Positions 1 through 64,000 of a stretch of DNA of 64,000 nucleotides are shown here, piece by piece. Below the pieces are notes generated by a model. The model had not been told where the DNA came from, ran no database searches, and worked only from the letters and a program-made list of their open reading frames with translations. The translations under genes were made by a program, and so were the position numbers. The DNA comes from a virus. Its lineage: Duplodnaviria; Heunggongvirae; Uroviricota; Caudoviricetes. Each line of letters begins with the position of its first letter. Within the stretch, counting starts at the first letter, position 1. The DNA lies in the IMG/VR virus record IMGVR_UViG_2541047715_000004; one strand, given 5' to 3'.

Positions 1-1
1 G

Positions 2-649
2 AGCACCACAACAAAAGACCTGATGACGCTGAAATGGGATGCGCTAAATATTCTGGTAAATGCCGTCATTAATGGCAGTCTTGGAGTTGGTACGACGAAT
101 GCGTTAGGTGGTAGCTCTATTGTTCTTGGTGATAATGACACCGGATTCAAACAGAATGGTGATGGTATTCTGGATGTTTACGCTAATAGTCAGCGAGTAT
201 TCCGCTTTCAGAATGGAGTTGCTATTGCTTTTAAAAACATTCAGGCTGGTGATAGTAAAAAGTTCTCGCTATCCAGCTCCAACACCTCCACAAAGAATGC
301 AACGTTTAATTTATGGGGTGCTTCAACCCGTCCAGTAGTTGCAGAGTTAGGCGATGAGGCAGGATGGCATTTCTATAGCCAGCGAAATACAGATAACTCG
401 GTAATATTTTCTGTTAACGGTCAGATACAGCCCAACAACTGGGGGAATTTTGATTCACGCTATGTAAAAGATGTTCGCCTGGGTACGCGAGTTGTTCAAT
501 TGATGGCGCGTGGTGGTCGTTATGAAAAAGCCGGACACGCAATTACCGGATTAAGAATCATTGGTGAAGTAGATGGCGATGATGAAGCCATCTTCAGGCC
601 AATACAAAAATACATCAATGGCACATGGTATAACGTCGCACAGGTGTAA
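2..649 (+). CDS. tail fiber protein, C-terminal part (gene starts upstream of window)
   Basis: Reading frame open to window start; Gly/Ser/Asn/Thr-rich sequence; immediately followed by a Tfa-type chaperone gene. Confidence 0.55.
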   Translation, partial: STTTKDLMTLKWDALNILVNAVINGSLGVGTTNALGGSSIVLGDNDTGFKQNGDGILDVYANSQRVFRFQNGVAIAFKNIQAGDSKKFSLSSSNTSTKNATFNLWGASTRPVVAELGDEAGWHFYSQRNTDNSVIFSVNGQIQPNNWGNFDSRYVKDVRLGTRVVQLMARGGRYEKAGHAITGLRIIGEVDGDDEAIFRPIQKYINGTWYNVAQV

Positions 650-1180
650 ATGATGCAGCATTTAAAAAATATTAAGTCTGGAAATCCTAAAACGAAAGAA
701 CAATATCAGCTAACAAAGAATTTTGATGTTATCTGGTTATGGTCCGAAGACGGAAAAAACTGGTATGAGGAAGTGAAGAACTTTCAGCCAGACACAATAA
801 AGATTGTTTACGATGCAAATAATATTATTGTCGCCATCACCAAAGATGCCTCCACGCTTAACCCTGAAGGTTATAGCGTCGTTGAGGTTCCAGATATTAC
901 AGCCAACCGCCGCGCTGATGATTCCGGTAAGTGGATGTTTAGGGACGGAGCTGTGGTTAAACGGATTTATACGGCAGACGAGCAACAACAACAGGCCGAA
1001 TCACAAAAGGCCGCGTTGCTTTCTGAAGCTGAAAGCGTTATTCAGCCACTGGAACGCGCTGTCAGGCTGAATATGGCGACGGATGAGGAGCGTACACGAC
1101 TGGAGTCATGGGAACGCTACAGCGTTCTGGTCAACCGTGTGGATACAGCAAAGCCCGAATGGCCACAAAAGCCTGAATAA
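650..1180 (+). CDS. tfa: tail fiber assembly protein (Tfa-like chaperone)
   Basis: 176 aa; start abuts stop of fiber gene; N-terminal region typical of Tfa/gpU/gpG family chaperones. Confidence 0.65.
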
Positions 1181-1342
1181 AAATTAAGGCCCGCTATCGG
1201 GCCTTGTCTCATTCATCATATTCAGCAATTGACCAAAAGGGTTGAGGAGCTTGAAACGAAGTTAAATTCACCTAAAGAATAAACAACTTCAATCGGGGCT
1301 GGAGCTAAACCAGCCCCTGCTTAAAAGTATAAGGATATATTT

Positions 1343-1597
1343 ATGAGCTATGGTGCACAGGTTTGGTCGCCATCAAGACAGGAGATGGTCAATGCGTTGG
1401 CCCCTGTTTATTACCTCGATTATTTTACTCCCTCTGGTTCAGGAAGTAGAACATATGAGGTTGAGGCGGGATTGGGAATCGACTATTACATAATGGACGT
1501 AACCAATGGAAAGTACACAAGTCTTACGGTTTCTGGAAATACCATTTCGTGGTCTGGAGCTAGTGGTAATTTAAACATATTGGTTTTTCAAAAATAA
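1343..1597 (+). CDS. hypothetical protein, paralog of 59078..59359
   Basis: 84 aa; shares ...FxPxxxDxFTxSGSxxTY...ISWSG... pattern with ORF 59078..59359. Confidence 0.45.
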   Translation: MSYGAQVWSPSRQEMVNALAPVYYLDYFTPSGSGSRTYEVEAGLGIDYYIMDVTNGKYTSLTVSGNTISWSGASGNLNILVFQK

Positions 1598-1690
1598 TGT
1601 ACGGAAGCAAGATATATCGATCTGACGGGAAGGTCTGGATGTCTCCTTCTTTGTCTCCTATCGTTTTTTCAGAGAAAGCAGGTTGTTTCT

Positions 1691-2206
1691 TTGTCCGGCG
1701 GAACAGAGTTTAACACCAAAATATCTCCAGATCGTTCACCGATTATTTTTGTTGCCTATTCGAAAGCTGTTTCATTAATAGCCAACAGAATAGTGCGTAA
1801 CAACCAGGTGATTTACAGTTTCGGAGGTCAGGGTAGCGACTCTAGTGCCACGATATACGTATTTTCGAAAGGTATAGCCAAAAAAGAAACTTGGGGCATG
1901 AGTTTTTTCAATGCACAAGGGGAGGAAATCTATAATACGGCAAATATCCCACTTTCATTTACCTTTCTTAATAATACGGAGTGGAACAGCTCTGGAGGGC
2001 ATGTTTTTGATTACCCTCCAGCGATAATCCCAACATATGCGAATGTGTTCGCTGTTCCAGTACCGGGCGGAGCCATGACAATGGTTTATGGATATGCGGC
2101 ATATGGAAATACTGTTAGCTCGATATTCGTAAACCAACTTAATGGCGGCCATAGTTTTAGCGTAAATGGCAGAGTACCGGTAATAAATAGAAATCTGTAT
2201 AACTGA
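1691..2206 (+). CDS. hypothetical protein, paralog of 59362..59976; 5-prime end ambiguous
   Basis: ORF begins at TTG; an ATG at 1597 in another frame encodes the paralog-like N-terminus (SDGKVWMSP...CFFV) and stops after about 38 codons. Confidence 0.4.
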   Translation: MSGGTEFNTKISPDRSPIIFVAYSKAVSLIANRIVRNNQVIYSFGGQGSDSSATIYVFSKGIAKKETWGMSFFNAQGEEIYNTANIPLSFTFLNNTEWNSSGGHVFDYPPAIIPTYANVFAVPVPGGAMTMVYGYAAYGNTVSSIFVNQLNGGHSFSVNGRVPVINRNLYN

Positions 2207-2213
2207 TGAGTAA

Positions 2214-2447
2214 ATGATGAAAAGATTATTTCTAACAATAGCTGTTGTTCTCTCTCTTACTGGCTGCCAGAAATTGCCGACACCTATATGTTATGGTGAA
2301 GCTATCATTGGTGGACAGGAGACAGTCATACCCATATATGCTGTTAAAAAAGTGAACGACTATACCTTATACAAAGCGGGTAGCATCTATAACTGGCGAT
2401 GGGTTGGAGTAGGTGCTTTCTCATCAATCGGTTGCAATGCTGAATGA
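2214..2447 (+). CDS. small lipoprotein (candidate superinfection-exclusion / receptor-blocking protein)
   Basis: 77 aa; signal peptide with lipobox LTGC; three Cys; lies between fiber genes and lysis genes. Confidence 0.55.
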   Translation: MMKRLFLTIAVVLSLTGCQKLPTPICYGEAIIGGQETVIPIYAVKKVNDYTLYKAGSIYNWRWVGVGAFSSIGCNAE

Positions 2448-2516
2448 TAGGTAAGTACACACCTACAACAAAAGGGTGAAATGTGATATAAATCCGCCAT
2501 CCCGATTTGACTTTTC

Positions 2517-2852
2517 ATGGAGGAAAACATGTCGAACGAGATGGCGGGCGTTACAACAGAGCAAGTTGAGCGTATTGCCGCGATCGTTGCTCGGGAGGTT
2601 GTTGGCAAATTAGGTAAAGAACTACGTGAAGAAATTGGCCAGGAGGTCAATGATCAGCTGAAAACCTACTTTGGTGATATGACCCCGGCGCAACATAGTA
2701 TTCAACACTCCAATCTGGACAAACTCCTTAACCGGTTAGATTCCATCTCAAGTGGGTTCTTTGGCGGCATTGTTTCTAAAATAACGTCGTTCATTATTAC
2801 CGCACTGCTTTTGGGGTTAGCCGCGTATGGCGTAAAAAGTGGACTGCAATAA
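2517..2852 (+). CDS. membrane protein with C-terminal TM helix (possible holin/antiholin)
   Basis: 111 aa; hydrophobic C-terminus ITSFIITALLLGLAAYGV; first gene of a lysis-like cluster. Confidence 0.3.
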   Translation: MEENMSNEMAGVTTEQVERIAAIVAREVVGKLGKELREEIGQEVNDQLKTYFGDMTPAQHSIQHSNLDKLLNRLDSISSGFFGGIVSKITSFIITALLLGLAAYGVKSGLQ

Positions 2853-2865
2853 CAGGAGATCAAGG

Positions 2866-3558
2866 ATGAAGACTCCGAGAGGCATTCGTAATAATAACCC
2901 CGGTAATCTTGATAAAGGATCACCGTGGCAAGGTCTGGTTGCGAATCCAGACGAACCGCGCTTTTGCACGTTTAAAGACCCTGTTTGGGGGATTCGTGCG
3001 CTGGCGGTGACTCTAATTACCTACCACGACAAACGTCGCGCAAAAGACGGCTCAAGTATCGATACCATTCGTGAAGTTATTGAACGTTGGGCACCGCCGA
3101 ATGAAAACAATACTGACGCCTACATTAATGAGGTGTCTAAAGCCGTTGGTGTAACCGCAGACATGATCATCGATCTGCATGATTACGACATCCTTCGACC
3201 TTTGGTTGAGGCAATCATTCGCCACGAGAATGGCCGAGGCCCGCTAAAAACGCTGAACACCTGGTATGCGGCAGAAGTTATTGAGGAAGGTCTGCGTCGA
3301 GCTGGCGTTGTTAAGCCGGTGAAAACCGTGAAGGCTGTTCCTGTAACTAAAGAAACCGCAGGCGCAACTGTTACAGCAGGTATTGGTCTGGCGCAGCTGG
3401 CCGATGTTATGCCGCAGGTTTCCGCTGCTATGGATAAAGCACAAGGTCATATCTCTAGCGGGGATACAGTACGCATCATCTTCGGTATTGCCACTATTGT
3501 TGTGGCAGGATTCATTGCCTGGTCGCAGGTAAGAAAACACCAGAAAGGGATGGTCTAA
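2866..3558 (+). CDS. putative lysis protein / endolysin-like with C-terminal membrane anchor
   Basis: Start moved to ATG 2866 after AGGAG; conserved GIRNNNPGNL motif; C-terminal TM helix; followed directly by spanin genes. Confidence 0.35.
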   Translation: MKTPRGIRNNNPGNLDKGSPWQGLVANPDEPRFCTFKDPVWGIRALAVTLITYHDKRRAKDGSSIDTIREVIERWAPPNENNTDAYINEVSKAVGVTADMIIDLHDYDILRPLVEAIIRHENGRGPLKTLNTWYAAEVIEEGLRRAGVVKPVKTVKAVPVTKETAGATVTAGIGLAQLADVMPQVSAAMDKAQGHISSGDTVRIIFGIATIVVAGFIAWSQVRKHQKGMV

Positions 3559-3559
3559 T

Positions 3560-3811
3560 ATGCTAGGCAGCCTGATGACAAAGCTAAAAGTTGCTTTGAT
3601 TACGCTGGCTGCCGTTCTTTTCGTTCTTGTCGGCGCTTACACGATGGGCGGGAATGCGGCGCGACGAGCAATGGAAGAGAAGGCAAAACAGGAAGACAGA
3701 AAACGACTTCAAAGCACAGTGGATGTCAAAAATGAAACGGTTAATGAAGTGCGGCAAAAAGATGCCTCTGGTGTTCATCGCGAGCTGTTTGATAAATGGG
3801 TGCGTGATTAA
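3560..3811 (+). CDS. i-spanin (Rz-like)
   Basis: 83 aa; N-terminal TM helix then charged coiled-coil-like region; partner lipoprotein ORF overlaps its 3-prime end in another frame. Confidence 0.55.
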   Translation: MLGSLMTKLKVALITLAAVLFVLVGAYTMGGNAARRAMEEKAKQEDRKRLQSTVDVKNETVNEVRQKDASGVHRELFDKWVRD

Positions 3812-3959
3812 GACGCAGGCTCCAGGCGTGCTATTCTGCGATGCTGCAAATCCTATTTATGTGAGTAGAGAGGATTTTATGACTGAGGAAACGGAGCGAC
3901 AGTTGCTTATCCACAATACGATAGGTGAAAGGCTGTGTGAGTGGGGGCACCTGAACTGA
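3732..3959 (+). CDS. o-spanin (Rz1-like lipoprotein), overlapping Rz 3-prime end
   Basis: Internal ATG of ORF 3627..3959; MKRLMKCGKKMPLVFIASCLINGC signal/lipobox-like N-terminus. Confidence 0.45.
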   Translation: MKRLMKCGKKMPLVFIASCLINGCVIKTQAPGVLFCDAANPIYVSREDFMTEETERQLLIHNTIGERLCEWGHLN

Positions 3960-4183
3960 GTCGATGATTGATGAGTGGTCTCAGTTTACCTTTTATCCTA
4001 AAGATGGCATCTTCACTCATATACACGCCTGTTCACTCAAGCTCATGTTGAATCATTTAGTAATTTGATGTAGATTTATTAGGCATCCACGTAAGTGGGC
4101 ACATACAGGCTACGCATCCTCGTAGCCTTCAACCCCGAGAGGGGTGCCGCAATGACACTTGTGTTAACGGCTAAGGTGGACAC

Positions 4184-4567
4184 ATGCTGAACGAGAAACG
4201 TTCTATACAAACTATTCGCGATTGCACGAGTATTATCGAGACTCATGTGCTGAATCAGCACAAGCTTGAAGTACGTAAGCTCAATAATGACGCTATTGAA
4301 CCGGAAGACTCACGCTTCATCGTTACCTTCAAAGACGATGTTGAGCGCGCTGGTGCAAGCGTGAAGCCATTAGCTGAAGCAATTTACCTGAATGGTCGTG
4401 TTCGTTTTGTAGTCAAGCCAGCTAAACAGTACCCTGAGCTGTCTCGTTTTATCGAGGCTTTTTCGGAGGTTATTGAACATTCTATTCGCCGCTTCTTACG
4501 CAATCATGGTAGCATTGTCAGCACGGTTAAGGCTGATGATTCTGCTACAAAATGGCTCCTACACTAG
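4184..4567 (+). CDS. hypothetical protein (first gene of two-gene cassette)
   Basis: 127 aa ORF; overlaps next ORF by 16 nt. Confidence 0.45.
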   Translation: MLNEKRSIQTIRDCTSIIETHVLNQHKLEVRKLNNDAIEPEDSRFIVTFKDDVERAGASVKPLAEAIYLNGRVRFVVKPAKQYPELSRFIEAFSEVIEHSIRRFLRNHGSIVSTVKADDSATKWLLH

Positions 4568-5304
4568 ATAGCGCATATTCAAAAGATCTAAGCGAGTTTC
4601 CTCATAAAGGGGAGACTCGTGTTGTTCGTTTTGGCTTTCTTATCAATGAAGCCTCCCTCTATAAAATCTCAGAAATTGAAATCATTGAACCAGAAGATGA
4701 CATTTGCCTGTATGTCTCTATGGAACTTGTAGGTGCGCGCGACCAAGGCGACCTGAGCGAATTCATCTTAGATCGAGCGGATGAAGATGCCCCTGAAGAA
4801 GAGATTATCAAAGAGGTGCTCCAGTCCGGGCTTCTGGACGAAAACAAAAATACGATCGCTGGTAGGATAGCTCTGCGTGAATATAGTTTTGTTGAAGACG
4901 GCAATGAGATCGAATGTTACCAGGTAGCCGGTGTCGAAACTGTCAGAGAGCGTCGTCAGCGAGGATTGTGTCACCGTACCTATCTCTTTCTTCTTCATTG
5001 GTATGAGCATTTAGTCTGCGACGATACACAAACCATTCCTGGTGCTAAGATCTGGGCAGGGCCTCTCATGCGAACCGGCGATGTGCGTATATACAATGCC
5101 AAAACAGAAACGTTCGAGGATGTGTTAGGTGAGTACGGGATGGGGAAAGAAACCGGATTTTTGCCGTGGAACAGAGGATTGTTGCTTGATGCAGAGTTAA
5201 GCTCTTGGCTCCCAAACAAAGTGCAAGTTAACGTTCAGAAATTTATCGTACTTATCATCTCCCGCAAAACAAGAACTCCAGTAGGTTTATACCTAAAAGA
5301 TTAA
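4552..5304 (+). CDS. hypothetical protein (second gene of cassette)
   Basis: 250 aa ORF followed by strong intrinsic terminator. Confidence 0.45.
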   Translation: MAPTLDSAYSKDLSEFPHKGETRVVRFGFLINEASLYKISEIEIIEPEDDICLYVSMELVGARDQGDLSEFILDRADEDAPEEEIIKEVLQSGLLDENKNTIAGRIALREYSFVEDGNEIECYQVAGVETVRERRQRGLCHRTYLFLLHWYEHLVCDDTQTIPGAKIWAGPLMRTGDVRIYNAKTETFEDVLGEYGMGKETGFLPWNRGLLLDAELSSWLPNKVQVNVQKFIVLIISRKTRTPVGLYLKD

Positions 5305-5309
5305 AAATC

Positions 5310-5334
5310 AGGCGACTTTGGTCGCCTTTTTTGT
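5310..5334 (+). terminator. rho-independent terminator
   Basis: AGGCGAC-TTTG-GTCGCCT hairpin followed by TTTTTT. Confidence 0.75.
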
Positions 5335-5480
5335 TAACAGCCATTGATTCTCGCCTAAAAATTCTAAGGCAGCACCTACCATTTAACCTTTACACCACAG
5401 CCGTAGGCATTTAGGCTATATCACATATAAGAAAACAAGTTGTTTCAGACGATAATTATATACGCAAAGGGAACTCTCCA

Positions 5481-6149
5481 ATGACCAAGATCTTTGTGGT
5501 TGGCGGCACAAAGGGCGGGCCTGGCAAATCCACCGTTGCCCAGCAAATTGCCGTTTGCCTGAAAGTCAAAAAGAAGAAGAAGGTTTATATCACTGATATA
5601 GATATTCAGCGCACGACAACAAGCTGGTGTGAAGACCGTCGACAGAACGAAGACCTTGAGCTGATTCCTTTTGCATACGTTCAGGATGACATCATTAAGC
5701 ACCTAAAATCGCTTCAGGGTAGAGCTGAGTTTGTAGTGGTAGATGCTGGTGGCTTCGACTCCGAAATTCAGCGACAAGCGATGCTGATGGCTGACGTTAT
5801 CATTATCCCGCTGCGTCCTAAGCGTCGTGATTTGAAATCTTTACGTGACATCGATCCTATTATCGACAATGTTCGCAATGTAAACGATAAAGTGAAGGTC
5901 CGCGCGGTCATGAACCAGTGCCCGGCTTTGCCATCACAAGTGTCTCGCATTCTGGCGGCTAAAGAGATTGTTGAGACGTTTGGCATCGAGTCTGCGCCAG
6001 TCAATCTATATAACCGCAACGTCTATGATGATGCGGAAGAGTCTGGTCGTTCTATCTTTGAAATGACCGGTAGCGAGCGCGACAAAAAGGCGGAAGCCGA
6101 GTTTGAAGAATTTGTAGATTATCTGTTGAGTCTGGAGGAAGAAGAATAA
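5481..6149 (+). CDS. parA: ParA-family partition ATPase
   Basis: Deviant Walker A GGTKGGPGKST near N-terminus; 222 aa; followed by small RHH-like partner. Confidence 0.85.
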   Translation: MTKIFVVGGTKGGPGKSTVAQQIAVCLKVKKKKKVYITDIDIQRTTTSWCEDRRQNEDLELIPFAYVQDDIIKHLKSLQGRAEFVVVDAGGFDSEIQRQAMLMADVIIIPLRPKRRDLKSLRDIDPIIDNVRNVNDKVKVRAVMNQCPALPSQVSRILAAKEIVETFGIESAPVNLYNRNVYDDAEESGRSIFEMTGSERDKKAEAEFEEFVDYLLSLEEEE

Positions 6150-6508
6150 TGTCCATGAAAATGGGTGACCTAGCAAAGCGCAAAGAGCCTGATGCACCGG
6201 CTAAGAACACAACTCCTTTGCGCCAACCAGTCAGACCACAGGGACGCCCGACTCGTGGCAAAGAGAAAATTAAAAGCCGCACAATGTCACTGGAGGACGA
6301 ATACTTCGAACTGCTGGAGATGATGAAGTTCATCCCTCGCTTCGAGAAGTTCACTCGTTCTGACGTGATTCGAGCAGCCATTTTCCATCTGGCAGAGAAG
6401 TCACCGCAGGAAATCGAGGACATCGTGAAATTGAATGAGGCGATCACCGCTGCCGATGTCACGATGCGTACCGATGAAATTAAACGCGAGTTAATGAAGA
6501 AAGGTTGA
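6149..6508 (+). CDS. small partition DNA-binding protein (ParG/RHH-like)
   Basis: 119 aa; basic N-terminus then RHH-like segment; start overlaps parA stop. Confidence 0.5.
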   Translation: MSMKMGDLAKRKEPDAPAKNTTPLRQPVRPQGRPTRGKEKIKSRTMSLEDEYFELLEMMKFIPRFEKFTRSDVIRAAIFHLAEKSPQEIEDIVKLNEAITAADVTMRTDEIKRELMKKG

Positions 6509-6517
6509 TATAAATCT

Positions 6518-6547
6518 CTAAGGCTGGTCTGCATTGGACAGCCTTAG
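6518..6547. terminator. bidirectional hairpin between convergent genes
   Basis: CTAAGGCTG...CAGCCTTAG inverted repeat between 6508 and 6569. Confidence 0.5.
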
Positions 6548-6568
6548 AAATATTTCGTTCTATGAAAG

Positions 6569-7642
6569 CTATTCGTAGTTAAGCTCACCGAACAGACTGA
6601 ACATCAAGTCACCATCCAAAATTTCAAAGGGCAACTCGACATACTCATCCTTATGTCTCGGAATTGCGTTGCCGTCGTTAGGGGCATTCTTGGTATAACC
6701 TTTTACATGTTTACCGTTTTCTTTTGTATACGGCAGCACGACAATTCGACCGTGATTTTTTGAAATGATAGTTCCTTCTTTCCAGAGCGTATTGCCTCTT
6801 GAGGTGGTTTCGCTTTCGCTAGCAACTTTAACACTCCAACCTACCTGATTTTTGTCCTCAAACCAGAAAACAAAGTTGCCAACAACCAGTACCTTTTGCC
6901 CATTCCTGAGAGCTTCATCCAGCATTCTTTTTACGCTGGCGAGTTGCAGTAACCGGTTAGCACGCGGCAGAAGCATTGAGCGAATAGTCGCTTTTGTTTT
7001 TCCCCAATGTGCAGCACCTGATAAACCAAAACCTCTGGCTATGCGTTCTTGGTAGCAGATCTTCGCTGTCTTAGCTTTGTTGTTATATGAACATTCCCAA
7101 GTGTTAGGAGCAACGAGTTGAAGTGAAACTTGGAATTTGGGAAGAAAAACAAAATGTAAGTAAGGCATCTCGCTTAGCACGTCAAAAAGGGGTTGACGCA
7201 AAGTTTCGTAATCTGGGTTAATTATTAACTCATTTAATGTCACTCGCGGATCGTTGGCGTGTGCCTTAATTGCTTCGTTGAGCATTATATGCTCTTCATC
7301 CATGAGACGTGATTTGGCTTTGAGTGCTTTGTCAACTTTCAAACGCAATGACTTCTTTTGAAACATAGATAGAGGAAGTTTTTCAATGTCAAAGCTCACG
7401 TTTTTATTCAGCTCTAATGCCGCTTTTCTTGCTTCAGGATAGTTATCGTAGTCGTCATCAAAAGCGTGGTTTGGCATACCACGATCAACATATCGCCGAT
7501 ACCAAGCAAGGGTTCCATCATTACGGAGTTTCAGACAGAACATCGACCATTTATTCCGTTCATATTTAGGCTGAGGCCAAAAAGCCAGTTCGGGAAGGCC
7601 ATATCCTGGAAGTCTATTCATGCGCATGGTGACAATATCCAC
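6569..7642 (-). CDS. hypothetical protein (lone minus-strand gene)
   Basis: 357 aa ORF with no motif I recognise; opposite orientation to flanking operons. Confidence 0.5.
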   Translation of the reverse strand: MDIVTMRMNRLPGYGLPELAFWPQPKYERNKWSMFCLKLRNDGTLAWYRRYVDRGMPNHAFDDDYDNYPEARKAALELNKNVSFDIEKLPLSMFQKKSLRLKVDKALKAKSRLMDEEHIMLNEAIKAHANDPRVTLNELIINPDYETLRQPLFDVLSEMPYLHFVFLPKFQVSLQLVAPNTWECSYNNKAKTAKICYQERIARGFGLSGAAHWGKTKATIRSMLLPRANRLLQLASVKRMLDEALRNGQKVLVVGNFVFWFEDKNQVGWSVKVASESETTSRGNTLWKEGTIISKNHGRIVVLPYTKENGKHVKGYTKNAPNDGNAIPRHKDEYVELPFEILDGDLMFSLFGELNYE

Positions 7643-7744
7643 GAGGCTAAAACACTGATTCTAACATGATCTCCCTTGATAAATCTGTCAATGACATAGC
7701 ATCTGGGGTTGGAGTCAAATTATGTTGTTCTTGGTATCCATTAG

Positions 7745-7803
7745 GAGCCTGTTTCTGTATATAAATAATAAGTAACTTATTAAATATATACGGAAGCAGG
7801 TCT
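7745..7803. repeat. long GC-stem / AT-loop hairpin element, copy 1
   Basis: GCCTGTTTCTGTATATA...TATATACGGAAGCAGGTC inverted repeat with TATAAATA-containing loop; second copy at 55221..55281. Confidence 0.6.
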
Positions 7804-7907
7804 TTTAAAAGACACCACCAGAACAACTCCCTTCCGTTTTCACTTCCAAAAACTGCCACCAGTCGCTATCATCCGCTCATTGTGATAAGTAAGTAACTAC
7901 CTACCGG

Positions 7908-8657
7908 GTGAGCCACATGAGCCAAATCTTTTTCGATACCATCGACAACGACCAGTACGACTTCATGACAGAGTGGAATACCGCTGTTATGGACAAGTGG
8001 GTCGCTGAAAACATTGGTTTGTCGCGCTGTAAAGATGAGGCTGAACTCTTCGAGACGAAGTGGTTTGATTACCGCGACATGCATCCTCTTATGGCCACCT
8101 GTCTGTTTACGGAGGCATACAAACGTCAGTACTCAAATATCATGCTGACGCACGGTCGCGAACACTTTGAAACAGCTCCGTTCACCACCGGGTTAAAACG
8201 CCTGCCTTATCAGGAGTTGTCGACTGCCAATAAAACGTCTCTATGGAAAGCACGCCAGTTTGCTGACCGCTATTGCTGCTCATACGACTACTTTATCTCC
8301 ACCGTTCTTTCCGCAGCTGCACGACGGCTGTGGGACAAGCTGCCGCGCCCACAGCATTTATGGCAGCCAGAACTGATTGAGATATTTGAAGAGAAATTAG
8401 CCAGACGCGCAACAACCCGTCTGGATGACTCTCTGGTTAGCTTTAAGTATATGGGAGACATGCAGTTCAACCCGATTCAGGAAAGCTATTTTGAGTGGAT
8501 TCTGGAGCGTTTGCGCACCATCCCTCGCAGTAAGCGCATACGCGCAATTTTCTCCGCTATCTGGCTAATGGAAATCGTTCCAGAGCGCCTTATTTCCGCC
8601 CACTTTCCAGAAGAACTGGAAGAAGCACGGCGGTTTATTGATCCCCTATCTAATTAA
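7908..8657 (+). CDS. hypothetical protein
   Basis: 249 aa ORF upstream of helicase gene. Confidence 0.5.
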   Translation: MSHMSQIFFDTIDNDQYDFMTEWNTAVMDKWVAENIGLSRCKDEAELFETKWFDYRDMHPLMATCLFTEAYKRQYSNIMLTHGREHFETAPFTTGLKRLPYQELSTANKTSLWKARQFADRYCCSYDYFISTVLSAAARRLWDKLPRPQHLWQPELIEIFEEKLARRATTRLDDSLVSFKYMGDMQFNPIQESYFEWILERLRTIPRSKRIRAIFSAIWLMEIVPERLISAHFPEELEEARRFIDPLSN

Positions 8658-8700
8658 CTAATACTAGAAAACAATTTGTTTAAAAAACAAAGGAAAGCAC

Positions 8701-10041
8701 ATGACCGAACTTTGCCATACAGGACGCGGGCTGTCCGAAGAGTTTGATGAAGATTTCCAGAACAGACTGACGGCATATTTTTGTCGTGATCACGAGTTTC
8801 TTACTCGTGCGGGAGATCTGGTTGTGCCTAGCCAGTTTGCCAATGCGGCCAATGCCATATTGGTTAATATGGTTTCGGGCTATTACCGTATGTACAAGAG
8901 CGCGCCCTCTTCATCTGCAATTCTGGATATGCTTAAGCGTGCGAAACGCGATAAGACTATCCGTGAGGAACTATTCGCCGATGTTGTTGCTGCGTTTAAG
9001 CGCATTCTTGCAGAAAAATTGTCCGATACCTCGTACATGGTTGACCAGGTATCAACCTTCGCAAAAAGTGTAGCGTTTGATGATGCTCTGATTAAGGCTG
9101 CTGAACTGAAAGAGAAAGGCGACTTTCAGGGGGCGATGGCAATCATGGCCAAGGTTCAGCAGATTGGATCGAACGAAGCGACCGGAATCTATGACTACTA
9201 CACCTCCGCAAGTGAGCGATTGAAAGCGCGTGAATATGAGGCTTCAGAGGAGTATGTACCAAACAGTATTACAACTGGACTCCCTCTTCTCGATAGGTTG
9301 CTGTACCAAAAAGGCTGGGCAAAGCGCGAAATGGTGCTCTTCATGGGGTTCGCTAAATCCGGTAAATCGACCGCAATGGGTGAGTTTTCCATAAACGCAA
9401 CGCTTGCTGGCTACAATGTTCTGTATCTCTCGCTGGAGGTTCACACCACCATTTTATCCGACCGTTTTGATGCAAGATTGTCGGAGACAGAAATGTCCAA
9501 GCTGGTGGAACGGCGCGATGAGGTTCATCGTAAGTTGGCAGAGTTGGGAGCCACGAAGGGGATTGGTAGTTTGTGGGTGGTTGAGCGTCCGTCAGGAAGT
9601 ATGTCACCGGCAGATCTGGACCGTATGCTTAACAGCATGAAAGCCAACGGCATGGTACCTGACATGGTTGTTGTCGACTACGCAGATTTGATGCGTGCCA
9701 GTTATGACCTTCGTGATGATCGCGCCAACATTCGTAGTATCTACACCGATTTACGTGCTCTTTATGACAAGCATAACGTTGCTGGGATCACGGCATCGCA
9801 GACAAACCGTGAAGGTGGCGCGTCAGAAGTTGCCACAATGATGCACGCTGCCGACAACATCGAAAAAGTACGTATTGCTGACCTGGTAATAACGATCAAC
9901 AAAACCGAAGAAGAAGAAGCGAAAGGAGAGGCTCGTCTCTACTTTGCCGGTTCACGTAACCAGCAGGGAGGGATCAGCATTCGCGTTAAACAAAACCTCG
10001 AACAAATGCGCTTCATTGAGCGAATCTTAGACGTTACCTAA
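8701..10041 (+). CDS. DnaB-like replicative DNA helicase
   Basis: Walker A GFAKSGKST, Walker B-like VVVDYADLM, RecA-fold C-terminal domain; 446 aa. Confidence 0.8.
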   Translation: MTELCHTGRGLSEEFDEDFQNRLTAYFCRDHEFLTRAGDLVVPSQFANAANAILVNMVSGYYRMYKSAPSSSAILDMLKRAKRDKTIREELFADVVAAFKRILAEKLSDTSYMVDQVSTFAKSVAFDDALIKAAELKEKGDFQGAMAIMAKVQQIGSNEATGIYDYYTSASERLKAREYEASEEYVPNSITTGLPLLDRLLYQKGWAKREMVLFMGFAKSGKSTAMGEFSINATLAGYNVLYLSLEVHTTILSDRFDARLSETEMSKLVERRDEVHRKLAELGATKGIGSLWVVERPSGSMSPADLDRMLNSMKANGMVPDMVVVDYADLMRASYDLRDDRANIRSIYTDLRALYDKHNVAGITASQTNREGGASEVATMMHAADNIEKVRIADLVITINKTEEEEAKGEARLYFAGSRNQQGGISIRVKQNLEQMRFIERILDVT

Positions 10042-10122
10042 AAAATAAGCGTGGAGAACACCTCCACGCTTGATTCATTGGTGAAACAACTTTTCTTTTG
10101 CCAAACCACAAAAGAAAAACAC

Positions 10123-11304
10123 ATGAGCCTTTATGTTATATCAACATTTAGGTTGGTCACAATATTGCCTGTTAAAAGTGGAATTATCGTGAGCGAGCTG
10201 AAAGAGCTAATTACCGAATTAGATTTTGAACAATGGTTGGATACTGAAGGTATCGTTTATCGACGTGGAGGCGTGAGTACTCGCGGTCGTGAAGTGAATA
10301 TCAAGGAGTGTCCGGTATGCGGCAGCTCCAACTGGAAGGTATATTTCAATCTGACCAGTGGCGTCGGTAAATGCTTCGCTGGTGATCATCCCGAAGAGAT
10401 TCAGTTCAATAAGCTGGTCTTCCTCAAGCACTACAGCGGCAAATCACGACGACAGTTCGAGGAATATGTGCAGAACGCCCTTCTTTCCCAGGGGTGGGCA
10501 CCAAAGAAAGAAGAGCTAGTGCTTGCAAGCACAGTCGAGTTAGAGGAGCCAGTTGCACTCCCTCGTCATTACGAGCTTCCTATAGATGGCCGTCTTCCAG
10601 ACTATCTGGTTGAACGAAACATATCGCCTGAAATGGCAAAGTATTTTGACCTACGATACTGCGTCGAAGGCAAGCACGCCTATGTAGATCCGTATACAGA
10701 TCAGGTTAAAGGACAGATATTCGATATGCGAATACTGATACCGGTTTACGATCTGGATGGGGTAATGAAGACATTTCAGGGACGAGACATTACCGGTACA
10801 GCAGAACGCCGCTACCTCTTTCCTATGCAACTTCCAGCTTCAGGTAAGTTTCTCTACAACGGCCATAATGCAGTCGGCAAACAGACTGTAGTTGTCTGTG
10901 AGGGGGCGTTCGATGTTATGGGGGTTAAACGAGCTATTTTTGACGAAGAAACATTACGTGATTACGTGGAACCAATAGGAACGTTCGGGATGCATCTATC
11001 TGGTAACACCACTCAGGATGCAGAAGATCAGTTAGGCGCGTTCCTGACGCTCAAGGCGCGTGGATTACGTAATGTGATCATGATGTGGGATAGTGAAAAG
11101 CAAGCTATACGCAACACGATGGCCGCAGCCAGGCGACTGACCAGTATCGGTCTTAATGTCAAAGTTGCGTGTTTGGGTGAGGAAGGACTCGACCCGGGCG
11201 GTGCAACGCCAGAACAAATTATCAAAGCCTATTATCGGGCAAAACCGTATACCAAACAGTTGGAGTTGCAAAGCAAGGTTTTGGGCATTAAGGCTCTATC
11301 ATAA
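10123..11304 (+). CDS. DNA primase (zinc-ribbon + TOPRIM-like)
   Basis: CPVCGSSNWKV...KC zinc ribbon; VVVCEGAFDVMG TOPRIM-like motif; start set at ATG 10123 with conserved aaagaaaaacacATG context, downstream of hairpin 10047..10071. Confidence 0.6.
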   Translation: MSLYVISTFRLVTILPVKSGIIVSELKELITELDFEQWLDTEGIVYRRGGVSTRGREVNIKECPVCGSSNWKVYFNLTSGVGKCFAGDHPEEIQFNKLVFLKHYSGKSRRQFEEYVQNALLSQGWAPKKEELVLASTVELEEPVALPRHYELPIDGRLPDYLVERNISPEMAKYFDLRYCVEGKHAYVDPYTDQVKGQIFDMRILIPVYDLDGVMKTFQGRDITGTAERRYLFPMQLPASGKFLYNGHNAVGKQTVVVCEGAFDVMGVKRAIFDEETLRDYVEPIGTFGMHLSGNTTQDAEDQLGAFLTLKARGLRNVIMMWDSEKQAIRNTMAAARRLTSIGLNVKVACLGEEGLDPGGATPEQIIKAYYRAKPYTKQLELQSKVLGIKALS

Positions 11305-11379
11305 CAATCACCTTTAAAATAAGTAGATGATTACTTATCTTTCTGTGAGAATACTTTCATCTGTTAGCTAGGAGTTGGT

Positions 11380-12156
11380 ATGAAAGACGAAATTCAGAAA
11401 TTAGCCTGCGACATCATTGATAAAACTGGTTTAGAAATCAGCGAGAGCAATCGACTAGACATCATTGAAAAAGCGGTAAAAACAGCAATGGATCATATCG
11501 CCACTCGTTTGGTCGAGATCCCGCTACCGGGGCTACCTTATCTGAAGGTTAAGTTACACGTATGGGGTGAACCTTCTTGTGCACGACGTTCTGCATTAGT
11601 TGTTTTTATTAGCAAAGAAAACCCGCTCAGTCTTAAAGTGCAGGTTGGAGCATGGCTTGATGGCAGAGTGATCTACACAAATACCGTTTTTTGTCTTTCA
11701 AACGACGAAACTATTGAAGCGGCCATTCAAGAAGCAGTTCTAGCAATGCGCAGCAGCGGTTTGATGAAGAATAACTACGAAGAGTACTTGCGTTCGATAA
11801 GTGGTGAAAAGACATTATCTCTGAAAGCAGATTTCGTTACCCCGAAAAATCTGTTGGAAGTCTTGCTTAATAAAGGGGCTAATGATGCCGTAAATGTAAT
11901 CAGAGAGAGTGAGTATGCGTCTCTTTGCGACATGTGCAAAAGCCAGTTGGATCTGGTGCATATCGTTATTGATGCTGGGAAGGCATGTGATGGCGTAATG
12001 GCGGAATTTGCTTGGAAGGTGGTCAGGATTGCTAACGAATTACCGATGATAGAGCAAGAGGCTAAATCATACGCCACCAATCATATCACAGAGCTTCTTG
12101 CCCCCTATCGCTTAGAAAGCAATCAGCGCAAGATGATTAGCTGGGGAAGTTGGTAA
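11380..12156 (+). CDS. hypothetical protein
   Basis: 258 aa ORF. Confidence 0.45.
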   Translation: MKDEIQKLACDIIDKTGLEISESNRLDIIEKAVKTAMDHIATRLVEIPLPGLPYLKVKLHVWGEPSCARRSALVVFISKENPLSLKVQVGAWLDGRVIYTNTVFCLSNDETIEAAIQEAVLAMRSSGLMKNNYEEYLRSISGEKTLSLKADFVTPKNLLEVLLNKGANDAVNVIRESEYASLCDMCKSQLDLVHIVIDAGKACDGVMAEFAWKVVRIANELPMIEQEAKSYATNHITELLAPYRLESNQRKMISWGSW

Positions 12157-12211
12157 TCTCTCCGCGCGTCGTTTTTTACGCAAATAACGATAGGTAAGTA
12201 CAAGATTATTT

Positions 12212-12694
12212 ATGGCGGTAGTTGTGAAAGCTGATTTGTCAAAAATCCCCTCTATTTCAGGAAATAATGGTTATTCACTTCGTTGTGAGGAAGTAAAGAT
12301 AAACGGTGAGTCGGCATATTGCAGCTACTCCGTTTGCCAGCACACCATTCTTGCCTTCAAAGAAAACCGTCTTCCTCGAACTTCATTCCAGTCGTGCGCA
12401 ACCGCTATCAAAGCAGGCAAATGCAAGGCGTTAAAAATGATGGTTGAAGAGATTCGTAAAGGAGAATCTCTGTATTTCGAAGATATGACCGTGCTCATTA
12501 AGGAGGTTGAAGAACGGAATAAACAAGCCAGAACTTTAAAACGAAAACGTGACAGTGTAACGATTAATAGCATGGTTAAGAAGAGCACCACATCACAAAC
12601 AGCGATCACTGACGTGTATGCGGCGTTGCTTGAAGAAACAACAAAAGAAACACATGAGCAAATCGATCAACATATGGAGGTAAAACAACAATGA
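12212..12694 (+). CDS. hypothetical protein
   Basis: 160 aa ORF, Cys-containing N-terminal half, basic C-terminal half. Confidence 0.45.
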   Translation: MAVVVKADLSKIPSISGNNGYSLRCEEVKINGESAYCSYSVCQHTILAFKENRLPRTSFQSCATAIKAGKCKALKMMVEEIRKGESLYFEDMTVLIKEVEERNKQARTLKRKRDSVTINSMVKKSTTSQTAITDVYAALLEETTKETHEQIDQHMEVKQQ

Positions 12695-14013
12695 AAAAGT
12701 TGATCGCACTTAAGCATAAGCTGGACGAAATGAAAGCTATGGGAACCAATGCAAAAAAAGAGGCATTGGCCAACATGGATGACTTCGAGCAAAGCATGGT
12801 TTCATTGATGCTCAACCCTTTCATCCGTTTTGGGGTAAAGAAATACAAAGTGGCAGAGCCGCTTAGTGAGTCCATCCCAAGTGACGAAAAAGCCATTGAT
12901 GTACTGAATAAGCTGGCCTCTCGCGAGCTAACGGGGAACGCAGCAATAGCAGCTGTTGAGTCTATCGTGGCGTCAATGTGCGCCGATGGGCAGGACGTGT
13001 TCCGTCGTTTCCTCTTAAAAGACCCGAAAGCAGGTGTTGGGATTAGCCTATGCAACAAGGTTTTTGAAAATCCCATTCCGAAATTCGAGGTGCAGCTGGC
13101 GTCACCGTATAAAGAAAAAGGCGACAAATACCCCTTCAAGCCAAATCCTAAAGCAAAATGGCCGATGATTGGCAGTCTTAAGCTCGATGGTTTGCGAGTA
13201 ATTTGCGAGGTTATTGTTGACGAGGAAGAGGTTAACTTCCTTTCTCGTACTGGTAATCCAATCACGTCTCTCGATCACCTAAAGCCAGCAATGCTCGAAT
13301 TAGGCAAACTTTCAGGCCACAAACACATCTTCTTCGATGGTGAAGGAACTGCCGGTTCATTTAACCAGTCCGTATCTGCATTGCGCAAAAAGAACGTGCA
13401 GGCAATTGGCGCTATTTATCATGTTTTCGACTTCTTCCTACCGGAATGGCGAGCACAGGCTAAATCCAAAGAGTATGCAAAGACAGGTATGAAGCTGAAA
13501 GAGCGCCTGGCTATGCTGGTGGCGTTGTTCAAAAACGATCGCAGTGAAGGCTACACACAAGACATTCACCTGCATCCGTTCTATATCATCCATAGCCACG
13601 AAGACTTCATCGAACGCTTCATGAAACGCCTGGACGATAACGAAGAAGGGGAGATGGGCAAAGATCCGAACTCTGTTTACGAGTTTAAACGTACCCGCAG
13701 CTGGTGGAAGTTAAAAGACGAAGATTCAGAAGATGGTGAAATTATCGACTTTGAGCCGGGCGACCCGGACTCTGGTTTTGCCAACACACTTGGAAAAATT
13801 GTTATTCGTCTTGAAAACGGCGTCATCGTTCGTGCGAGCGGCATTAAGCATAAATATCTGGATGAGATCTGGAACAACAAAGAGAAGTACCGTGGTCGTA
13901 TTGTCGAGGTTCATTGTCACGAGAAAACACCGGACGGCAGCTTACGCCACCCACGACTGAAATGGCCGCGTTGCTTACGCGATACAGAAGATCGAATCGG
14001 AGATAAAGAATGA
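12691..14013 (+). CDS. ATP-dependent DNA ligase
   Basis: KxDG adenylation motif (SLKLDGLRV); 440 aa. Confidence 0.8.
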   Translation: MKKLIALKHKLDEMKAMGTNAKKEALANMDDFEQSMVSLMLNPFIRFGVKKYKVAEPLSESIPSDEKAIDVLNKLASRELTGNAAIAAVESIVASMCADGQDVFRRFLLKDPKAGVGISLCNKVFENPIPKFEVQLASPYKEKGDKYPFKPNPKAKWPMIGSLKLDGLRVICEVIVDEEEVNFLSRTGNPITSLDHLKPAMLELGKLSGHKHIFFDGEGTAGSFNQSVSALRKKNVQAIGAIYHVFDFFLPEWRAQAKSKEYAKTGMKLKERLAMLVALFKNDRSEGYTQDIHLHPFYIIHSHEDFIERFMKRLDDNEEGEMGKDPNSVYEFKRTRSWWKLKDEDSEDGEIIDFEPGDPDSGFANTLGKIVIRLENGVIVRASGIKHKYLDEIWNNKEKYRGRIVEVHCHEKTPDGSLRHPRLKWPRCLRDTEDRIGDKE

Positions 14014-14172
14014 TGCTCGGCTGGATGATTGCATTTTTAGCAGTTGGTTTTTTCATAGGTATTGTGGTGATGTCCAGTTGCATCAATGACTACATTAAAA
14101 GCGGTGTTATAGAAAGACGCGGTCGTATTTATCGCATTGTAGAAATAACCAACACCCTGAAGGAGATTAAGG

Positions 14173-14388
14173 ATGATCGTATTAAGTAAACGGGAGAAGG
14201 AAACGCTTCATGAAATCAGTAAGTGGCCGGAGTTCCCTGAGTACTGGAAGCCTAAAACGCGAGCTAAGTTAGAGCGTTTAGGGTTGGTTGCAAACGTTTC
14301 TGAAACGTGGTGTTCGGCCAACTACCAGTTAACTGATAAAGGGAAAGTATTGCTACAGCAATTAGTAGAATCAGGAGTGTTAAAATGA
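14173..14388 (+). CDS. hypothetical protein
   Basis: 71 aa ORF. Confidence 0.35.
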   Translation: MIVLSKREKETLHEISKWPEFPEYWKPKTRAKLERLGLVANVSETWCSANYQLTDKGKVLLQQLVESGVLK

Positions 14389-14533
14389 TTCCATACATCT
14401 AATTAGCTTTTATGGGTGGCTTCCTTATCGGCTTCGGCATCTGTCGTGATTTAATTAAGCAGGAACTTAAAACCAAAACACTGTGCATCGGAAAGCGTGT
14501 GTATCGGGTAGTTCATGAAACAAAGGTGAAAAA

Positions 14534-14824
14534 ATGAGCAATTTAACTTCTTGGGAATGGTGGTTGGCCACCTATTTCTTAGCGGCCGGAGTCGCATTCG
14601 CCTTTTACGTAGGTCAGTTAGTCGTAAAACTGTTGCTGATTAAATTTGCTAGTCATAAACGTATCGATGATGGTCTGTGGCGTCTTGGCACCCTAGTGGA
14701 AACTCGCTACGGGCAACTTAAGGAGAACGAAACCATTACTATCCAAGCGAAACGATTCACTGCCACCATTACAAGAACACCTAGTCGTAGAGTGGCCTTG
14801 ATCAAAAAAGTCACAACCGAATAA
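14534..14824 (+). CDS. small membrane protein
   Basis: 96 aa; N-terminal TM helix; two shorter unlisted ORFs (about 14009..14188 and 14412..14537) have similar hydrophobic N-termini and RxYRxVE-like tails. Confidence 0.35.
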   Translation: MSNLTSWEWWLATYFLAAGVAFAFYVGQLVVKLLLIKFASHKRIDDGLWRLGTLVETRYGQLKENETITIQAKRFTATITRTPSRRVALIKKVTTE

Positions 14825-15602
14825 AAACATATTGATAAGTATTTACTTACTTATCTTTTGTGTATAAGATGACTTTGTTTTCGTTGAGACGCGACTGTTT
14901 GAACTTAAATACAAGTGCAAACGAAGAAGTCTATCTGGCAGTAGCCTAATAAGCCAAACACCAGCGAGGTCAGTTTCCAGCCTCGTTACCGAAATGGGAC
15001 ACACTGAGCGAGTGTGATTGCAGAACGCAGGAGGGAACATTCATGTTCCCTCCGATGAAGTAACAGAATGGGCGGTTGGTATATTTTCAACTCCATATGA
15101 CTCCCGGATTCTTAGCCACTGACCGCCCATCCTGTTACGTCATTTTGTTCAATTATGTCGTTTATACTGGGTTAAAAAGCGGCGACGTAGCCCGGCTGGT
15201 ATGGTTAGCCAGCACACAACGTTGAGGCCATTACATTTTTATCAATTCTAAGGTTCTATTCACAGAGATACCGGCGAGCGTTGATATGTAACATGTTGGG
15301 CAAACATTCAATCGGAGTAGTGGCCTCAACGTTGTGAAGACGGGATTGTTGTGTAGGTTTAACCACTGTTGCCATTGGTGCCTGTTTTCACAACAAATGA
15401 TTCCATACATCACATTGTATAAATTACAAAGTAGGTGCTGTCCTCAGAAACATCATCTACTTAAAGATTTTGCCTTCTACTATTGAGCGAAGTCGAAAGC
15501 GTCTGGCACTAACGAAAAGTGCAAGTAGCGGTGCGTTTCCTGGCAGAAACTAAACCGTCGCGATTGGCACTGTTGAGTAATAAATACTGGCAGTGCTGAA
15601 TT

Positions 15603-15677
15603 GATGGTGTAGCTCAGCGGTAGAGCAGTTGGCTGTTAACCAACTGGTCGGTGGTTCGAATCCACCCACCATCGCCA
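15603..15677 (+). tRNA. tRNA-Asn (GTT)
   Basis: Cloverleaf by eye: acceptor GATGGTG/CACCATC, D stem GCTC/GAGC, anticodon loop CTGTTAA, T loop TTCGAAT, CCA end. Confidence 0.8.
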
Positions 15678-15682
15678 ATTTA

Positions 15683-15769
15683 GGGGAGTTAGTCCGTAGA
15701 GGTAGCGGTGTAGACTGTAAATCTACTGTCATTGCGACTCGGGTGGTTCGACTCCATCACTCCCCACCA
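15683..15769 (+). tRNA. tRNA-Tyr (GTA), long variable arm
   Basis: Acceptor GGGGAGT/ACTCCCC, anticodon stem GTAGA/TCTAC with loop CTGTAAA, T loop TTCGACT, CCA end; D arm atypical. Confidence 0.65.
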
Positions 15770-15773
15770 AATT

Positions 15774-15849
15774 GCCGGTTTAGCTCAGTTGGTAGAGCGC
15801 CTGCCTTGTAAGCAGGATGTCAGCGGTTCGAGTCCGTTAACCGGCACCA
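15774..15849 (+). tRNA. tRNA-Thr (TGT)
   Basis: Acceptor GCCGGTT/AACCGGC, D stem GCTC/GAGC, anticodon stem CCTGC/GCAGG with loop CTTGTAA, T loop TTCGAGT, CCA end. Confidence 0.8.
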
Positions 15850-16076
15850 ACACAACAGGAAAGAGCATTGAAAACCGCCGAGACTGCCCTGTTTTAAGCG
15901 TAAGTCCGTGCAAACGTCATACAGTGCTCTTTTCGTTGTGGTTGATGCGCAGACTGATGCGCGGAAAGAAATGCCCCAGCGACACACGAGGCGAGTTCAC
16001 ACACTGCAATGCAGTCAGTAGCCGGGGTCGCTAAGCCGGAGATCAGTACCGGTAACCACAACAATTGGAGAGTAGG

Positions 16077-16163
16077 GAGCATGGTGCTCAAGCGGTCTTG
16101 AAAACCGTCCCATTGCGCAAGCGATGATGGTTCGATTCCATTACTCTCCGCCAGACACAGCGT
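16077..16163 (+). tRNA. tRNA-Ser (TGA), long variable arm
   Basis: Acceptor GGAGAGT/ACTCTCC, anticodon stem GCGGT/ACCGT with loop CTTGAAA, T loop TTCGATT, CCA end. Confidence 0.6.
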
Positions 16164-16307
16164 TGAGCGGTTTGGCCTTTTAATCACCCAGATTAAGACT
16201 CCGCTAACATAAACCAGACCGCTCAACGCTGTGATAGACAATTACGGCAGACGTTCTTAACCATAGCTTGCTAACATCCTAGCAACACTTTTTTCAGCGC
16301 AAAATTC

Positions 16308-16330
16308 AAAGGGGCTTCGGCCCCTTTTTT
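16308..16330 (+). terminator. rho-independent terminator after tRNA cluster
   Basis: GGGGC-TTCG-GCCCC hairpin followed by TTTTTT. Confidence 0.8.
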
Positions 16331-16457
16331 ACTGGGTTGACTCCAGAATATTTCCAGGTATGGTTTTACCACTTTTGGGTCTTCATTTAGCAACGGCAGC
16401 ATTAGACTGCCTGCATGTGGGTGACAGGATGTGGCAGAAAAACATGGAGATAAGCCA

Positions 16458-17012
16458 ATGAATAAGCGCAACCTCAATATTCTTGCCTCTCTGGTAATCA
16501 TGCTCGCTCTGACGGGATGTAACGAATCGGAGATCGACAAAATTACCTTAATAGGTAGAGATAAAAGCGATCTTGCACAGAACTATAAAGCCCAGTTCCA
16601 AGAGCAAACACCCAGTATTGAGGTATTCGCTCTTCAAGATAAAAATGCACCGAATGAACAGGAACCACATACGCATGGAAATCTCATTGATGGAAAGGTT
16701 GAATCGTCTTTAACGACAAATGTCGGTAAGTATACGTTCATGCAGATCGGTGAAATGATGACAAGGGAGTACGGAAAACCGGTAGCAACGAAAGACAGAA
16801 TTTTCGACCAAGAAGCTATCTCAGGTATGGACTGTATTGAGACAAAGACCTGTGGTGCAGGCAAGTATTATGAAGTCTATCGAGGGAAGGATCGTTTAGT
16901 AATGGTGATTAACGGTGCAGGCTTTGTGAACGAAAAAGAGGGTGTAACATTGCTTTCTATCACCGATAAGATGATTAAAGTTTCACGCTTGAAAGAAGAC
17001 AAACGCAAATAG
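16458..17012 (+). CDS. lipoprotein of unknown function
   Basis: Start set at MNKRN; signal peptide with lipobox LTGC; about 184 aa. Confidence 0.55.
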   Translation: MNKRNLNILASLVIMLALTGCNESEIDKITLIGRDKSDLAQNYKAQFQEQTPSIEVFALQDKNAPNEQEPHTHGNLIDGKVESSLTTNVGKYTFMQIGEMMTREYGKPVATKDRIFDQEAISGMDCIETKTCGAGKYYEVYRGKDRLVMVINGAGFVNEKEGVTLLSITDKMIKVSRLKEDKRK

Positions 17013-17019
17013 CCATAGA

Positions 17020-17832
17020 TTGTTTAACACTGCGAGGTTAAATGTGAGTAACAGAGATGATTTTTCCCCATCGGTGAAGCGAACACTAGCCGAACGCGTA
17101 GGCTGGAAGTGCTCTTATCCTGGCTGCAACCAGACAACTGTAGGTCCAGATAGCAGTGATACAAACAGCAGGATTAATAATGGTATTGCGGCACATATTA
17201 CAGCAGCAGCGCCAGGTGGACCGAGATATGATCCTAGCTTAACCCCAGAACAGCGAAGCTCGATTGATAACGGTATATGGATGTGTCGTTCACATGGCGC
17301 ACTCATTGACTCTGACTACACTATCTATTCCGTTGAGCAATTGAAAAACTGGAAGCAGCTGGCCGAAACTCAACAATCTCTTCTGCTACAGATGACGCAC
17401 CAGGTGAGTCAGAACAATTACTCAGAAAGAGACGTCGGTGTTTTAAAAGCCATTACTGATATTTTTAATTACAACTACCTCCAAATGCTGAAGAGCGAAC
17501 AGTTCCGGGCAAAAGTTAGCACCGACATTACCGACCCTCTCTACGCATTTGATAATATTGCCCATAACCCCTTTTACAGCTTCAATGATGTTGTTTTAGA
17601 AACAATCCGTATGGAGTTGGTCGGGAAAGTGAACAACTTTTGGGCGCTGTTCAGAGAACATTCTGCTGGAGGGCTTGGGTATTATGATTATATCGATATC
17701 CCCCATATCAGACGTTTTTATCCTGATCAGGTTGAGCGCTATTACGGAATCATTAACCAAACACAAGATCTGGCGTATGAAATCAGCATAACGGCACAGA
17801 AATTACTCGAAATTAGAGCAAAACTGCCGTGA
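17020..17832 (+). CDS. HNH-motif nuclease-like protein
   Basis: CSYPGC ... AAHITAAAPGGPRYD ... NGIWMCRSHGALID arrangement typical of HNH zinc-finger nucleases; 270 aa with extra C-terminal domain. Confidence 0.55.
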   Translation: MFNTARLNVSNRDDFSPSVKRTLAERVGWKCSYPGCNQTTVGPDSSDTNSRINNGIAAHITAAAPGGPRYDPSLTPEQRSSIDNGIWMCRSHGALIDSDYTIYSVEQLKNWKQLAETQQSLLLQMTHQVSQNNYSERDVGVLKAITDIFNYNYLQMLKSEQFRAKVSTDITDPLYAFDNIAHNPFYSFNDVVLETIRMELVGKVNNFWALFREHSAGGLGYYDYIDIPHIRRFYPDQVERYYGIINQTQDLAYEISITAQKLLEIRAKLP

Positions 17833-18069
17833 GTCATGACGATATCCCTCTACATAGTAGAGGGATAATGCACAAATAATAGGTAATGACTTACCTATTA
17901 TTTGTCGGTATAGTTCTTTCATTATTCACTTAAAAGGACTCAATATGGGAAACAAACGTAAACAGGCGCGTCGCGCAGCTCATCAGGCACTGAAGTCAAA
18001 ACCATGTATCCACTACTGCGAAATTGGCACAATCATCGTTAATGAACAGCAGTTGCACGAGGTGAAGTG

Positions 18070-18315
18070 ATGAAAGTCGTTATCTACGGACGAGATAACT
18101 GTTCATACTGCAAACGTGCGGTCGAGCTGGCGAAGCAACTAAAGGGACATGGCTACGGTGATTATGAGTACATCGACATCACCACTGCCGGTATCGACAA
18201 GGAAAAACTTAGTGAAATTGTTGGTAAACCGGTAGAGACTATCCCCCAGGTACTGATCAATGGCCAACCGATTGGCGGATACACAGAACTGGCTGCATAC
18301 GTCAGCACCCTCTGA
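18070..18315 (+). CDS. glutaredoxin (NrdH/NrdC-like redoxin)
   Basis: CSYC active site near N-terminus; about 81 aa. Confidence 0.8.
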   Translation: MKVVIYGRDNCSYCKRAVELAKQLKGHGYGDYEYIDITTAGIDKEKLSEIVGKPVETIPQVLINGQPIGGYTELAAYVSTL

Positions 18316-18317
18316 TT

Positions 18318-18344
18318 TAAACGGCTCACAAGAGCCGTTTTTAT
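18318..18344 (+). terminator. rho-independent terminator
   Basis: AACGGCTC-ACAA-GAGCCGTT hairpin followed by TTTTATT. Confidence 0.7.
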
Positions 18345-18395
18345 TCCCACCAAACTCACTCCTGTTTCCCTTAAAATTCAAAAAACAACGTCTAA

Positions 18396-29111: not shown

Positions 29112-29171
29112 AGTTTTCCTTTGAAGATAGTTGGACAGTTTCTGCAAAAGGCGGCTAATGCCGCCTTGAAA

Positions 29172-29396
29172 TCATTTACAACGATCAACCATTCGTTTGA
29201 TCTGTTTGGCATGGTTTTCGGGATTACCCGGAGTCGACCATACGCTCATTTGGTGAGTTTTGTGTTCACCTTCTGGATTACCGCATCGCAGTCTGCAAAA
29301 ACAATGTGCAGCACCACCAGCTGCTACCCAGATCCAGCCTTTACTTAATGCATAGTCAATGGCTGCTTGAATATGCTTATTCGGATGTTGCTTCAT
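29172..29396 (-). CDS. small Cys/His-rich hypothetical protein
   Basis: 74 aa ORF directly upstream of the AlpA-like gene on the same strand. Confidence 0.35.
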   Translation of the reverse strand: MKQHPNKHIQAAIDYALSKGWIWVAAGGAAHCFCRLRCGNPEGEHKTHQMSVWSTPGNPENHAKQIKRMVDRCK

Positions 29397-29650
29397 TCGC
29401 CTCCGATAATAGTATTCTATTCACAGTGTTGACATCTGTCAACGGCGACTGAATTTCATCCGTTCATGCCACACCCCCATCCATCTCATGTATGTGACCT
29501 AAAGATGGTCAGCACAGCTTACCAAAATAAGACAACTAATTATCTTCGGTGATCTCAATATTTTCCCCTGAACAAAGTTGACATGACGCCATAAACCCGT
29601 TCTCTGTTTGATATAATTGATACAGATTTTATAAGTAGGAACCTATTAGA

Positions 29651-30082
29651 GTGAACACTGATATTTTTTCTAAAATCATGGCCGATCTGGAGTTCGACCG
29701 CGACAACCTTGAGGAAGTATGGCGTAAACAGCCACGGCTTTTAATGGAGTATGGGTCAAAACTAGCGCAGGCAGATCGAGATGTCGCAGAGGCAAAACTT
29801 AACCTTGAAGCTGTTGAAGCAAAGCTATACGACACAGAGCGTAAGAACTTGAGTATGAACGGCATTAAGTTCAACGAGTCTGTACTGGACGCTAAGGTTA
29901 AAACAAACCCACAGTATCTGTCTAAACGGCAGAAGTTGGATGAAGCACGGCACATCGCAGACATATACAAACATGCTGTCGCCGCCTTTTCGCATCGCCG
30001 AGACATGATCGTTCAGGCGTCAAAGATGGCCATCGTTGAATTAGAGCGATTAGGCTCTGAACGCTTTATTACTCCCCGTTGA
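29651..30082 (+). CDS. hypothetical coiled-coil protein
   Basis: 143 aa, charged, helical-looking. Confidence 0.4.
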   Translation: MNTDIFSKIMADLEFDRDNLEEVWRKQPRLLMEYGSKLAQADRDVAEAKLNLEAVEAKLYDTERKNLSMNGIKFNESVLDAKVKTNPQYLSKRQKLDEARHIADIYKHAVAAFSHRRDMIVQASKMAIVELERLGSERFITPR

Positions 30083-30199
30083 TTTTTGATAGATAATAAG
30101 TAAGTACTGATCTATCATTTAACAGCTCGAAAGAGCCACGAATGAACGAAAGCCCAACGCGCATAGCGCCATCGGCCAAATCACAACAAGGAGAAACAC

Positions 30200-31228
30200 A
30201 TGTCTAAGACATTACTTGATTTGCTTAACAAAACTCGTGAAGACATTGCCGCCAAACGTGGCAACAACGTTGATCTGACTCGCTTAAAAGACGGCGTCAA
30301 CTATATCCGCATCTTCCCGAATAAAGACGACCCAAACGGTAAGTTCTTCCAGACTTTCGGTATGCACTACGTTAAGTATCAGAACGAGGAAGGTAAAGAA
30401 GCAACCAACGCTTATATTTGTGAGCAACATACTCACGGTCGCGCTTGTCAGCTATGCGAAATGGTGATGGAAGGTCGCGCTCGTCACAAGGGTAACAAAG
30501 CAATGGAAGAACGCATCGGTCAAATGCGTGCCACTCCTCGCTACCTGGTCAACGGCATTCTTTCTGCTCGTGAGGATTTCGCAGATGCTGAGAAATGCCA
30601 GTTAATCGAGCTGCCGTCTACTGTATTCGATGATATCTGCAAAGCAATCACCGAAGACATCGCTGATGATATCGGCAATCCACTGAGCAAAGAGGAAGGC
30701 TACGCATTCCTGATTAAACGTACTGGCTCTGGTCGCGATACCAAATATGACGTCTCGCCTAAGCGTAAAGTCTACAAAGGCGATATCGAAGATAAATTCT
30801 GGAACACCCAGCATGATCTGATCGCATACGCAAATCAGGCTGATGAAACTCGTCTTCTGTCGACAGTTCGCACTATGGGTCGTCTGATTGGCATCGCTGC
30901 ACCAACTGCCGCAGCATCTGCACCAGCAATTTCCTCAACCGCGAAAACATCGGCTGCGGCACTACCTGGATTTGGCTCTGTCACTGGTCATACAGAAGGA
31001 GCGACGGCTGTAGCAACCGCGCACACACCGGCTTCTGAACCAACCAGTCTGGTTGATGAAGAAATCCTCCGTGCCGTTGAAACTGAATTTAAACCAGAGG
31101 CAAGTTCCGCTGCCGTTGCCGTATCAGTCAAAGAGTCTGAAGCAGTCGCAGCGACATCTGTAGCAACCGCATCTGCGACGGAAGATGAAGGTCTGGATGA
31201 CCTACTGAGAGAGCTGGACTCTCTGTAA
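30200..31228 (+). CDS. single-stranded DNA-binding protein, T4 gp32-like
   Basis: IRIFPNKDD...CEQHTHGRACQLC zinc-site-like H/C cluster; Ala/Ser/Thr-rich linker and acidic C-terminal tail EDEGLDDLLRELDSL. Confidence 0.65.
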   Translation: MSKTLLDLLNKTREDIAAKRGNNVDLTRLKDGVNYIRIFPNKDDPNGKFFQTFGMHYVKYQNEEGKEATNAYICEQHTHGRACQLCEMVMEGRARHKGNKAMEERIGQMRATPRYLVNGILSAREDFADAEKCQLIELPSTVFDDICKAITEDIADDIGNPLSKEEGYAFLIKRTGSGRDTKYDVSPKRKVYKGDIEDKFWNTQHDLIAYANQADETRLLSTVRTMGRLIGIAAPTAAASAPAISSTAKTSAAALPGFGSVTGHTEGATAVATAHTPASEPTSLVDEEILRAVETEFKPEASSAAVAVSVKESEAVAATSVATASATEDEGLDDLLRELDSL

Positions 31229-31244
31229 TCCCATTACGTGACCA

Positions 31245-31275
31245 GTAAGGCGTCTACGGACGCCTTACTTTTTGG
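31245..31275 (+). terminator. rho-independent terminator after ssb
   Basis: AAGGCGTC-TACG-GACGCCTT hairpin followed by ACTTTTT. Confidence 0.65.
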
Positions 31276-31288
31276 AAGGAATGTACCG

Positions 31289-32233
31289 GTGAATTATCTC
31301 TTCGTAGATGGCAATAGCCTGGGTTATTACCACCAACAATCTGACAAATTGCACAACGGCGAAATGGAAGTACAGGCTGCTTTCGGCTTTGTTAAGAACG
31401 TCCGTCGTTATGCCTCCATCCTCCATGCCCGACCTATGATTCTTTGGGATGGATTTAGTGACAAGCGTCGCGACTTTTACCCGGACTACAAAGCAAATCG
31501 CGACGACGATCCTGATATGAAAAAGATGAAGGAAGGCTTTGCTATCCAGAAGCCATACATCCTCAAAATGATGACCGCGCTTGGAGTTACCCAACTCATT
31601 GCAAAAGATGCAGAAGCGGATGATCTGGCCGGGCTGCTGGTATCCCGCATGGCACCGCAGCCAACCGTTGAACACATCTATCTGTTAACAGGCGATAGCG
31701 ACTGGCTTCAGTTAGTTCGTGAAAACGTAAGCTGGGTAAGCCTGCGTGAAGACGCCAAAAACAAGCAGGTTAATTTTGAGCAATTTGCGGAGCTGACAGG
31801 ATTCGCTACTCCTCGCGCATTTTTGGAAGCAAAAGCATTACAAGGCGATAAATCGGACAACATTAGCGGTGTTGGTGGCATTGGTGCTGGCGGTGCGAAA
31901 GAGCTGCTGCATGAATGGGGAAGTGTCGCAACGATGGTACGCGGCATCAACGACGGCTCAATCGTGGTTGACAAAGGACGCCATAAGACCGCCTTCAACA
32001 AACTAGCGAAGAATGCCTTCAACGAGAAAACAGGCTGTCGAATGCTCGAAGCGTTCAAGAGAAACATCACGCTAATGAACCTGATTGAGACGAAGTTTCC
32101 GCCTACCGAAATCGAAACAATCAAAGGCAATCGTGACGTGAAAGCATTCGAGCAACTGTGCTACGAGCTGAATTTCCGTTCGTTCCTTGAAGACCTTGAA
32201 GTGTTTGTTCTTCCATTCGAAAGGTATTGCTAA
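31289..32233 (+). CDS. 5-prime-3-prime exonuclease / flap endonuclease (FEN family)
   Basis: YLFVDGNSLGYY N-terminal motif and acidic-residue pattern of Pol I 5-prime nuclease / T4 RNase H family; start placed at GTG 31289 downstream of terminator hairpin (table ORF starts 31238). Confidence 0.75.
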   Translation: MNYLFVDGNSLGYYHQQSDKLHNGEMEVQAAFGFVKNVRRYASILHARPMILWDGFSDKRRDFYPDYKANRDDDPDMKKMKEGFAIQKPYILKMMTALGVTQLIAKDAEADDLAGLLVSRMAPQPTVEHIYLLTGDSDWLQLVRENVSWVSLREDAKNKQVNFEQFAELTGFATPRAFLEAKALQGDKSDNISGVGGIGAGGAKELLHEWGSVATMVRGINDGSIVVDKGRHKTAFNKLAKNAFNEKTGCRMLEAFKRNITLMNLIETKFPPTEIETIKGNRDVKAFEQLCYELNFRSFLEDLEVFVLPFERYC

Positions 32234-32499
32234 TGCTTAAATCGATTATTAATGGCGCTACAACCACCCCCACCCAACTGGCAAAAGAGATTGTCTTTTA
32301 TCACGGTGAGTACGCTGTCATCGCACTGCCGTCAATTCTAGGCGCTGCCGGAATGAAAGCGACAGATCGCGAGTTTGGATTAGTCAGCGAGCAGGTCGTA
32401 AAAATCCTCGCTCGTGTATCCAGACTCCTTAATCACGATGCGATTGTATTCGACGAATCCGCCGCTTTAAAACGAATCAACGAAACAAAAGGAGCCTGA
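32227..32499 (+). CDS. hypothetical protein
   Basis: 90 aa ORF immediately upstream of recombinase. Confidence 0.4.
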   Translation: MLMLKSIINGATTTPTQLAKEIVFYHGEYAVIALPSILGAAGMKATDREFGLVSEQVVKILARVSRLLNHDAIVFDESAALKRINETKGA

Positions 32500-32501
32500 T
32501 C

Positions 32502-34841
32502 ATGGCAAAAGGAAAATCCGCACTGGCACTTGCTCTGAAAAAGAAAATCGGTAGCAACGACGAAATTCAGAAAGTAACTCATTGGATTGACACAGGCTTT
32601 CCTCCGTTAAACAAAGCTATTTCCGGTCGTTACGATGGCGGTTTCCCATGTGGTCGTATCGTAGAAGTATTCGGGCCACCAAGCGCGGGGAAATGTGTTA
32701 CCGCAGACACCATGCTGCTGACGGAGCGTGGAATGGTAACAGTGAAAGAGTTGTTTGAGATTGAAGGGTACAAAGCGACATGCACTACTCGCGATGTAGA
32801 GCATAACGTTGGACTCATCAATGAAAATGGCGTGATAGAGAAGACCTCACACCTGACATGGAACAACCGTCGCAAATTCAAGCGTATTAAGCTGGCATCA
32901 GGCGGTTATATCGAGGCTACGTTCCGTCACCCAATCCGTGTGGTTGACGACTTAGGTAATGTCGTCTGGCGACATGCTGAAAAAATCAGTGTAGGCGACA
33001 CGATTCCTTCAATGGTTGGCACACATCAATTCGGCGATCAGCACCTGGATGCCAATATCGCAAAACTGATGGGCTATTTAATTGCTGACGGATACGTGGC
33101 CTCTGAAAATTCAGTGAATTTTTCTAACACAGATCCTTTCATCAAGGATGAGTACTACCGCCTCATTTCGCTGGTATCAGACAAGATGCCAGTTACGAGA
33201 AAACATAACGGCTCGGAAGACCATGTGCTGTTTAGCAAAGAGGTGCGTTCGCTGCTTTTTAAAGAATATGGTCTGGAGTATGAGAAAGCTGCTGGCAAGC
33301 AGGTTCCGTTGAGTGTGCGTCGCGCCAATAGCGAGGCTCAAATTGCATTCCTTCGCGGCTACTTTGAGCTGGAATGCCACGTCAATGATGGTCGCTGCAT
33401 TGAGGTTGTGAGCGCGAGTGGGCTGCTGCTACAGCAAATTCGCCTCATGCTCCTGAATCTGGGGATTACGTCAACTATCTCTGAAAAACACGTCGCGGGT
33501 TATGAAAATACATATTACCGGCTGTCATTCAGTGGCTCTAATTACGACCTTTTTCTGTCAACGATTGGTTTCGAATCTCCGGCACGTTTATCAGTGGCAA
33601 CCAAACGGGACATTGGTTTTGACCGCACTTACTCAGGCTATGTTCCGCACATCAGCGGCTTAGTGAAATCACTCTACGAGTCGCTCACCAAGACCACCCG
33701 TGAAGACTACGCTCTGGTAGACCACGTTATTGGCCGCGGCGATCGTGTCGGAATAGACAAACTGCGAGAAATCTATGTCTCCTTCATTGGCAGAAAGAAT
33801 CGTTTTAACGAGCATCTGTTTGCACAACTGGCAGCGGTAATTGGCTCTAACTTGTTCTACGACGAAGTCGTGGCTATTGAGGAAGGTGAAGCACCAACGT
33901 TCGACGTAGCGATGCCGGAAACACACTCTTTCTGGTCTAACGGGATTATCAGCCACAACACATTCCTTGCAACAGCAGCGATGATCTCCGCTCAAAAACA
34001 AGATGGTCTGGCGGTATTCCTCGATCATGAAAACAGTTTTGACGTTGGCCTGGCTGTAGCCAATGGCCTGAACGCAGATGAGGATGACGGTCAGTGGGTA
34101 TACAAGCAGCCAGATACCTTCGAAGACTCTGTAGAGTTGATCGGCACAATACTTAAATTGGTTCGTGATGAAGAGCTTATCCCCGAATCAGCACCTATCT
34201 GTATCGTGGCTGACTCTCTTGCGTCTATGGTTCCGAACTCCAAAGCCGAGAAGTTCGAAAAGATGGCTGAAGGCACAGCCAAAGACAAAGATCAGCTAAA
34301 CATGAACGACAATACGGCACTGGCTCGTGCGACGAGTGCGAACTTCCCTACTCTGGCTTTGTGGGCACGCAAATACAACGCCTGCATCATCTTCTTGAAT
34401 CAGGTTCGCACAAAAATCGGTGTAATGTTTGGCGACCCTACTACGTCGCCAGGTGGAGATTCACCGAAGTTCTACGCTTCTGTACGTATCCGTCTTGGTG
34501 CATCGGTGATGAAGGATGGTAAAGAGAAGATCGGCCAGGACGTAGGCGCAGAATGCATCAAAAACAAAGTTGCACCACCGTATGGCAAATGCACCTGGAA
34601 ATTCTACTTCGATCCTACTCGTGGCCTCGACGTTATCGAATCGCTCGTCGAGTACATGCTGGAAGAAGGATACCTGCCAAAGAACGCCAGCGGGCGAGTT
34701 GAAATTGGTGACAAGAAATACACCAAATCGCAGATCGTCGAGATGTATCGGGAGAAGCCACTGGCTGAAATCATTGCGGCTTTGCAGGCAATCGACGACC
34801 GAAGAGCAAAAGACAACCCCACCGAGCCAGTAGAAGAGTAA
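32502..34841 (+). CDS. RecA/UvsX-like recombinase containing an intein
   Basis: Exteins (64 + 293 aa) rejoin to GPPSAGK-TFLATAAM Walker A; RecA-like C-terminal region. Confidence 0.8.
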   Translation: MAKGKSALALALKKKIGSNDEIQKVTHWIDTGFPPLNKAISGRYDGGFPCGRIVEVFGPPSAGKCVTADTMLLTERGMVTVKELFEIEGYKATCTTRDVEHNVGLINENGVIEKTSHLTWNNRRKFKRIKLASGGYIEATFRHPIRVVDDLGNVVWRHAEKISVGDTIPSMVGTHQFGDQHLDANIAKLMGYLIADGYVASENSVNFSNTDPFIKDEYYRLISLVSDKMPVTRKHNGSEDHVLFSKEVRSLLFKEYGLEYEKAAGKQVPLSVRRANSEAQIAFLRGYFELECHVNDGRCIEVVSASGLLLQQIRLMLLNLGITSTISEKHVAGYENTYYRLSFSGSNYDLFLSTIGFESPARLSVATKRDIGFDRTYSGYVPHISGLVKSLYESLTKTTREDYALVDHVIGRGDRVGIDKLREIYVSFIGRKNRFNEHLFAQLAAVIGSNLFYDEVVAIEEGEAPTFDVAMPETHSFWSNGIISHNTFLATAAMISAQKQDGLAVFLDHENSFDVGLAVANGLNADEDDGQWVYKQPDTFEDSVELIGTILKLVRDEELIPESAPICIVADSLASMVPNSKAEKFEKMAEGTAKDKDQLNMNDNTALARATSANFPTLALWARKYNACIIFLNQVRTKIGVMFGDPTTSPGGDSPKFYASVRIRLGASVMKDGKEKIGQDVGAECIKNKVAPPYGKCTWKFYFDPTRGLDVIESLVEYMLEEGYLPKNASGRVEIGDKKYTKSQIVEMYREKPLAEIIAALQAIDDRRAKDNPTEPVEE
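32694..33959 (+). mobile_element. intein with LAGLIDADG homing-endonuclease domain
   Basis: Starts with Cys (CVTADTML), TFRH block B, LMGYLIADGYV and FLRGYFELECHV motifs, ends ...GIISHN followed by Thr. Confidence 0.75.
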
Positions 34842-34844
34842 ACA

Positions 34845-34872
34845 CAAGGCGTCCTGTGGACGCCTTTTTATC
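34845..34872 (+). terminator. rho-independent terminator
   Basis: GGCGTCC-TGT-GGACGCC hairpin followed by TTTTTA. Confidence 0.7.
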
Positions 34873-34932
34873 TCTTGAAAATATATAAGTACTTACTTAT
34901 TATTTTCGCATAAAAACCACATAGGAAAACAC

Positions 34933-35133
34933 ATGATCAAAATCTATCTATTGGCAGTAGCCACAGGCCTTTCAGTGGCTCTCATCTACGGTTTACTGGT
35001 TCCGTCGCTGATTTCTACCAAGAGTGATTTAGCCGTCATGTTTGGAGTTGTCGTTGGTTTTGGTGCTCCTGTAATCGGTCTTATTGCTGGTCGTAAGTTT
35101 ATCAACTCATTAATCAAAGCAAAGGGGAAATAA
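34933..35133 (+). CDS. small two-TM membrane protein
   Basis: 66 aa, two hydrophobic helices; 4 nt upstream of SPFH gene. Confidence 0.45.
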   Translation: MIKIYLLAVATGLSVALIYGLLVPSLISTKSDLAVMFGVVVGFGAPVIGLIAGRKFINSLIKAKGK

Positions 35134-35136
35134 GTA

Positions 35137-35967
35137 ATGAAGAAAGGTTTACTTGCAGTTGCTCTGGCGGCTATTTGCACAATGGGTCTTACTGGCTGTG
35201 ATCGCGTGGAGCCTGGATACGTTGGCATCAAAGTAAACAAATTAGGTGAAGACAAAGGGATTGGTGAAGTGGTTGGCGTTGGTCGCCAATGGACAGGTCT
35301 TAACACCGAACTTTACGTATTCCCGACCTTCAAACAAATGAAGACCTACGACGAGCCGTTCACATTCCAGATGAGTGACGGTACTGCTATTGGTCACAAA
35401 ATTGGCGTTGCGTATCTGGTTAATCGTGACAAGGTAACGACGGTGTTCCAGACCTATCGCAAAGGCGTAGACGATATCACCGAATCAGATCTGCGTCAGA
35501 AAATTGCCGACTCTCTAAACCGTTTGGCCAGCCGTATGACCACTGACTCATTTATCGACGGTGGTAAGGCACAATTGCTGGACAACGCACTGAAAGATAT
35601 TCAGAAAGAGATGTCTCCGGTTGGTATTGAGGTACTGAGCCTGTCATGGGTTGGAAAGCCTGATTACCCAAAAACTGTCATTGAATCTATTAACGCCAAA
35701 GTAACGGCTAACCAGCGTACTCTGCAACGTCAGCAGGAAGTTGAACAACGTAAAGCTGAGGCGAATATGCTACGTGAACAGGCTAATGGTGAAGCTGATG
35801 CTATCCGTGCTCGTGCGCAAGCAGAAGCAGACGCCATTCGTCTGCGCGGTGAAGCTCTGCGTCAAAACCCGAACGTTATGGAACTGGAAGCCATCAATAA
35901 ATGGAATGGCCAGTTACCGCAGTACATGACTCAAGGGGCTAACACTCCTTTCATTACAGTGAAATAA
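35137..35967 (+). CDS. SPFH/band-7 domain lipoprotein
   Basis: Signal peptide with lipobox LTGC; SPFH-like core; Ala/Glu/Arg/Gln-rich coiled-coil C-terminal region. Confidence 0.65.
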   Translation: MKKGLLAVALAAICTMGLTGCDRVEPGYVGIKVNKLGEDKGIGEVVGVGRQWTGLNTELYVFPTFKQMKTYDEPFTFQMSDGTAIGHKIGVAYLVNRDKVTTVFQTYRKGVDDITESDLRQKIADSLNRLASRMTTDSFIDGGKAQLLDNALKDIQKEMSPVGIEVLSLSWVGKPDYPKTVIESINAKVTANQRTLQRQQEVEQRKAEANMLREQANGEADAIRARAQAEADAIRLRGEALRQNPNVMELEAINKWNGQLPQYMTQGANTPFITVK

Positions 35968-35982
35968 CTCCCCTAAAAAGTT

Positions 35983-36009
35983 CAGGCGTCCAGTTGGACG
36001 CCTTTTTTA
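35983..36009 (+). terminator. rho-independent terminator
   Basis: AGGCGTCC-AGTT-GGACGCCT hairpin followed by TTTTT. Confidence 0.75.
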
Positions 36010-36058
36010 TCGCAATTATCTTATTAAGAAAACAATTTGTTTAAAAGGATAAGAAAAC

Positions 36059-36484
36059 ATGGCAGCTATTAAGAAACTCTACGATGCCGCAAACGTGGCT
36101 CTGGATGTTATTGATGATGAAGTAGCAAAAGGCTTTCCTGAACCTGATTGGGCGCATCAGCTACGAAACGCTATCGCAGAAATGACCCCACCAGATCCAA
36201 CCCCCGACGAGACAGACTGGCAGCGATTCATCCGTATGTACGCTCAGGAAATAGGTCCAACGCCAACGGCAGAGCAGGCAATGCTGCTGAAATACTTCAA
36301 AGAGGCGGGAGAGGATTTACCAATTGATGACTCAGCATATTGGTTCCACTGCGCATGGCGTAAGTATGACGTGATATTCACACAAGGCATGGGAAGCAAA
36401 GATATGGTTGTGTGGCATCTACTCCATATAGACACAGCCGTTGACAGAGTTATTGAACAGTTTTTCCCTAAACAAGAAGATTGA
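36059..36484 (+). CDS. hypothetical protein
   Basis: 141 aa ORF preceded by AAACAATTTGTTT upstream motif. Confidence 0.45.
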   Translation: MAAIKKLYDAANVALDVIDDEVAKGFPEPDWAHQLRNAIAEMTPPDPTPDETDWQRFIRMYAQEIGPTPTAEQAMLLKYFKEAGEDLPIDDSAYWFHCAWRKYDVIFTQGMGSKDMVVWHLLHIDTAVDRVIEQFFPKQED

Positions 36485-36539
36485 TCGCCTATTCATAACT
36501 AACAAAATAAGTAAACACTAACCACAAAAGGAAAAACAC

Positions 36540-36815
36540 ATGAGAGTTTTAGTTCGAATCGTTACCAGCACTGTCTATGACGTGTTTCCGCTTTTTATGG
36601 TCAAAGCCGATGGCCTTAACGACGAAGAAACTGACGCGCTGATCCAGCGTATTCTCGTTGAATATACAGGTCATGACGCTGATTCAGTGATGGTTGATGA
36701 TGATGGTGTTTGTTGGCATAACGGCAACTGTTGGTACGTAGAAGAGACTCAACAAATCAGTGATGAAGATGCCGAACATCTTGAGCGTATTTTAAGCATC
36801 AGCACTTTTGAGTGA
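36540..36815 (+). CDS. hypothetical acidic protein
   Basis: 91 aa ORF. Confidence 0.4.
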   Translation: MRVLVRIVTSTVYDVFPLFMVKADGLNDEETDALIQRILVEYTGHDADSVMVDDDGVCWHNGNCWYVEETQQISDEDAEHLERILSISTFE

Positions 36816-37030
36816 GTTTACAGTAAAATTTATATAAGTTAGTATCTACCTATCATGAAGATTTTTATTGAATACTTGTTACTCATCGTTTCAATAGCTT
36901 TTGTCATCGACTGCATTTTCACTGGTGTCATTCGTAAAGTCTTTTCCCCGGTGCACGACGTAGTCATAAACGCTTTGGCTATCGTGCTCGTATTTAATTC
37001 AGCATTTGATGTAATCAAAGAGGTGGCAGC

Positions 37031-37366
37031 ATGAAGGCCATCCCATTCGCGCTGTTGTTCCTTTCTTCGATCGTTGTGGCCGACACCACTGTTTATCAGT
37101 GTGAAATGTCTGTAGCCGACGTTAAGAATGGCGCTCTTACCGACGTCATAAAAGCACCATATGGAGCGATGGTCGTAGACAGCGGCGACCAGTTCTATGT
37201 TGTGCGTGACGATCGAGTGTTGTCATCCCCATATCTCACAAATCGTAATGGCAAATTAACCGGCGTCGGAGAAGACCACTTCGTATACAACAAATACAAG
37301 GGCTTCTATGGCGTTCACGCTTCTCAGCAAAGCTACCTTTTCGATGACTGCAAGGAGGTTGGATAA
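37031..37366 (+). CDS. secreted hypothetical protein
   Basis: N-terminal signal peptide MKAIPFALLFLSSIVVA; preceded by unlisted 59-aa membrane ORF (about 36855..37034) overlapping its start. Confidence 0.45.
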   Translation: MKAIPFALLFLSSIVVADTTVYQCEMSVADVKNGALTDVIKAPYGAMVVDSGDQFYVVRDDRVLSSPYLTNRNGKLTGVGEDHFVYNKYKGFYGVHASQQSYLFDDCKEVG

Positions 37367-37578
37367 TGGCATTAACACTGGCAGGTCTGGAAATCGAGAA
37401 AACAAGCGGATACTGGCGTGCTAAGGGTTTCAAGCAGCCTGGCATTCTTGAGCGTCTGGAACGTGAAGATGGGTATATCGTCCACCAGCGGCGTGAATGG
37501 CGTATGTACGATCCAGAAACAGGAAAACTGACTACAAAAGCCGGAACACTTTGGGGTCTGTTGAAGAAAATACACTAA
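37366..37578 (+). CDS. hypothetical protein
   Basis: 70 aa ORF; hairpin GACTGCGG...CCGCAGTC downstream. Confidence 0.35.
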   Translation: MALTLAGLEIEKTSGYWRAKGFKQPGILERLEREDGYIVHQRREWRMYDPETGKLTTKAGTLWGLLKKIH

Positions 37579-37624
37579 ATGCAAACTGACTGCGGCACGT
37601 TCCGCAGTCATATTTCATAGTCGT

Positions 37625-38157
37625 CACCGCTGACAGCATACACAATCAACTGCCGCTGATAGCATATCGAGAGTCTATCTCACCGCTCACAGCATACTTT
37701 ACTCGATTTTTTACCGCTGACAGCATACTTAAGACATTGCATGAATAATGTGTACCGGTATGGGTATAACCAGAACAAAATTACCGCTGGCAGCATACGA
37801 AGGTCTGACATATGCCATTAATTACCGCTGATAGCATATCCAAACAAAAATTCCTCAATAAAACACCGCTGACAGCATACGTTCTATCAGGGAGCAGCAG
37901 GCAATAAATACCTTTCACTACAAGTAATCAGCGCAATGGGAATAGAATGTTAGTGAGCGCAAACCTATATGGAATGCACTCTTCGAGGTTAGTAACCACT
38001 GGGGAGGTATAAAAGAGCATTGAGTGGTGATAGATGATTTACCGCTCACAGCATACGTTTATCTCACTATACCGCTGGTAGCATATCTTTAACCGTTCAC
38101 AGCATACTTTTCAGAAAAATAGCCGCTGATAGCATACATTTCACCGCTGACAGCATA
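37625..38157. repeat. iteron array (about 12 direct repeats), incA-like control locus downstream of rep
   Basis: Repeats of CCGCTGACAGCATA and close variants (CTGATAGCATA, CTCACAGCATA, CTGGCAGCATA) spaced 20-50 bp, with a repeat-free gap 37880..38040. Confidence 0.8.
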
Positions 38158-39252
38158 TCAAAGCAGTTTGAGACTATTGGAAAGGATCTCAATCATCTTG
38201 ATATTTTCAGGCGTCAAATTCTGCGAAAGTTCGGTTATCTTATTGATAATGTTCTGTTTGGCATCAATTTCCCCGGCTTTCTCATCTGGTTTTTTGGGTT
38301 CGATGTCTTCAGGTTTTGGCGGTGCGACTTTGAGTTTTGGATTGCGGCTGTGAATCTGGATATAGATCGACCGCCCACGCTTAATCTCGCTGTATTCGAG
38401 ATAGCCCAAATCTTGGAGAGCTTTTAAGCCGTTACGTATAGTCTGATTCTGCGAGCTGACATTCCTGCTACTCAAATTGAGTCGCGCACGCAATCGAGCA
38501 AGCGATACCGGCGCAGGCTTGGTTGGAAGACTTTCGATGAAGGTGTACAGAGCCTGTGCTGTTTCTTTGCGTGGTAGCTTATTGATAACCTTTAACTGCA
38601 AAAGAACCTTATGGTCAAAGCGATATAGTTCGGCCAGCTTCGGTTCTGCATAGAACACCACCGTATCTTTCTGCTCGTTGTAGTCCACGCTATTGATGAG
38701 GTGCACCATCAGAAGCGAGATCTTGTTAGAGCCGTCGACGTTCTTTTCTTCATACGTTCTCTGGAAAGACAGAGTTGTACGCATGATCTTCAAAAGACTG
38801 TTTGTAAGCCGGTCGCGGAGTGTTTTGCGGATCTGTGACGATGGATAGCCACAAAACTTCGCAAATTTCGTGATGCTTAACTCGACACGACCATTAGGTT
38901 CGCCGTATTCTGCCAGCGAACGCACAACGCCCACCCACGTTTTGAAATCATGATCCATGTCCAGGCGAGGACCGGTTATCTTGATATCGGAATAGCCTTC
39001 AGAACGGGCTACTTCGAGCTGGACAAGCTCCTTTGAAGCATCGATCTCATTTGGCTTGTTACGTTTACTGTATTTTGTTCCCTTAAGCGTGGGGACGAAC
39101 AACCCCAGTCGCATCAACGCAATTGGTTGGACTGTATTGTTGCTATTAGGGACAAGTTCCCCTGTGTACAATTCAAGGGAACCTTCTTCAAAGTTGTCGA
39201 TGTTATCTTCTACTTCTTTGTTATTTTTACCTTTTTTATTTTTTGTGGACAT
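38158..39252 (-). CDS. repA: iteron-binding plasmid replication initiator (RepA-like)
   Basis: Gene flanked on both sides by direct iterons; start set at MSTKN (ORF extends to 39372 into iterons); no sequence motif recognised, call is from architecture. Confidence 0.65.
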   Translation of the reverse strand: MSTKNKKGKNNKEVEDNIDNFEEGSLELYTGELVPNSNNTVQPIALMRLGLFVPTLKGTKYSKRNKPNEIDASKELVQLEVARSEGYSDIKITGPRLDMDHDFKTWVGVVRSLAEYGEPNGRVELSITKFAKFCGYPSSQIRKTLRDRLTNSLLKIMRTTLSFQRTYEEKNVDGSNKISLLMVHLINSVDYNEQKDTVVFYAEPKLAELYRFDHKVLLQLKVINKLPRKETAQALYTFIESLPTKPAPVSLARLRARLNLSSRNVSSQNQTIRNGLKALQDLGYLEYSEIKRGRSIYIQIHSRNPKLKVAPPKPEDIEPKKPDEKAGEIDAKQNIINKITELSQNLTPENIKMIEILSNSLKLL

Positions 39253-39270
39253 GTGGACACCTTTGTCATT

Positions 39271-39375
39271 CAACCGCTGACAGCATACTTGATTTGCCGC
39301 TGACAGAATACTAAAAACAGTTGGCAGCATACGGTGAACCGCTGACAGACTATCAATTACCGCTGACAGCATACA
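39271..39375. repeat. iteron array (about 5 repeats) upstream of rep, origin-proximal
   Basis: CCGCTGACAGCATA, CCGCTGACAGAATA, GGCAGCATA, CCGCTGACAGACTA, CCGCTGACAGCATA. Confidence 0.8.
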
Positions 39376-39409
39376 TGAACATGACTTCAGACCAGTCGTG
39401 GCGCGGCTT

Positions 39410-39495
39410 ACAGCGATCGGGGATCTTATTTGATCTATATAAGGATCTATCTATGGATCTCTTTATTAGGATCTATCCTGTGGATATGTGAATAA
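39410..39495. promoter_or_regulatory. putative origin elements: GATC cluster and DnaA-box-like site
   Basis: Six GATC sites within about 60 bp in GGATCTAT-type repeats, then CTGTGGATATG (DnaA-box-like). Confidence 0.5.
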
Positions 39496-39573
39496 TTAAA
39501 ACAGGCATTTACTACCTTCGGCGCACCTGGTGGGTTATCGTTGCCTCGGCTAACAATCACAGAAAAATGACAT

Positions 39574-40218
39574 ATGGATCTAAAACGCACGCGCTGGGTT
39601 CGTCGTCTTGAAGACGGCTCCTACACTATCGAATCAAATTCCAACCTGAATAAGCAGAAGTTGCTTTGTGACATCTGCGGTATAGCGGCGAAGTGCCCGA
39701 TCTACGAAACCAGAATTAAACTTGATAAGGCTGGTGTGAATTTTCATTTAAACAGTTGCATCAGGTACGTTCCATTACTCGCATTTCGTAAACCGATCAT
39801 CGGATTGGATGCTCCCTACTTCAACACACTCCGTTCAGGTGTGACGTGGCGAGATCGTTTATCACCAGACAAGCTGATTTGCCTCGTATCCGCAGACACA
39901 GGGAAAATCATCCGTTTTGGGAAAGTAGACAAGGTTTACTCAGGCCCAGTAGACGAAATGTTGCGGAAACACAGCCGGTTTAATCATCTCTGTATGGGTG
40001 GTGAGAAAATCGAGAAAGTAGAAGAAGTGATCCGCAAATCCTACGGACACTTTCTGACCAAAGATAGCCTGCTCACCGCAATCTACATCAGACATGTAAA
40101 ACGTGAGTTCGACCTCGAATACCACAGCGAAGAAGAGCTTAACCTTGTTGACCCACGTCCAAAAGCTGGCGTCATAAGCATAAACGCAGCGCGTAAAAAG
40201 CCCACTGACGCGCTGTAA
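39574..40218 (+). CDS. hypothetical protein
   Basis: 214 aa ORF next to origin. Confidence 0.45.
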   Translation: MDLKRTRWVRRLEDGSYTIESNSNLNKQKLLCDICGIAAKCPIYETRIKLDKAGVNFHLNSCIRYVPLLAFRKPIIGLDAPYFNTLRSGVTWRDRLSPDKLICLVSADTGKIIRFGKVDKVYSGPVDEMLRKHSRFNHLCMGGEKIEKVEEVIRKSYGHFLTKDSLLTAIYIRHVKREFDLEYHSEEELNLVDPRPKAGVISINAARKKPTDAL

Positions 40219-40472
40219 CCCTCCAGATCGTATATTGGCGTAGATAGAATCTACGCCCCCTCAAAATAGCTCTCATAGCGTTCTACAGTGATCCTGTCTT
40301 ATTTTTAGTCATACAGACAAGCAAAGTTGCGCCACGATAAATAGGTATATACTTACTTATAAATTTTGTATATTAAGGCGCTCGTTTCATTCCTAATATA
40401 CCGTTATGCATAGTTGTTTACCTCCTCATTGCTCTTAGAATTTGTATCAAAATAACCACAAAGGAAAAATAC

Positions 40473-41558
40473 ATGACTTTGCCATACGGCGTCATTTCTG
40501 ACTGCCACTACCACAAATGGGATGCGTTCTCCACGACGAACGCTGAGGGGCTTAACTCCAGACTTGAAATACAGTTGGAAGCAACGAAAGAAGCAGCCAT
40601 CGCCATGAAGAAGGCCGGTTGTAAGTACATGTTGGTTGCCGGTGATACATTTCACGTCCGAGGAACTGTGTCCCCTTCTGTTTTGCATTACGTAACTGAA
40701 ACGTACAAGTGGATTATCAACGAGCTTGATCTGACAGTAGTAATGCTGGCCGGTAATCACGATCTTGAAACCAACGATTCAGTATATAGCGCCAACGCAG
40801 CAGCATCGCTGAGTTCTATCGGCGTGGTAATCGTATGTGGCAAGCGCCCACACTCAATAAAAATTGGTGATGTGACTGTCCACCTGATTAGCTGGCGTAA
40901 CAATCATGCGGAGCTTATCAGCGATCTGAAAGCATTACGTAAGAGCGTAGAAGGTGATAATCATGACGTTGTTATCCATACATCCATTAACAAAGCCATT
41001 CCAACAATGCCTGACGTCGGTATCGATGCGCAGGAGTTAAAGGATATCGGCTTTCGTCTCGTGCTTAGTGGGCATTACCACAACCACAAAGAGGTCATTC
41101 CTGGAGTTATCAGTGTCGGTGCACTGACTCATCAAAATTGGGGAGATGTTGGATCTCTGGCTGGCTACATGATCGTAAACCCGGACGGCAGTTTCAGTCA
41201 CTACGAAACCAGTGCGCCTAAATTCATTAACCTGGAAGATGATGTTGCTGATGACCAAATTCGCGGCAACTACGTGCGTTTCCGCGCCGTAATTGAGAAC
41301 GATGAAGAAGGCATTAAGTACCAGAACATCCTCAAAACAATGGGTGCAAAAGGTGTCGTGTGCAACTTCATCCGTAAGTCATCAATGATGGAAGGGACAG
41401 CCAGCACAACTGAAACCAGCAAAATCGATAGCCTGGGAGAGTCGGTATCTGCTTATTGCAAGATTGTCCACGATACTGACGGCGGATTTGATCTGAGCAA
41501 ATTGGATATTTTGTGTCAGGAAATCCTCACCGAAGCGGAGAGTTCGGAGGCTGTGTGA
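40473..41558 (+). CDS. sbcD: SbcD/Mre11-like nuclease
   Basis: Calcineurin-like phosphoesterase motifs GDTFHV, GNHD; 361 aa. Confidence 0.75.
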   Translation: MTLPYGVISDCHYHKWDAFSTTNAEGLNSRLEIQLEATKEAAIAMKKAGCKYMLVAGDTFHVRGTVSPSVLHYVTETYKWIINELDLTVVMLAGNHDLETNDSVYSANAAASLSSIGVVIVCGKRPHSIKIGDVTVHLISWRNNHAELISDLKALRKSVEGDNHDVVIHTSINKAIPTMPDVGIDAQELKDIGFRLVLSGHYHNHKEVIPGVISVGALTHQNWGDVGSLAGYMIVNPDGSFSHYETSAPKFINLEDDVADDQIRGNYVRFRAVIENDEEGIKYQNILKTMGAKGVVCNFIRKSSMMEGTASTTETSKIDSLGESVSAYCKIVHDTDGGFDLSKLDILCQEILTEAESSEAV

Positions 41559-41599
41559 AGCAAAGTCGTTATGGGAGCTTTCGAGACTTTGCCATCACG

Positions 41600-41791
41600 A
41601 TGAAAAGACTTGAACGAGGCCAGACGGTGATGTTTCACAAGCCCTACCCGCCACAAGGAAATCCCGTAGCGTTTTATCTTGGAAGGTTAACAAGAAAAGG
41701 CGTATTGAGGCGCAGATCCTTCCCGGCGCATACGGAGTTCAGATTGAAAGAAGGCCAAAAGCTAACACACGGTATCAGAGGTGTTATATGA
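41600..41791 (+). CDS. small basic hypothetical protein between sbcD and sbcC
   Basis: Internal ATG of ORF 41513..41791; stop overlaps sbcC start (ATGA). Confidence 0.3.
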   Translation: MKRLERGQTVMFHKPYPPQGNPVAFYLGRLTRKGVLRRRSFPAHTEFRLKEGQKLTHGIRGVI

Positions 41792-43704
41792 AGTTTTTAA
41801 AGCTCCAGGTTGAGAATTTTATGGCTATCGCCAGCGCGGAGGTCGAGTTAGATCAGCGTGGTTTAGTGCTTATTCAGGGTGTTAATAGTGATGATAGTTC
41901 CGCATCAAGTAATGGCTCAGGAAAGTCAACTCTAATGAATAGCCTGATGTGGTGTCTTTATGGCGAAACAGCTCATGGTGTGAAGGGTGACGATGTGTTG
42001 TCTACCGACCATGAAAAGAACTGTCGTGTTGCAGTAACCATCGAGGATGAAGGCAAGAGATACGCAATCATTCGTCACCGTAAACACAAAGAGTTCAAAA
42101 ATCGTCTTATCGTTCGTGGTGAAGATGGCGATATGACGAAAGGCAAAGATGCGCTGACGCAGGAGTTCGTCGAGCGTCTGATCGGTGCATCTAAAGAGGT
42201 TTTCATGGCTTCCATCTATGCGAGCCAAGAAGCTATGCCAGATTTACCTGGAATGTCCGACAAAAACCTCAAAACCATCGTAGAAGAAGCCGCTGGCGTT
42301 GACAGACTGACACGCGCCTACGCTATTGCTCGTGAGCGAGCTAATGCAGCTGCCGCACGTATGGATGTGGTTAAAACCAAATTGGAGTCGACAATCTCGA
42401 CCATTGAGGCAACACAGTCAGAAATTGAGTCAGCGAAAGCCTCCTCTGAATCATGGGAGCAAGAGCGTTCTAAACGTTATGACGATGCCCTGGCTGGGCT
42501 GGCCAGTGCCGAAGTTGAGTTAACGGAAGTTGAACTTGAGATCCGCACTCTTCCCGAACAGATACGTGATACCGAGAAGGCAATCGAAAGTGAGCGCAAA
42601 AAGTTAGCCTCAAAAGAAGAACATGACGCCAAGTTGCTCAAAGTTCGTGGTGCGATAACTGATATTCGGGCAAGCATCAAAGCTACAGAAAATAGTCAGG
42701 CTGATGCAATGAGCCGCGCGCGCAATTTTAAGACCAAAGCAGAAGAGGTTGGTACTAAAGTAGGATCACCATGCCCTACTTGTGGCAAAGCCTACTGCGA
42801 AGAAGATCTATCAACGGTGAAGGAGAATTTCATTGAACAAGCACGTCAGGAAATTGGTCAGGCGAAGACACTTGCAGAGGCAATGGCTAAACACAAAACG
42901 AATCTTGAGAAAGCGTTAAGCATTGAGTCTGCCCTTGTTAAAACGACACCTGATGTAACGGCTATCATTGCCCGGATTGAAGAGCTTACGAAACAACTCT
43001 CATCTTTGCGTCATCGTGAGAAGGAGGTTGTTGCTATTGAGTCTCTTGTGACTCGTGCTCGTACTGAGGTCGATCGTATATCAAAAGAGATTAATCCGTT
43101 TATTGCTCTTATCGCCAGACACGAAGATAACTTGGTATCCAGTAAGTCTACCTTCAAGTCCTTAAAAGATGAGTTGAAGGCTATTCAGGAACAAACGTTG
43201 CTATTGGAAAAAGCTCGTCAGGTCTACTCTCCTGCCGGGGTGCGTTCTCATATTTTGACGTCTGTTACGCCTTTCCTGAATACACGCACTGCCGAGTATC
43301 TCAATACGTTGTCTGACGGGAATATTACTGCTGAGTGGTCGACGATGGATGTCACTAAAAAAGGTGAGTATCGCGACAAATTCAACATTAGTGTGCAGAA
43401 GAAAGGTTCAAGTAAGTCGTTCCAGACCCTCTCTGGTGGTGAGAAGCGGAAGGTTCGCATTGCGTGTTCTTTGGCATTGCAGGATCTGGTTAGTAACCGG
43501 GCGAGTAAAAACATCGATTTGTTTATCGGCGACGAAATTGACGATGCACTCGATACAGCCGGTCTTGAACGCCTCATGGGTATTCTGGAGTCCAAAGCTC
43601 GCGAGCGAGGTACTGTGCTGATTATCTCCCATAAAGAGATGAAGTCATGGTTCCGGGAAACTATTACGCTGGAAGTTAAAGAGGGGCGCAGCTATGTCGT
43701 TTAA
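41788..43704 (+). CDS. sbcC: SbcC/Rad50-like ATPase
   Basis: N-terminal Walker A NGSGKSTLMN, long coiled coil with CPTCGK zinc hook-like motif, C-terminal signature LSGGEKRK and Walker B LFIGDEIDD. Confidence 0.8.
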   Translation: MKFLKLQVENFMAIASAEVELDQRGLVLIQGVNSDDSSASSNGSGKSTLMNSLMWCLYGETAHGVKGDDVLSTDHEKNCRVAVTIEDEGKRYAIIRHRKHKEFKNRLIVRGEDGDMTKGKDALTQEFVERLIGASKEVFMASIYASQEAMPDLPGMSDKNLKTIVEEAAGVDRLTRAYAIARERANAAAARMDVVKTKLESTISTIEATQSEIESAKASSESWEQERSKRYDDALAGLASAEVELTEVELEIRTLPEQIRDTEKAIESERKKLASKEEHDAKLLKVRGAITDIRASIKATENSQADAMSRARNFKTKAEEVGTKVGSPCPTCGKAYCEEDLSTVKENFIEQARQEIGQAKTLAEAMAKHKTNLEKALSIESALVKTTPDVTAIIARIEELTKQLSSLRHREKEVVAIESLVTRARTEVDRISKEINPFIALIARHEDNLVSSKSTFKSLKDELKAIQEQTLLLEKARQVYSPAGVRSHILTSVTPFLNTRTAEYLNTLSDGNITAEWSTMDVTKKGEYRDKFNISVQKKGSSKSFQTLSGGEKRKVRIACSLALQDLVSNRASKNIDLFIGDEIDDALDTAGLERLMGILESKARERGTVLIISHKEMKSWFRETITLEVKEGRSYVV

Positions 43705-44437
43705 ATTAAGCCGCTCGCAGTTTTTGCAGGTATTTGCAGTGATGCAGTCGATAAAACTGATCAATGGGCATACTTCCAATGGTGCGGCTCCACGTATTCT
43801 GTGGGGCAGCAACAATATTGACGGAGTACAATTCGCCGCGTTGCTTGGTCTAATATCCGAGACGCCATTGATGCAAAGTTTGAAATCACTACCACCTGGA
43901 TGTATTGCGCCGATCCTGATTAATCCTTTTGTTGAGGGGGGATATCTTCCCAACGTCGGGCCTGGGTTTATTGCATCCCATGAAACTGAAGATCTTAACA
44001 TTAATAGCGAAGGGTTCTTTGGGGGAATGGGTGCGCATCACTGTATGGCTTTCACGAACCTTATTCGACTTGCCAATAAGCGGGTGGATAGTTTGGCATC
44101 GCCAGGTGATGCTTTTACTGGTTTCCTTATCCAAAGGAGGGATAAAAAGTACAGTGCGGACAAACTACAGTTTGTTGGTAAGTATGGAGAAATGGTAGAA
44201 ATCGAACTTCAGCTCCCTCATGTTTTAGCAAACGATAGTGCAGACAGTCGGAGGCTATTGGGCATCATGCGTCATTTCATAGCAAGTGGTGTTAAACATG
44301 CCGCAGATAAACGTGTCACGCAGGAAAATGAGTATTCAGACTTTGCAAACTATCCCCAACCAACGTTGCAAACGGCAATAGTAGCCAATTCGTTGGAGGC
44401 GAGATTATTGGAAAACCCTATATGGGGAACATGGTAA
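43694..44437 (+). CDS. hypothetical protein
   Basis: 247 aa ORF. Confidence 0.45.
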   Translation: MSFKLSRSQFLQVFAVMQSIKLINGHTSNGAAPRILWGSNNIDGVQFAALLGLISETPLMQSLKSLPPGCIAPILINPFVEGGYLPNVGPGFIASHETEDLNINSEGFFGGMGAHHCMAFTNLIRLANKRVDSLASPGDAFTGFLIQRRDKKYSADKLQFVGKYGEMVEIELQLPHVLANDSADSRRLLGIMRHFIASGVKHAADKRVTQENEYSDFANYPQPTLQTAIVANSLEARLLENPIWGTW

Positions 44438-44446
44438 GGAGACTAT

Positions 44447-45016
44447 ATGAGTAAAAAAATCAGCGTAGTTGGTGTTGATCCCTCTATGAGCAACTTTGGG
44501 CTTGCTGTGGGCACTTTAGACCTTGAAACGGACGAACTTGAGATTCACGGCCTTACTCTTGTTGAGACTAAAGCGGGGAGTAACAAAAAGACCGTTCGTG
44601 TGAACAGTGACGATCTGCGCCGCGCCAGTGAAATATGGCGTGTTGCGAAGCCAATCATTGATAAGGCAAATATGGTTTTTTGTGAGCTACCGGTTGGGAG
44701 CCAAAACTCTCGTTCGCAGACGTCTTACGGTATTTGTATCGGTGTACTTGCGTGTGTGGATAAGCCATTGATCCAGGTTACTCCAAACGAAATCAAGCAT
44801 TTTGTCGGCAATAAACTTACTACATCGAAAGAAGAGATTATCCAGTGGGCTACGAAAAAACACCCTAAAGCACCGTGGCTGCGTCGTAAGCAATCTGGAC
44901 AGGATGTTCTCGTGAACAAAAACGAACATTTGGCTGATGCGGTGGCTGCCATCCATACCGGTATGCAAACAGATCAGTTCCGCCAGGTGCGCGATGTTCT
45001 TAAGTCTCTCATTTGA
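44447..45016 (+). CDS. RuvC-like Holliday junction resolvase (putative)
   Basis: N-terminal VVGVDPSMSNFGLAV resembles RuvC/YqgF-fold first catalytic motif. Confidence 0.45.
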   Translation: MSKKISVVGVDPSMSNFGLAVGTLDLETDELEIHGLTLVETKAGSNKKTVRVNSDDLRRASEIWRVAKPIIDKANMVFCELPVGSQNSRSQTSYGICIGVLACVDKPLIQVTPNEIKHFVGNKLTTSKEEIIQWATKKHPKAPWLRRKQSGQDVLVNKNEHLADAVAAIHTGMQTDQFRQVRDVLKSLI

Positions 45017-45089
45017 TTTCATTGATAGGTAAGTGCTTATCTATTAACATGGGCCACTATATTTAGTGGCCCTCTTTATTTGGTGATAC

Positions 45090-47405
45090 ATGATAAGCAT
45101 CGTAAAACGTAACGGCCAAACAGAGCCGTTATCCGAAGAAAAATACAACCGCGTCGTAATGTATGGCGTAGAAGGCATTCGTGGTGTAAGCGCATCCGCT
45201 GTAGCAATGGGAGCTGCGGCCAGCATTTTTGATGGGATTACCACCAGCCAGTTGCATGAGGCTTTGGTTAAATCTGCCGCTGATTTGATCTCACCAGAAG
45301 CACCAAATTACTCACAGGTGGCTGCCCGCCTGAACATTTTTAAAATCCGCAAAGATGCCTTCGGTCGTTACGACTATCCGAACTTCTACCAACACATTGT
45401 CAAGAACGTTAACAAGGGCGTTTATGACAAGGATTTGCTGACACATTATTCGTTTGAAGAGATCGAAGAACTCGGCAATTACATTAAGCCGAAACGTGAC
45501 GATCTTTTTGGCTATGCAGCTACGGTGCAGTTGCAAAGCAAATACCTCGTTCAAAACCGTGTTACTGGTGAGATTCACGAAGGCCCGCAACATATCTATA
45601 TGCTGGTGGGCATGTGTCTGTTCCAGAATTGGGAAGACGACTGCGCGGGCAAAACACGTATGGAGATGGTCAAAGGTTTCTATGACGTTACAAGTACGTT
45701 CAAACTGTCTCTGCCCACACCAATCATGGCTGGCGTCCGTACTCCAACCCGTCAGTTCTCCAGTTGTGTGCTGATTGAGTCTGGCGATAGTCTGAAAGGG
45801 ATTAGTGCAGCTTCAGCCGCAATTATCGACTACGTTTCACGTCGTGCTGGAATTGGTATTGGTTTTGGCCGTATCCGTGCGCTGGGCAGTGAGATCCGCA
45901 ATGGTGAAGCCACCCATACCGGAGTTATTCCATTCCTGAAGCATTTCCAGACTGCTGTTAAATCTTGCTCGCAAGGTGGTGTTCGTGGTGGCGCAGCAAC
46001 AGCGTTTTACCCGATCTGGCATCTTGAAGTTGAAAGTCTGCTGGTGGTGAAAAATAACCGTGGTATTGATGAAAACCGCGTTCGCCATCTTGATTACGGC
46101 GTCATGAGTAACCGTCTAATGTACCGTCGACTCGTCAGAAGCGAGAACATCACTCTGTTCAGCCCGCATGATGTGCCTGATATGTACGAAGCCTTCTTCA
46201 CAGACCAGGATCTGTTTGAAAAGCTGTACCATAAATACGAAGCCGATGATTCAATTCGCAAGAAGTCAGTACCTGCCATTGAGCTGTTCTCATCTCTGAT
46301 GCAGGAACGAGCGTCCACGGGCCGAATTTATATTGCGAACGTCGATCATATTAATGAGCATGGCGCTTTCATTCCTGCTCTTGCACCTGTCCGCCAGTCA
46401 AACCTGTGCATGGAGATCACTCTACCCACTCGTCCACTGGCATTTACCGACGACCCGAACGGTGAGATCGCGCTATGCACTTTATCCGCTTTTAACCTCG
46501 GAGCCATCCGTTCACTGGAGTCTCTTAAAGAGGTGGCGTTCTATGCCGTTGCTGCACTGGATTCGTTACTGGATTATCAAGACTATCCGATGGAGGCAGC
46601 CGAAGTGCCTGCCAAAGCTCGTCGTAGCTTGGGAATTGGTGTAACCAACTTTGCTTATTACCTGGCAAAGAATGGCGTTCGTTATTCTGATACCGCTGGC
46701 AATAAACTGGTGCATGAAACGTTCGAAGCTATCCAGTATTACCTTCTTGATGCCAGCTGCCGACTTGCTGAAGCAAAAGGTGAGTGTGACTGGTTTGAGC
46801 AGACCAAGTACGCAATTGGTCAGTTGCCGATCGACCATTACCGTTCTTCATTAGACGAAAGTGGCGAAACCAACTTTGAGTTAAAGATGCCGTGGGAAGA
46901 ACTGCGTGAACGTATTGCAAAATACGGCCTTCGCAACTCCACACTGACGGCACAAATGCCATGCGAGACTTCCAGCCAGATCACTAATTCCACCAACGGC
47001 ATCGAACCGCCTCGTGGCCCGGTGTCGGTGAAATCTTCTAAGGACGGCATCGTTAAGATGGTCGTGCCTGAGTTTGAAAAACTGAAGGAACAGTATGAAT
47101 ACCTGTGGGATATGCCGGACAACCGCGGCTATCTGACAAAGGTGGCGATCATCCAGAAGTTCTTTGACCAGGCTATTTCAGCCAATACCAACTATGACCC
47201 TTCTCGCTTTGAAGGCGATAAAGTCCCAATGATGACGCTACTGTCAGATTTGCTTCTCGCCTACAAGATGGGAGTTAAAACGCTTTACTACCACAACACC
47301 AGAGATGGGGCAGGAAAGCGTGATGACGACGAACCGCAGAATCCACTGACGCAAGCTGTAGCCGTCGAGCCAGAAGATGAGTGCGACGGAGCCTGCAAAA
47401 TCTGA
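45090..47405 (+). CDS. nrdA: ribonucleotide reductase class Ia large subunit
   Basis: 771 aa; N-terminal ATP-cone-like segment (VKRNGQTEPL); C-terminal Cys-x2-Cys-containing tail; followed by nrdB. Confidence 0.85.
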   Translation: MISIVKRNGQTEPLSEEKYNRVVMYGVEGIRGVSASAVAMGAAASIFDGITTSQLHEALVKSAADLISPEAPNYSQVAARLNIFKIRKDAFGRYDYPNFYQHIVKNVNKGVYDKDLLTHYSFEEIEELGNYIKPKRDDLFGYAATVQLQSKYLVQNRVTGEIHEGPQHIYMLVGMCLFQNWEDDCAGKTRMEMVKGFYDVTSTFKLSLPTPIMAGVRTPTRQFSSCVLIESGDSLKGISAASAAIIDYVSRRAGIGIGFGRIRALGSEIRNGEATHTGVIPFLKHFQTAVKSCSQGGVRGGAATAFYPIWHLEVESLLVVKNNRGIDENRVRHLDYGVMSNRLMYRRLVRSENITLFSPHDVPDMYEAFFTDQDLFEKLYHKYEADDSIRKKSVPAIELFSSLMQERASTGRIYIANVDHINEHGAFIPALAPVRQSNLCMEITLPTRPLAFTDDPNGEIALCTLSAFNLGAIRSLESLKEVAFYAVAALDSLLDYQDYPMEAAEVPAKARRSLGIGVTNFAYYLAKNGVRYSDTAGNKLVHETFEAIQYYLLDASCRLAEAKGECDWFEQTKYAIGQLPIDHYRSSLDESGETNFELKMPWEELRERIAKYGLRNSTLTAQMPCETSSQITNSTNGIEPPRGPVSVKSSKDGIVKMVVPEFEKLKEQYEYLWDMPDNRGYLTKVAIIQKFFDQAISANTNYDPSRFEGDKVPMMTLLSDLLLAYKMGVKTLYYHNTRDGAGKRDDDEPQNPLTQAVAVEPEDECDGACKI

Positions 47406-47511
47406 CATATGGTGGGGGATATCCCCACCTTCTCTTTGATTTGTAAGCCTTGTTTAAACACATAAGATAACAACTTGTTTAAACGCACCAAAAAAGAAAA
47501 AGGAAAAACAC

Positions 47512-48654
47512 ATGTCATATTCAACGTTCCGTTTGGGTGCTAATGATGCAACCAAAGAGCCTATGTTCCTCGGACAATCTGTCAACGTGGCACGTTACGA
47601 TCAGCAAAAATACCGTGATTTTGAAAAGTTGATTGAACGTCAATTGTCTTTCTTCTGGCGGCCGGAAGAAGTTGATATTTCGAGTGATCGTATCGACTTC
47701 AACACGAAGCTGCGGGACCACGAACGTCACATTTTTCTGAGCAATCTCCGTTATCAAACGTTACTCGATTCAGTTCAGGGACGTAGCCCAAATGCAACGC
47801 TTCTGCCGCTTATCTCTATTCCTGAACTGGAAACGTGGGTTGAAACATGGTCTTTCTCTGAGACTATCCATAGCCGCAGCTACACCCACATTATTCGTGG
47901 CATGGTGGACGATCCGAGTATTGTTTTTGACGGTATTGTTACGGATGAAGAAATCATCAACCGAGCGATCAGTATCTCTGCTGAATATGACAGGCTTTAT
48001 GGGATGACCTGCGAGCGCCAGTCGTTAGGTGAGAAAGAGTTTGAACGTCTGTACGTAAATGAATATGGCTGGGAGCCATACCCTTTGCACCGTCAGCTTT
48101 TCCGCACGTTGGTGTCCATTAATGCGCTTGAGGCGATCCGTTTCTATGTAAGTTTTGCATGTACGTTTGCCTTTGGCGAACGGAAGTTGCTTGAGGGTAA
48201 CACCAAAATTATGCGCTTTATTGCCCGTGATGAAGCTCTGCATTGCGAAGGAACTGAACGCATGATCCGCTTCATGCGTACCGGTCGCGAAGGCTTATTG
48301 TGGAAAGAGATTGCTGCTGATGAAGAAAACGTCATTTACGACACCATGAAATCAGTCGCCGAACAAGAAATGAACTGGGCAGACTATCTCTTCAAAGACG
48401 GTTCGATGATTGGTTTAAACGCGGATATTCTGAAGACCTATGTAAAATACCGCACCAATCTGGCTATGAATCGTCTTGGCCTGAAGGCTTTATTTCCAGA
48501 AGTTACCACAGATCCGCTGGTCTGGATGAACAAGTGGTTGTTAACCGACACACTGCAAATTGCACCACAAGAGGCAGAGCAAAGCACATATCTGGTAGGT
48601 CAGATCGATTCTACCGTGGATAAGGCTTCTCTAAGCCAGTTTGCAGACCTGTAA
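47512..48654 (+). CDS. nrdB: ribonucleotide reductase class Ia small subunit
   Basis: 380 aa; position and size immediately downstream of nrdA, consistent with a di-iron/tyrosyl-radical R2 subunit. Confidence 0.85.
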
Positions 48655-48731
48655 ACCGATACAAAGCATTATGTGGCCTGGCAACGCTGGGCCACAATGG
48701 ATCACAAGAATTAAGAAGGAACAAAACTAGT

Positions 48732-49601
48732 ATGAACTTTACCAAACTGACTGACCACCTGAAACTTGCCACCGATCGACTCATTGGATTTAAGCCAGAA
48801 CCATATGAGTTGCATGAAGGCCATGGTGTAGCCACTGAAAGTATTTACAAGATGGTCGATCAGTTTCATGAACTCTTCCAGCATCCGAGACGCGTTATGC
48901 CGACACCAGAGCTGCTTCGTCTCCGTGCAAGCCTGATTCATGAAGAAGCTGTAGTGGAAGGTATTCCAGCCGCAATGAATGGGGATATTGAGCAACTGCT
49001 GGATGCAATGGCCGACTTTTTATACGTTGGTGTTGGTACGATGGTCGCCATCAAAGGTGGTATTTCTACCGGCATGACCTATTACACGCAGGAACAGAGC
49101 ATTGATCGCTTTATGCAGACAATTTTTGTGCCCGGTAACACTGTTTTCGATGATATGGCAATGCCATTTCAGGAAGCTCGTGAGGCGTCATGTATGCTCG
49201 AAGAGCTGGCAGATAAACTTGAGAACAAGACTGTTAAGGATTCTGAGCTGATTCAGGAACTGCGCCGTGTCATGAACAAAATCTATGTGGCGTGCATGAT
49301 GACCTATCGACTGGCTGATTTCCTCGGTATCAATGTAGTCGAGCTGGTTGGCGAAATTCATCGGTCTAACATGACAAAATTATGGCCTGCTGATGTAGAG
49401 GAACGTCGCCAGGCTGTGGCCAACTGCAAATACGACTCTTCAGACCTGGGATTTCGCCATGCTGATGGTACCGATAAGATGATCGGTTTTCGAATTTCCG
49501 ATGGAAAGATTCTGAAGTCTCCAACCTATAGTGATGTCGATTTATCCTCCTTTGTTGAGCAAGCTAAAGCCTCAGCAATGTACGGAATGATCAAAAAATA
49601 A
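48732..49601 (+). CDS. hypothetical protein, possibly MazG-like nucleotide pyrophosphohydrolase
   Basis: Helical, Glu-rich repeats; position in nucleotide-metabolism block; no firm motif. Confidence 0.3.
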   Translation: MNFTKLTDHLKLATDRLIGFKPEPYELHEGHGVATESIYKMVDQFHELFQHPRRVMPTPELLRLRASLIHEEAVVEGIPAAMNGDIEQLLDAMADFLYVGVGTMVAIKGGISTGMTYYTQEQSIDRFMQTIFVPGNTVFDDMAMPFQEAREASCMLEELADKLENKTVKDSELIQELRRVMNKIYVACMMTYRLADFLGINVVELVGEIHRSNMTKLWPADVEERRQAVANCKYDSSDLGFRHADGTDKMIGFRISDGKILKSPTYSDVDLSSFVEQAKASAMYGMIKK

Positions 49602-49771
49602 TTGTAGGTAGTTATCTATCTGTGTATATTTAACATGCGTAATAAAACTCTGGAATGACTATTCGTTTTGGTGGCCTATGGCCACCATTTTTTTATCTGT
49701 CTGGTCTTGTTCTCTCAATGAATGTAAACTCACACGATGAATAAGTAATTACTTATATTTGTGAGGTTTTT

Positions 49772-50875
49772 GTGTCACTCCTTTTGAATCGAGAGCATAC
49801 GAACGGTCAGGTAACAAACGCATCGTATGCAAAAGTTATTGAGACGGTGCTTAAAAGCGGCGTGCAGGCTGATGATCGCACAGGCACTGGTACTTTAAGC
49901 ACCTGCTACGTTCCCTCTTACTACATGCTTACTGGTGGGACTGTGCCGCTTATTTCTGGAAAGGCGGTAAATCTTAAGCCACTACTTGTCGAACTTGAGT
50001 GGTATCTGAAAGGCACGGGCAACATCCAATTTCTCAAGGATAACGGCGTTAAGATTTGGGATGCATGGGCCGATGAGAATGGCGATTTGGGGCCGGTTTA
50101 CGGTAAGCAGTGGCGTCGATGGGAAGATACCCGCATCGTGAGCCATAGTGAATATCTGAGCAAGATCGCTACTTTCCGTGAACGCGGGTACAAAGTCGAG
50201 GGATACCTGGGTATCAGTGAAGATCGCGTAGTGCTGTCCCGTGAAATCGATCAGCTACAGCGTATTGTCGATACACTGCGCACGAACCCTACCGATCGTC
50301 GCATCATGCTTAACGCATGGAACGTAGGCGAGCTTGAGGATATGAAACTGCCACCTTGCCACTTTGTCTTCTCTTTGTGGAGTCGTGAGCTGGATTTTGA
50401 AACCCGTTTAACGATGGCAACTGACATTGGTCTTCAACACAGTCGCCTCGGTTACGAGTCTATCTACACCAAGATGCTATACGATCTGGAGATGGACGGC
50501 AGTGTTACTGAAGCTGAACTGGATGAACTTGGAATCCCCAAACGCATCCTCAACTCCTGCCTCGTACAGCGTAGCGTAGACACTTTTGTTGGTATGCCAT
50601 TCAATATTGCTGGCTATGGCATTCTCACTCATTTTCTCGCGAAGATTACGGGTCACATGGCCGGTGCATTTGTGCATTTTGGCTTTGACGTGCATTTGTA
50701 CAACAACCACATGGAAGGTGTGTGTGAGCTAATGAAACGACAGGCTCCAGAGCATTCAGATCCGGTCGTTATTTTCCCTCATGAATGGTCAGAGTTGGAT
50801 GATTTCAAATGGGACGAGGTTTTAATTCTTGGCTATGACCCTCTACCGTGGATCAAGGTTCCAGTGGCGGTGTGA
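49772..50875 (+). CDS. thyA: thymidylate synthase (ThyA-type) with two insertions
   Basis: DRTGTGT, WADENGDLGPVYGKQWR and active-site LPPCH motifs match ThyA; 367 aa (about 100 aa longer than typical bacterial ThyA); GTG start. Confidence 0.8.
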   Translation: MSLLLNREHTNGQVTNASYAKVIETVLKSGVQADDRTGTGTLSTCYVPSYYMLTGGTVPLISGKAVNLKPLLVELEWYLKGTGNIQFLKDNGVKIWDAWADENGDLGPVYGKQWRRWEDTRIVSHSEYLSKIATFRERGYKVEGYLGISEDRVVLSREIDQLQRIVDTLRTNPTDRRIMLNAWNVGELEDMKLPPCHFVFSLWSRELDFETRLTMATDIGLQHSRLGYESIYTKMLYDLEMDGSVTEAELDELGIPKRILNSCLVQRSVDTFVGMPFNIAGYGILTHFLAKITGHMAGAFVHFGFDVHLYNNHMEGVCELMKRQAPEHSDPVVIFPHEWSELDDFKWDEVLILGYDPLPWIKVPVAV

Positions 50876-50876
50876 T

Positions 50877-51290
50877 ATGGCAAGAGGTATGTATGTCTTA
50901 TGCGAAATTGAAGGTGTGCTGGCAAATGCCAGCCATCGTAAATCAGTATCTGACGCGGATGCAGGCCAGCTCATTGCCGGTGATGAACTCATTTTCCCCA
51001 CCAGCCGTATGTTGCGTGGTTTTGCTCGCTCAGGGGCTGAAGTGGTGCTTATCAGTAGCCGCTCTGAAACTCTTGAAGCGCCAACTAAACGATGGCTGAA
51101 AGATTTTGGCGTTGATTATGACTGGCTTCATCTTGTACCGAATGGCACCAGTTATGAGAAGCATATTAAGCGCACATTAGCGGAGCATAAAGGCGATCTG
51201 CTTATCGCTGCGCTGGTGCACGATCCTCGACTCCGTGCCGCTTTAGCCGACTCTCACCATCGACCGGTCATCTATGAGGTGAGCAAATGA
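50877..51290 (+). CDS. hypothetical protein (possible degenerate HAD-like fold)
   Basis: Start overlaps thyA stop; YVLCEIEGVL resembles HAD motif I without the Asp pair. Confidence 0.3.
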   Translation: MARGMYVLCEIEGVLANASHRKSVSDADAGQLIAGDELIFPTSRMLRGFARSGAEVVLISSRSETLEAPTKRWLKDFGVDYDWLHLVPNGTSYEKHIKRTLAEHKGDLLIAALVHDPRLRAALADSHHRPVIYEVSK

Positions 51291-51763
51291 AGATGATCGC
51301 TGCTGTTGGCCGTAACTATGAGATCGGCATAGCGAATGAACTCCCCTGGCGTTGTTCTACCGATCTGAAGCTATTTAAGAGACTCACCAAAAACGCCACT
51401 GTCGTTATGGGGCGTAAAACGATGGAAAGTCTCAAACGCCCTCTTCCAGAGCGTCATAACCTCGTTTTGACGCGCTCTCATGGCTTTGTACCAAATGGAT
51501 TCTACCCTGCTGGTGTGGATGATGTGTTGCGATTACCAGAGCCTGTGTGGGTGATTGGCGGGGAACAAATTTACTCGCTATTCATGCCGCATGTTGAAGA
51601 GATTTGGCTCTCCCACATCGGCGTTGATGTACCAAACGCCGATGCATTCTTCCCGGCAAGCATGATGCGTAACTTAGGCTTTGTGCCTGTTGAAACAGCT
51701 TATACCCAACGAGCCAGCGAGGAAGAGCCTGGCTTTTCGCAGATCGTATACAGAAGGTCGTAA
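51287..51763 (+). CDS. folA: dihydrofolate reductase
   Basis: MIAAVGRNYEIGIANELPW N-terminal motif and GRKT segment; 158 aa. Confidence 0.85.
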   Translation: MKMIAAVGRNYEIGIANELPWRCSTDLKLFKRLTKNATVVMGRKTMESLKRPLPERHNLVLTRSHGFVPNGFYPAGVDDVLRLPEPVWVIGGEQIYSLFMPHVEEIWLSHIGVDVPNADAFFPASMMRNLGFVPVETAYTQRASEEEPGFSQIVYRRS

Positions 51764-52407
51764 TGGATTACCGGATTGGGATCACTGGTGCTCAGGGCAG
51801 TGGGAAAACAACCCTGGCAAAATATATCGACAAACATTACGGAATCCCTTACGTGGATGCTGGTGTCGGAAGTTTGATGAGCCGCCTCGGTGTTCGAGTA
51901 GGTGAGTCTATGCCTCTATATGAGCGGCTTCAGATTCAAATGGAAATAGCAAAGCATATAGAGCTACTTACGCGTGGTGTTGAAGGCTTTGTTATCGATC
52001 GCACACCTGCTGATGTTATGGCCTACACGTTGGATTTGGTCGGCCATACCAATGAAGATCGATGTATTGAGTTAGCCCTCGATATCGAAAAGTTTTGCCA
52101 CAAAACTGCTATTTCAAACTTTAACGCCATTGCTGGCTTACGCCCGGGAGTCGCTCTCTCAGAGCGAGATTACTTGCGATCACAACGAGCATCATTAGAC
52201 CGTCTGTATGTCGCTCGTATTGATGCGTTGATGTGCGGGGAACTGACAAAAATTCACCTGCATCCGCAAAGGGGGGATCTGCAAACCTTCGTCGTTTCCA
52301 ACCGATATCGCACGGTTGAAGCAAGAGCCAGATCAGTGATGAGAATGCTAGATAACGCTGTAGAAAAGATAGAAAACCGGTTCTGTGGCCGAGTGACCGT
52401 TCATTAG
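51763..52407 (+). CDS. P-loop NTPase (putative nucleotide kinase)
   Basis: Walker A GAQGSGKTT near N-terminus; 214 aa. Confidence 0.45.
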   Translation: MDYRIGITGAQGSGKTTLAKYIDKHYGIPYVDAGVGSLMSRLGVRVGESMPLYERLQIQMEIAKHIELLTRGVEGFVIDRTPADVMAYTLDLVGHTNEDRCIELALDIEKFCHKTAISNFNAIAGLRPGVALSERDYLRSQRASLDRLYVARIDALMCGELTKIHLHPQRGDLQTFVVSNRYRTVEARARSVMRMLDNAVEKIENRFCGRVTVH

Positions 52408-52468
52408 AAATTGTTCGCCTCTTCGACATTGCGACAATAAAACTCTCAAAATGGGTTAAGGATAAAAA

Positions 52469-52888
52469 ATGTTTAGTGAAATGTTGCTTGAAGATGAACT
52501 GGATCGGAAAACAACAGAGGCTTTGATTCGTGTAGCGGACGAACATTCCCGGTCGCTTATGAGCGATCGAGAGGCTCGTCTGGCTATTCGTGCCATATTC
52601 GAAACTGCGCAGGGGCTTGTTGGCGCACAAGTAGGTGAAGCCATTAACATCGCCATGTCTCAGTTCAGTGAAGACAGTAAAAAGCCTCTGTTTCCTATGC
52701 ATTTGATGCTGGCTGGTGGCACGGTGCTTTATATCTCTGTTTGTCTGGATAGCAACCAAATCAATATTCTCAACACTGCGTCAGGTAAGTGGAAAGATCC
52801 GATTGTCTGTGAAACCAGTGAAGAAACTTTGAAAAAAGCGGCTCAATTTGTACGTAGCGCACTACTTAAGGGCGCTAAGAAGTTGTAA
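52469..52888 (+). CDS. hypothetical protein
   Basis: 139 aa ORF. Confidence 0.4.
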   Translation: MFSEMLLEDELDRKTTEALIRVADEHSRSLMSDREARLAIRAIFETAQGLVGAQVGEAINIAMSQFSEDSKKPLFPMHLMLAGGTVLYISVCLDSNQINILNTASGKWKDPIVCETSEETLKKAAQFVRSALLKGAKKL

Positions 52889-52897
52889 GGAGTTCTG

Positions 52898-53455
52898 ATG
52901 ACAACGATTGTTGCAGGCATCGATATCGAGTCTACGGGACTGGATTTCCTTGCTGGTCATAAAATTATTGAAATCGCAATTACCCGCTATGAACTGGAGA
53001 CACAGAGACATATTGATAGTCTGGAGATGCGTTTTAACCCTCGCAGAAACATAGATCCGAAAGCTCAAGCCGTTCATGGCATTTCATTAGAACAGCTCGC
53101 AGCTGAACCTTTGTTGTCAAATCATGCCAGCGAAATTGGCGCTTATATGGGGGCATGTAGTGCGTGGATTGCTCATAACGGCGAAGCGTTTGATATACCA
53201 TTTATTCGACACGAGTTTTCAGGGTATGGAGTAAGACTGCCAGACGTTCCCGTTATAGATACTATGTTATCGGGATTGTGGGCCACAGAAGACGGTAAAC
53301 GTCCTCGCCTTGAAGAGTTGGCCTTCTCTCTTGGCTTTATATACGATCATGCCAAAGCACATAGTGCCTTATATGACACAAACTTAATGATGCAATGCTT
53401 CTTTAAGGCACGTAATAAGTACGGATTTTTTAAATTACCCTCTGAAATTGTGTAA
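52898..53455 (+). CDS. DnaQ-like 3-prime-5-prime exonuclease (DEDDh)
   Basis: Exo motifs IDIESTGLD, HNGEAFDIPF, HSALYD; 185 aa. Confidence 0.8.
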   Translation: MTTIVAGIDIESTGLDFLAGHKIIEIAITRYELETQRHIDSLEMRFNPRRNIDPKAQAVHGISLEQLAAEPLLSNHASEIGAYMGACSAWIAHNGEAFDIPFIRHEFSGYGVRLPDVPVIDTMLSGLWATEDGKRPRLEELAFSLGFIYDHAKAHSALYDTNLMMQCFFKARNKYGFFKLPSEIV

Positions 53456-53460
53456 AACAA

Positions 53461-53497
53461 AAGCCTACTTTAAAGAGAGTTTAAAGTAGGCTTTCTT
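53461..53497 (+). terminator. intrinsic terminator hairpin
   Basis: AAGCCTACTTTAAA...TTTAAAGTAGGCTT followed by T-rich tract. Confidence 0.65.
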
Positions 53498-53615
53498 TTA
53501 AAGAACAGCCGCCTTTCAATCATTTCCTGCCTGTATTTAATACTTTTCCGCCTGATAGGTTTAGTCAAAATGTAGCTATCGAAACGCAAATGTAACCAAG
53601 CAGAAGGAGACTTAC

Positions 53616-54425
53616 ATGAGTTCGGTTGAAAATGTAATGACAAATGATGATCTGGACGAGCTGACAGCCATGTTGCAATCACTTGATGAACCAGTAAAAA
53701 AAGCCGCACAGGTTGAAAATACTGATGATATTGACGATCTGCTGCTCGGCCTCGATGCTGGCGTAGCCATGAGTTCTGATGATGTTGCCGAAGAACTGTT
53801 CAATGAAGAAAAAGCAGGTGATTTCAGCTCTGCTTTAAATGAGTTGGAGTTAGCGCATGAGCCTATAAACGTAATTAACGCTGAAAGTGTTGAATCTGCC
53901 GAAAACGAGCCAGAACAATTGGGATTGATTGAGGTTGAAGAGTGTGTTGATGTTAATGATGAATTAAAAGTTCAACAGTCAAATGATAGCAACACAAATA
54001 AAAAAGCGCGTACTGCAAGAGGTCCTCGTTTTACTTTAAGTGATAAAGATGATTCGTTTTTCAATAAAGCAGGCTTAGAAACAGATATTTTCTTAGACGC
54101 TTACGAAAACGCGCCTGTCAAAGCAAAGGATAAGATATTAAACCTTCTTAATTGGTTTAGCGGAGGTCCAGATATTAGTGTTTACACGGTAATTTCCATG
54201 AGACACCTTCTCACAGAAAAGAAGGCTACAAGTAATAGTATTAAGATTGCTTTAATGAGCAATCCAGAAAAACCGTATCCGCTTAACACTGCGTCAACTC
54301 AGGCTGGGCAAATGATGGCTGTATTTCCAGCGACAGGAATTGCCGTTAGAGACGGTGGAAATCTAACATTGAACGAAGAATCACCGATCGTTAAGAAGTT
54401 TGTAGCGGAGTACACTATTGGATGA
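53616..54425 (+). CDS. hypothetical protein with strongly acidic N-terminal half
   Basis: About 30 percent Asp/Glu in first 115 residues; followed by terminator hairpin 54505..54545. Confidence 0.45.
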   Translation: MSSVENVMTNDDLDELTAMLQSLDEPVKKAAQVENTDDIDDLLLGLDAGVAMSSDDVAEELFNEEKAGDFSSALNELELAHEPINVINAESVESAENEPEQLGLIEVEECVDVNDELKVQQSNDSNTNKKARTARGPRFTLSDKDDSFFNKAGLETDIFLDAYENAPVKAKDKILNLLNWFSGGPDISVYTVISMRHLLTEKKATSNSIKIALMSNPEKPYPLNTASTQAGQMMAVFPATGIAVRDGGNLTLNEESPIVKKFVAEYTIG

Positions 54426-54608
54426 CGTCCCCCTACTGAAAATAAAGCCCATAGAGAGCTTTATAGTGCTGGGTAAGCCAATCACATATCCAGCACCACA
54501 AAAACGCGCCAGAGAGCTTCTCGTTTGCATTTCTGGCGCGTTTTATTTGATTGCCAGACATAAAATCAAATGCAAAAATAGGTAATCACTTACCTATCGA
54601 GAAAGACG

Positions 54609-55202
54609 ATGATTGCAGCCGAAAAAATCAAACAGCGAAAGCGCGACAACTCTCTTCGTGACCTCTGGAGAACACCTGACTGGCTGTTTTCTGCCATTCA
54701 ACGTTATCTTGGAGTGACATTTGATGTTGACGTTGCCTGCAACAAGGACAATGCGAAGCTGCCTAATTTCATAGGCGTTGAGCGTGATGCTTTGAAATCT
54801 GAATGGGGACAGCCAGGTACAATTGCCTTCCTCAATCCACCCTACTCCAAAATCTCCCCCTGGATTGATGCGGCTATACGTGAGCAGGCTCGCGGAGTTA
54901 CAACAGTGATGCTAATTCCTCAATCCCTCGATACAAAGTGGTATGAGCGTGCAACAGAGTGTGCGAATGAGACGATTATTCTGTCTGGTGGCCGCGTAGC
55001 GTTTGTCGAGCCTGACGTCAATTTGGGTCAGGTAGAAGTAAACATCAACCCCGGTGGCAGTATGCTCGTTGTTTTTCGAGGATTCTGTCAGGACGCTGGG
55101 CACTCTATAAGCAAGATCCCTTTGGACGTCATGAAAAGTCTGGGAGGGTATGATCCTGCGAATGTGATCAGGAAAAAAAGACAATCAAAGAAGGCTGCTT
55201 AG
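54609..55202 (+). CDS. DNA N6-adenine methyltransferase, orphan phage Dam type
   Basis: Catalytic NPPY motif (FLNPPYSKISPW); 197 aa; no adjacent nuclease gene. Confidence 0.7.
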   Translation: MIAAEKIKQRKRDNSLRDLWRTPDWLFSAIQRYLGVTFDVDVACNKDNAKLPNFIGVERDALKSEWGQPGTIAFLNPPYSKISPWIDAAIREQARGVTTVMLIPQSLDTKWYERATECANETIILSGGRVAFVEPDVNLGQVEVNINPGGSMLVVFRGFCQDAGHSISKIPLDVMKSLGGYDPANVIRKKRQSKKAA

Positions 55203-55220
55203 TTTGTTCTGGCGTCTGTA

Positions 55221-55281
55221 ATTAGCCTGCTTCTGTATATATAAATAACTACATATTAATTATTAATATACGGAAGCAGGC
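55221..55281. repeat. long GC-stem / AT-loop hairpin element, copy 2
   Basis: GCCTGCTTCTGTATATATAAATA...TATACGGAAGCAGGC; near-identical arms to copy at 7745..7803. Confidence 0.6.
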
Positions 55282-55364
55282 TGTTTTATATCAGAGACTC
55301 CCAGACCTGAACACCACTACAGAATCCACTAGAACCCCTTCCCAGACGCTTTAAAATCGATTTT

Positions 55365-55619
55365 ATGAACCACTTTAAGGAAACCAACATGTCATACCCG
55401 ACTAATGTCGTTGCGCTCGTAGAGAGCGATTTTCTGGCCCAGGCTCGTGAAATGATGAAAGATCGTGAGCAGGCTTTCAACTTGTACGAATGGGCAATTA
55501 AGTGCTTGCATCTTGGGGAGCATCGCGAACTTGTTGAACAGCTTTTAGGTGAGTTGATCAACGAGGTGTTTGCCTTGAATGTTCAACTACATGGTCGAAA
55601 AAATAATCAATCGAAATGA
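55365..55619 (+). CDS. hypothetical protein
   Basis: 84 aa ORF. Confidence 0.35.
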   Translation: MNHFKETNMSYPTNVVALVESDFLAQAREMMKDREQAFNLYEWAIKCLHLGEHRELVEQLLGELINEVFALNVQLHGRKNNQSK

Positions 55620-56205
55620 TAGATAAGTACAAACTATTCATAAAGTGAATTGTAAGTGCTAAGATCTGATAGTTTCCAGTCGTAGACTGGAGGCTCGACC
55701 TGATGGGTGGGGGTAAGCGTCACTGGCGTCAGGTTTAAAAAAGCTCACTACCAGCGTAGAACCGGCACCGTTTAGGGGTTGGGGAAGGGGGAACCAAAGT
55801 GAGCAGAGACAAGGGTCACTTTATGATTGTCGAGTCTGGGGTGTTTCGAGAGGTTGAATCCAGTACTCCCCTTCATAAAGTGTGGGAAGATCTCGGTTCT
55901 GGGGTGCTGTCATCCATAACTTCCCAAGCCTAAGCTGGCAGTAGACTTAGGTCATAACTTTTCAGGTTATGAAACGACCAGGTTGGTGAGGAAATTTTGT
56001 ACTCACCTCCCTGGGAGAGTATTACCTGAAAAGACAACCTCTCACTTCGTTCGAGGTGAACTTCACTCACTTCGTTCGTTCAGTTCAGGTTTATAAAAAC
56101 CTGTTCTGGGAAGTAATTTGTTTATTTTAATAATTATTAACACGCACGCGTGTGCGCACGCGCGAGGAAAAAAAAATCGGCGCGGCGCTTGATTCAGGAG
56201 TTTAT

Positions 56206-56796
56206 ATGACGACGAAGACACCAGCCCGATCGCAAGCAAAAACTCGCAAAAATGACAAAAACAAAAATTCTCCCCGCACCAATTCCACAACGCCTGTCGT
56301 AGAGTTCAATCCCCAGCTTAAAACCGTGAAAATCTTCAGTGATGGCTCTTGCCTTAAAAATCCGGGTGGCCCGGGCGGTTACGGTATAGTTCTCCAGTAT
56401 GGTGGTGAGGAACGCGAGTTCTCAGATGGTTTTCATAGCACCACCAATAACCGCATGGAGATGATGGGGGCACTTATCGGGCTGGAGCGTTTGAAATATC
56501 CATGCAACGTTATTTTGTACTCTGATAGCCAGTATCTGAAAAACGGCATGACACAGTGGATGAAATGGTGGAAACGCAATGGATGGATGACTTCTGACAA
56601 AAAACCGGTAAAGAATGTTGATCTGTGGAAGCGTCTGGATGAGGCCGCAAGTCGACATAATGTTCGCTGGAAGTGGGTTAAAGGTCACGCCGGGCATCGT
56701 GAAAATGAAATATGTGATCGACTCGCGAAGATCGCAGCTTTTTCAGCAGCAGATATGCCTCACAAGAAAGATATTGGTTTTGTTTATAACAAGTAG
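56206..56796 (+). CDS. rnhA: ribonuclease HI with basic N-terminal extension
   Basis: KIFSDGSC...GGPGGYG and C-terminal HAGHxxNExxDxLA RNase HI motifs; about 40-aa Lys/Thr/Asn-rich N-terminal extension; start ambiguous (table ORF from 56152). Confidence 0.8.
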
Positions 56797-56944
56797 TAAG
56801 TAAGTGTTTACCTATCATTTTAAATCATGTATCTTATCAGCGTCAGGATGACAATGTGTCGGTAAGACACAGTTCCAGGATGGAACGAGAAAGGCGGCTG
56901 GCGATCGCCAGCCGCAACTCTTTCTGACACTGGATGGAGTCCAC

Positions 56945-57439
56945 ATGGCACGTCAAACCTATTTCACTTCTGCAACTAAACGTCCTCGTTCTTTACGTCA
57001 AATTTTGGCCGAATTGTTTAGCGGTCGTGTTATGTCACGTCTTGATGAACTAGAGACTACCGTTCGGTTGCTGAATGAACGTTTAGATAATCAAGCGTCA
57101 GTTGTTGCGAACGTGGGGGCGATTGTTGCCTCTGGTTCTTCACGCGAAGCGAAAAGTACACGGCCTTTAGTGAAGGAGAAAAACAACAAGGACAGTTCGA
57201 ATGGAAAATTTTCAAAGAAAGAGGCTGAAACCAATGGCCTACGTTCTCATTATAGTTTCACTGGCGACGGTAGCCGTTCCAGCCGGCCAGAGCCTTTTGA
57301 TGCCGGGTTCATCCATCACCACACCTCCGTCGACGACAATTACCACCACTCCAGTAGAGCGTCCTGTCACTCTGGATGGGATGACGGTGGATGCGATACC
57401 TCAAGTTCATCCAGTTACTCAGGATCATGTTGTGACTAA
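56945..57439 (+). CDS. hypothetical protein (model uncertain; overlaps alternative-frame ORF 57201..57452)
   Basis: 164 aa ORF; C-terminal half low-complexity Ser/His-rich; alternative frame encodes signal-peptide-like Thr/Pro-rich protein. Confidence 0.3.
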   Translation: MARQTYFTSATKRPRSLRQILAELFSGRVMSRLDELETTVRLLNERLDNQASVVANVGAIVASGSSREAKSTRPLVKEKNNKDSSNGKFSKKEAETNGLRSHYSFTGDGSRSSRPEPFDAGFIHHHTSVDDNYHHSSRASCHSGWDDGGCDTSSSSSYSGSCCD

Positions 57440-57448
57440 GGTGGTTGT

Positions 57449-57637
57449 ATGAACTGGCTTTCAAATCACTTTGGGAAAATTTGGCTGGCAATTCTGGCTC
57501 TCATGGCCGCCGGTTGGGTATCCAACATTATAAAACTCGTTTGCTCAGGTGATCTCCAGTTTCAGGCTGGCATGACCTTGGCTCGTGTAGTTGGGATTTT
57601 TATTTTTCCAGTCGGTTCGGTACTTGGTTATTTCTGA
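57449..57637 (+). CDS. small membrane protein
   Basis: 62 aa, two hydrophobic segments. Confidence 0.35.
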   Translation: MNWLSNHFGKIWLAILALMAAGWVSNIIKLVCSGDLQFQAGMTLARVVGIFIFPVGSVLGYF

Positions 57638-57730
57638 CGGTTGTTAGTGCATATGCATTGACCGTCTTTGCGTAAGCAATTTATGTAACCAGAAAACAAT
57701 TTGTTTTGACAAATAGCAAAAGGAAAACAC

Positions 57731-58156
57731 ATGTTAGGTTTCTTCAAAAAGAAAACTCGTAAAGCTGTTATCGAAGTCAAAAAAATGGAGAACCGTGATG
57801 CGGTTGAAGCCACCGTGTGGGGCGGGTACATGATCTCCTATGCCAACGGTACATGCGATGCAAAAGAAATTTCCATTCTTGAGAAAACAATTGCAGCTCT
57901 GCCTGCATTTTCTCCTTTTGCTGGTGAGATTGCCCAGATGAGCGCCAATATCCGCGCTCAATACGAAGCCTCACCGCGCCGTGCTAATGCCCAGGCTTTA
58001 CGTGAGCTGGCGGATGTGGCCGGGACTGATGATGCAGTAGATGTACTGTGTCTGTGCCTTGATATTGCCGACCAGGACGGCATTGATGAACCAGAAGAGC
58101 AGGCGCTGAAAAAGATCGCCCAGGCGCTTCAGTTGTCACTGGATGCTTATCTCTAA
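57731..58156 (+). CDS. TerB-like domain protein (putative)
   Basis: Helical pattern with acidic cluster DQDGIDEPEEQAL reminiscent of TerB family; an unlisted 52-aa membrane ORF (about 58156..58314) overlaps its stop. Confidence 0.4.
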   Translation: MLGFFKKKTRKAVIEVKKMENRDAVEATVWGGYMISYANGTCDAKEISILEKTIAALPAFSPFAGEIAQMSANIRAQYEASPRRANAQALRELADVAGTDDAVDVLCLCLDIADQDGIDEPEEQALKKIAQALQLSLDAYL

Positions 58157-58323
58157 TGCTTGAGAGATTCCGGCTTGTGACCGTCATTGCTCTTCTGGTG
58201 ATAGCGGTGTTGGTGGATTTTACGGGAAAGATGATGTCTGTCATTTCTGATGGCGTCCTCATTGGTCTGGCGATCTACTTCGCTTATCCGCTAGTCCGTA
58301 AAGCAACGTGTTAATGACAAGGG

Positions 58324-58352
58324 CCAAATGGCCCTTGTGTTTCGTTGACCGA
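58324..58352 (+). terminator. intrinsic terminator hairpin
   Basis: CAAGGGCC-AAAT-GGCCCTTG followed by TGTTTCGTT. Confidence 0.65.
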
Positions 58353-58453
58353 AATAGAGAGTTTGCACCTTTACGTTTAGCTTGCTCCCCTTTTATGCCA
58401 CATCACAATAAAGCCAATAAGAAAACAACTTGTTTAAGCATTAGGAAAAACAC

Positions 58454-59023
58454 ATGTGCAAGAAATGCAAAGCGATAGCTGATGAACAAAACGCCTTATT
58501 CGAAGAAATGGATGCTAATGAACTGGTCAAAATGTTAGCCATTCTTCGAGGAATAGAAGACGTTTCCATATTTGAGAGAGTGGTTACAGCACTTAATTTT
58601 GAGTCCACCTTTGAAGAGCCAACTCAGGTTGTAGCTTTAGCACATCATTTCGGTGTTCATTATCTTGCTGAAAAAGAGCGCGCTGATAAGTTGCAGGCGA
58701 CTTTGGATATGGTGAGCGAGACTCAACGAACTGATGACACTAACAAGAGTGAGGCGATTATTGCCAGCAAAGATCGTGAAATTGCTGGGCTTAAATCCTC
58801 TCTAACGATGTTGATGTCTGCGTTCAATCTTATGTCTTCTCAGGCGGGTTATAAAATGCCATCACTAAACAGCGATGATCCGATGGCCGTTCGTCAGCTT
58901 TTGGGAGCAATGGCCGACCAACTCGACGACACAAAGAGTCGCCTTGAAGACATGATGCGTGAGTTAAGCCATCGACATAACCTCGCAACACAACCACACA
59001 AAGTCTTTCAAAGCTCTAATTGA
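58454..59023 (+). CDS. hypothetical coiled-coil protein
   Basis: 189 aa ORF; preceded by AAACAACTTGTTT upstream motif. Confidence 0.45.
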   Translation: MCKKCKAIADEQNALFEEMDANELVKMLAILRGIEDVSIFERVVTALNFESTFEEPTQVVALAHHFGVHYLAEKERADKLQATLDMVSETQRTDDTNKSEAIIASKDREIAGLKSSLTMLMSAFNLMSSQAGYKMPSLNSDDPMAVRQLLGAMADQLDDTKSRLEDMMRELSHRHNLATQPHKVFQSSN

Positions 59024-59077
59024 TCTGATATGGCCGCATGATCGGCCATATTGTGTTGATAAAAACAAGGGTGAAAA

Positions 59078-59359
59078 ATGGCATACGGTACAGGGATTTA
59101 CAACAATAAAGGAATTAACGTTACTGGCTTCCTTACACCTATTTTTTTTCTTGATCGATTTACGGCGTCATCAGGCTCTAAGACGTACTCTAATCCGCCA
59201 CCGGGTAAATCACTACATGCCGTGTGGTCATTAATGCCTCTTAACAACGACAACTACATCAATTTACCTGTTCCAAATGTTACTATTAATGGAAATACGG
59301 TTAGTTGGTCAAATTTATATACGGGGCTTGGTTCTTACATATACACATACTGGGGATAA
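59078..59359 (+). CDS. hypothetical protein, paralog of 1343..1597
   Basis: 93 aa; shared FLDxFTxSxGSKTY...TVSWS pattern. Confidence 0.45.
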   Translation: MAYGTGIYNNKGINVTGFLTPIFFLDRFTASSGSKTYSNPPPGKSLHAVWSLMPLNNDNYINLPVPNVTINGNTVSWSNLYTGLGSYIYTYWG

Positions 59360-59361
59360 TT

Positions 59362-59976
59362 ATGTTCGGGATGTCAATTACTCAATCAGATGGAAGTTTG
59401 TGGATGAGTCCTGAATTTACTCCGCAAAATCTGATTAATAAAGGGACAATGTCTACATCTAAAGGTTCTGTTTTTCAAACATCAATCCCATCAAACAAAT
59501 CATGCTTTTTCTTCATAAAAAGCAGCAATAAGGCGAACATGATGTTTATTCATGAACATAGTAACGGATACAATGCTCTCAGATTGCATCAGGTAAATGG
59601 TAGCCCCGGAACAATAACAGTTTATGCTTTTTCTGATATGGTGTTACCACATTCTGGCTATGGCATTGCCATGTATAACAGCGCAGGCGCAATGGTGTAT
59701 CACGGTGAGATGATGCCCCTTGATGCAAAACTTATCACTATTACTGACCCACAATTTACAATAGATATGGGGTATCCGTGCGCAGTAATGCCTGCTATGG
59801 TTGGGGTTTATAACTATAGACGAACCGATTACGACAGACCTGTCTATGTAACTATGACCGGTGCAACTGGAAACCAAGTATATAACGGTCAATGGTATTC
59901 CGGTAATGTCACATGGGATATTAAGAAGATTTATACAAACAAAATCCTGGTTATAAATACCTCAAAGTATGATTAG
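59362..59976 (+). CDS. hypothetical protein, paralog of 1691..2206
   Basis: Start at ATG overlapping upstream stop (TAATTATG); shared SDGxxWMSP...CFF N-terminal pattern with region 1597..1715. Confidence 0.45.
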   Translation: MFGMSITQSDGSLWMSPEFTPQNLINKGTMSTSKGSVFQTSIPSNKSCFFFIKSSNKANMMFIHEHSNGYNALRLHQVNGSPGTITVYAFSDMVLPHSGYGIAMYNSAGAMVYHGEMMPLDAKLITITDPQFTIDMGYPCAVMPAMVGVYNYRRTDYDRPVYVTMTGATGNQVYNGQWYSGNVTWDIKKIYTNKILVINTSKYD

Positions 59977-60079
59977 CAAATACCTTTATTTAAAGGATTG
60001 CCTGTTAATTTCTATTTAGCACCTTTTCATTTTTGAAATAATTGCACTATTAAACAAATCTTTTCTTAATGGTGCAATT

Positions 60080-60556
60080 ATGAATACAGCTCTTTCCATC
60101 ATCGACGATACCAACTCAAACACTGCTATCGATTATCGTCAGGAAATGAACGTCATCCACGAAATCGTAGCCGAGTGCGAGAAAGAGATCGCCTTCATGT
60201 ATCAGGTTCACGACTTCGTTTATGGCGACGAACGCCACAACATGATTAATCGCCTGCTGCAACTGAACCATCGACCAGATGAAGAACGCTCACGTTTGAA
60301 TCGAGCTTGGCTGGATAAAGTCGATCTGGAATGGGTGAAACAGAATATTTGGGCCGAGTACTGGAGGAAGGTCACGGATATGACTAACGTTTTGCTGATC
60401 ATGCCAGCTTCCCGTCGCGACGAGTGGCGTGAGCAGTTTATAGAGGGCAAACAGGAAGTCATCAAAACTGACAGAACCGGCTACCAGATGAAGGTTAAAG
60501 AGTTCGTTGGTGTACCTGAGTTCAAAGTGGATACAAACATCCCTACGATGGTTTGA
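60080..60556 (+). CDS. hypothetical protein convergent with hsdR
   Basis: 158 aa ORF. Confidence 0.4.
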   Translation: MNTALSIIDDTNSNTAIDYRQEMNVIHEIVAECEKEIAFMYQVHDFVYGDERHNMINRLLQLNHRPDEERSRLNRAWLDKVDLEWVKQNIWAEYWRKVTDMTNVLLIMPASRRDEWREQFIEGKQEVIKTDRTGYQMKVKEFVGVPEFKVDTNIPTMV

Positions 60557-60614
60557 TCTGACAGCTATCTGCAATTTGCACAGATGTCTGCCAGATCTGG
60601 TTCAGATTAATACA

Positions 60615-63600
60615 CTATATCTGCCCACCTACTCCTTTGAACTTTTCAATAAACGTGACGATTTTCTGGAAAACGGTCTGTTTTTTCGTTTTATATTGCG
60701 GGTTTAACGGACTAAGTTTTGGTAATGTCTCGTTTAATTCTGTGCCATTTTCGGTGGCGTATTCGCGTTTTAAAGACGTGCGAATATAGCGTTTCGCCGC
60801 CTCTTCATTGAGATTTTCTTCTTTTATCAATGCTTCTGCTTCACGTTGCTGTTCGCGTTGAGCAAACGTAAAGAATGCCTCAATGATACTGGCTTTGTCT
60901 GGTAAATCATCCAGGTTCGTTTGCTGAATAAAATCGACCACCAGGCCCTCTTTCGCCCGGTTCCCCAGGCTTGAACGAATTAAGCGTTTGACCTCTTCGA
61001 TCATTTCGCCCTTGCCTTTATTTTGTCTGTTGTGTTCGAAAATCAGTCCAAGGATATAATCCAGGTTTATTTCCTGAGACTTCAGCAAATCGACCTCAAA
61101 AACTACGTCATCCCAGTCAGTGGTTGATTTCTCTTTTTTCTCAGCTTCTTTCTCACGGCGCTGCCAGTCGCGAATATCGTTATAGGCAGAACGATAATCC
61201 TGAATCTTGCGTTCAGCAGGGAGACGAATTGTTTGCAATTCAGCGAACTTTTCATCATCCACATAATGTTCTGCTTTGAATTTTTCTACCGCAACAGGAT
61301 CGCTAAGATCGATTTGTTGCAGGGCTTTCAGCGTGGCAAATTCATCATAGTTTTGCAGGATGTTCTCGGCACGCAGGTATTCACCAAACAGTTTTACGAA
61401 GTCTTTCTTCTCTTTTTCACTTTCAATACTGGCAGGGTCAGGGAACCGTTGTTCCAGTTCTGAAACTACTGCCATAAAGCCGCGTTTAGCTTCACCAGTG
61501 GCAGCATCTGTAAAGCCTTCCATATACTCAGCATAACTCTTTTCTAACACCACATTTTTAGTATTTTTATCACCAAACAGCGTTATGGCATCAATGGTTG
61601 AGCGTTCCAGATCCCGAAAAGTGACGATGTTACCGAAGGTTTTAGTAGCGTCATAAATGCGGTTGGTACGGGAGAATGCCTGCATCAGGCCGTGAAAACG
61701 CAAGTTTTTATCGACGAATAGCGTGTTCAATGTTGGAGCGTCGAAGCCGGTTAAAAACATCCCAACGACAATTAACAGATCGATATCCTGATTTTTAACC
61801 CGTTGGGCTAAATCACGATAGTAGTTCTGAAAACCGTTACTGTCGGTGCTGAAGTTAGTTTTAAAATAGCTGTTATACTCACGAATTGCAGCGTCAAGAA
61901 ACTCTTTAGCACTGCTGTCCATTGCGCTGGTATCAAAAGTTTCATCGGAAATTTCACCAATGGCATTTTGTTCTTCATTGGCGGCAAAGGAGAAGATTGT
62001 TGCAACACGCAGCGGTTTATAGGTAGCCGATTTATTAGCTGCTTCCTCTTGTAACCGTTTAAACGTCGCGTAATAGGCTTTCGCGGCATCCACGCTACTC
62101 ACTGCCAGCATGGCATTAAAGCCTTTGGAACCTGGGAAAGTACGGTGGGTCTTCTGGCGGAAGTTATTCAGAATATATTGCGTAATTTCCTGTATACGCA
62201 TGGGATGAAGAAATGCCTGCTGATTTTCAGCCGCACTCAGTTTTTTCTCGTCGGTTTCTGTCTCTAAAGATTTAAACTGTGGCCGCACATCGTTGTAGTC
62301 CACCTTGAATTTGAGCACTTTTTCATCACGAATCGCATCGGTAATTACATACGAATGCAATTCACGACCAAATACGCTGGCGGTCGTTTCTGAGCCTAAG
62401 GCGTTTTCCGGGAAAATAGGTGTGCCGGTAAAACCAAACTGATAATAGCGTTTGAATTTCTTCTTCAGGTTTTTCTGCGCTTCTCCAAACTGGCTGCGGT
62501 GACATTCATCAAATATAAACACCACTTGCTGATTGTATACAGGCAGGTCGCTTTCTGCTTTCATCAGGTTATTAAGTTTCTGAATAGTGGTGACGATAAT
62601 TTTGTTATCGTCCTTATCCAGATTGCGTTTAAGACCTGCGGTATTTTCCGAGCCGTTGACGCTGTCTGGCGAAAAACGCTTATATTCATTCATGGTCTGG
62701 TAATCGAGGTCTTTCCTGTCGACCACGAAGAAGACTTTATCAATAAAGTCCAGCTCTGTTGCCAGACGCGCGGCTTTAAAGCTGGTGAGGGTTTTACCTG
62801 AACCGGTAGTGTGCCAGATATACCCACCGCTTTCCGGTTTTGACCAGTTCTTCGCTGTAAAGGAACTCTTAATTTTCCACAGAATGCGCTCAGTGGCGGC
62901 AATCTGGTACGGTCGCATCACCAGTAGCGTTTGGCTAACATCGAATACGCTGTAGTTCACTAAGACATTAAGCAGGGTATGTTTCTGGAAAAAGGTGGCG
63001 GTAAAGTCTTTGAGGTCTTTAATCAGCGTGTTGTCTGATTTCGCCCAATTCATGGTGAAGTCAAAACTGTTTTTATCGCGCTTTGTCGTGTTGGCAAAGT
63101 AACGGGTATCGGTGCCGTTGGAAATGACAAACAGTTGCAGATACTTAAACAGAGAATTTTCGCTGTTAAAACTCTCTTTGCTGTAACGATGTATCTGGTT
63201 AAAGGCCTCACGAATCGCCACGCCGCGCTTTTTCAGTTCGATTTGTACCAGCGGTAAGCCATTAACCAGGATCGTGACGTCATAACGGTTAGCATGAGAA
63301 CCCGTCTGTTCAAACTGCTGGATAATCTGCACCTTGTTGCGCATGAGATTCTTTTTATCTATCAAATAGATGTTCTCAAGACGCTCGTCATCAAAAATAA
63401 AGTCGCAAATATAGTCGATATGGATTTTACGGGTCTTATCCAGGATGCCATCGCTCGGGTTATCCAGATACTGCTCCGTGAAACGCCGCCATTCGCTGTC
63501 ATTAAACACCACACCATTGAGGTTCTGAAGCTGTTCCCGAACGTTGGCCAGCATCGCCGACTGAGATTTTACGGAAATAAATTCATAGCCCTGATTCCGC

Positions 63601-63731
63601 AGATCCTGAATCAGTTCACGTTCCAGGTCCGATTCGCTCTGGTAGCTGTCGCCTGTTTGCTCGGCTTTGATGTACTTATCAAGAACGATAAAGTTATTGG
63701 ATTCAGCAATGGTGTGTGTCTGATGAGTCAT
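60615..63731 (-). CDS. hsdR: type I restriction enzyme R subunit (HsdR)
   Basis: 1038 aa; N-terminal PD-(D/E)xK-like nuclease segment ([19 protein letters not shown]), helicase motif I TTGSGKT, motif II FDECHRS. Confidence 0.85.
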
Positions 63732-63852
63732 AGCGCATCCTTTGTGCCGTCTGGCAAGGGCCGGAAGGGCTTTAAGGGCGACTTCCGGCGTGTAAAAAAT
63801 AGTCTCTATATAGACCGGATGTTAAGGTGATCCGGTCGGTAGCAATGGTCAA

Positions 63853-64000
63853 TTAGTTACTGATAGTTTCAGGTTTGGGAAAACTGAACAGTAAATCACG
63901 ATAGTACTCGTATTGTTTCTGGCGCAACTCGATTTCACGCGGAAGACCTTCGGTGATGGAATTGGTCAAAGCATCAAATTTATCCAGTAATTTCACTATT
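63853..64000 (-). CDS. hsdS: type I restriction specificity subunit (HsdS), 3-prime end only
   Basis: Minus-strand translation of window end gives ...[44 protein letters not shown]-stop, typical HsdS C-terminal helix; gene continues beyond window. Confidence 0.65.

Follow-up and report, generated by a model that had tools for sequence, protein, structure and literature searches.

An accessory SPFH lipoprotein and helical hairpin cassette bordered by a duplicated terminator in an SSU5-like phage-plasmid

The DNA analysed here, called the window in the following, is a stretch of 64 kb (64,000 nucleotides) from an SSU5-like phage-plasmid. It contains a small cassette inserted between the RecA gene on its left and the next gene of the element on its right, and further genes for small membrane proteins are found among the neighbours. 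The cassette consists, in this order, of a promoter with an operator-like palindrome, a gene for a 66-aa hairpin protein, a gene for a 276-aa SPFH lipoprotein and a terminator (Table 1). A first-pass annotation had described a tight pair made up of a two-TM protein and an SPFH lipoprotein, with an ATAAGTA palindrome ahead of it and a GGCGTCC..GGACGCC terminator on either side, and each of these features was found at its place. The two ORFs are in the same frame and separated by 3 nt. We have high confidence in the identity and architecture of the unit as a cassette of an SPFH lipoprotein and a hairpin protein. There is no anomaly in base composition of the cassette compared to the surrounding genome (GC 0.42-0.48 over the cassette versus 0.45-0.50 upstream), and an Rfam scan of the 30-40 kb region of the window gave no match.

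Table 1. Positions of the cassette features and of the terminator to its left, numbered from the first letter of the window.
Feature	Position	Strand	Basis
T1, intrinsic terminator ending the RecA gene	34846..34866	+	terminator scan, RNA fold
Sigma70-like promoter of the cassette (predicted)	34875..34903	+	promoter scan: -35 TTGAAA, 17-nt spacer, -10 TATTAT
-35 element TTGAAA	34875-34880		promoter scan
-10 element TATTAT	34898-34903		promoter scan
Operator-like palindrome	34881..34900	.	overlaps promoter spacer and -10 element
ATAAGTA-CT-TACTTAT core of the palindrome	34885-34900		
AGGAAA ribosome-binding site of the 66-aa gene	34923-34928		
66-aa inner-membrane helical hairpin gene (location predicted)	34933..35133	+	ORF, phrog_1130, AF2
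276-aa SPFH/Band-7 lipoprotein gene	35137..35967	+	ORF, Pfam, phrog_200, AF2, Foldseek
T2, intrinsic terminator downstream of the cassette	35984..36003	+	terminator scan, RNA fold

The larger protein belongs to the SPFH family. The HMM comparison suggested by the first-pass annotation gave 106.2 bits against Pfam Band_7 (PF01145; E=2.6e-30, residues 23-209) with a gathering cut-off of 23.6, an additional weak match to the Flotillin coiled coil, and a match to phrog_200 'lipoprotein' at 3e-108. The N-terminus reads MKKGLLAVALAAICTMGLTG|CD, with the lipobox LTG|C21 and Asp22 at the +2 position. Cys21 does not vary among 10 distant homologues from phages, and Cys-Asp-Arg is present in 98 of the 115 homologues that bear a lipobox; some Sphingomonas homologues have an N-terminal TM helix instead of the lipobox, like HflK/C. 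An Asp at +2 after the lipobox Cys is the Lol-avoidance rule in E. coli, and the protein is therefore predicted to be retained in the inner membrane and to face the periplasm. We consider this periplasm-facing position at the inner membrane likely.

The AF2 model of the 276-aa protein (pLDDT 79.8) shows SPFH strands and helices at about residues 20-176 followed by a 65-residue helix at 179-243. The alignment used for the model was shallow, since a second, alignment-based homologue search gave essentially the same sequences (at least 65% identity). The C-terminus carries a conserved KWNGxLP...PFIxVK motif. In a Foldseek search with the model the top matches were HflC, HflK, the prohibitins PHB1/2 and erlin1/2 (E about 1e-14 to 1e-13); there were 70 PDB matches at E<=1e-3, and all of those listed are SPFH proteins or the related vault protein. 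HflC, HflK, PHB1/2 and erlin1/2 are cage formers which all face a non-cytoplasmic compartment. That the SPFH protein forms a cage with the hairpin protein as its partner is in our opinion somewhat more likely than not.

The 66-aa protein has two hydrophobic segments and matches phrog_1130 'membrane protein' at 4e-25. Its AF2 model (pLDDT 86.9) is a hairpin of two helices, H2-28 and H32-65, with a predicted N-in/C-in topology which places the turn in the periplasm. The motif of this predicted periplasmic turn, P-x-L-I-S-x-K-D, is found in 119 of 120 homologues, and residues P24, S28 and P46 are invariant in an alignment of 25. Pfam gave no family for the protein at E<=0.01, and among the matches listed for the hairpin homologues there was no Pfam domain.

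The gene order resembles that of the SPFH-NfeD operons (QmcA-YbbJ, PDB 8z5g; YqiK-YqiJ; FloT-YuaF), in which a small membrane-protein gene likewise lies directly before the SPFH gene. The two genes of the window are likewise co-oriented, and homologues of the pair keep this order across large distances, including many distant Proteobacteria; QmcA is also among the Foldseek and profile matches of the SPFH protein. However, the search for NfeD that the first-pass annotation proposed came out negative: neither an NfeD domain nor an OB fold nor any other Pfam match was found in the partner, which consists of 66 aa forming two helices only in the AF2 model, so that its identity as an NfeD protein is ruled out. 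Furthermore, the SPFH domains of the QmcA/flotillin type face the cytoplasm, whereas that of the window is predicted to be periplasmic.

The cassette is bracketed by two hairpins followed by U-runs. T1 reads AAGGCGTCC-TGT-GGACGCCTT, then TTTTATC, and folds as RNA with -14.7 kcal/mol (z -4.1); T2 reads AGGCGTCC-AGTT-GGACGCCT, then TTTTTATC, and folds with -15.1 kcal/mol (z about -4, as for T1). The pattern GGCGTCC-N3-5-GGACGCC occurs exactly twice in the whole 64 kb window, where about 0.1 occurrences would be expected by chance for the fixed form with a 4-nt loop. T2 is a direct repeat of T1 and forms the right border of an indel, which can be seen from comparison with sister plasmids. In the Enterobacter plasmid OW849304 the RecA stop is followed by a single AGGCGTCCACTTGGACGCCT terminator and then by the DUF2591 gene, the left flank being the T1 flank of SSU5 and the right flank the T2 flank of SSU5. 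Such a contiguous empty site is present in 47 plasmids (OW849304 and 46 others) versus at least 342 plasmids with the cassette. The one Klebsiella SSU5-like plasmid which we examined, L007, has no cassette at the RecA site, and in about 300 other plasmids the match breaks off in the same way as in L007; in pGS04EC-1 the cassette is truncated by an IS.

The exact empty site in sister plasmids means that the unit is a genuine accessory cassette, as the first-pass annotation had suggested. The pair is thus not universally conserved in the relatives of the element, and the SSU5 lineage can do without the cassette; this agrees equally well with a helper role and with an accessory or defence role. 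Almost every cassette-bearing SSU5-like locus has two copies of the terminator (four loci have the downstream copy only), and the cassette-less loci have one. A terminator travelling along with the cassette could be ruled out, as it is absent wherever the gene pair sits in other phage backbones. From these sequence comparisons, the RecA terminator is present in duplicate at the borders of the cassette, and the terminators belong to the SSU5 backbone and not to the mobile gene pair.

The gene pair itself is widespread. Its carriers include those Yersinia pestis and Salmonella plasmids of the SSU5-like family that matched, P2-like P88, lambdoid phiP27/Stx phages and P1-like plasmids, with at least four unrelated temperate backbones among them, but also the strictly virulent N4 and PVP-SE1 and phages of Vibrio and Burkholderia. 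In the P1-like plasmids it replaces plp-upl-tciABC within the C1-controlled ban operon. The pair is not P1 upl/plp, P1 plp being a 125-aa lipoprotein on the other strand. In the virulent phages the pair is placed among early or DNA-metabolism genes. Of 5,426 complete E. coli genomes, 737 contain the module, as do 413 phage records, and the family as a whole extends from Enterobacterales to Caulobacter and Bacteroidales. Because tblastn with the 66-aa protein gave 6 close relatives only, a custom HMM and a hydropathy script were used to establish the linkage of the two genes. According to the hairpin HMM, 79 of 80 IMG/VR loci have the partner directly before the SPFH gene, and in 33 of 80 genome loci, out to Dyella, Caulobacterales and Sphingomonadales, a two-TM ORF lies ahead of the SPFH gene. 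Judged from this distribution, the two genes are an old, tightly linked module moving between unrelated phages. The wide host range speaks for a target that is universal in cells and not specific to particular phages.

The predicted promoter of the cassette matches the consensus at 10 of 12 positions, is the best-scoring one in the 32-40 kb region by the promoter scan, and is kept in SSU5 and pGS04EC-1. The palindrome which overlaps it can also be read as ATATATAA-GTAC-TTACTTAT and matches ATAAGTANNTACTTAT perfectly. With up to 3 mismatches this motif has 28 sites in the window versus 2.6 expected, nearly all of them intergenic and just upstream of ORFs, and among the genes preceded by it are the SSB, ThyX, RNR and SbcD units. 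The motif sites of the element have also been written ATAAGTAA..TTACTTAT. The same motif is present 7 times in the Cyrano locus. The palindrome as a signal specific for the cassette is thereby ruled out, since the window contains about 28 related sites in all. Being one copy of a phage-wide intergenic motif, it makes the promoter look wired into the element's own regulon; this link between motif and regulon is correlative, and the motif-preceded genes of Cyrano are unevenly induced in macrophages (+1.6 to +6.3 log2). No PhoP or CpxR boxes were seen when the promoter was informally inspected by eye.

Expression of the cassette can be followed in published RNA-seq data for Cyrano, whose cassette is 94% identical to that of the window. 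It is silent in LB-grown lysogens (about 0-15 fpkm) and reaches about 150-200 fpkm in macrophages at 6 h. Expressed as log2(fpkm+5), CYRAN_56 goes from 2.32 in LB to 7.6-7.7 in macrophages and CYRAN_57 from 3.0-4.3 to 7.3-7.4, whereas RecA, exonuclease, DNA polymerase and the downstream gene stay at about 2.4-4.6 in the same macrophage samples. The cassette is here about 13-fold above both flanking genes, including RecA upstream, although all macrophage figures rest on two replicates. The authors concluded that the lytic cycle of Cyrano is not induced in macrophages, and a strong rise under these conditions points to a role in the lysogen.

Taken in its strict form, such a role would mean that the cassette is switched on under host-associated envelope stress and aids bacterial survival or virulence through effects on membrane microdomains or stress tolerance, with no benefit for phage replication. 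The separate rise of the two genes in macrophages and the possession of their own predicted promoter and terminator agree with this. A prophage-encoded HflK/C-like protein of 25-35 kDa in Pasteurella (PM0222), which may or may not be homologous to the SPFH protein, is a reported virulence factor (PMC9872710); HflKC of E. coli is reported to aid tolerance to aminoglycosides and oxidative stress (PMC10434171). We nevertheless find the strict form unlikely. The module is conserved in strictly virulent phages, which never form lysogens, its promoter carries the phage-wide motif, and the cassette is missing from the moron list published by the Cyrano authors. Moreover, some structural genes also rise in macrophages, with MCP at 7.4-7.8, so that there may be partial derepression in these two-replicate data.

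The same observations bear on the designation 'moron-like' in the first-pass annotation, of which one half stands. As in the classical morons (lambda bor, lom; definition quoted in PMC9928086), the cassette is present or absent between genes which are adjacent in relatives, has its own predicted promoter and terminator, encodes envelope proteins, and in Cyrano gives a transcript uncoupled from the neighbouring genes. The other half is less certain: the cassette differs from the classical morons in being silent in LB, in having the element's genome-wide palindrome in its promoter, in its normal GC content and in the presence of its genes in virulent phages. A moron in the strict sense is expressed from the repressed prophage and is irrelevant to lytic growth, and the LB silence, the absence from the Cyrano list, the motif in the promoter and the virulent carriers together make this doubtful for the cassette.

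Accessory membrane proteins of phages may also act against other phages. According to this explanation the lipoprotein ring and the hairpin would block genome entry or channel formation of an incoming phage at the inner membrane, by analogy with T4 Imm/Sp, HK97 gp15 and the Gram-positive lipoprotein Ltp of TP-J34, which are likewise small, early, accessory and patchy inner-membrane or lipoprotein factors. The unit is a small, early-expressed module of predicted membrane proteins with a patchy occurrence; there are exact empty sites, different phages have captured it more than once, and other genes for small membrane proteins surround it. Carriage by N4 and PVP-SE1 is compatible with exclusion as well, as virulent phages also have exclusion genes, T4 imm/sp and T5 llp being examples. 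On the other hand, a PADLOC-DB v2 scan gave zero defence families for either protein at E<=0.1, Pfam gave Band_7 and Flot only, and sequence or domain similarity to the exclusion proteins named above was not detected; we know of no exclusion protein with an SPFH cage architecture. Exclusion genes are normally constitutive, whereas the cassette is silent in the LB-grown lysogen, and a family ranging from phages of Enterobacterales to those of Caulobacter and Bacteroidales would be unusual for factors targeting particular phages. An exclusion function thus appears rather unlikely, although less so than a strict role in lysogen fitness.

A further explanation takes its starting point in N4, which has the pair and shows an hours-long lysis inhibition of unexplained cause. 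A cage with the predicted inner-membrane, periplasm-facing location could sequester a holin or antiholin, or stabilise the membrane potential, and in this way delay holin triggering. In the loci examined, however, the pair never adjoins lysis genes and lies in early or DNA-metabolism regions instead, gp19, gp20 and SPFH are unmentioned in a recent study of N4 lysis, and to our knowledge lysis inhibition is not known for most carriers of the pair. We regard a function in lysis timing as very unlikely.

The closest structural relatives suggest another kind of function. The best matches to the SPFH protein are HflK and HflC, which form the SPFH cage modulating FtsH in E. coli (PDB 7vhq, 7wi3, 9cz2); the Foldseek matches (E 9e-15 and 3e-14) cover the full length including the long wall helix, and in both cases the SPFH domain is bound to the inner membrane and faces the periplasm, for the window's protein by prediction. 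The likeness has clear limits. The protein is only 16-18% identical to them, and its weak HMM similarity stays far below the TIGR equivalog cut-offs (TIGR01932/TIGR01933), with 30.2 bits versus 134.4 for HflC and 18.7 bits versus 159.4 for HflK. HflK/HflC are anchored by a type-II TM helix and the window's protein by the lipobox Cys, and they are two SPFH paralogues side by side where the window has one SPFH gene and a 66-aa non-SPFH hairpin. It was by a phage phenotype that HflK/C were first discovered, and hfl has a historical connection with phage lysogeny (PMC1838920). By sequence profile the top PDB match is prohibitin-1 (PHB1; 5e-7, residues 14-234). The prohibitins PHB1/PHB2, and the bacterial 'p-prohibitin' SPFH4, are distantly similar only; they are of much the same size (about 272 aa), but have an N-terminal TM helix and form hetero-oligomers, and we know of no small hairpin partner for PHB. 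The prohibitin cage faces a non-cytoplasmic compartment and has an AAA protease as its partner (PMC2636767).

A working model for the unit can be formulated as follows. The SPFH protein would be exported and lipid-modified at Cys21, and Asp+2 would keep it in the inner membrane, facing the periplasm. In this position it would oligomerise via its long helix into a ring or cage fencing off a patch of the membrane, as do HflK/C, prohibitin and erlin. The hairpin would be the membrane-embedded partner, either as anchor or nucleator or as a caged client, and would touch the SPFH domain with the conserved turn on its periplasmic side. Expression of the cassette would start along with that of the early DNA-metabolism genes of the element, and would also occur in the lysogen under some stresses. 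By sequestering or shielding an inner-membrane client the unit would condition the inner membrane for the phage's own development, so that the membrane of the infected cell stays competent until programmed lysis. Lipidation, topology, oligomerisation and the contacts with the hairpin or with FtsH are all predictions. We tentatively prefer as the best explanation that a periplasm-side SPFH cage conditions the inner membrane during phage development, and, just as tentatively, that the function serves the phage cycle and not exclusion or host fitness; neither statement quite reaches the level of the probable, and superinfection exclusion and lysogen fitness are to be taken seriously as rivals. 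In the literature we found no tested function for the phage SPFH lipoprotein pair, including N4 gp20 and any link to superinfection exclusion, and the genome-wide CRISPRi-ART screens, whose phage set does not include N4, give no function for it.

The leading candidate for the client is a quality-control protease of the FtsH type, although FtsH specifically is a decidedly unlikely choice by our own estimate. A bolder proposal, which we likewise hold to be improbable, is that N4, rV5-like, P1-like, P2-like, lambdoid and SSU5-like phages use a lipid-anchored mimic of the HflK/C or prohibitin cage, assembled together with the hairpin at the periplasmic surface of the inner membrane, to capture or re-tune host FtsH or to displace HflKC. 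If this mimicry were true, it would amount to a general takeover of inner-membrane proteostasis by viruses, with stabilisation of membrane or regulatory proteins of the phage, and in temperate phages it would be an input into the decision between lysis and lysogeny.

Even if its function should turn out to be ordinary, the cassette shows cleanly how a duplicated terminator can mark off a mobile transcription unit of a phage. As a group, SPFH proteins are universal organisers of membranes, yet their roles in bacteria are poorly understood. Phages have repeatedly acquired what looks like a minimal, periplasm-facing SPFH system made up of one lipoprotein and one 66-aa hairpin. Since this module is small and dispensable and is present in the tractable N4, P1-like elements and Cyrano/LF82, it offers a direct route to the role of an SPFH cage and to its client, and lets one ask what such cages do for phages, be it in their own cycle, in exclusion or in the fitness of the host in macrophages.

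The region matches Escherichia phage CMS-2020a at 98.8% identity, the phage-plasmid Cyrano (pLF82) at 94% and Salmonella phage SSU5 at 79%. Identity to E. coli plasmids of ~107-112 kb reaches 99.8%, and Yersinia pestis plasmids (~94-137 kb) as well as Salmonella plasmids of the SSU5-like family carry this segment too. Judged by these identities the window is an SSU5-like phage-plasmid. The matching plasmids in PLSDB are non-mobilizable in 394 of 410 cases, and those examined were typed IncFIB. The neighbours of the cassette (34933-36009) are a 5'-3' exonuclease, an intein-containing RecA, a DUF7238 protein, several small genes and a Rep3-type RepA; the repeats beside repA look like plasmid replication iterons.

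The first-pass annotation described a gene pair coding for a two-TM protein and an SPFH lipoprotein, framed by twin terminators and preceded by a palindrome, and all of these were found in the window. The two ORFs lie 3 nt apart in the same frame. The 276-aa protein starts with a lipobox (MKKGLLAVALAAICTMGLTG followed by CD) and, besides the expected Band_7 domain, has a weak Flotillin coiled-coil match in Pfam. The 66-aa protein has two hydrophobic segments and no Pfam family, and its AF2 model is a helical hairpin (H2-28 and H32-65, pLDDT 86.9). The upstream (T1) and downstream (T2) terminators are the only GGCGTCC..GGACGCC hairpins in the whole 64 kb; ~0.1 of the fixed 4-nt-loop form would be expected by chance. 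The -35 and -10 hexamers around the palindrome match 10 of 12 consensus positions and are the top promoter-like site within 32-40 kb.

Features of the cassette and its surroundings (window coordinates)
Feature	Position	Strand	Basis or remark
RecA-like recombinase, 779 aa, intein-split	32502-34841	+	Pfam Intein_splicing residues 73-486; LAGLIDADG_3 279-356
Terminator hairpin T1	34846-34866		terminator scan; fold -14.7 kcal/mol; U-run after
Palindrome ATAAGTA-CT-TACTTAT	34885-34900		between -35 TTGAAA and -10 TATTAT
66-aa hairpin gene	34933-35133	+	ORF; phrog_1130 'membrane protein' 4e-25
276-aa SPFH lipoprotein gene	35137-35967	+	ORF; Pfam Band_7 E=2.6e-30; phrog_200 'lipoprotein' 3e-108
Terminator hairpin T2	35984-36003		terminator scan; fold -15.1 kcal/mol; U-run after
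Next unit downstream	36855-37578	+	59-aa two-TM peptide, 111-aa signal-peptide protein, Cra-like protein; motif at 36838
Strong hairpin TGACTGCGG..CCGCAGTCA	37587-37610		terminator score on both strands; between small-gene block and iteron/repA region
Iteron-like repeats, 11 copies, ~22 nt, core ACCGCTGACAGCATA	37621-38159		beside repA, overlap repA start
Rep3-type repA	38158-39372	-	Pfam
Motif sites, examples	11319, 14835, 17879, 22699, 30096, 34885, 40341, 45025, 54578		intergenic
Motif site, perfect	49741

That the cassette is real and bounded by a duplicated backbone terminator is well supported by comparison across relatives. The syntenic Enterobacter plasmid OW849304 has a single terminator after the RecA stop, with the DUF2591 gene directly behind it; the left flank of this terminator, tcacaAGGCGTCC, is identical to that of the upstream terminator in SSU5, and its loop and right flank, ACTTGGACGCCTTTTTTatttccgtattatcacc, are identical to the downstream one. 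Such a contiguous empty site was found in 47 plasmids, against at least 342 with the cassette. In ~300 Klebsiella SSU5-like plasmids the match is limited to RecA, the terminator and ~80 nt past it, and the one inspected has other genes at the site and lacks the SPFH gene. The hairpin occurs twice in almost every cassette-bearing SSU5-like locus (four have the downstream copy only), once in cassette-less loci and not at all when the gene pair is carried by another phage backbone, which places the terminator in the SSU5 backbone. Insertion at the RecA terminator and deletion between the two repeats would each explain the indel; base composition shows no GC anomaly across the cassette. The intein, which carries a LAGLIDADG homing-endonuclease domain, is absent from the recA genes of SSU5 (1077 nt) and a Klebsiella relative (1050 nt) and is thus a second presence/absence polymorphism, adjoining the cassette. 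An apparent transposase (IS) fragment interrupts the hairpin gene of pGS04EC-1 (NZ_CP079773, 5232-5480) after ~22 codons, and no SPFH gene was found in the rest of that sequence. In a 303-aa protein from a 9.7-kb Logan contig (P0018), Band_7 is joined to DUF7238, a domain encoded by the downstream neighbour of the cassette; this suggests that a deletion fused the SPFH gene to that neighbour with loss of T2.

The AF2 model of the lipoprotein (pLDDT 79.8) has an SPFH domain at 20-176 and a 65-residue helix at 179-243, followed by a C-terminus that is conserved yet of low confidence. Foldseek against PDB ranks HflC (8.9e-15), HflK, prohibitin-2 and -1 and erlin1/2 best, with stomatin, flotillin, QmcA and the vault protein lower; the best PDB sequence match of the family profile is prohibitin-1 (5e-7). 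The top three groups are SPFH cages whose domains face a non-cytoplasmic compartment (periplasm, intermembrane space or ER lumen), in line with the predicted export of the lipoprotein. All 10 distant homologues compared keep the lipobox Cys, and Cys-Asp-Arg is found in 98 of the 115 relatives bearing a lipobox. By the +2 rule of E. coli an Asp after this Cys leads to retention in the inner membrane, which is predicted here as well. We infer that the protein is lipidated, lies on the periplasmic side of the inner membrane and forms a cage, with the hairpin as its partner or client. Some Sphingomonas homologues resemble HflK/C in that an N-terminal TM helix replaces the lipobox. The HflC and HflK equivalog HMM scores of the lipoprotein are far below cut-off, so it is neither of the two. 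An SPFH-NfeD operon is likewise rejected, since the NfeD domain considered in the first-pass annotation is absent from the partner (Pfam).

The SPFH lipoprotein was found by tblastn in 413 phage records. Among the carriers are temperate phages (P2-like P88, phiP27 and Stx2 phages) as well as strictly virulent ones, such as N4 (65% identity), PVP-SE1 and rV5-like phages (47%), Pseudomonas Bruynoghevirus, Erwinia Kolesnikvirus, phiCbK, Lak megaphages and crAss-like phages. A small two-TM ORF lies directly upstream in SSU5, Cyrano, P88, phiP27, Klebsiella P12620-1, N4, Vibrio CKB-S1 and Burkholderia vB_SR1, and one gene away in PVP-SE1. With a hairpin HMM the partner was found upstream in 79 of 80 IMG/VR loci; in GTDB genomes the linkage reaches Dyella, Pseudomonas, Caulobacterales and Sphingomonadales and was not seen for Bacteroidales homologues. 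Of 120 homologues, 119 share the turn motif P-x-L-I-S-x-K-D of the hairpin, and P24, S28 and P46 are invariant. It should be noted that the hairpin gene is unannotated in phiP27 (locus L006, 2816-3004), P12620-1 (L008, 3810-4004), vB_SR1 (L015, 2355-2504) and a P1-like plasmid (L176, 3738-3974), and that the SPFH gene is wrongly labelled 'serine protease' or 'transposase' in various phage records. A variable slot in P1-like plasmids, the second one to hold the pair, lies between trnT and trnI (tRNA-Thr/tRNA-Ile) in the C1-controlled ban operon: in NZ_CP095126 (L176, 3738-4782) the pair replaces plp-upl-tciABC of phage P1 (L178, 7473-8930), of which plp and upl were non-essential in a P1 CRISPRi screen. 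Homologues occur in 737 of 5,426 complete E. coli genomes, about equally on chromosomes and plasmids, and the SSU5-type cassette in 195. The pair is an old and mobile module of two tightly linked genes.

The palindrome is one member of a motif family, ATA(A/G)GTAA-N0-4-TTAC(T/C)TAT, with 28 matches of at most 3 mismatches in the window against 2.6 expected; none of 100 shuffles reached 28. Nearly all sites are intergenic, 17-140 nt upstream of ORF starts, among them those preceding the units of an SSB-like gene, ThyX, RNR and SbcD; the 13.6-kb Cyrano locus has 7 copies. The motif is probably an operator or promoter element of a putative phage regulator, and from its genome-wide occurrence upstream of DNA-metabolism units the cassette promoter probably shares that regulator. 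The arrangement resembles the annotated C1 operators scattered over the P1 genome.

Expression data for Cyrano have been published as log2(fpkm+5), two values per condition (Misson et al., 2023, S1 Table; PMC9928086). CYRAN_56, one of the two cassette genes, is at 2.32/2.32 in LB, 4.98/4.89 and 3.48/3.09 after 1 h and 6 h in DMEM, and 3.48/5.06 and 7.61/7.70 after 1 h and 6 h in macrophages; the other, CYRAN_57, rises from 4.3/3.02 to 7.25/7.42. No such rise is seen for RecA (4.06/4.05), exonuclease (2.9/2.44), DNA polymerase (~4.5) or the downstream gene (4.2/3.94), all of which stay near background, and CYRAN_60-62, corresponding to window 36855-37578, are co-induced with the cassette, 30- to 80-fold in macrophages (PMC9928086). 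Transcription of the cassette in this near-identical element is therefore uncoupled from both flanks and depends on the condition, as fits its own promoter and terminators, and this occurs where the authors conclude that the lytic cycle is not induced (PMC9928086).

Reading the unit as a cassette is thus well supported; the strict form of the earlier 'moron/exclusion' reading is supported only in part. The two genes are absent from the 13 Cyrano morons expressed in LB (PMC9928086), a PADLOC search for known defence systems gave zero matches, and virulent phages carry the module. Several facts speak for a function in the phage's own infection cycle: the pair is conserved in virulent phages, it sits among early genes, its promoter carries the phage-wide motif, and its hosts range from Enterobacterales to Caulobacter. 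The cassette is also dispensable, patchily distributed and induced in macrophages, which leaves superinfection exclusion and lysogen fitness as live rivals; a literature search found no publication testing any of the three roles. In the favoured phage-cycle role the proposed SPFH cage would condition the inner membrane by acting on a universal client; the analogy to HflK/C and prohibitin makes FtsH the obvious candidate. The module is already catalogued (PHROG 200 and 1130; RefSeq 'SPFH domain-containing protein') and uncharacterised; what is new, compared with known SPFH-plus-partner operons, is an SPFH module predicted to be lipid-anchored and periplasm-oriented, with a hairpin partner that is not NfeD.

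Follow-up and report, generated by a model that had tools for sequence, protein, structure and literature searches.

A probable plasmid replicon of the P1 oriR-repA-incA family, with its own iterons, in an SSU5-like phage-plasmid of Escherichia coli

The plasmid replicon of phage P1 (oriR-repA-incA) is annotated in AF234172 as a DnaA site, five Dam sites, five incC iterons containing the promoter PrepA, the repA gene and nine incA iterons. In mini-F, R6K and Vibrio chromosome 2, iteron-based replicons combine initiation, autorepression, titration and handcuffing (reviewed in PMC6090056). Among phage-plasmids, iterons 3' of repA were reported before in IncpKPHS1 plasmids, where four were counted and the origin core was not described (PMC6735626). 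In E. coli, plasmids of the pECOH89/p09EL50 kind have been given the type IncFIB(H89-PhagePlasmid), and MW590712 was named as highly similar to plasmids so typed (PMC12838234); pECOH89 and p09EL50 are reported to have RepA proteins with 100% identity (PMC3999498).

Here we describe the locus at 37579-39583 of a 64,000-nucleotide stretch of DNA, referred to below as the window. With a probability of roughly 0.9, and with its function inferred from homology, we read it as the replicon that maintains an SSU5-like E. coli phage-plasmid in its plasmid-prophage state, of the theta type, under iteron control and homologous to P1 oriR-repA-incA (RepFIB/P1 RepA family). The kind is well known and this member of it is ordinary, a relative of P1 oriR/repA/incA that carries its own initiator-binding repeats. 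Its features are listed below by position in the window.

37579..39583, minus strand: whole replicon module, a natural cassette by comparison with pCTX (terminator hairpin, control iterons, rep, origin iterons and origin core)
37587..37610, no strand assigned: G+C-rich hairpin between the iteron array and the convergent upstream operon (ending at 37578), resembling a terminator on either strand; 9-bp stem with 6 GC pairs, also detected as an inverted repeat
37627..37879, minus strand: distal group of the control (incA-like) array, seven iterons spaced 26, 30, 31, 70, 41 and 41 bp, from a repeat scan
37880..38041, no strand assigned: repeat-free gap of 162 bp inside the control array, with no iteron match
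38042..38157, minus strand: proximal group of the control array, five iterons spaced 30, 21, 30 and 21 bp, the last of them stopping one base short of the rep stop codon, from a repeat scan
38158..39252, minus strand: rep, encoding a 364-aa initiator of the RepA/Rep_3 family (Pfam, homology and predicted fold)
39252..39260, minus strand: third DnaA-box-like site, GTGTCCACA, overlapping the rep start codon; two mismatches to TTATCCACA and weak on its own
39274..39373, minus strand: five origin (incC-like) iterons, spaced 21, 21, 21 and 23 bp in rep sense, from a repeat scan
39374..39414, minus strand: G+C-rich spacer (GCTGTAAGCCGCGCCACGACTGG...), which aligns with the P1 oriR spacer GTTGCAGGCCGCGCCACGTCTGG
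39415..39473, minus strand: six GATC (Dam) sites, five in AGATC(C/A) heptamers (rep sense) plus CGATCG, from a site scan; homologues of the five Dam sites annotated in P1 oriR
39479..39495, minus strand: two abutting DnaA-box-like 9-mers, TTATTCACA (39495-39487) and ATATCCACA (39487-39479), aligned with the annotated 18-bp P1 oriR DnaA site TTATCCACATTATCCAC

The P1-like organization proposed in the first-pass annotation was borne out by homology of Rep with P1/P7 RepA (tblastn, 43.5% identity over aa 32-309, E 2e-64), by the order of the elements and by the origin core. DnaA boxes, GATC heptamers, G+C-rich spacer, five iterons, rep and a second array starting at the stop codon follow one another as in P1, in which incA iteron 9 begins at the last base of repA, much as the array here abuts the rep stop. 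The segment comprising the DnaA boxes, GATC sites and spacer is 74.5% identical to P1 oriR over 106 columns, compared with 43% for the iteron part, and the core is conserved in the eight origins that we compared. Origin iterons are spaced nearly as in P1 (21, 21, 21 and 22 bp there), but the repeats themselves are unrelated in sequence and do not align (TATGCTGTCAGCGG here versus ATGTGTGCTGGAGGG in P1). Further differences concern the control array (12 iterons, all direct and split by the 162-bp gap, versus nine in P1, three direct and six inverted), the number of GATC sites (six versus five), the length of Rep (364 aa, with N- and C-terminal extensions, versus 286 aa), the position of the partition genes (an adjacent operon in P1, ParA-like genes 31 kb away here) and the host element, which is an SSU5-like siphovirus whereas P1-like phages are myoviruses.

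The iterons exceed chance expectation by far, and so does the GATC cluster. A scan for CCGCTGACAGCATA with up to three mismatches returned 22 matches across the 64 kb of the window, where 4.62 ± 2.05 were expected; none of 100 shuffles reached 22, and 17 of the matches lie on the plus strand between 37627 and 39373. The rep gene is bracketed by 17 same-strand iterons, five upstream (starting at 39274, 39297, 39318, 39339 and 39360) and 12 downstream (distal starts at 37627, 37653, 37683, 37714, 37784, 37825 and 37866; proximal starts at 38042, 38072, 38093, 38123 and 38144), which is what the first-pass annotation had estimated, with accurate coordinates and counts. Their unit is conserved over 16 bp, (G/A)TATGCTGTCAGCGGT in rep sense, and 16 of the 17 have at most two mismatches. 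The downstream array is direct throughout and runs from the rep stop codon on, each of its copies keeping the 16-bp core with two mismatches or fewer. No CCGCTGACAGCATA match with two or fewer mismatches was found elsewhere in the window, or in bases 1-50000 of p09EL50, the part of the element outside it. A site inside rep (38906-38919, three mismatches) is at chance level and was discarded. In the Klebsiella relative pJN2-26 the 162-bp gap is not conserved, and we found no feature within it; an Rfam scan of 37300-39700 with E up to 1 gave no match, indicating that no known antisense or regulatory RNA lies there.

Beyond the upstream iterons, the six GATC sites that had been noted earlier were recovered within 59 bp, the sole cluster of four or more in the window (Poisson probability about 2e-4 window-wide; one of 2,000 random placements reaches it). 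They adjoin an A+T-rich stretch (GC 0.32 at 39430-39519), and together these are presumably the SeqA/Dam-controlled opening region. The DnaA-box-like site also claimed at first pass is TGTGGATAT at 39479-39487, which reads ATATCCACA on the minus strand; it abuts a second box, TTATTCACA at 39487-39495, that the earlier annotation lacked, and each of the two is one base off TTATCCACA. Relatives have a better box than ours at the position of the start codon (GTATCCACA in pJN2-26, TTATCCACA in JK004 and CTATCCACA in P1).

The gene and strand assigned at first pass to the initiator stood, while its length is 364 aa plus a stop codon, not 365 aa. Rep is 48% identical to SSU5 RepA and 41% to the RepFIB-type RepA of RCS47/SJ46 (tblastn), and it matches the Pfam family Rep3_N (WH1) at 3.9e-9 (37.5 bits against a 22.4-bit cut-off). 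We found 477 homologues, mostly named RepB, RepA or RepFIB, and an alignment of 44 sequences that includes P1, SSU5, JK004 and RCS47 has 51 invariant columns. A search of PDB sequences gave no match to Rep and no NCBIfam model matched it. In the AlphaFold model (core pLDDT 80-92), Rep is predicted to adopt a tandem winged-helix fold (WH1-WH2) of the Rep_3 (PF01051) type, like RepE and RctB; the best PDB matches by Foldseek were RctB domains 2-3 (2e-7), RepE (1e-4) and the MSBI1.176 WH1 domain (9e-4), with TrfA and Pi also matched. To mini-F ori2/RepE, R6K Pi and Vibrio chromosome 2 RctB the likeness is at the level of fold only (12-14% identity), and their origin anatomy differs. The N terminus is disordered and the C terminus consists of a linker and two helices, a tail that most homologues also have, including the initiators of ordinary RepFIB plasmids, and which is therefore not phage-specific.

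We rejected the 404-aa open reading frame from 39372 (the PGAP model) as the true Rep. Its 40 extra codons are iterons read in frame, with ATGCTGTCAGCGG encoding Met-Leu-Ser-Ala at 21-bp spacing, and in P1 RepA and several homologues the start codon comes after the iterons. As only 21 nt separate the last origin iteron from the rep ATG, the rep promoter would have to lie in or upstream of the origin array. A scan for the sigma-70 consensus found no minus-strand promoter for rep, and a PWM scan gave weak candidates only, with 19-bp spacers, the best being TTGATA-N19-TATGCT at 39356-39326.

The layout recurs in five related replicons, and the iteron sequence is particular to each Rep clade: TATGCTGTCAGCGG in the window and Klebsiella pJN2-26, CCACTGTAGAGAG in SSU5 and E. 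coli pCTX, ATGTG(T/C)GCTGGAGGG in P1 and Cronobacter JK004, and GTTGACTATACGCGA in RCS47. The pattern of five origin iterons at 21 bp is common to P1, JK004, RCS47 and pJN2-26, and an array from the rep stop codon on was kept in all six replicons examined. The distal block is inverted in the control arrays of P1, JK004, RCS47 and SSU5, but not in the window. Among the relatives are the Klebsiella SSU5-like phage-plasmids (pKPHS1/pJN2-26, 'IncpKPHS1'), whose Rep is 85% identical and whose iteron and all-direct array are as in the window, although pJN2-26 has eight control iterons against 12 and a different gap sequence. The SSU5/pHCM2/pLF82 type, IncFIB(pLF82-PhagePlasmid), is alike in layout, but its control array contains direct and inverted blocks and its origin core is tandemly duplicated, the rep-proximal copy being without GATC sites. 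Rep is 41-55% identical in RepFIB of IncF plasmids and in P1-like phages such as RCS47, and their origin core and their layout of five plus n iterons are alike; RCS47 differs in its iteron and has a shorter control array of two direct and four inverted copies.

The source element is an SSU5-like phage-plasmid of about 110 kb with 99% identity to p09EL50 and to phage PhiR41_1, and rep with both arrays is likewise 99% identical to p09EL50. From its identity to the pECOH89/p09EL50 type, we assign the rep to the cataloged IncFIB(H89-PhagePlasmid). This rep type is present in 207 PLSDB plasmids and in 119 of 5,426 complete E. coli genomes, with no chromosomal placement: all 183 matches in those genomes are on plasmid records, in line with the earlier claim that the element lives as a plasmid. 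A 721-bp array query matched 120 PLSDB plasmids over at least 80% of its length, MW590712 among them; among the matches listed, 27 at 97.6% identity or more cover the query at full length in one piece, and one further record has an insertion of about 26 bp in the array. PhiR41_1, 99.6% identical, is missing exactly 87 bp, equal to three distal-group iterons, which leaves it nine control iterons. We saw nine only in PhiR41_1, and iteron number as a common polymorphism was not supported.

Comparison with E. coli plasmid pCTX (NZ_CP047004) delimits the module. Identity is 99.4% up to 37595 and at least 97% from 39584 on, divergence begins directly after the stop codon at 37578, and between these flanks pCTX has an SSU5/pLF82-type replicon instead; that type occupies the same slot in E. 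coli phage-plasmids that are otherwise 97-100% identical. Judged by these alignments, the replicon appears to behave as a single exchangeable unit between near-identical elements.

By homology with P1, Rep monomers (364 aa) would bind the five 21-bp-spaced origin iterons (39274-39373) and host DnaA the tandem boxes (39479-39495). After initiation, SeqA would sequester the six hemimethylated GATC sites and block immediate re-initiation. Rep on the origin iterons would also cover its own promoter and repress itself, as suggested by the 21 nt from the last iteron to the ATG; with only weak promoter candidates, autorepression rests on this geometry and on P1. The 12 downstream iterons (37627-38157) would keep copy number low through Rep titration and through handcuffing with origin iterons on their own or a sister copy, and would also cause incompatibility. 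We infer both low copy number and the copy-control role of this array from P1; with 12 copies, all direct, and a 162-bp interruption, the array is unlike that of P1 and may act differently in detail. Iteron sequence and Rep specificity would have diverged jointly from those of P1, SSU5 and RepFIB, the half of the origin that serves host factors having stayed conserved.

Other roles for the repeats were weighed. As type Ib centromeres are typically direct-repeat arrays and the element encodes a small ParA-type ATPase, the repeats might form a parS-like partition centromere bound by a ParB-type protein and not by Rep, the alternative that the first-pass annotation had set against its own reading. 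We regard this as highly improbable, because the ParA-like gene (5481-6149) and its 119-aa partner (6149-6508) are 31 kb away and have no iteron copies; moreover, the repeats lie at the exact positions of the P1 RepA-binding iterons, vary with the Rep clade and swap along with rep, whereas everything else in the element, presumably including the par genes, is shared. Less credible still is a role as prophage attachment sites for the repeats on either side of rep, although the pJN2-26 record (MZ779062) labels two 20-bp copies beside rep attR and attL. That record contains 13 copies, not two, they flank rep only and no prophage, and the element is a circular plasmid, found on no chromosome among the complete E. 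coli genomes searched; the label is an artifact of a repeat-based att finder.

Two further alternatives concern what the arrays and the origin do. The irregular distal spacing (26-70 bp), the 162-bp gap and the SSU5-type relatives in which the second copy of a duplicated origin core has decayed would fit a downstream array with no regulatory role, either a duplicate of the origin iterons in decay or a second origin. We consider this very unlikely: the array has neither DnaA boxes nor a GATC cluster, its core is intact in 12 of 12 copies, and an array at the stop codon recurs in all six replicons and is retained across the 120 PLSDB plasmids. Somewhat less unlikely, though still doubtful, is that Rep and its origin also, or mainly, fire in lytic growth and feed the phage replisome (DnaB-like helicase, DnaE and ligase), so that this would not be a dedicated plasmid replicon. 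The element encodes its own helicase (8701-10041), DnaE and ligase, no separate lytic origin was identified in this analysis, and the two-helix tail of Rep is absent from P1 RepA; against this, the tail is common to ordinary RepFIB initiators, and a 12-iteron negative-control array with Dam sequestration sites is a once-per-cycle, low-copy feature. P1, the closest characterized relative, has a separate lytic replicon. Lytic use would in any case add to the reading as an iteron-controlled plasmid replicon and not exclude it.

The replicon at 37579-39583 opens no new mechanism. Among the records examined, none annotates the iterons or origin, one labels iterons as att, and the PGAP rep start falls inside an iteron; the origin, the control locus and the true start of rep now have base-level coordinates, in a replicon found in about 2% of complete E. 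coli genomes, often with blaCTX-M-15. Work on mini-replicons, incompatibility and curing of SSU5-like phage-plasmids thereby gains a small, defined fragment. More tentatively, the 2.0-kb replicon may be a plug-in specificity cassette, with near-identical SSU5-like E. coli phage-plasmids holding either the H89-type or the pLF82/SSU5-type rep/iteron set in one slot. If so, the swap could use the flanking genes and the conserved DnaA/GATC origin core as recombination anchors and would yield mutually compatible lineages of one phage, and the all-direct 12-iteron control array (nine copies in PhiR41_1) would set a lineage-specific copy number. For P1-type origins more widely, the comparison separates a half that is free to diverge, the iterons and Rep, from a constant half, the DnaA/Dam/spacer core.

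The initiator gene rep lies between two arrays of direct repeats (iterons), as the first-pass annotation had reported from the sequence alone, with accurate coordinates and counts. Searching the 64-kb window for CCGCTGACAGCATA with up to three mismatches gave 22 matches against 4.6 ± 2.1 expected, a number reached by no shuffle; 17 of the 22 are on the plus strand at 37627–39373, and 16 of these 17 bracketing iterons carry at most two mismatches. The rest of the window holds no match with two or fewer mismatches, and neither do bases 1–50000 of p09EL50, a plasmid 99% identical to the window element; this stretch of p09EL50 takes in the remainder of the element. In rep sense (the minus strand), the iterons share a conserved 16-bp unit, (G/A)TATGCTGTCAGCGGT. 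Beyond the five upstream iterons follow, outwards, a spacer, a GATC cluster and two DnaA-box-like 9-mers; the second of these, abutting the first, is the only feature missed earlier.

37627–37879, plus strand, seven distal control iterons
38042–38157, plus strand, five proximal control iterons
38158–39252, minus strand, rep (364 aa)
39274–39373, plus strand, five origin iterons
Upstream of the origin iterons, G+C-rich spacer of 41 bp
39415–39473, six GATC sites within 59 bp
39479–39487, minus strand, DnaA-box-like 9-mer ATATCCACA
39487–39495, minus strand, DnaA-box-like 9-mer TTATTCACA, abutting ATATCCACA

The GATC cluster is the sole one of at least four sites in the window (Poisson expectation ~2e-4 window-wide) and lies in an A+T-rich region (GC 0.32 at 39430–39519). 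Adjoining the DnaA boxes is a 214-aa ORF (39574–40218, plus strand), divergent from rep and conserved in position in the SSU5, Klebsiella and pCTX relatives, whose sole family hint is a sub-threshold ASCH-domain match (E 0.15). An inverted iteron-like site inside rep (38906–38919, minus strand, TATTCTGCCAGCGA, three mismatches) is at chance level in the window; repA of RCS47 likewise contains one (L008, the RCS47 locus, 2053–2067, one mismatch).

Rep has a Pfam Rep3_N match (3.9e-9, above the curated cut-off), which corresponds to the WH1 domain found in iteron-binding initiators. In tblastn comparisons with phage genomes, it was 85% identical to the proteins of Klebsiella SSU5-like phage-plasmids, 48% to SSU5 RepA, 43.5% to P1 and P7 repA (residues 32–309, E 2e-64) and 41% to the RepFIB-type RepA of RCS47 and SJ46; a large protein database lists 477 homologues, most of them under the names of RepB, RepA or RepFIB initiators from Enterobacterales plasmids. 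In the AlphaFold model, built on 40 homologues, residues ~70–305 form a confident core (pLDDT 80–92), with predicted disorder at the N-terminus (1–41) and in a linker (309–328) followed by two C-terminal helices. The closest solved structures to this model are RctB domains 2–3, mini-F RepE, a WH1 domain, TrfA and Pi, each an iteron-binding initiator. P1 RepA lacks the C-terminal tail, which is not peculiar to the window element because most RepFIB-family proteins have one. The 404-aa RefSeq/PGAP model (extension 39253–39372) was rejected: its start ATG falls within the first of the origin iterons, every iteron can be read as ATG-CTG-TCA-GCG (Met-Leu-Ser-Ala) with a 21-bp spacing that leaves the frame open, and the added residues are in all likelihood an artefact of annotation. 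The start at 39252, which gives 364 aa, is preceded by AAAGGTG and agrees with P1 RepA and with several of the homologues.

In the curated P1 record (AF234172), the annotated features in repA sense are a DnaA site of 18 bp, five Dam sites, five incC iterons that bind RepA, are spaced at 21 bp and contain PrepA, then repA and nine incA iterons. Element order in the window is identical and iteron spacing is the same (21, 21, 21, 22/23 bp); the control array stops one base short of the rep stop codon, and in P1 the first incA iteron likewise begins on the last base of repA. In pairwise alignment, the DnaA boxes, GATC heptamers and G+C-rich spacer (TTATTCACA-TATCCACAGGATAGATCC...GATCCCCGATCGCTGTAAGCCGCGCCACGACTGG in the window, TTATCCACATTATCCACTGGATAGATCC...GATCCCTGATCGTTGCAGGCCGCGCCACGTCTGG in P1) match P1 base for base, with 74.5% identity over 106 columns; across the iterons, identity is no more than background (43%). 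Eight origins of the P1/RepFIB family show this core in recognisable form. Judged by sequence, the window origin is homologous to P1 oriR, beyond mere similarity. The chief anatomical departures from P1 are the all-direct orientation and large size of the control array, both shared with the Klebsiella clade.

Iterons and control arrays of the window and its relatives
Window: iteron TATGCTGTCAGCGG; 12 direct, 0 inverted
Klebsiella pJN2-26: iteron TATGCTGTCAGCGG; 8 direct, 0 inverted
SSU5 (iteron also in E. coli pCTX): CCACTGTAGAGAG; ~7 direct, ~8 inverted
P1: iteron ATGTG(T/C)GCTGGAGGG; 3 direct, 6 inverted
Cronobacter JK004: iteron ATGTG(T/C)GCTGGAGGG; 3 direct, 5 inverted
RCS47 (RepFIB): iteron GTTGACTATACGCGA; 2 direct, 4 inverted

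The layout is kept in all relatives examined, while the repeat sequence is specific to each Rep clade, as predicted for repeats bound by the adjacent Rep but not for sites of a host factor or partition protein. A partition centromere is also very unlikely on position: the ParA-like gene and its 119-aa partner lie 31 kb from the replicon and are without such repeats. This locus (5481–6508, plus strand) encodes a small ParA-type ATPase (222 aa; 5481–6149, NCBIfam ParA_partition 1.9e-33, below the model cut-off) and an overlapping 119-aa ORF without a family match, presumed to be a partition pair; no obvious centromere repeats were seen within 4300–7600. The reading of the downstream array as a decayed duplicate origin is contradicted by its conservation: six of six replicons have an array that begins at the stop codon of rep, and 120 PLSDB plasmids match ≥80% of the 721-bp array query; among the matches listed, 27 at ≥97.6% identity cover the full array in one piece. 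The same origin may also serve lytic replication by the phage-encoded replisome, a reading considered less likely. The attR and attL labels on two of 13 iterons in the pJN2-26 record (MZ779062; locus L006, 1378–1397 and 2648–2667) are an artefact.

In phage PhiR41_1 (L002 4128–4571), exactly 87 bp, equivalent to window 37627–37713, are missing, leaving nine control iterons rather than 12; this looks like recombination between iterons, and appears rare because most listed PLSDB plasmids match the whole array in one piece. The SSU5/pLF82-type origin consists of two tandem copies of GATC heptamers, spacer and five iterons, ~360–380 bp apart (SSU5, L005, 1758–1999 and 2140–2396; pCTX, L010, 960–1175 and 1373–1580). 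In the rep-proximal copy, the GATC sites have degenerated to GACC/AACC and reduced DnaA boxes remain. This may represent a duplicated origin with one copy released from Dam control.

The replicon is also a discrete module. Alignment of the window with E. coli pCTX (NZ_CP047004; MOB-suite IncFIB) gives 99.4% identity as far as 37595 and ≥97% from 39584 on, with divergence beginning right after the stop codon at 37578; between the breakpoints, only the origin core (39386–39583) can be aligned, at 57–82%. Both breakpoints are sharp: one falls on the stop codon (37578) that ends a 70-aa gene, the other close to where the 214-aa ORF begins (~39584). The module limits (37579–39583) coincide with the deduced functional replicon. 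The same slot in pCTX holds an SSU5/pLF82-type rep with its iterons, and near-identical E. coli SSU5-like phage-plasmids carry either this or the H89-type replicon of the window; the two are about equally common (129 and 119 of 5,426 complete E. coli genomes), the former always on plasmids. Such a swap is not new in kind, because replicase exchange at a fixed position (IncY versus p0111) has been described in P1-like phage-plasmids (PMC7969092).

By gene content (tail, capsid, terminase, its own DnaE, DnaB-like helicase, ligase, NrdA and ParA-like ATPase), the element is an SSU5-like phage-plasmid. The 2.1 kb around the replicon are 99–100% identical to ~120 circular E. coli/Shigella plasmids of ~110 kb each, for example p09EL50 of E. 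coli O104:H4, and 99.6% identical to the isolated phage PhiR41_1. The proposal that the element lives as a plasmid fits the 119 E. coli assemblies with the rep/iteron segment, where all 183 occurrences fall on plasmid records, with no chromosomal one. According to PMC3999498, pECOH89 and p09EL50 have identical RepA proteins, with just 48% identity between the pECOH89 protein and its pLF82 counterpart, and such plasmids are typed IncFIB(H89-PhagePlasmid) (PMC12838234, which names MW590712, among our PLSDB matches to the array query); the replicon is thus already catalogued at the rep-gene level.

Our direct evidence comprises Rep and origin-core homology to P1, anatomy, co-variation, modularity and plasmid-only location; the mechanism is inferred from P1 (AF234172), other iteron replicons (review PMC6090056) and established knowledge. 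Rep, bound as monomers to the five origin iterons, would act with DnaA on the tandem boxes to open the A+T-rich GATC region, and after firing the hemimethylated GATC sites would be sequestered. Origin-bound Rep would repress its own promoter, which would have to overlap the origin array because the last iteron lies only 21 nt from the ATG; promoter scans gave no confident placement. The twelve downstream iterons would titrate Rep and handcuff origins, limiting copy number and causing incompatibility. The phage encodes a Dam-family N6-adenine methyltransferase (54609–55202, plus strand; Pfam PF05869 2.4e-38, TIGR01712 above cut-off); should this enzyme methylate GATC, it could alter how the six-GATC origin is sequestered. 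P1 has a Dam-like enzyme too.

Rep homology, the aligned origin core and the shared layout support the P1-like iteron replicon in nearly every detail. It is a well-delimited P1/RepFIB iteron replicon in a well-known phage-plasmid family, with its rep already in typing databases. What is added are base-level coordinates of the origin and control locus, a corrected rep start and cassette boundaries, and the finding that conservation with P1 extends to the host-factor half of the origin but not to its specificity half.

Follow-up and report, generated by a model that had tools for sequence, protein, structure and literature searches.

The presence of thyA, dhfR and nrdAB on pHCM2 was noted in 2002, according to a later paper that cites the observation (PMC12928451). 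Orthologs of the thymidylate synthase (TS) described here, 367 aa long, occur in Salmonella phage SSU5 (YP_006906713), in pHCM2/pLF82-type plasmids and in Escherichia phage Cyrano, with identities ranging from 87.5% (SSU5) to 99.7% (Cyrano). Genes that are 100% identical lie on plasmids of ~110 kb in 230 of 5,426 complete E. coli genomes, where RefSeq annotates them as "thymidylate synthase". This annotation stands in hundreds of RefSeq plasmids. The dihydrofolate reductase (DHFR) of SSU5, DfrA51, is a functional, trimethoprim-insensitive enzyme by experiment (PMC12217456).

The stretch of DNA analysed here (64,000 nucleotides; hereafter the window) is an SSU5/pHCM2-type phage-plasmid and shares 99.3% identity with Cyrano. 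Its gene order, nrdA-nrdB-MazG-thyA-HAD-DHFR-kinase, is that of SSU5 and Cyrano, with no substantive difference, and the thyA coordinates match the annotation of both. The Cyrano record labels its thyA as 'ThyX', which is a mislabelling. We predict, with a probability of roughly 85%, that the window gene encodes a catalytically canonical, folate-dependent ThyA (EC 2.1.1.45) of this phage-plasmid type. The protein carries two large inserts, which are real, folded and conserved and give no sign of new chemistry.

The thyA gene and its neighbourhood

The following features make up the surroundings of thyA:

47512..48654, plus strand: nrdB, ribonucleotide reductase small subunit, belonging to the nucleotide-supply block (PF00268, E = 4.5e-46; annotated in SSU5 and Cyrano)
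48732..49601, plus strand: MazG-like nucleotide pyrophosphohydrolase, 289 aa (PF01503, E = 1.3e-8; phrog_671)
49669..49694, plus strand: terminator-like hairpin with an 8-bp stem (6 G-C pairs) followed by T7 (consensus scan and sequence; a pattern match only)
49763..49766, plus strand: Shine-Dalgarno sequence GAGG, 5 nt upstream of the thyA GTG (read from the sequence)
49772..50875, plus strand: thyA, 367-aa thymidylate synthase, GTG start, stop included (open reading frame list and translation)
50877..51290, plus strand: HAD/PNKP-phosphatase-like protein, 137 aa (start codon as in the SSU5 and Cyrano annotation)
51287..51763, plus strand: dihydrofolate reductase, 158 aa (PF00186, E = 1.6e-34)
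51763..52407, plus strand: P-loop nucleotide-kinase-like protein, 214 aa (AAA_28, E = 2e-9)

The terminator-like hairpin sits between the MazG-like gene and thyA. A consensus scan found no sigma-70-like promoter between the hairpin and thyA. A regulatory RNA in the 170-nt thyA leader was considered and rejected, an Rfam search of positions 47000-53500 having returned no match at E <= 1. Downstream, the genes are tightly packed: the junctions thyA/HAD-like, HAD-like/DHFR and DHFR/kinase-like measure +1, -4 and -1 nt, which places the DHFR gene two genes 3' of thyA within the same block.

Among the neighbours, the DHFR is the most clearly defined, being 91% identical to SSU5 DfrA51. The MazG-like protein, encoded upstream of thyA, finds its best PDB match in DR2231 (E = 1.4e-3) and is a possible supplier of dUMP from dUTP. 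The HAD-like protein scores 22.8 bits against PF25109, under the cut-off of 27.6, and matches Pnkp1 (PDB 4xrp) at E = 1.9e-5. The kinase-like protein hits phrog_2107 'thymidylate kinase' (E = 2.9e-10), and its distant phage homologs bear that name in RefSeq; these similarities hint weakly at a putative dNMP/thymidylate kinase.

As a whole, thyA is a routine nucleotide-supply gene of a common enterobacterial phage-plasmid family. The thyA-DHFR block is part of the same unit as the trimethoprim-insensitive DfrA50/51 genes. Since these are now followed as determinants of resistance, the module is of some clinical interest.

Family membership and active site of the window ThyA

The following features were located within thyA:

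49772..49822, plus strand: N-terminal extension, residues 1-17, relative to E. coli ThyA (MAFFT)
50126..50236, plus strand: insert 1, residues 119-155, adding 34 residues at E. coli position ~105 (MAFFT, phmmer)
50357..50359, plus strand: codon for Cys196 of LPPCH, the catalytic cysteine (E. coli C146) (invariant column in three alignments)
50381..50548, plus strand: insert 2, residues ~204-259, adding 51 residues at E. coli position ~158 (MAFFT, phmmer)
50603..50605, plus strand: codon of Asn278 (E. coli N177), which governs dUMP versus dCMP specificity (invariant alignment column; role according to PMC8670742)

The initial annotation had described the product as a ThyA with two large insertions of about 30 and 50 aa that retains the signature segments of the family, and this description holds. 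The product matches PF00303 with E = 2.2e-78 (263.5 bits against a cut-off of 24.3) and TIGR03284 with 219 bits (cut-off 108.35), the inserts measure 34 and 51 residues, and the four motifs that had been quoted are all found: DRTGTGT at residues 35-41, WADENGDLGPVYGKQWR at 99-115, LPPCH at 193-197 and GYDPLPWIKVPVAV at 354-367. Two strict NCBIfam ThyA equivalogs are missed, namely NF002497 (261.5 against 327) and NF002499 (238.6 against 405). The AlphaFold2 (AF2) model adopts the TS fold, with a TM-score of 0.94 to E. coli ThyA when normalised to the target.

The catalytic, dUMP-binding and folate-binding residues are all invariant across 34-51 aligned homologs. The four arginines that contact the dUMP phosphate are kept as R36, R176, R177 and R267 (E. 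coli R21, R126', R127' and R166), each in an invariant column. The residues of the folate site and of hydride transfer are likewise retained as E74, W96, W99, Y110, D270, H308 and Y310 (E. coli E58, W80, W83, Y94, D169, H207 and Y209), as is the C-terminal closing PVAV. The uracil-specificity pair, Asn278 for E. coli N177 and His197 for H147, is present as in dUMP-methylating enzymes; these are the two most discriminating positions (PMC8670742).

The core of the SSU5-clade ThyA is divergent, being 44% identical to the E. coli enzyme, and substitutions specific to the clade cluster on the dimer-interface strands. Two positions that contact the folate glutamate tail are altered (E. coli H51 to N, S54 to P). 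The core is under strong purifying selection. The N-terminal extension, which adds 15 aa relative to E. coli ThyA (MAFFT), is less constrained than the rest of the protein, with a dN/dS of ~0.30 and 56% identity to SSU5; the first ten residues are modelled with a pLDDT of 79.

Position, fold and conservation of the two inserts

A phmmer search against the PDB resolves the protein into three blocks matched to E. coli ThyA (residues 18-118, 156-203 and 261-367), separated by the two inserts. Insert 1 is predicted with high confidence (pLDDT 94-98) to fold into a strand, two short helices and a β-hairpin, with strands at 117-124, 141-146 and 152-159 and helices at 125-130 and 132-137. Insert 2 starts ~8 residues past the PCH motif, in a β-hairpin turn. 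Three helices (209-225, 231-242 and 247-253; pLDDT 95-98) replace the turn of this hairpin after the catalytic Cys. Neither insert has a sequence match in the PDB, and insert 2 has no counterpart there.

Alignment and model together place both inserts at loop or hairpin ends away from the catalytic residues. Ile159, directly after insert 1, aligns pairwise to V158 of human TS, and the strands flanking insert 2 correspond to those of human L198 and L212; V158 lies on the dimer interface of human TS, and L198 and L212 belong to the interface sheet (PMC9536839). Both inserts are thus predicted to emerge at the edges of the β-sheet that forms the obligate dimer interface.

Both inserts are under purifying selection. 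Compared with SSU5, insert 1 has a dN of 0.036, below that of the core, at a dS of 1.15, while insert 2 has a dN of 0.139 with synonymous sites saturated. The anchors of the inserts are conserved and their tips variable. Across 36 sequences, the insert 2 anchors R212 and P256 are invariant, and D251 and R258 occur in 83% and 86%, respectively; the proteins in which these anchors persist are only 36-83% identical. Measured per column as the mean fraction with the commonest residue, conservation is 0.29-0.35 in the inserts and 0.62 in the core. Net charge, checked as a hint of nucleic-acid binding, is mildly acidic on average in the inserts and follows no consistent pattern.

An origin of the inserts as inteins or mobile elements was considered and rejected, as Pfam reports PF00303 alone and the PDB holds no sequence match. 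The inserts are, moreover, modelled as integral to the fold and are under purifying selection.

Spread of the inserts among ThyA homologs

Inserts at both sites recur in a large group of ThyA proteins, including those of enterobacterial jumbo phages, and wherever the source of a double-insert form is identifiable it is a phage or phage-plasmid. Across the ThyA family, insertions recur at three hot spots, namely E. coli positions ~80-90, ~100-109 and ~151-158, at which insert lengths range from ~10 to >100 residues and all combinations are seen. In a neighbour-joining tree of the core only, built to look for a single origin of the inserts but crude and carrying no support values, the insert-bearing proteins do not form one clade.

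The double-insert ThyA architecture is widespread in phages and uncharacterised, and its helical second insert is without a solved structure. We found no published description of these inserts in the literature.

Proposed mechanism and weighing of altered chemistry

Mapping the established ThyA chemistry onto the residues conserved in the window protein suggests the following course of the reaction. Cys196 would attack C6 of dUMP, which would be held by Arg36, Arg267, Ser268, Asn278, His308 and Tyr310, together with Arg176 and Arg177 of the partner subunit. Transfer of the methylene group from 5,10-CH2-THF would be helped by Glu74, Trp96, Trp99, Tyr110, His197 and Asp270, with the C-terminal PVAV closing the active site. 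Hydride from the folate would then yield dTMP and dihydrofolate, the latter presumably being returned to the folate cycle by the DHFR from the gene two places downstream. ThyA, DHFR, NrdAB, the MazG-like protein and the kinase-like protein form a self-contained module that would supply dTTP for replication of the element.

The initial annotation had raised the possibility that the insertions indicate an altered specificity such as that of a hydroxymethylase. Such an enzyme, for instance a dUMP hydroxymethylase, would make 5-hmdUMP for restriction-resistant DNA, with the inserts reshaping the active site. The MazG-like protein would then act as dTTPase, the HAD-like protein as dTMPase and the kinase-like protein as hmdUMP kinase, as in SPO1-type hmU phages. 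The neighbourhood does bear a superficial likeness to the toolkit of hmU phages, which comprises a pyrophosphohydrolase, a phosphatase and a dNMP kinase (PMC8989533), and the ThyA core is divergent enough to miss the two strict equivalog cut-offs. Against this stand Asn278 and His197, the canonical residues of dUMP methylases, and the invariance of Trp96, Trp99, Tyr110 and the C-terminal PVAV. The tryptophans, Tyr110 and PVAV sequester the exocyclic-methylene intermediate for hydride transfer. The characterised dUMP hydroxymethylase of SPO1, gp29, is only 19-20% identical to the window protein (BLASTP E = 0.024). It lacks DRTGTGT, both tryptophans (W80, W83), H147 and the C-terminal motif, all of which the window protein has, and the additional residues of gp29 extend its C-terminus, unlike the inserts seen here.

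Within the gene neighbourhood, it is the DHFR that argues against hydroxymethylation. DHFR regenerates tetrahydrofolate for TS, and a dUMP hydroxymethylase needs none (PMC4528723); the co-packed DHFR of functional type is needed only if dihydrofolate is produced. The SSU5 annotation holds no dCMP deaminase, 5-hmU DNA kinase, glycosyltransferase or amino-acid-transferase, and the kinase-like protein matches nothing in the thymidine-hypermodifying phages. The inserts themselves emerge away from the catalytic residues. On account of the residues, the gp29 comparison and the DHFR linkage we reject the hydroxymethylase reading, which we regard as very improbable. Activity on dCMP, as in hydroxymethylases or methylases of the T4 gp42 type, does not fit either: such enzymes carry Asp where E. 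coli ThyA has Asn177, and the window protein has Asn278 there. T4 gp42, like SPO1 gp29, also works without DHFR. Extremely improbable, finally, is a catalytically dead ThyA-like protein with a regulatory or structural role: only the divergence of the core speaks for it, and it is opposed by the invariant catalytic residues, the strongly purifying selection on the core and the linkage to DHFR.

Inserts at both sites are common among ThyA homologs, which is one half of what the initial annotation had itself set against a change of function; the other half was complementation of thyA with canonical dTMP as product. Because many phage ThyA enzymes carry the inserts, these are no sign of new chemistry, and because the gene is a routine, already annotated thymidylate synthase, it gives no pointer to modified DNA or restriction evasion. 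One jumbo-phage protein with both inserts (P0040) shares 78% of its core residues with E. coli ThyA and clears the strict equivalog cut-offs, which suggests that the double-insert architecture is compatible with a canonical ThyA. We do not think that the inserts alter the chemistry of the canonical ThyA predicted here.

Possible roles of the inserts

From their position in the fold, the inserts may strengthen the dimer interface or adapt it to a special task, such as making phage subunits pair with each other rather than with host ThyA, and/or offer a docking surface. We put this forward tentatively, as a possible rather than a probable role.

Should the inserts instead serve as a docking platform, in line with the interaction surfaces suggested in the initial annotation and with the chemistry remaining canonical, the partners would be DHFR, the kinase-like protein, NrdAB and the MazG-like protein in a dNTP-synthesising complex, or dihydrofolate would be channelled to DHFR. 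The conserved anchors and variable tips of what are surface elaborations agree with this, as do the tight packing of thyA with the DHFR and kinase-like genes and the restriction of the identifiable double-insert forms to phages and phage-plasmids. The inserts of T4 TS have reportedly been proposed to serve the dNTP-synthetase complex. Yet jumbo phages with the same inserts have other gene neighbours. In Erwinia phage Parshik, the seven proteins flanking TS have no Pfam match, and the Parshik 'MazG' shows no detectable relation to the MazG-like protein of the window. Insert 1 is also present in a cellular ThyA, that of Burkholderia thailandensis (3V8H), and the mildly acidic inserts have an inconsistent charge pattern. 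Taken together, we consider a docking platform rather unlikely.

The inserts could also be tolerated, near-neutral decorations of insertion-accepting loops that are kept as part of the fold. This is favoured by the three recurrent hot spots, with their free combination of sites and wide range of lengths, and by the low conservation within the inserts relative to the core. It is harder to reconcile with the invariant Arg212 and Pro256 and the nearly invariant Asp251 and Arg258 across such divergent proteins, with a dN in insert 1 that is lower than in the core, and with a secondary-structure pattern common to the SSU5 type and the jumbo-phage type. Near-neutrality of this kind is possible but doubtful in our view.

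Jointly, the two inserts might constitute a conserved accessory element at the edge of the dimer interface, known for the most part from phages. It would give an insulated homodimer whose subunits are not swapped with those of host ThyA, and/or a docking site for DHFR and the kinase that channels dTTP synthesis to the benefit of the phage. We judge this combined role somewhat unlikely. If true, the element would define a previously undescribed structural class of ThyA common to phage-plasmids and jumbo phages.

Comparison with known systems

Of all PDB entries, E. coli ThyA (264 aa; PDB 2TSC, 1TYS) matches the profile of the double-insert proteins best (E = 6e-125). The two enzymes are alike in fold, in catalytic, dUMP and folate residues and in the C-terminal motif. 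They differ in the N-terminal extension and the two inserts that the window protein adds, and in its more divergent core, with the clade-specific changes on the interface strands and at H51 and S54.

Lactobacillus casei ThyA (316 aa) is a bona fide ThyA that carries a small-domain insert of ~50 residues, which we take to lie at E. coli position ~87. Its insert occupies a third, different site, and kinship of the window inserts at ~105 and ~158 with the L. casei type was rejected.

Human TS has inserts at its N-terminus and at residues 115-126 and 146-153, and the insert 1 site equals the 146-153 loop. The loop runs on to V158 at the interface, and a part in inter-subunit allostery has been ascribed to the human inserts (PMC9536839). 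The human insert at this first site consists of 8 flexible residues, whereas insert 1 of the window comprises 34 and is folded. At the hairpin that follows the catalytic Cys, where the window ThyA carries insert 2, the human enzyme lacks any insertion.

The B. thailandensis ThyA (3V8H; NF010393/PRK13821, long ThyA) is the only solved TS whose structure aligns beyond the core, over 288 residues compared with ~247. Its residues 115-203 align gap-free to residues 115-203 of the window protein, which points to a first-site insert of comparable length, although there is no detectable sequence similarity within insert 1. The NF010393 profile scores 137.7 bits on the window ThyA against a cut-off of 576, so that the protein falls outside this family. 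The profile crosses the first insert site without a break and picks up again separately beyond the second; because of this split, and with 79 residues of the window protein unaligned, the helical second insert lacks an equivalent in 3V8H, itself a cellular enzyme.

Outside the SSU5 clade, a likeness is found in the TS of jumbo phages, namely Erwinia phages Wellington, Machina and Parshik, Salmonella phages SEGD1/SPFM, Cronobacter phage CR5 and Pseudomonas phage 201phi2-1. Both insert sites are occupied in these proteins, which also show the invariant anchors and the secondary-structure pattern seen in the window ThyA. Overall identity is ~40%, and insert lengths and genomic neighbours differ. 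In the core they resemble E. coli ThyA (up to 78% identity) and pass the strict ThyA equivalogs, in contrast to the core of the window ThyA, which at 44% fails them. Structurally, the Foldseek TM-scores normalised to the query are 0.78-0.86 for these jumbo-phage TS, a match that extends past the core; scores of 0.82-0.86 to jumbo-phage TS models compare with 0.68 for matches that cover the core only.

A probably canonical thymidylate synthase with two insertions

The thymidylate synthase (ThyA) gene lies in a region of the window with these features:

48732-49601 (+): MazG-like protein, 289 aa, Pfam match at aa 42-106 only
49669-49694 (+): terminator-like hairpin, TGGTGGCC-TAT-GGCCACCA then T7, between the MazG-like gene and thyA
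5 nt upstream of the thyA GTG (+): Shine-Dalgarno GAGG, seen in the sequence
49772-50875 (+): thyA open reading frame, GTG start, 367 aa
50877-51290 (+): HAD-like gene, ATG start following the SSU5/Cyrano annotation, 137 aa, 1 nt past the thyA stop

E. coli ThyA matches the protein in three blocks, residues 18-118, 156-203 and 261-367 (phmmer, PDB chains). In a MAFFT alignment, whose E. coli sequence agrees with the phmmer PDB alignments, the N-terminus is 15 residues longer, and 34 and 51 additional residues follow E. coli positions ~105 (insertion 1, aa 119-155) and ~158 (insertion 2, aa 204-259). The initial annotation had described a ThyA with two large insertions of about 30 and 50 residues; the reading frame and both insertions bear this out, and every ThyA motif it quoted is found in the translation.

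In sequence, fold and context, the protein matches a canonical ThyA coupled to dihydrofolate reductase (DHFR). It scores 263.5 bits against PF00303 (cut-off 24.3) and 219 bits against the TIGR03284 equivalog (cut-off 108.35), and falls below the cut-off of stricter ThyA sub-equivalogs because its core, 44% identical to E. coli ThyA, is divergent. All residues known for catalysis or binding are invariant in alignments of 34-51 homologs.

Invariant residues, with E. coli numbering in brackets
R36 (R21), E74 (E58), W96/W99 (W80/W83), Y110 (Y94)
R176/R177 (R126/R127), C196/H197 (C146/H147)
Q266/R267/S268 (Q165/R166/S167), D270 (D169), N278 (N177)
H308/Y310 (H207/Y209), plus the C-terminal PVAV

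By established ThyA chemistry, Cys196 would add to C6 of dUMP, CH2-THF would donate a methylene to the adduct, and a folate hydride would complete dTMP, leaving dihydrofolate to be recycled by the neighbouring DHFR.

The insertions had also been taken as a possible sign of altered specificity, such as that of a hydroxymethylase. It is very improbable that the protein is a dUMP hydroxymethylase rather than a methylating ThyA. Positions 177 and 147, the best discriminators of dUMP- and dCMP-directed enzymes (PMC8670742), are in the dUMP/methylase state, with Asn at the first and His at the second. SPO1 gp29, a characterised dUMP hydroxymethylase, is 19-20% identical (BLASTP E = 0.024). DRTGTGT, the two tryptophans, His147 and the C-terminal tail are all missing from gp29, and the residues that make it longer extend its C-terminus rather than filling these two sites. 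Thymidylate synthase needs DHFR because it oxidises folate to dihydrofolate, while a dUMP hydroxymethylase needs none (PMC4528723), and a DHFR gene sits in the same tight block as thyA. Nothing in SSU5 is annotated as a dCMP deaminase, 5-hmU DNA kinase or base-hypermodification enzyme, and no homolog of the neighbouring kinase-like protein was found in known thymidine-hypermodifying phages.

Structure and conservation of the insertions

Both insertions are modelled with pLDDT 94-98. Insertion 1 prolongs the strand at W117 (117-124), continues into helices 125-130 and 132-137, and ends in a β-hairpin (141-146/152-159) leading back into the conserved I-D-Q helix. Insertion 2 follows the catalytic cysteine, where three helices (209-225, 231-242 and 247-253) replace a tight turn between hairpin strands 197-206 and 258-266. 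Compared with SSU5, dN is 0.036 (dS 1.15) for insertion 1, 0.139 (dS saturated) for insertion 2 and 0.055 for the core; the insertion values indicate purifying selection on both. Among 36 double-insert proteins of 36-83% identity, Arg212 and Pro256 of insertion 2 are invariant, Asp251 and Arg258 occur in 83% and 86%, and the middle of either insertion varies in sequence and length.

Distribution of the double-insert form

The double-insert architecture is common among phage ThyAs. A long second-site insertion is present in 51 of 116 alignable proteins from the best 120 relatives, and all 51 also carry the first (11-35 residues at the first site, 28-64 at the second). Carriers include the enterobacterial jumbo phages Erwinia Wellington, Machina and Parshik, Salmonella SEGD1/SPFM and Cronobacter CR5, and an unrelated phage-like contig. 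When 1.84 billion cluster representatives were searched with a profile and the hits aligned by hmmalign, 116 of the best 150 proteins aligned well: 42 with both sites, 25 with both plus the L. casei-type site, 16 with the first only, 12 with the second only and 11 with the second and L. casei sites, a list biased to the query profile that gives breadth, not frequency. Many ThyA-family representatives (P0122-P0261) reach 430-590 aa and have very large unaligned regions at either terminus or at the insertion hot spots.

Jumbo-phage double-insert cores are E. coli-like (up to 78% identity), whereas that of the SSU5 clade, the ThyAs of SSU5/pHCM2-type phage-plasmids, is 44% identical. At the upper end, P0040 (78%) passes the strict ThyA equivalogs, and its AlphaFold model has the same strand-helix-hairpin and three-helix patterns. 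Foldseek gave query-normalised TM scores of 0.82-0.86 to viral models of long jumbo-phage thymidylate synthases and 0.68 where solved structures matched the core only. Insertion-bearing proteins do not form one clade in a crude core-only tree; host thyA recombination, repeated insertion loss or a poor tree are possible reasons.

Genomic context

Over positions 47000-53000, identity to Escherichia phage Cyrano is 99.3% and to Salmonella phage SSU5 76%; the window, Cyrano and SSU5 are all SSU5/pHCM2-type phage-plasmids. The ThyA is 99.7% identical to that of Cyrano, 87.5% to SSU5 and 77% to Klebsiella phage-plasmids. The gene occurs in 230 of 5,426 complete E. coli genomes, with 232 of 234 copies on ~110 kb plasmids; two are chromosomal. 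Copies of at least 60% identity are found on about 730 PLSDB plasmids. Identical genes (100%) are named "thymidylate synthase" in RefSeq, and thyA, dhfR and nrdAB on pHCM2 were noted as early as 2002, as cited in PMC12928451; the gene is therefore known and annotated.

Several records merit comment. The 2.03-Mb contig CP071326.1 holds a 353-aa double-insert thyA (6001-7062) within a complete SSU5-like block (nrdA, nrdB, MazG-like, thyA, HAD-like, DHFR, kinase-like, exonuclease, methyltransferase), here on a 2-Mb replicon, not a ~110 kb plasmid. Two names in Cyrano (OV696614) look wrong: CYRAN_72 (window 49772-50875), a PF00303 ThyA, is called 'ThyX Thymidylate synthase', although ThyX, a flavin enzyme, is unrelated, and CYRAN_75 (51763-52407), called 'ABC transporter ATP-binding protein', is a 214-aa P-loop protein matching nucleotide-kinase-like families. 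SSU5 (NC_018843; 42761-46439, 82493-84178) carries two proteins annotated 'porphyrin biosynthesis' and a tRNA-Asn, and at the same loci a 561-aa DNA methyltransferase and a small adenine methyltransferase.

Downstream of thyA follow HAD-like, DHFR and P-loop kinase-like genes, with junctions of +1, -4 and -1 nt. The HAD-like product resembles HAD/PNKP phosphatases (4xrp Pnkp1, E = 1.9e-5; Pfam score under cut-off); mechanical ORF calling instead gives a 153-aa TTG frame at 50829-51290 (+), overlapping the thyA end. The MazG-like protein best matches the MazG-like DR2231 in the PDB, weakly (E = 1.4e-3), at aa 51-104. DR2231 is a dUTPase, and the MazG-like protein may provide dUMP by acting on dUTP. 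A second, weak match to the same DR2231 region covers aa 185-217; possibly the MazG-like protein is a MazG tandem, or fused dimer. Distant phage homologs of the kinase-like protein are named thymidylate kinase, and it may phosphorylate dTMP. The DHFR shares 91% identity with SSU5 DfrA51, by experiment a functional, trimethoprim-insensitive enzyme (PMC12217456). Together with NrdAB, ThyA, the DHFR and the MazG-like and kinase-like proteins would form a self-contained dTTP-supply module. The hairpin at 49669-49694 is strong, so thyA and the three genes after it may be transcribed apart from nrdAB and the MazG-like gene; neither a sigma-70-like promoter nor an Rfam match was found in the thyA leader.

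Comparison with known enzymes

Both insertions emerge at the ends of interface β-sheet elements (cf. PMC9536839), and SSU5-clade-specific substitutions concentrate on interface strands (E. coli F30, G31, Q33, R35, Q151, F152, Y153, S160, C161). These two observations lead us to favour, tentatively (probability roughly 0.3), a model in which the insertions elaborate or specialise the dimer interface and/or dock partners, leaving the chemistry unchanged. Among solved structures, insertion 2 has a counterpart neither in sequence nor in structure. Our literature search found no published description of the helical second insertion or of the double-insert subfamily, which therefore pose a small structural question.

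The first site has precedents in human TS and one solved bacterial ThyA. The insertions of human TS sit at the N-terminus, at 115-126 and at 146-153. The last occupies the insertion 1 loop, runs into the dimer-interface residue V158 and has been linked to inter-subunit allostery (PMC9536839). The Burkholderia thailandensis ThyA 3V8H also carries an insertion at the first site, with no detectable sequence similarity to insertion 1; membership of its long-ThyA family, NF010393, was rejected (137.7 bits against 576). The 50-residue insertion of L. casei ThyA, unlike the two described here, lies at a third site.

Follow-up and report, generated by a model that had tools for sequence, protein, structure and literature searches.

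Characterized members of the Dam family of N6-adenine DNA methyltransferases target GATC, and in the oriR of P1 a cluster of GATC sites lies beside iterons and a DnaA box near repA. In T7 gp2.5, T4 gp32, and E. coli SSB, a DNA-binding domain is combined with an acidic tail, while Ocr and ArdA have a charge density similar to that of the acidic protein described below. DNA mimics lack homology to one another and have evolved repeatedly, DNA mimicry by itself does not confer anti-restriction, the genes for Ocr and ArdA are early or leading-region accessory genes, and protective methylation is a recognized route of restriction evasion (PMC12707154). The preliminary description of the locus examined here drew on both mimicry and methylation, and proposed that a strongly acidic protein and the orphan Dam-type methyltransferase encoded after it form a candidate anti-restriction module.

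The phage-plasmid and its variable downstream arm

The window, by which we mean the whole stretch of 64,000 nucleotides that was analyzed, belongs to an SSU5/pHCM2-like phage-plasmid of E. coli with 98.5% identity to phage Cyrano, and many E. coli 'plasmids' of ~100-114 kb are 100% identical to this element. Its replication genes encode DnaE, a gp32-like SSB (30200-31228), FEN, an intein-bearing RecA-fold protein, and an SbcC-like protein. The acidic gene and dam occur as a pair in about 175 plasmids, and the hsdR region is found in just 36. The cargo of the downstream arm varies: this element has a type I restriction-modification (R-M) cassette, Cyrano and SSU5 have a DUF4942 methyltransferase, and the downstream region of an Enterobacter relative gave a weak Tad2-like match. 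The window had been described as carrying a complete-looking type I restriction locus, which holds for hsdR (60615..63731, minus strand; TIGR00348 at 8.5e-230, PADLOC REase_I) but not for the other two genes, as hsdS enters the window with just its final ~148 nt (49 codons), and the remainder of this gene, like the whole of hsdM, is located past position 64000. Relatives that are 100% identical over positions 59000-64000 have a complete hsdM-hsdS-hsdR. For Cyrano in LF82, the acidic gene and dam both fall outside the set of genes expressed in lysogeny (PMC9928086). Phage-plasmids of the SSU5/pHCM2-like type are frequent in clinical E. coli, Salmonella, and Klebsiella and bear resistance genes, and sorting their core replication genes from defense and anti-defense cargo makes phage-plasmid biology easier to read.

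The acidic protein, its predicted fold, and its family

The acidic gene (53616..54425, plus strand) starts with ATG, has the Shine-Dalgarno sequence AAGGAG 7 nt 5' of the start, and encodes a protein of 269 aa. Residues 1-115 contain 33 Asp/Glu and 3 Lys/Arg (28.7% acidic, net -30, pI 4.05), in agreement with the about 30 percent Asp/Glu reported earlier for the first 115 residues of an ORF with these same boundaries, and residues 126-269 have a slightly basic composition (pI 9.1). Of the 53 non-overlapping ORFs of the window, for which the median net excess is 7, none has a 115-aa stretch more acidic than this N-terminal one, and a CobT-like protein (20573-22681) comes near it in charge (net -29). 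The N-terminal parts of 143 family representatives have a median of 24% Asp/Glu and a net charge of -20, and since the acidity is retained across the family, the composition is not due to chance. Among PHROGs, the protein matches phrog_5235 at 9.9e-150, and only families with no assigned function were matched. Searches of Pfam (E<=0.01), NCBIfam, and PADLOC gave no match for the protein, 24 distant family members scanned against Pfam returned only noise, and three alignments, used as profiles against PDB sequences, yielded nothing (A2) or chance-level matches (A1 and A3, E >= 0.12). In the literature, we found no characterization of the acidic protein, phrog_5235, or this Dam.

The structure predicted by AF2 divides the protein into three parts. 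Residues 10-80 (53643..53855, plus strand) are modeled as four acidic amphipathic helices (10-32, 36-50, 54-64, and 70-80), with a pLDDT of 70-81 from a 90-sequence alignment. They contain two conserved motifs, DDLDELTAMLQSLD (residues 11-24) and DDIDDLLLGLD (residues 37-47), for which column conservation is 0.75 and 0.67, respectively, compared to 0.32-0.5 in their surroundings, and the N-terminal motif occurs family-wide in 40 of 135 representatives against 2.8 expected. Because these helices reach this confidence with the deeper alignment, the N-terminal half may contain a folded acidic helical domain, and hence support some form of mimicry. Residues 84-132 (53865..54011, plus strand) comprise a variable, low-complexity linker that is predicted to be disordered, with a pLDDT <50 throughout in a 23-sequence alignment, while in the 90-sequence alignment the pLDDT is <50 for residues 87-98 and 100-112 and 51-64 beyond. 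The mean column identity of the linker is 0.32, and the N-terminal region ranges from 132 to 218 residues in length among close relatives.

Residues 140-269 (54033..54422, plus strand; pI about 9) are predicted to form three helices and a winged helix-turn-helix domain, the topology of which is present in full order (H189-201, b203-205, H206-214, H223-240, b243-246, and b249-252) at a pLDDT of 96-98. K173, N176, T225, and Q232 are invariant across 90 sequences, the predicted recognition helix (GT-x-x-Q-x-GQ-M) is near-invariant, and the K/K/N helix is also conserved. The nearest folds are all transcription factors (ArsR, MarR, MecI, and Fur), and the predicted domain was scored as significantly similar in structure to solved winged-helix proteins. 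For the acidic protein, Foldseek found no significant match in the PDB (best E 0.17) and only uncharacterized phage proteins in BFVD (best E 8e-4). We infer that the protein probably binds DNA via its basic C-terminal winged helix, a reading whose indirect support comes from the pI of 9.1 and the invariant K173, N176, T225, and Q232. The presence of a nearly unchanged recognition helix in phages of very different hosts is unusual for a sequence-specific regulator, and so the ligand of this helix could also be something other than DNA. Two further ideas about the protein and its gene were discarded. A beta-clamp-binding motif in 'MLQSLDEP' was rejected, as its Gln is not conserved in the family, and a search for iterons within the acidic gene, comparable to the ori inside lambda gene O, found only weak repeats that mirror the repeated DD(L/I)D peptide.

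The acidic family comprises 652 representative clusters (50% identity; E<=1e-3), and in nearly all of the 150 representatives listed, the conserved domain is C-terminal and the N-terminal part is acidic. Homologs also occur in Stenotrophomonas and Rhizobium phages. In the window, the acidic gene follows a gene for a dnaQ-like 3'-5' exonuclease of the Pol III epsilon type (52898..53455, plus strand; PF00929 RNase_T at 1.1e-20, phrog_192), and dnaQ is likewise found 5' of the acidic-gene homolog in SSU5, in nickie, and in 12 of 14 distant viral contigs, which span ~32-117 kb, most of them ~100-117 kb. In nickie and these 12 contigs, the two genes are 0.7-2.2 kb apart within a ThyX/DHFR/AAA-kinase/DnaQ block. 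The other two contigs (L012 and L014) gave no dnaQ match, and the sequence 5' of the homolog in L012 extends for just ~1.3 kb. All relatives examined have the acidic gene in a replication/nucleotide-metabolism block, far from the structural genes. This gene order marks it as a core gene whose synteny with dnaQ extends to distant phages, and it belongs to a large, unstudied family of acidic-tailed winged-helix proteins that is characteristic of ~100-120 kb siphoviruses and of SSU5 phage-plasmids. No PF05869 Dam gene is present in the flanks examined (+/-7 kb) around the acidic homolog at the 14 distant loci, and at 3 of these an orphan methyltransferase of another family is encoded 2.5-3 kb downstream. 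Orphan methyltransferases from other families are also repeatedly encoded 2.5-6 kb downstream within the lineage, which loosely links this genome region with DNA modification. An SSU5-like contig from Raoultella retains dnaQ followed by the acidic gene and lacks Dam, and by this comparison Dam appears to be dispensable while the acidic gene persists.

The Dam methyltransferase and the signals around it

The gene that follows encodes an orphan phage Dam-family N6-adenine DNA methyltransferase of 197 aa (54609..55202, plus strand; PF05869, TIGR01712, phrog_111, PADLOC oMTase). It matches PF05869 at 2.4e-38 over profile positions 5-160 of 169 (131.9 bits against a cut-off of 28.1) and TIGR01712 with 114 bits against a curated cut-off of 97.05, and it has the catalytic motif LNPPYS at residues 75-80, with NPPY at 76-79. 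Neither of its neighbors, the acidic gene and an ORF of 76-84 aa with no assigned function, encodes a nuclease domain. It is clear from these results that the preliminary description was correct in reporting a stand-alone N6-adenine methyltransferase with NPPY and no partner nuclease. The top PADLOC matches are 'orphan methyltransferase' models, homologs are found in 1608 phage records, the protein is about 39% identical to the dam products of Stx phages and SfI, and its RefSeq name is already 'phage N-6-adenine-methyltransferase'. It is an ordinary phage orphan methyltransferase that has already been annotated.

Terminator-like hairpins, each followed by a U-run, are found on the plus strand after dnaQ (53460..53499; 15-bp stem, 5-nt loop, RNA fold -18.8 kcal/mol, z -5.0), between the acidic gene and dam (54501..54548; 13-bp perfect arms, -26.2 kcal/mol, z -6.4), and after dam (55224..55289; 17-bp arms, -27.8 kcal/mol, z -6.95). 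A consensus scan also placed a candidate sigma-70-like promoter for dam, TTGCCA-17-AAAAAT with an extended-10 TG, at 54551..54579 (plus strand), which is weak on its own, with 5 such sites in the region against 6.1 expected. Adjoining it, 13 nt 5' of the dam start codon, is a perfect palindromic operator-like site, TAGGTAATCACTTACCTA (54579..54596, no strand assigned). Up to 3 mismatches, 17 such sites occur in the window against 1.5 expected (half-sites, 12 against 0.7), and 14 of the 17 are intergenic, mostly shortly 5' of plus-strand genes. The copy before dam is kept in Cyrano and SSU5, and the palindrome TAGGTAA-N4-TTACCTA is confined to the enterobacterial SSU5 group. It is unlikely to be the binding site of the winged helix, because it is missing in distant relatives where the recognition helix is almost identical. 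One candidate for the protein that recognizes this palindrome is a putative repressor, the homolog of CYRAN_45. Given the strong terminator hairpin and the promoter- and operator-like sites that lie between them, the acidic gene and dam read as two separately transcribed genes and not one operon, and dam would be transcribed from its own promoter, overlapped by the palindrome.

Dam probably methylates the phage-plasmid DNA during lytic growth, and GATC, by analogy only, is its likely target. This methylation could shield progeny DNA from restriction, so that the orphan methyltransferase may protect the element, and it could also feed a GATC-rich, P1-type oriR. A tentative possibility is that Dam acts less in restriction evasion than in DNA transactions of the element itself, whether in P1-type oriR firing, in packaging, or in mismatch repair or SeqA control during rapid lytic replication. 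Consistent with this, the sole significant GATC cluster in the 64 kb, with six sites in 56 bp that include four GGATCT repeats, adjoins five origin iterons and the DnaA-box-like TGTGGATAT just 5' of repA, a layout that resembles that of the P1 oriR. Moreover, the window shows no avoidance of GATC (261 observed against 310 expected), and as the E. coli host already has Dam, additional GATC methylation would give little protection in lysogeny. However, the target on which this possibility depends is predicted by analogy only, and the loss of the Dam gene from the Raoultella relative, in which the rest of the module is kept, indicates that Dam is not essential to the replicon. Three methyltransferase families occupy this arm of the genome in relatives, which is a better fit to interchangeable protective methylation than to a specific regulatory circuit.

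Possible roles of the acidic protein and comparison with known systems

Our best joint explanation, to which we would give an even chance, is that these are two independent lytic-arm genes, one for an acidic winged-helix protein that acts as an organizer or adaptor of the replication module and one for an orphan Dam, and that they do not form an anti-restriction pair. The winged-helix domain would contact DNA through its near-invariant recognition helix and the conserved K/K/N helix, and the acidic N-terminal half, with its leucine-patterned amphipathic helices and disordered linker, would be an interaction or auto-regulatory tail, functioning either in self-association and partner recruitment or in electrostatic masking of the DNA-binding face. 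In this manner, the protein may act as a DNA organizer or adaptor at the origin or in the replisome. The replication-module reading is suggested by the core status of the acidic gene and by its synteny with the Pol III-type replication genes of the phage (DnaE, DnaQ, gp32-like SSB, and FEN), and the support drawn from dnaQ synteny is guilt by association. The same data also fit a role as a transcription factor, and we regard it as possible, if rather unlikely, that the acidic protein is a regulator of the lytic program instead of a replication factor, involved in middle or late activation or in autoregulation, with its acidic helices touching RNA polymerase. All of the closest folds belong to transcription factors, the acidic amphipathic helices match a design that is classic for activation domains, and the acidic gene occupies its own terminator-bounded unit. 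However, no repeated candidate operator tracks the family, as TAGGTAA-N4-TTACCTA is restricted to the enterobacterial SSU5 group, the recognition helix is near-invariant family-wide whereas sequence-specific factors usually vary there, and the conserved neighbors are replication and nucleotide-metabolism genes. Scaffolding and some internal proteins are also acidic and helical, a character that the acidic protein shares, but a role in scaffolding, packaging, or the virion is extremely improbable given the winged-helix domain, the distance of the gene from the structural genes in every relative examined, and the lack of any structural annotation among its PHROG matches.

The remaining alternative, in which the acidic protein would counter restriction or other defenses as a DNA mimic and would form a restriction-evasion module with the orphan Dam, we consider improbable. 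Its charge (28.7% Asp/Glu and net -30 over 115 aa) is within the range known for Ocr and ArdA, its N-terminal helices are predicted with moderate confidence, and the cargo downstream includes variable defense and anti-defense genes (type I R-M, the DUF4942 methyltransferase, and the weak Tad2-like match). In its favor, too, are the repeated, independent origins of DNA mimics (PMC12707154). Against it, the protein has no match to the Ocr (PF08684), ArdA (PF07275), or KlcA/ArdB families in Pfam, PADLOC, or NCBIfam, there is no structural match to mimics either, and mimicry by itself is insufficient for anti-restriction (PMC12707154). A basic winged helix makes up half of the protein, and the acidic part shows poor conservation, differs in length between relatives, and is disordered in places. 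The gene belongs to the core and keeps its synteny with dnaQ in phages that lack a PF05869 Dam in the flanks examined, although 3 of the 14 loci have an orphan methyltransferase of another family, it is parted from dam by a terminator hairpin, and it occurs with or without type I R-M. Thus, while the orphan methyltransferase of the proposed module is real and methylation is a recognized evasion route, the acidic protein resembles DNA mimics in charge density alone, and neither the mimic nor the module is supported in view of the winged helix, the core synteny, and the terminator between the genes. It is similarly, and slightly more, improbable that the protein is a DNA-tethered nucleic-acid mimic, with the winged helix anchoring it to phage DNA and a tail that would serve as a local decoy for DNA-tracking host machines such as type I R-M, BREX, H-NS, or RecBCD; if true, this would be a new anti-defense architecture and would partly vindicate the preliminary description.

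Setting the replication-module reading beside these alternatives has several implications for annotation. A tempting but unsupported anti-restriction label is removed from the acidic protein, and a 'hypothetical protein' gains a structural annotation as an acidic tail joined to a winged helix. The protein also takes its place in a large, uniformly unannotated family tied to the Pol III-type phage replication module, which makes the protein a sensible subject for initial functional work.

Compared to known systems, Dam shares with the PF05869/TIGR01712 enzymes of Stx-converting phages and SfI the NPPY motif, a length of ~200 aa, the lack of a partner nuclease, and a phage-borne gene, and it differs from them in its sequence, with the identity of about 39% noted above, and in the SSU5-group-specific operator-like palindrome 5' of its gene. 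The acidic protein is 3-16% identical to winged-helix regulators of the ArsR/SmtB, Fur/PerR, BlaI/MecI, MarR, and PadR types, no Pfam model of these matches it, and it adds to their fold three N-terminal helices and an acidic extension of ~135 residues. With Ocr (T7 gp0.3) and ArdA it shares a very high Asp/Glu density (about 29%) and a predicted helical character, but it has no sequence or fold match to either, its acidic part is fused by a disordered linker to a basic winged helix, and, in contrast to their accessory genes, its gene is a core gene inside the replication module. T7 gp2.5, T4 gp32, and SSB offer a design analogy only, as there is no homology, the DNA-binding domain here is a winged helix and not an OB fold, the tail is N-terminal and not C-terminal, and the element already encodes a gp32-like SSB. 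Within that analogy, the acidic protein likewise appears to join a DNA-binding domain to a polyanionic, partly disordered tail that ends in a short conserved hydrophobic/acidic motif, and its gene, like theirs, sits among replication genes.

Identity and gene order of the element

Across window positions 52800-55700, nucleotide comparison gave 98.5% identity to Escherichia phage Cyrano, an SSU5-like phage-plasmid whose host strain is E. coli LF82, and 97.6-98.2% identity to three further phage records. Several non-mobilizable E. coli "plasmids" of ~100-114 kb are 100% identical to the same region, which is matched by 177 PLSDB records, and the element is a temperate siphovirus kept as a plasmid. 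In annotated relatives the genes run in the order RuvC, RNR alpha and beta, MazG-like, ThyX, PNK-phosphatase-like, DHFR, AAA kinase-like, a hypothetical protein, the DnaQ-type exonuclease, the acidic ORF (hypothetical), the adenine methyltransferase, small hypothetical proteins, and RNase H. This order, together with the DnaE (Pol III alpha), gp32-like SSB, FEN exonuclease, and SbcC-like protein also encoded in the window, places the acidic gene and dam in a replication and nucleotide-metabolism arm. A Rep3-type RepA is encoded as well, and a RecA-fold protein (32502-34841), probably a replicative helicase or recombinase, is split by an intein that bears a LAGLIDADG homing-endonuclease domain.

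Elsewhere, the window holds three tandem tRNA genes (15603-15846, plus strand) and a match over the full length of the Rfam cspA thermoregulator 5' UTR (27978-28396, minus strand, 185.7 bits), the latter implying a cold-shock protein gene and RNA thermosensor on a phage-plasmid. A CobT-like VWA protein of 702 aa, followed by an AAA_5 (MoxR/dynein-type) ATPase (20573-24012), carries a second very acidic stretch (38 D/E in 115 residues); no role for the pair in a phage is obvious.

Architecture, family, and synteny of the acidic protein

Both open reading frames were confirmed, the acidic gene at 53616-54425 (269 aa) and dam at 54609-55202 (197 aa), each on the plus strand, and the former begins with ATG, 7 nt downstream of the Shine-Dalgarno sequence AAGGAG. 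The acidic N terminus reported in the preliminary description is real: residues 1-115 contain 33 D/E and 3 K/R (28.7% acidic, net charge -30, pI 4.05), a level that no other stretch of this length reaches in the window's 53 non-overlapping ORFs, though the CobT-like protein is nearly equal. Residues 126-269 are slightly basic (pI 9.1). The protein is assigned to phrog_5235, a family of unknown function, and scans with Pfam, NCBIfam, and PADLOC models returned no match. SSU5-like elements of Enterobacterales are the source of all 55 close homologues, whose alignment resolves three parts, namely the short conserved N-terminal motifs DDLDELTAMLQSLD (residues 11-24) and DDIDDLLLGLD (residues 37-47), a weakly conserved acidic linker of variable length, and a strongly conserved C-terminal region of ~130 residues. 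AlphaFold2 was run with a 23-sequence and then a 90-sequence alignment. Residues 140-269 are predicted as a domain of three helices followed by H-b-H-H-b-b (pLDDT 96-98), and residues 10-80 as four amphipathic helices (pLDDT 70-81 with 90 sequences), in which L13, L16, L20, and L23 have heptad-like spacing. The linker appeared disordered in the 23-sequence run (pLDDT <50 at residues 84-132); with 90 sequences, pLDDT was <50 at 87-98 and 100-112 and 51-64 beyond.

The C-terminal domain, used in an exhaustive HMM search, recovered 652 representative clusters at E<=1e-3, 177 of them at E<=1e-10. Among the 150 matches listed of these 652, nearly all are proteins of 200-340 residues with the domain at the C terminus, apart from short fragments and a single protein that carries it internally, and nearly all have acidic N-terminal parts (median 24% D/E, net -20). 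The motif (D/E)-x-(L/I)-(D/E)-A-(L/M/I)-L-x-x-L-(D/E) occurs within the first ~40 residues of 40 of 135 representatives, with 2.8 expected from shuffles; its leucines also have heptad-like spacing, and in the window it falls at 53643-53756. K173, N176, T225, and Q232 are invariant over 90 diverse members. All members are unnamed and lack a Pfam domain. Among isolated phages, homologues occur in the Pseudomonas nickie-like, Stenotrophomonas ANB28-like, Rhizobium RHEph10-like, and SSU5-group phages, whose genomes measure about 84-122 kb (100-122 kb in most), and in every case the homologue is annotated as hypothetical.

The position of the gene was compared in phage nickie (L003) and 14 distant viral contigs of 32-117 kb (most ~100-117 kb). 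Nickie and 12 of the 14 contigs have the homologue 0.7-2.2 kb 3' of a dnaQ-like gene on the same strand (the window's own dnaQ is at 52898-53455), usually preceded by ThyX, DHFR, and an AAA kinase-like gene; the exceptions are contigs L012, whose upstream sequence extends for only ~1.3 kb, and L014, where no match to any window protein was found. ORFs between dnaQ and the homologue in nickie (gp064, L003 5810-6412) and contig L011 (5608-6249) begin with a glycine-loop-like GxGxF/SxV reminiscent of protein kinases; a Pfam scan of the nickie ORF gave no match. For a protein hitherto labelled hypothetical everywhere, three things are new here, its assignment as a winged helix, the architecture shared across the family, and the synteny with dnaQ; they amount to an annotation of structure rather than of function.

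Dam, the plasmid replicon, and restriction

Scores of the 197-aa ORF lie above the curated cut-offs for both PF05869 and TIGR01712, and, as first described, it is a stand-alone methyltransferase, with NPPY present, no nuclease neighbour, and "orphan methyltransferase" models as its best PADLOC matches. Orphan enzymes of its family are very common in phages (1608 phage records have homologues; identity to the dam of Stx phages and SfI is about 39%), and RefSeq already annotates it as a phage N-6-adenine-methyltransferase. No PF05869 homologue was found within the +/-7 kb fetched around the homologue in nickie and the 14 distant contigs, where the ORFs directly 3' are HU-like, DUF6876, or family-less and unrelated to PF05869. 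Two elements of the SSU5 supergroup differ in this respect: the one from Enterobacter has retained dam after the acidic gene, and the one from Raoultella has dnaQ and then the acidic gene but no dam. Three of the 14 distant loci carry an orphan methyltransferase of another family 2.5-3 kb 3' of the homologue (PF01555 at L013 10045-10995; DUF4942 with NPPF at L015 10248-11807 and L017 9845-11506), and Cyrano and SSU5 have a DUF4942-type enzyme ~5.7 kb downstream, so this arm tends to hold DNA-modification genes, which are interchangeable cargo beside a fixed core.

Dam probably methylates the element's DNA in lytic growth, and restriction protection is a recognised role of orphan methyltransferases (PMC12707154). 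Alternatively, the enzyme, if GATC-specific, could serve the replicon too. A P1-type plasmid replicon (37620-39480) contains repA (38158-39372, minus strand), around which lie 15 iterons (ACCGCTGACAGCATA), eleven of them downstream and four upstream. Just upstream of repA, adjoining the origin iterons and the DnaA-box-like TGTGGATAT, six GATC sites lie in 56 bp (39415-39473), four of them within GGATCT repeats, and no other significant GATC cluster occurs in the 64 kb. The P1 oriR has a similar layout, and it is this arrangement that opens a replicon role to a GATC-specific enzyme.

The type I restriction locus, initially described as complete-looking, is so only for hsdR (60615-63731, minus strand), since the window holds ~148 nt of hsdS and hsdM lies outside it; relatives 100% identical over 59000-64000 have hsdM-hsdS-hsdR. 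The cassette sits in a variable hotspot (window 60080-64000; 16278-17963 in locus L001; from 11398 in locus L004), at the position of the DUF4942-type orphan methyltransferase in Cyrano and SSU5, and only about 36 of the matching plasmids carry the hsdR region. In an Enterobacter SSU5-like contig (L022 7735-8046), a weak Pfam match to a Tad2-like (anti-Thoeris) protein 1.1 kb 3' of Dam is a hint that anti-defence genes can be housed in the interval following dam. The window strongly avoids palindromes of 6 bp (685 observed, 900 expected, ratio 0.76; non-palindromic six-mers, 1.00), which suggests passive evasion of type II restriction. Ten sites (AAGCTT, AGCGCT, CTGCAG, GAGCTC, GCATGC, CTCGAG, CCATGG, GGCGCC, CACGTG, and CGTACG) occur 0-1 times against 5.7-15.8 expected, and CTAG occurs 30 times against 97; no avoidance of GATC was seen in the window.

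Expression and proposed role

Stable hairpins with U-runs follow dnaQ (-18.8 kcal/mol, z -5.0), the acidic gene (-26.2 kcal/mol, z -6.4), and dam (-27.8 kcal/mol, z -6.95), and a promoter-like site (54551-54579) and a perfect operator-like palindrome, TAGGTAATCACTTACCTA (54579-54596), lie upstream of dam, so the acidic gene and dam look like separate transcription units. The palindrome is one of 17 TAGGTAA-N4-TTACCTA sites (18 bp, <=3 mismatches, 1.5 expected) in the window, including those at 2448, 7886, 17880, 30097, 34882, 36835, 40342, 45026, 54579, and 56797, and the half-site ACTTACYTA occurs 12 times (0.7 expected). Fourteen of the 17 are intergenic, most just 5' of plus-strand genes, among them dam, RNR alpha, gp32-like, and metallophosphoesterase genes. 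The motif is kept in Cyrano, SSU5, and the Raoultella element and is nearly absent from nickie-like and other distant relatives (one 2-mismatch match, L011); it resembles the scattered operator sites of a regulator of the SSU5 group, possibly the prophage repressor. In LF82 lysogens, CYRAN_78 (the acidic gene) and CYRAN_79 (dam) are not among the genes expressed above prophage background (PMC9928086), which fits lytic-cycle genes. CYRAN_81 is reported to be expressed 12-fold above that background (PMC9928086), and its 44-aa homologue just 3' of dam (55799-55933) may thus be a moron.

The preliminary description joined the acidic gene and dam in a candidate anti-restriction module, which is not supported: a terminator-like hairpin separates the genes, and Dam is missing from the Raoultella element and from the +/-7 kb fetched around the distant loci. 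For the acidic protein itself, an anti-defence role through DNA mimicry is very improbable. DNA mimics are notoriously non-homologous (PMC12707154), and the N-terminal helices are predicted with moderate confidence, but charge density is the only feature in common with known mimics, and comparison of family and fold with these gave no match. Moreover, the acidic part varies in sequence and length and is joined to a basic, putatively DNA-binding domain, the gene belongs to the syntenic core and not to the early accessory genes, and its distribution does not follow restriction-modification carriage (the pair in about 175 plasmids, the hsdR region in 36).

We consider it quite probable that this is an acidic-tailed DNA-binding protein and not a restriction decoy. 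It would contact DNA via the basic C-terminal winged helix, as its fold, charge, and invariant polar and basic residues suggest, and the polyanionic N-terminal half, with its heptad-like leucine spacing and flexible linker, would most plausibly mediate self-association, recruit a partner, or mask the DNA-binding face. Its constant place next to dnaQ, within a replication module of the Pol III type, suggests that the protein organises replication or acts there as an adaptor, a reading we hold only tentatively; a transcription regulator of the lytic programme, nearly as likely, is a somewhat fainter possibility. Acidic tails of such design are carried by T7 gp2.5, T4 gp32, and SSB, which the acidic protein resembles in design without homology.

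Follow-up and report, generated by a model that had tools for sequence, protein, structure and literature searches.

What does the stretch between positions 55620 and 56205 encode, where no convincing gene precedes that of RNase HI (rnhA)? The window (the whole 64,000-nucleotide stretch of viral DNA analysed here) belongs to an SSU5/pHCM2-type phage-plasmid that shares 98.7% identity with Escherichia phage Cyrano. The original prediction, made from the letters alone, saw here a candidate structured non-coding RNA or cis element. We find that the locus very likely holds a real and independent gene for a structured non-coding RNA, a reading supported by a conservation island, helices with compensatory changes, a conserved promoter and a published RNA-seq transcript. 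The RNA is proposed to be ~440-460 nt long and to run on the plus strand from ~55672 to 56117-56128.

A conserved island without a protein-coding frame

The stretch is indeed poor in ORFs, the longest one on either strand of 55620-56205 comprising at most 46 aa. Sequence comparison revealed a DNA island (~55694-56117) between a 76-aa ORF and rnhA that retains 86-98% identity across genera, whereas the flanking genes share only 74-81% identity between clades. Within the RNA, the 5' half is 86-98% and the 3' half 94.5-98.3% identical between clades. Upstream of the island, positions 55620-55693 display no similarity between clades by BLAST, and at its other end conservation stops after GGGAAGTAA (~56117). 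The element is neither absent from close relatives nor variable in them, being present in all 188 of the 188 loci that carry the 76-aa gene.

The three candidate ORFs of the element are broken in 29, 73 and 41 of the 91 distinct copies. One of them, a spurious 44-aa ORF (55799..55933, plus strand), corresponds to the "hypothetical protein" CYRAN_81 of phage Cyrano; its frame is disrupted by a frameshift or a stop in 29/91 distinct copies, and its variable columns are spread over the three codon positions as 11/9/10. Indels in the element are not multiples of three. As the frames are broken and codon periodicity is absent, the protein-coding reading was rejected. The candidate peptides are not hydrophobic, and the element has no conserved short hydrophobic toxin ORF of a type I toxin-antitoxin system (hok/sok-like). 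A search of the literature on SSU5, pHCM2, phage-plasmid non-coding RNA and origins found no description of the element; it surfaces in the literature only as CYRAN_81, which one study lists among the "moron" protein genes (PMC9928086). The RNA is without annotation in RefSeq.

The direct repeats, hairpin and palindrome first noticed by eye are all present. Copies of TTCATAAAGTG start at 55637 and 55872; those of TCTGGGGTG, at 55835 and 55898, lie within a 14-nt repeat of 86% identity; and CACTTCGTTCG is contained in the perfect 13-nt repeat CTCACTTCGTTCG (56041 and 56066). By our own arithmetic, an exact 13-mer pair within ~700 nt is expected ~0.004 times by chance and an 11-mer pair ~0.06 times, while a bare 9-mer repeat is at chance level (~0.9 expected). 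The hairpin CAGGTTTATAAAAACCTG occupies 56086-56103, and the alternating purine-pyrimidine palindrome ACGCACGCGTGTGCGCACGCGCG occupies 56142-56164. The description of the stretch as G-rich holds for its 5' half, with a GC skew of +0.20 to +0.29 across 55500-55999, and fails after 55999, where the skew is ~0. A G-quadruplex was considered and dropped because the first G-tract is not conserved (GGGG to GGTG in many E. coli copies).

A conserved promoter and an abundant transcript in the lysogen

A sigma-70 promoter (55637..55665, plus strand) precedes the island, with a -35 element TTCATA (55637-55642), a 17-nt spacer and an extended -10 element TGcTAAGAT, which comprises TG at 55657-55658 and TAAGAT at 55660-55665. 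In this otherwise unalignable stretch, the only invariant positions are TTnA...GTnnTAnnAT (columns T78, T79, A81, G97, T98, T101, A102, A105 and T106 of alignment A1). The same promoter positions are conserved in 55 sequences, and a promoter-like site is common to all 91 copies. The transcription start is predicted at ~55671-55673, and transcription would thus begin near 55672.

RNA-seq data provide the transcript. In the Cyrano lysogen, the log2(fpkm+5) of CYRAN_81 is 6.8-10.35, compared to 3.1-5.8 for the upstream ORF and 2.6-5.0 for rnhA, across all ten samples (PMC9928086, S1 Table). The signal of the element is 10-40 times that of either neighbour; the counts cover one 135-nt annotated feature (CYRAN_81) and the data (GEO GSE154648) are strand-specific, though the counting may not be strand-aware. 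Expression of CYRAN_81 is 12-fold over the prophage median, and both its level and its pattern across conditions are like those of the prophage repressor. Between 55933 and rnhA, the signal drops 10-40-fold.

The probable 3' end (56111..56128, plus strand) consists of a conserved AAGUAA followed by a U-rich tail; conservation stops here, and variants with a different downstream gene can lose their homology to the window from 56128 onward. A simple scan found no canonical intrinsic terminator at this 3' end, and the U-tract of the Klebsiella clade is poor. We propose that the 5' hairpin would stabilise the transcript, and that the 3' hairpin with its U-rich tail would terminate it ahead of a variable spacer.

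This spacer (56129..56205, plus strand) lies outside the conserved unit, and it is in this zone that the cargo swaps described below have their left breakpoints. Its identity is 80-88%, over partial lengths only, and it is partly deleted in pHCM2. It contains an AT-rich stretch whose composition is conserved while its sequence varies, the palindrome at 56142-56164, an A9 run (56168-56176), a GC-rich GCGCGGCGC (56180-56188) and a Shine-Dalgarno sequence AGGAG (56196-56200). A weak -10-like site with its end at 56134 is present in 62/91 copies.

The extent given originally, 55620-56205, therefore shrinks to a functional unit of ~55637-56128 that comprises the promoter and the RNA. The first copy of TTCATAAAGTG is the -35 region of the promoter, outside the RNA, and is confined to the E. 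coli clade. Nor does the palindrome belong to the element: it is outside the conserved unit and partly deleted in pHCM2 and in locus L274, a cargo-swap variant that was read directly, and in three other cargo-swap loci (L237, L272 and L276) the homology to the window stops at 56128, before the palindrome.

A multi-helix fold kept by compensatory changes

The plus-strand fold comprises about 17 helices. The RNAalifold consensus comprises 136 pairs, of which 16 carry double changes, and over the 91 distinct copies canonical pairing is seen in 99.5% of 12,012 cells. For the named structure, the paired fraction of cells is 99.6% compared to 98.0% in shuffles (0/500 reach it), 12 pairs show compensatory double changes, and double-change cells number 148 against 42.6 +/- 7.1 in shuffles (0/500) and 2-22 in slid controls; the sample is one lineage, whose kinship inflates these shuffle statistics. 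As all copies are at least 91% identical, the covariation rests on few clade-level events.

The plus strand is favoured over the minus strand by fold energy (-167.8 and -138.2 kcal/mol, respectively) and by RNAalifold (-140 and -104), while the shuffle z-score is equal for both strands (-4.5). On the opposite strand, many of the invariant G-U pairs would turn into A.C mismatches. Together with the compensatory changes in at least seven helices, this strand asymmetry points to selection on a single-stranded molecule. The structural conservation that comparative alignment was meant to look for is present in these helices, described below in plus-strand coordinates.

The 5' terminal hairpin GUUUCCAGUC-GUA-GACUGGAGGC (55672..55694) always pairs, even though its arms are wholly different between clades (TTTCCAGTC/GACTGGAGG, CTTTCCGGA/TCCGGCAG, CTGGCAGAT/ATCTGCCAG and ATTTCGA/TCGAAAT), and double changes are found in 4/7 pairs. 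Helix 2 (55697..55735) is a long hairpin of 15 pairs with a G-rich loop GGGUGGGGGUAAG; it is 100% paired and has three pairs with compensatory double changes (A-U to G-C twice, and C-G to U-A). The following domain (55743..55804) is closed by GCUCAC/GUGAGC, a helix that covaries from U-A to C-G in 14/55 (29/91) sequences. It holds an invariant G-rich segment GGGGAAGGGGGAACC and the hairpin CCGGCACC..GGGGUUGG, in which G-U, G-C and A-U pairs replace each other. Within the same domain, GAAGGGGG (55784-55791) could pair with UCCCCUUC (55867-55874) as a candidate pseudoknot over 8 bp, all of them invariant and hence free of covariation information.

A large central multi-branch domain (55806..56043) appears in the RNAalifold consensus, and its predicted closure pairs GAGA..GGU (55806-55816) with ACCUCUC (56037-56043). 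RNAalifold places in it the sub-helix CACUUUAUGA/UCAUAAAGUG (55817-55826/55873-55882) and further sub-helices at 55832-55865, 55883-55926 (UGGGAAG/CUUCCCA) and 55928-55952. Compensatory changes occur at 55819:55880 (C-G to U-A), 55929:55951 (C-G to U-A, 18/91) and 55930:55950. Positions 55958-56078 are invariant, and therefore the fold there, including the sub-helix 55958-56033 with 55978-56014, is purely an energy prediction.

This invariant part ends with a repeat module (56041..56078), in which the two copies of the exact 13-nt repeat CUCACUUCGUUCG (56041-56053 and 56066-56078) flank CGAGGUGA (56052-56059). The latter can pair with either copy of CUCACUUCGUUCG, giving mutually exclusive alternatives of 7-8 bp, and helices of the terminator/antiterminator type are possible, although every base is invariant and hence no covariation signal arises. 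Because the module is invariant in the 55 as well as the 91 copies, a switch is something that we infer from the pairing potential. The interchangeable pairing modules of the RNA (CUCAC/GUGAG and GGGAAG/CUUCCC) likewise suggest conformational switching or intermolecular pairing. Finally, the 3' hairpin UUCAG..CAGG-loop-CCUG..CUGGG (56079..56110) keeps its pairing while its sequence varies, with U-A to G-C in the stem in eight sequences and a GGGA/TTCC variant in pSAN1.

The RNA persists when its downstream neighbour is exchanged

The downstream neighbour rnhA (56206..56796, plus strand) lies outside the RNA unit. Its product, which starts from the ATG at 56206, matches Pfam RNase_H at residues 40-178 of 196 (E = 2.3e-45). 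The basic N-terminal extension that had been described as unusual is real, with a length of ~39 aa, and chromosomal RNase HI can be aligned from residue 38-39 onward only.

A functional link between the RNA and RNase HI, implied originally, turns out to be incidental. In 12-14 of ~200 loci, rnhA is swapped out for HEC-08, HEC-06/GmrSD, a TIR-NLR, an HNH enzyme, a lipoprotein, a LysR cassette or an IS, and the RNA is kept, 96-98% identical and with its promoter intact. These cargo genes begin 176-460 nt further on, behind unrelated DNA, and the recurrent breakpoints of the hotspot (56128-56179 and 56709-56730) are outside the conserved unit. Conversely, SSU5-type rnhA genes occur without the RNA (loci L070 and L071), and long leaders are absent upstream of other phage rnhA genes. 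An rnhA-specific 5' leader or riboswitch-type cis regulator was therefore rejected: linkage is not obligatory, and the RNA and its promoter are intact where defence cargo replaces rnhA. In short, exchange of the downstream gene leaves the RNA unaltered, and its transcription in the lysogen greatly exceeds that of the two adjoining genes.

On the upstream side, the 76-aa gene (55389..55619, plus strand; phrog_5343, function unknown) is the only perfectly co-occurring gene, and it is not co-expressed with the RNA in the lysogen. AlphaFold2 predicts its product as a helical bundle (pLDDT 74). It has no Pfam family, no PDB sequence match and no significant Foldseek match, none of which supports a role as an RNA-binding (Rop-like) protein; this candidate was set aside.

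A narrow lineage and no match to known families

The bearers of the element are SSU5/pHCM2-type phage-plasmids of E. coli, Salmonella and Klebsiella, and the RNA is made while they lie dormant in these hosts. The element is found in 687 of the 72,556 plasmids of PLSDB, among them many from K. pneumoniae as well as pHCM2 of S. Typhi, and in 4.3% of complete E. coli genomes (232/5,426). A blastn search (word 11) of 50,697 phage records matched 12 SSU5-like phages only. No match was returned by an nhmmer family profile against loci whose RNase H is at most 50% identical and against the rest of the window, and two IMG/VR scans, one querying the RNase HI protein and one a 20-mer of the RNA, recovered the same lineage and no other. 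A metagenome scan with the 76-aa-ORF alignment yielded relatives of at least 78% only, and the full-length matches were all at least 80%. The family is thus known from one tight lineage, and its restriction to the SSU5/pHCM2-type lineage is the best reading of these searches.

The covariance-model search (Rfam 15) agreed with the earlier failure to match the stretch by eye, with nothing relevant at E values up to 10. No relevant family was found at relaxed thresholds (3 kb; 551 nt) or at gathering level (whole window), and the best matches in 55660-56210 (15-21 bits compared to thresholds of 45-56) are to unrelated families and fall in the spacer. Rfam 15 gave no match to tRNA, tmRNA, RNase P, 6S, CsrB, RNAI or group I/II introns, nor to GOLLD, ROOL, OLE, HEARO or riboswitches, and an ARAGORN scan found no tRNA or tmRNA in the region. 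On the best reading, the RNA matches no known family and represents a new one.

A proposed trans-acting RNA and its alternatives

Taken as a whole, the best explanation, which we consider probable, is a stand-alone structured non-coding RNA gene that is a core component of the phage-plasmid; its RNA may act in trans. The folded RNA would be bound by a conserved protein partner of the host or plasmid. We propose such a trans-acting RNP only tentatively, as the 3' half is near-invariant across genera, beyond the needs of base pairing, and as no complementary target was found in the element's own genome window, where a search for antisense targets over the 64 kb gave chance-level 10-11-mers only. 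A role as a leader or an antisense regulator would be less favoured than an RNP. The invariance of 55958-56078 could just as well stem from a function of the DNA itself or from a dual one, and a cis role would also agree with the location of the RNA directly before a co-oriented cargo slot.

That cis role, in which a leader, attenuator or insulator with a regulated terminator sets the read-through into the downstream slot, perhaps switching by alternative pairings, is the least improbable alternative, although unlikely. The downstream genes are co-oriented, the spacer contains no convincing promoter of its own, the 10-40-fold drop of RNA before rnhA is attenuator-like, and the repeat, anti-repeat and repeat beside the 3' hairpin permit mutually exclusive helices. 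Type III toxin-antitoxin loci and P4 immunity are built from a promoter, an abundant RNA, a leaky stop and then a gene, a layout that the locus resembles. It likewise resembles ToxIN-like systems and attenuator leaders in joining a structured RNA and a leaky stop to a less expressed protein gene, here 10-40 times lower; however, the element lacks the tandem 34-36-nt array that precedes the endoRNase toxin gene of ToxIN-like loci, having one 13-nt repeat pair 25 nt apart, and its downstream gene is an RNase_H by Pfam or variable cargo and belongs to no toxin family. Moreover, the interchangeable downstream genes are functionally unrelated, with no common ligand or logic evident, and the unrelated DNA before the cargo genes could carry their own promoters. 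A 440-nt leader conserved above every neighbouring protein would be unusual, and translational control is excluded because the Shine-Dalgarno region is not conserved.

It is rather improbable that the element is an immunity or lysis-lysogeny RNA in the style of P4 CI, P1/P7 c4 and N15 CA, which would pair with repeated complementary sites on nascent early transcripts, cause their premature termination and keep the replication genes silent. Its level and pattern across conditions in the lysogen are repressor-like, and, as with those constitutively expressed RNAs, its gene is embedded, co-oriented, among early genes, here a DNA-metabolism module that the lysogen does not express. A complementary element between two direct repeats is a further shared feature, the order a (CUCACUUCGUUCG), b (CGAGGUGA), a' resembling the seqA-seqB-seqC layout of the P4 immunity region, and in SSU5 the gene of the Ant anti-repressor lies ~1 kb downstream. 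Nevertheless, the known examples are small processed RNAs that measure 70-90 nt and not 450, so that this RNA is 5-6 times larger; such determinants usually diversify among related phages, whereas this RNA is near-invariant across genera; the target motif has no further copies in the 64-kb window beyond chance 10-mers, and thus no distant targets there; and the phage-plasmid already encodes a protein repressor.

Still less probable is a replication primer or R-loop origin (ColE1 RNA II or T4 oriF style), in which the RNA would form a hybrid at the AT-rich spacer and RNase HI would make the primer for plasmid or lytic replication. ColE1 RNA II has a size of ~550 nt, and the element resembles the ColE1/pMB1 molecule as a folded RNA of ~0.5 kb with alternative pairings that is transcribed while the element is a plasmid, has an AT-rich region at its 3' end and, in most members, is linked to RNase H. 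Its 5' half is G-rich with positive GC skew, an AT-rich stretch and then the GC-rich palindrome lie just 3' of the RNA, and T4-like gp32/UvsY/RecA-type genes are present on the phage-plasmid. Against this, RNase HI and the spacer are dispensable: the RNA is retained without RNase HI, and several variants lack the palindrome together with some of the spacer. Unlike RNA II, it faces no conserved minus-strand (RNA I-like) promoter within 55672-55900 and has no RNAI match in Rfam. The G-rich part is at the 5' end and not at the presumed hybrid site, and the phage-plasmid already has a separate RepA (IncFIB) replicon, element-bearing plasmids being typed as IncFIB only.

No observation made here points to a packaging-site or replication-site role. 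An element acting as DNA (a site for packaging, partition or recombination, or a conserved anchor for cargo exchange, with incidental transcription) is hardly credible, for although the unit adjoins a cargo hotspot with recurrent breakpoints, carries several short direct repeats and has an invariant 3' half devoid of covariation information, pairing is kept by compensatory changes in at least seven helices with G-U strand asymmetry, a dedicated conserved promoter and transcript exist, the breakpoints are outside the conserved unit, and in SSU5 and Cyrano the terminase genes and genome ends are far away.

Relation to other large structured RNAs

Returning to the trans-acting reading, it is conceivable, if speculative, that the RNA is the founding member of a new phage-plasmid-specific class of large structured RNA with its own biochemical role, as an RNP core, a scaffold that self-assembles through its interchangeable pairing modules or a ribozyme, and that it acts in the lysogenic state on a conserved host machine. 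Like OLE, GOLLD, ROOL, raiA and HEARO, it spans several hundred nucleotides and many helices, with invariant stretches between covarying helices; as in that class, its carrier is a temperate mobile element, it lacks an ORF, and it came to light through conservation and not phenotype. It differs from them in having no Rfam 15 match in sequence or structure. The OLE/GOLLD-type class belongs to Firmicutes or marine prophages, whereas this RNA has a very narrow range among Enterobacteriaceae phage-plasmids, is expressed in the lysogen and has no tRNA neighbourhood.

Large structured RNAs of unknown function are rare and occur mostly in organisms that are hard to manipulate. SSU5/pHCM2-type phage-plasmids, common in clinical Enterobacteriaceae, replicate in and lysogenise laboratory strains of E. 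coli and Salmonella, which makes the RNA genetically tractable in E. coli K-12 and its function, partners and three-dimensional structure directly testable. The best-conserved DNA of these phage-plasmids in this region is the RNA and not a protein gene. On its upstream side, the RNA delimits a hotspot where rnhA is traded for anti-phage defence genes, and this border is useful for annotating these plasmids and for finding new cargo.

Distribution and conservation of the element

The element is predicted to span ~55672 to 56117-56128 on the + strand and is located within the early DNA-metabolism module, between a 76-aa ORF (55389-55619; an ATG further upstream gives the annotated length of 84 aa) and rnhA (ATG at 56206). 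The 1.6 kb around it share an identity of 98.7% with Escherichia phage Cyrano (pLF82 phage-plasmid), 82% with Salmonella phage SSU5 and 78% with Klebsiella phage-plasmids, and have a 100% identical counterpart in one E. coli plasmid in PLSDB. The window belongs to the SSU5/pHCM2-type phage-plasmids; it possesses a RepA (IncFIB) replicon and encodes its own helicase, primase, ligase and Pol III α and ε, in addition to T4-like gp32/UvsY/RecA-type genes. The element was found in 687 PLSDB plasmids from Klebsiella, Escherichia, Enterobacter, Salmonella, Citrobacter, Cronobacter and Shigella, and in 232 of the 5,426 complete E. coli genomes, where all occurrences except two lie on an SSU5-like plasmid, with no RefSeq annotation beneath the element.

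Comparison of the window against SSU5, a Klebsiella plasmid, an Enterobacter plasmid and the divergent Salmonella plasmid pSAN1 gave the decisive comparative result: the non-coding stretch exceeds the surrounding genes in conservation. Segments 55694-55880 and 55881-56117 are 86-98% and 94.5-98.3% identical, respectively, compared to 75-76% for dam, 75-78% for the 76-aa ORF, 76-81% for rnhA and 71-83% (over partial lengths) for the next ORF. The 74 nt directly upstream (55620-55693) gave no BLAST alignment to these four relatives, and the spacer between the element and rnhA aligned only partially. In every copy collected the conserved core of the RNA is at least 91% identical, with the RNase HI protein down to 76%.

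The region had been noted as ORF-poor, and indeed no ORF on either strand exceeds 46 aa. Among 91 distinct full-length copies collected from plasmids, IMG/VR and metagenomes, the 44-aa ORF (CYRAN_81 in Cyrano) is broken in 29, the 37-aa ORF in 73 and the 46-aa minus-strand ORF in 41, and the variable columns are distributed as 11/9/10 over the codon positions. With all three ORFs broken in many copies and no codon-position bias, a protein-coding reading was rejected.

Promoter and transcription in the lysogen

Invariant positions in the upstream stretch that could not be aligned are limited to TTnA and, at a distance of 17 nt, the motif GTGn-TAnnAT. They read as an extended -10 sigma-70 promoter at 55637-55665 (+ strand), comprising a -35 box TTCATA with conserved positions (55637-55642), a 17-nt spacer after 55642, the TG of the extended -10 (55657-55658) and a -10 box TAAGAT (55660-55665). 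A simple scan found this promoter in 91 of 91 copies, and transcription would start near 55672. Upstream, a long AT-rich near-perfect hairpin (55219-55284; AGCCTGCTTCTGTATATATAAATA...TATACGGAAGCAGGCT, then TTTTAT) lies directly 3' of the Dam methyltransferase gene and is probably a terminator between dam and the 76-aa ORF.

A study of the E. coli LF82 prophages reanalysed strand-specific RNA-seq and classed CYRAN_81, a spurious ORF at window 55799-55933, among the Cyrano “morons”, 12-fold over the prophage median (PMC9928086). In its S1 Table, which gives log2(fpkm+5) for five conditions in duplicate, CYRAN_81 has values of 6.82/6.92, 9.34/9.02, 6.94/6.89, 8.97/8.23 and 10.35/10.3, compared to 3.1-5.8 for the 76-aa ORF and 2.6-5.0 for the RNase H gene (PMC9928086). 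The element therefore exceeds each neighbour 10- to 40-fold in abundance, implying that it has a transcript of its own, terminated or cleaved ahead of rnhA. A simple scan found no canonical terminator there; the likely end is the 3' hairpin with AAGUAA and a U-rich tail behind it.

Covariation and predicted structure of the RNA

The hairpin straight after the predicted start differs wholly in sequence from clade to clade, with its pairing always kept. RNAalifold analysis of 55 distinct sequences yielded 136 pairs, 16 of which have compensatory double changes. After removal of one spurious helix that extended into the promoter, 99.6% of the cells in the named structure are canonical, compared to 98.0% in column shuffles (reached in 0/500), and 148 cells are changed on both sides versus 42.6 ± 7.1 (0/500), although the covariation events are few and clade-inherited, since all aligned sequences come from one lineage. 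As a control, sliding the pair partners by 1-3 columns left 2-22 both-side-changed cells and 34-48% pairing. With 91 sequences, 99.5% of 12,012 cells are canonical.

The search for compensatory changes across relatives thus backed seven helices, all on the + strand: the 5' hairpin, helix 2 (55697-55735), the GCUCAC/GUGAGC helix (55743/55799) and its inner hairpin, a 10-bp stem (55817-55826/55873-55882), a hairpin (55928-55952) and the 3' hairpin (56079-56110). The helices in 55958-56078 show zero variation and are predicted from energy alone. Folding of the + strand is predicted to be 30 kcal/mol better than that of the - strand, and includes many invariant G-U pairs that would be A·C mismatches on the opposite strand; the shuffle z-score is -4.5 for both strands. 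Altogether, the sequence comparisons point to an RNA folded from the + strand.

The three direct repeats noted earlier were all recovered; exact repeats of 13 and 11 nt are improbable by chance (~0.004 and ~0.06 pairs expected in 700 nt by our own estimate), and the 9-mer is not unusual. The accompanying hairpin occupies 56086-56103, the palindrome of alternating purines and pyrimidines occupies 56142-56164, and the description as G-rich applies to the 5' half only. In addition, the RNA contains invariant pairing modules: three copies of CUCAC(U)U against AGUGAG, GGUGAG and AGGUGA, three copies of GGGAAG against a single CUUCCC, and GAGAGGUUG against CAACCUCUC. Such interchangeable modules would fit conformational switching or intermolecular assembly.

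Independence of the RNA from rnhA

In 12-14 of ~200 loci, a full-length RNA is present without rnhA. Homology to the window ends at 56128-56179, in the AT-rich spacer or in the middle of the GC palindrome, and, where its resumption falls within the fetched DNA, mostly resumes at 56709-56730, in the final 90 nt of rnhA. The replacement genes, all in the same orientation as the RNA, encode a HEPN/DUF3644 zinc-ribbon protein (PADLOC HEC-08, E = 5e-146), a GmrSD-type enzyme (HEC-06, E = 2e-199), a TIR-NLR (E = 8e-166), an HNH type IV restriction-like protein, a lipoprotein, a LysR cassette and an IS3 transposase. Across these plasmids the core of the RNA keeps an identity of 96-98% to the window, with an intact promoter. 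Conversely, two contigs have an SSU5-type rnhA but no RNA, and no long leaders were found upstream of other phage rnhA genes. A leader of rnhA was therefore rejected. The RNA accompanies the 76-aa gene in 188 of 188 loci.

The slot that adjoins the RNA on its 3' side, 56129-56796, is thus a hotspot of cargo exchange, with recurrent breakpoints at about the two positions given above (comparison loci L225, L237, L272, L274, L276, L277, L287 and L290). Beyond rnhA lies a strong GC-rich palindromic hairpin (56894-56915, GCGGCTGGCGATCGCCAGCCGC) that receives a terminator score in both orientations; the cargo swaps retain it at their right edge, and the spacer around it is conserved at 80-85%.

The basic N-terminal extension noted for RNase HI is real and 39 aa long: the Pfam RNase_H domain covers residues 40-178, and chromosomal RNase HI aligns from residue 38 onward only. 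The RNase HI of the two IMG/VR contigs L070 and L071 (19.7 and 38 kb), which shares 88% identity with the window protein over residues 24-184 of the latter, lies in another context and lacks both the RNA and the extension. In SSU5 (NC_018843, 6742-7506), RefSeq gives the “Rnase H” CDS SSU5_090 a length of 254 aa, with a start ~160 nt upstream within the conserved RNA, and the gene has ~200 aa in the related pHCM2 and E. kobei records; the SSU5_090 start is probably mis-called.

Relation to known RNAs and possible function

Comparative conservation, broken ORFs, its own promoter, compensatory changes and RNA-seq bear out the original prediction of a structured non-coding RNA. An independent, promoter-driven, highly structured ncRNA of ~450 nt is firmly supported, as is its standing as a core gene of the SSU5/pHCM2-type lineage made in the plasmid state; restriction to one lineage limits the strength of the comparative evidence. 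The proposed search for an RNA family gave no match in Rfam 15, even at E = 10 with relaxed filters, nor did ARAGORN, and literature searches returned no description of the element. It has neither the tandem-repeat array of type III antitoxins nor the conserved small hydrophobic ORF of type I systems. In kind it is similar to the few large ncRNAs of bacteria and phages recognised by conservation alone, but differs in host range and element type. We rate it as a new ncRNA family, placeable in no described one.

We propose that the RNA may act in trans as a folded molecule, probably bound by a conserved protein, because its 3' half is near-invariant across genera beyond the needs of base pairing, and because it has no obvious antisense target. 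The 76-aa neighbour belongs to a PHROG family of unknown function, with no Pfam match and a helical predicted model without fold matches. The foremost alternative is a role in cis, as an attenuator or insulator of the cargo slot that follows. Next comes a P4/P1-like immunity RNA; the level and pattern of expression resemble those of the prophage repressor CYRAN_45 (PMC9928086 data), and no complementary targets were found elsewhere in the 64-kb window. Third is a primer or R-loop origin of the ColE1/T4 kind; an antisense promoter facing the 5' end, as required by a ColE1 replicon, was not found in conserved form. A purely DNA-level site ranks last, set against the transcript and the compensatory changes. 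The RNA is common in clinical Enterobacteriaceae, and the elements carrying it are amenable to work in E. coli and Salmonella.

Other features of the phage-plasmid

A full-length Rfam cspA thermoregulator match (27978-28396, - strand; 185.7 bits versus a threshold of 78) indicates that the phage-plasmid carries a cspA-type cold-shock gene with a long structured 5' UTR. Four tRNA genes (Asn, Tyr, Thr, Ser) cluster at 15603-16153, compared to only three (Asn, Thr, Ser) annotated at the corresponding place in Cyrano. The Cyrano “hypothetical protein” CYRAN_43, adjoining the integrase (window ~17410-17964, - strand), is by far the top-expressed Cyrano feature in the published LF82 RNA-seq, at 723-fold over background with log2 values of 11.5-14.9.
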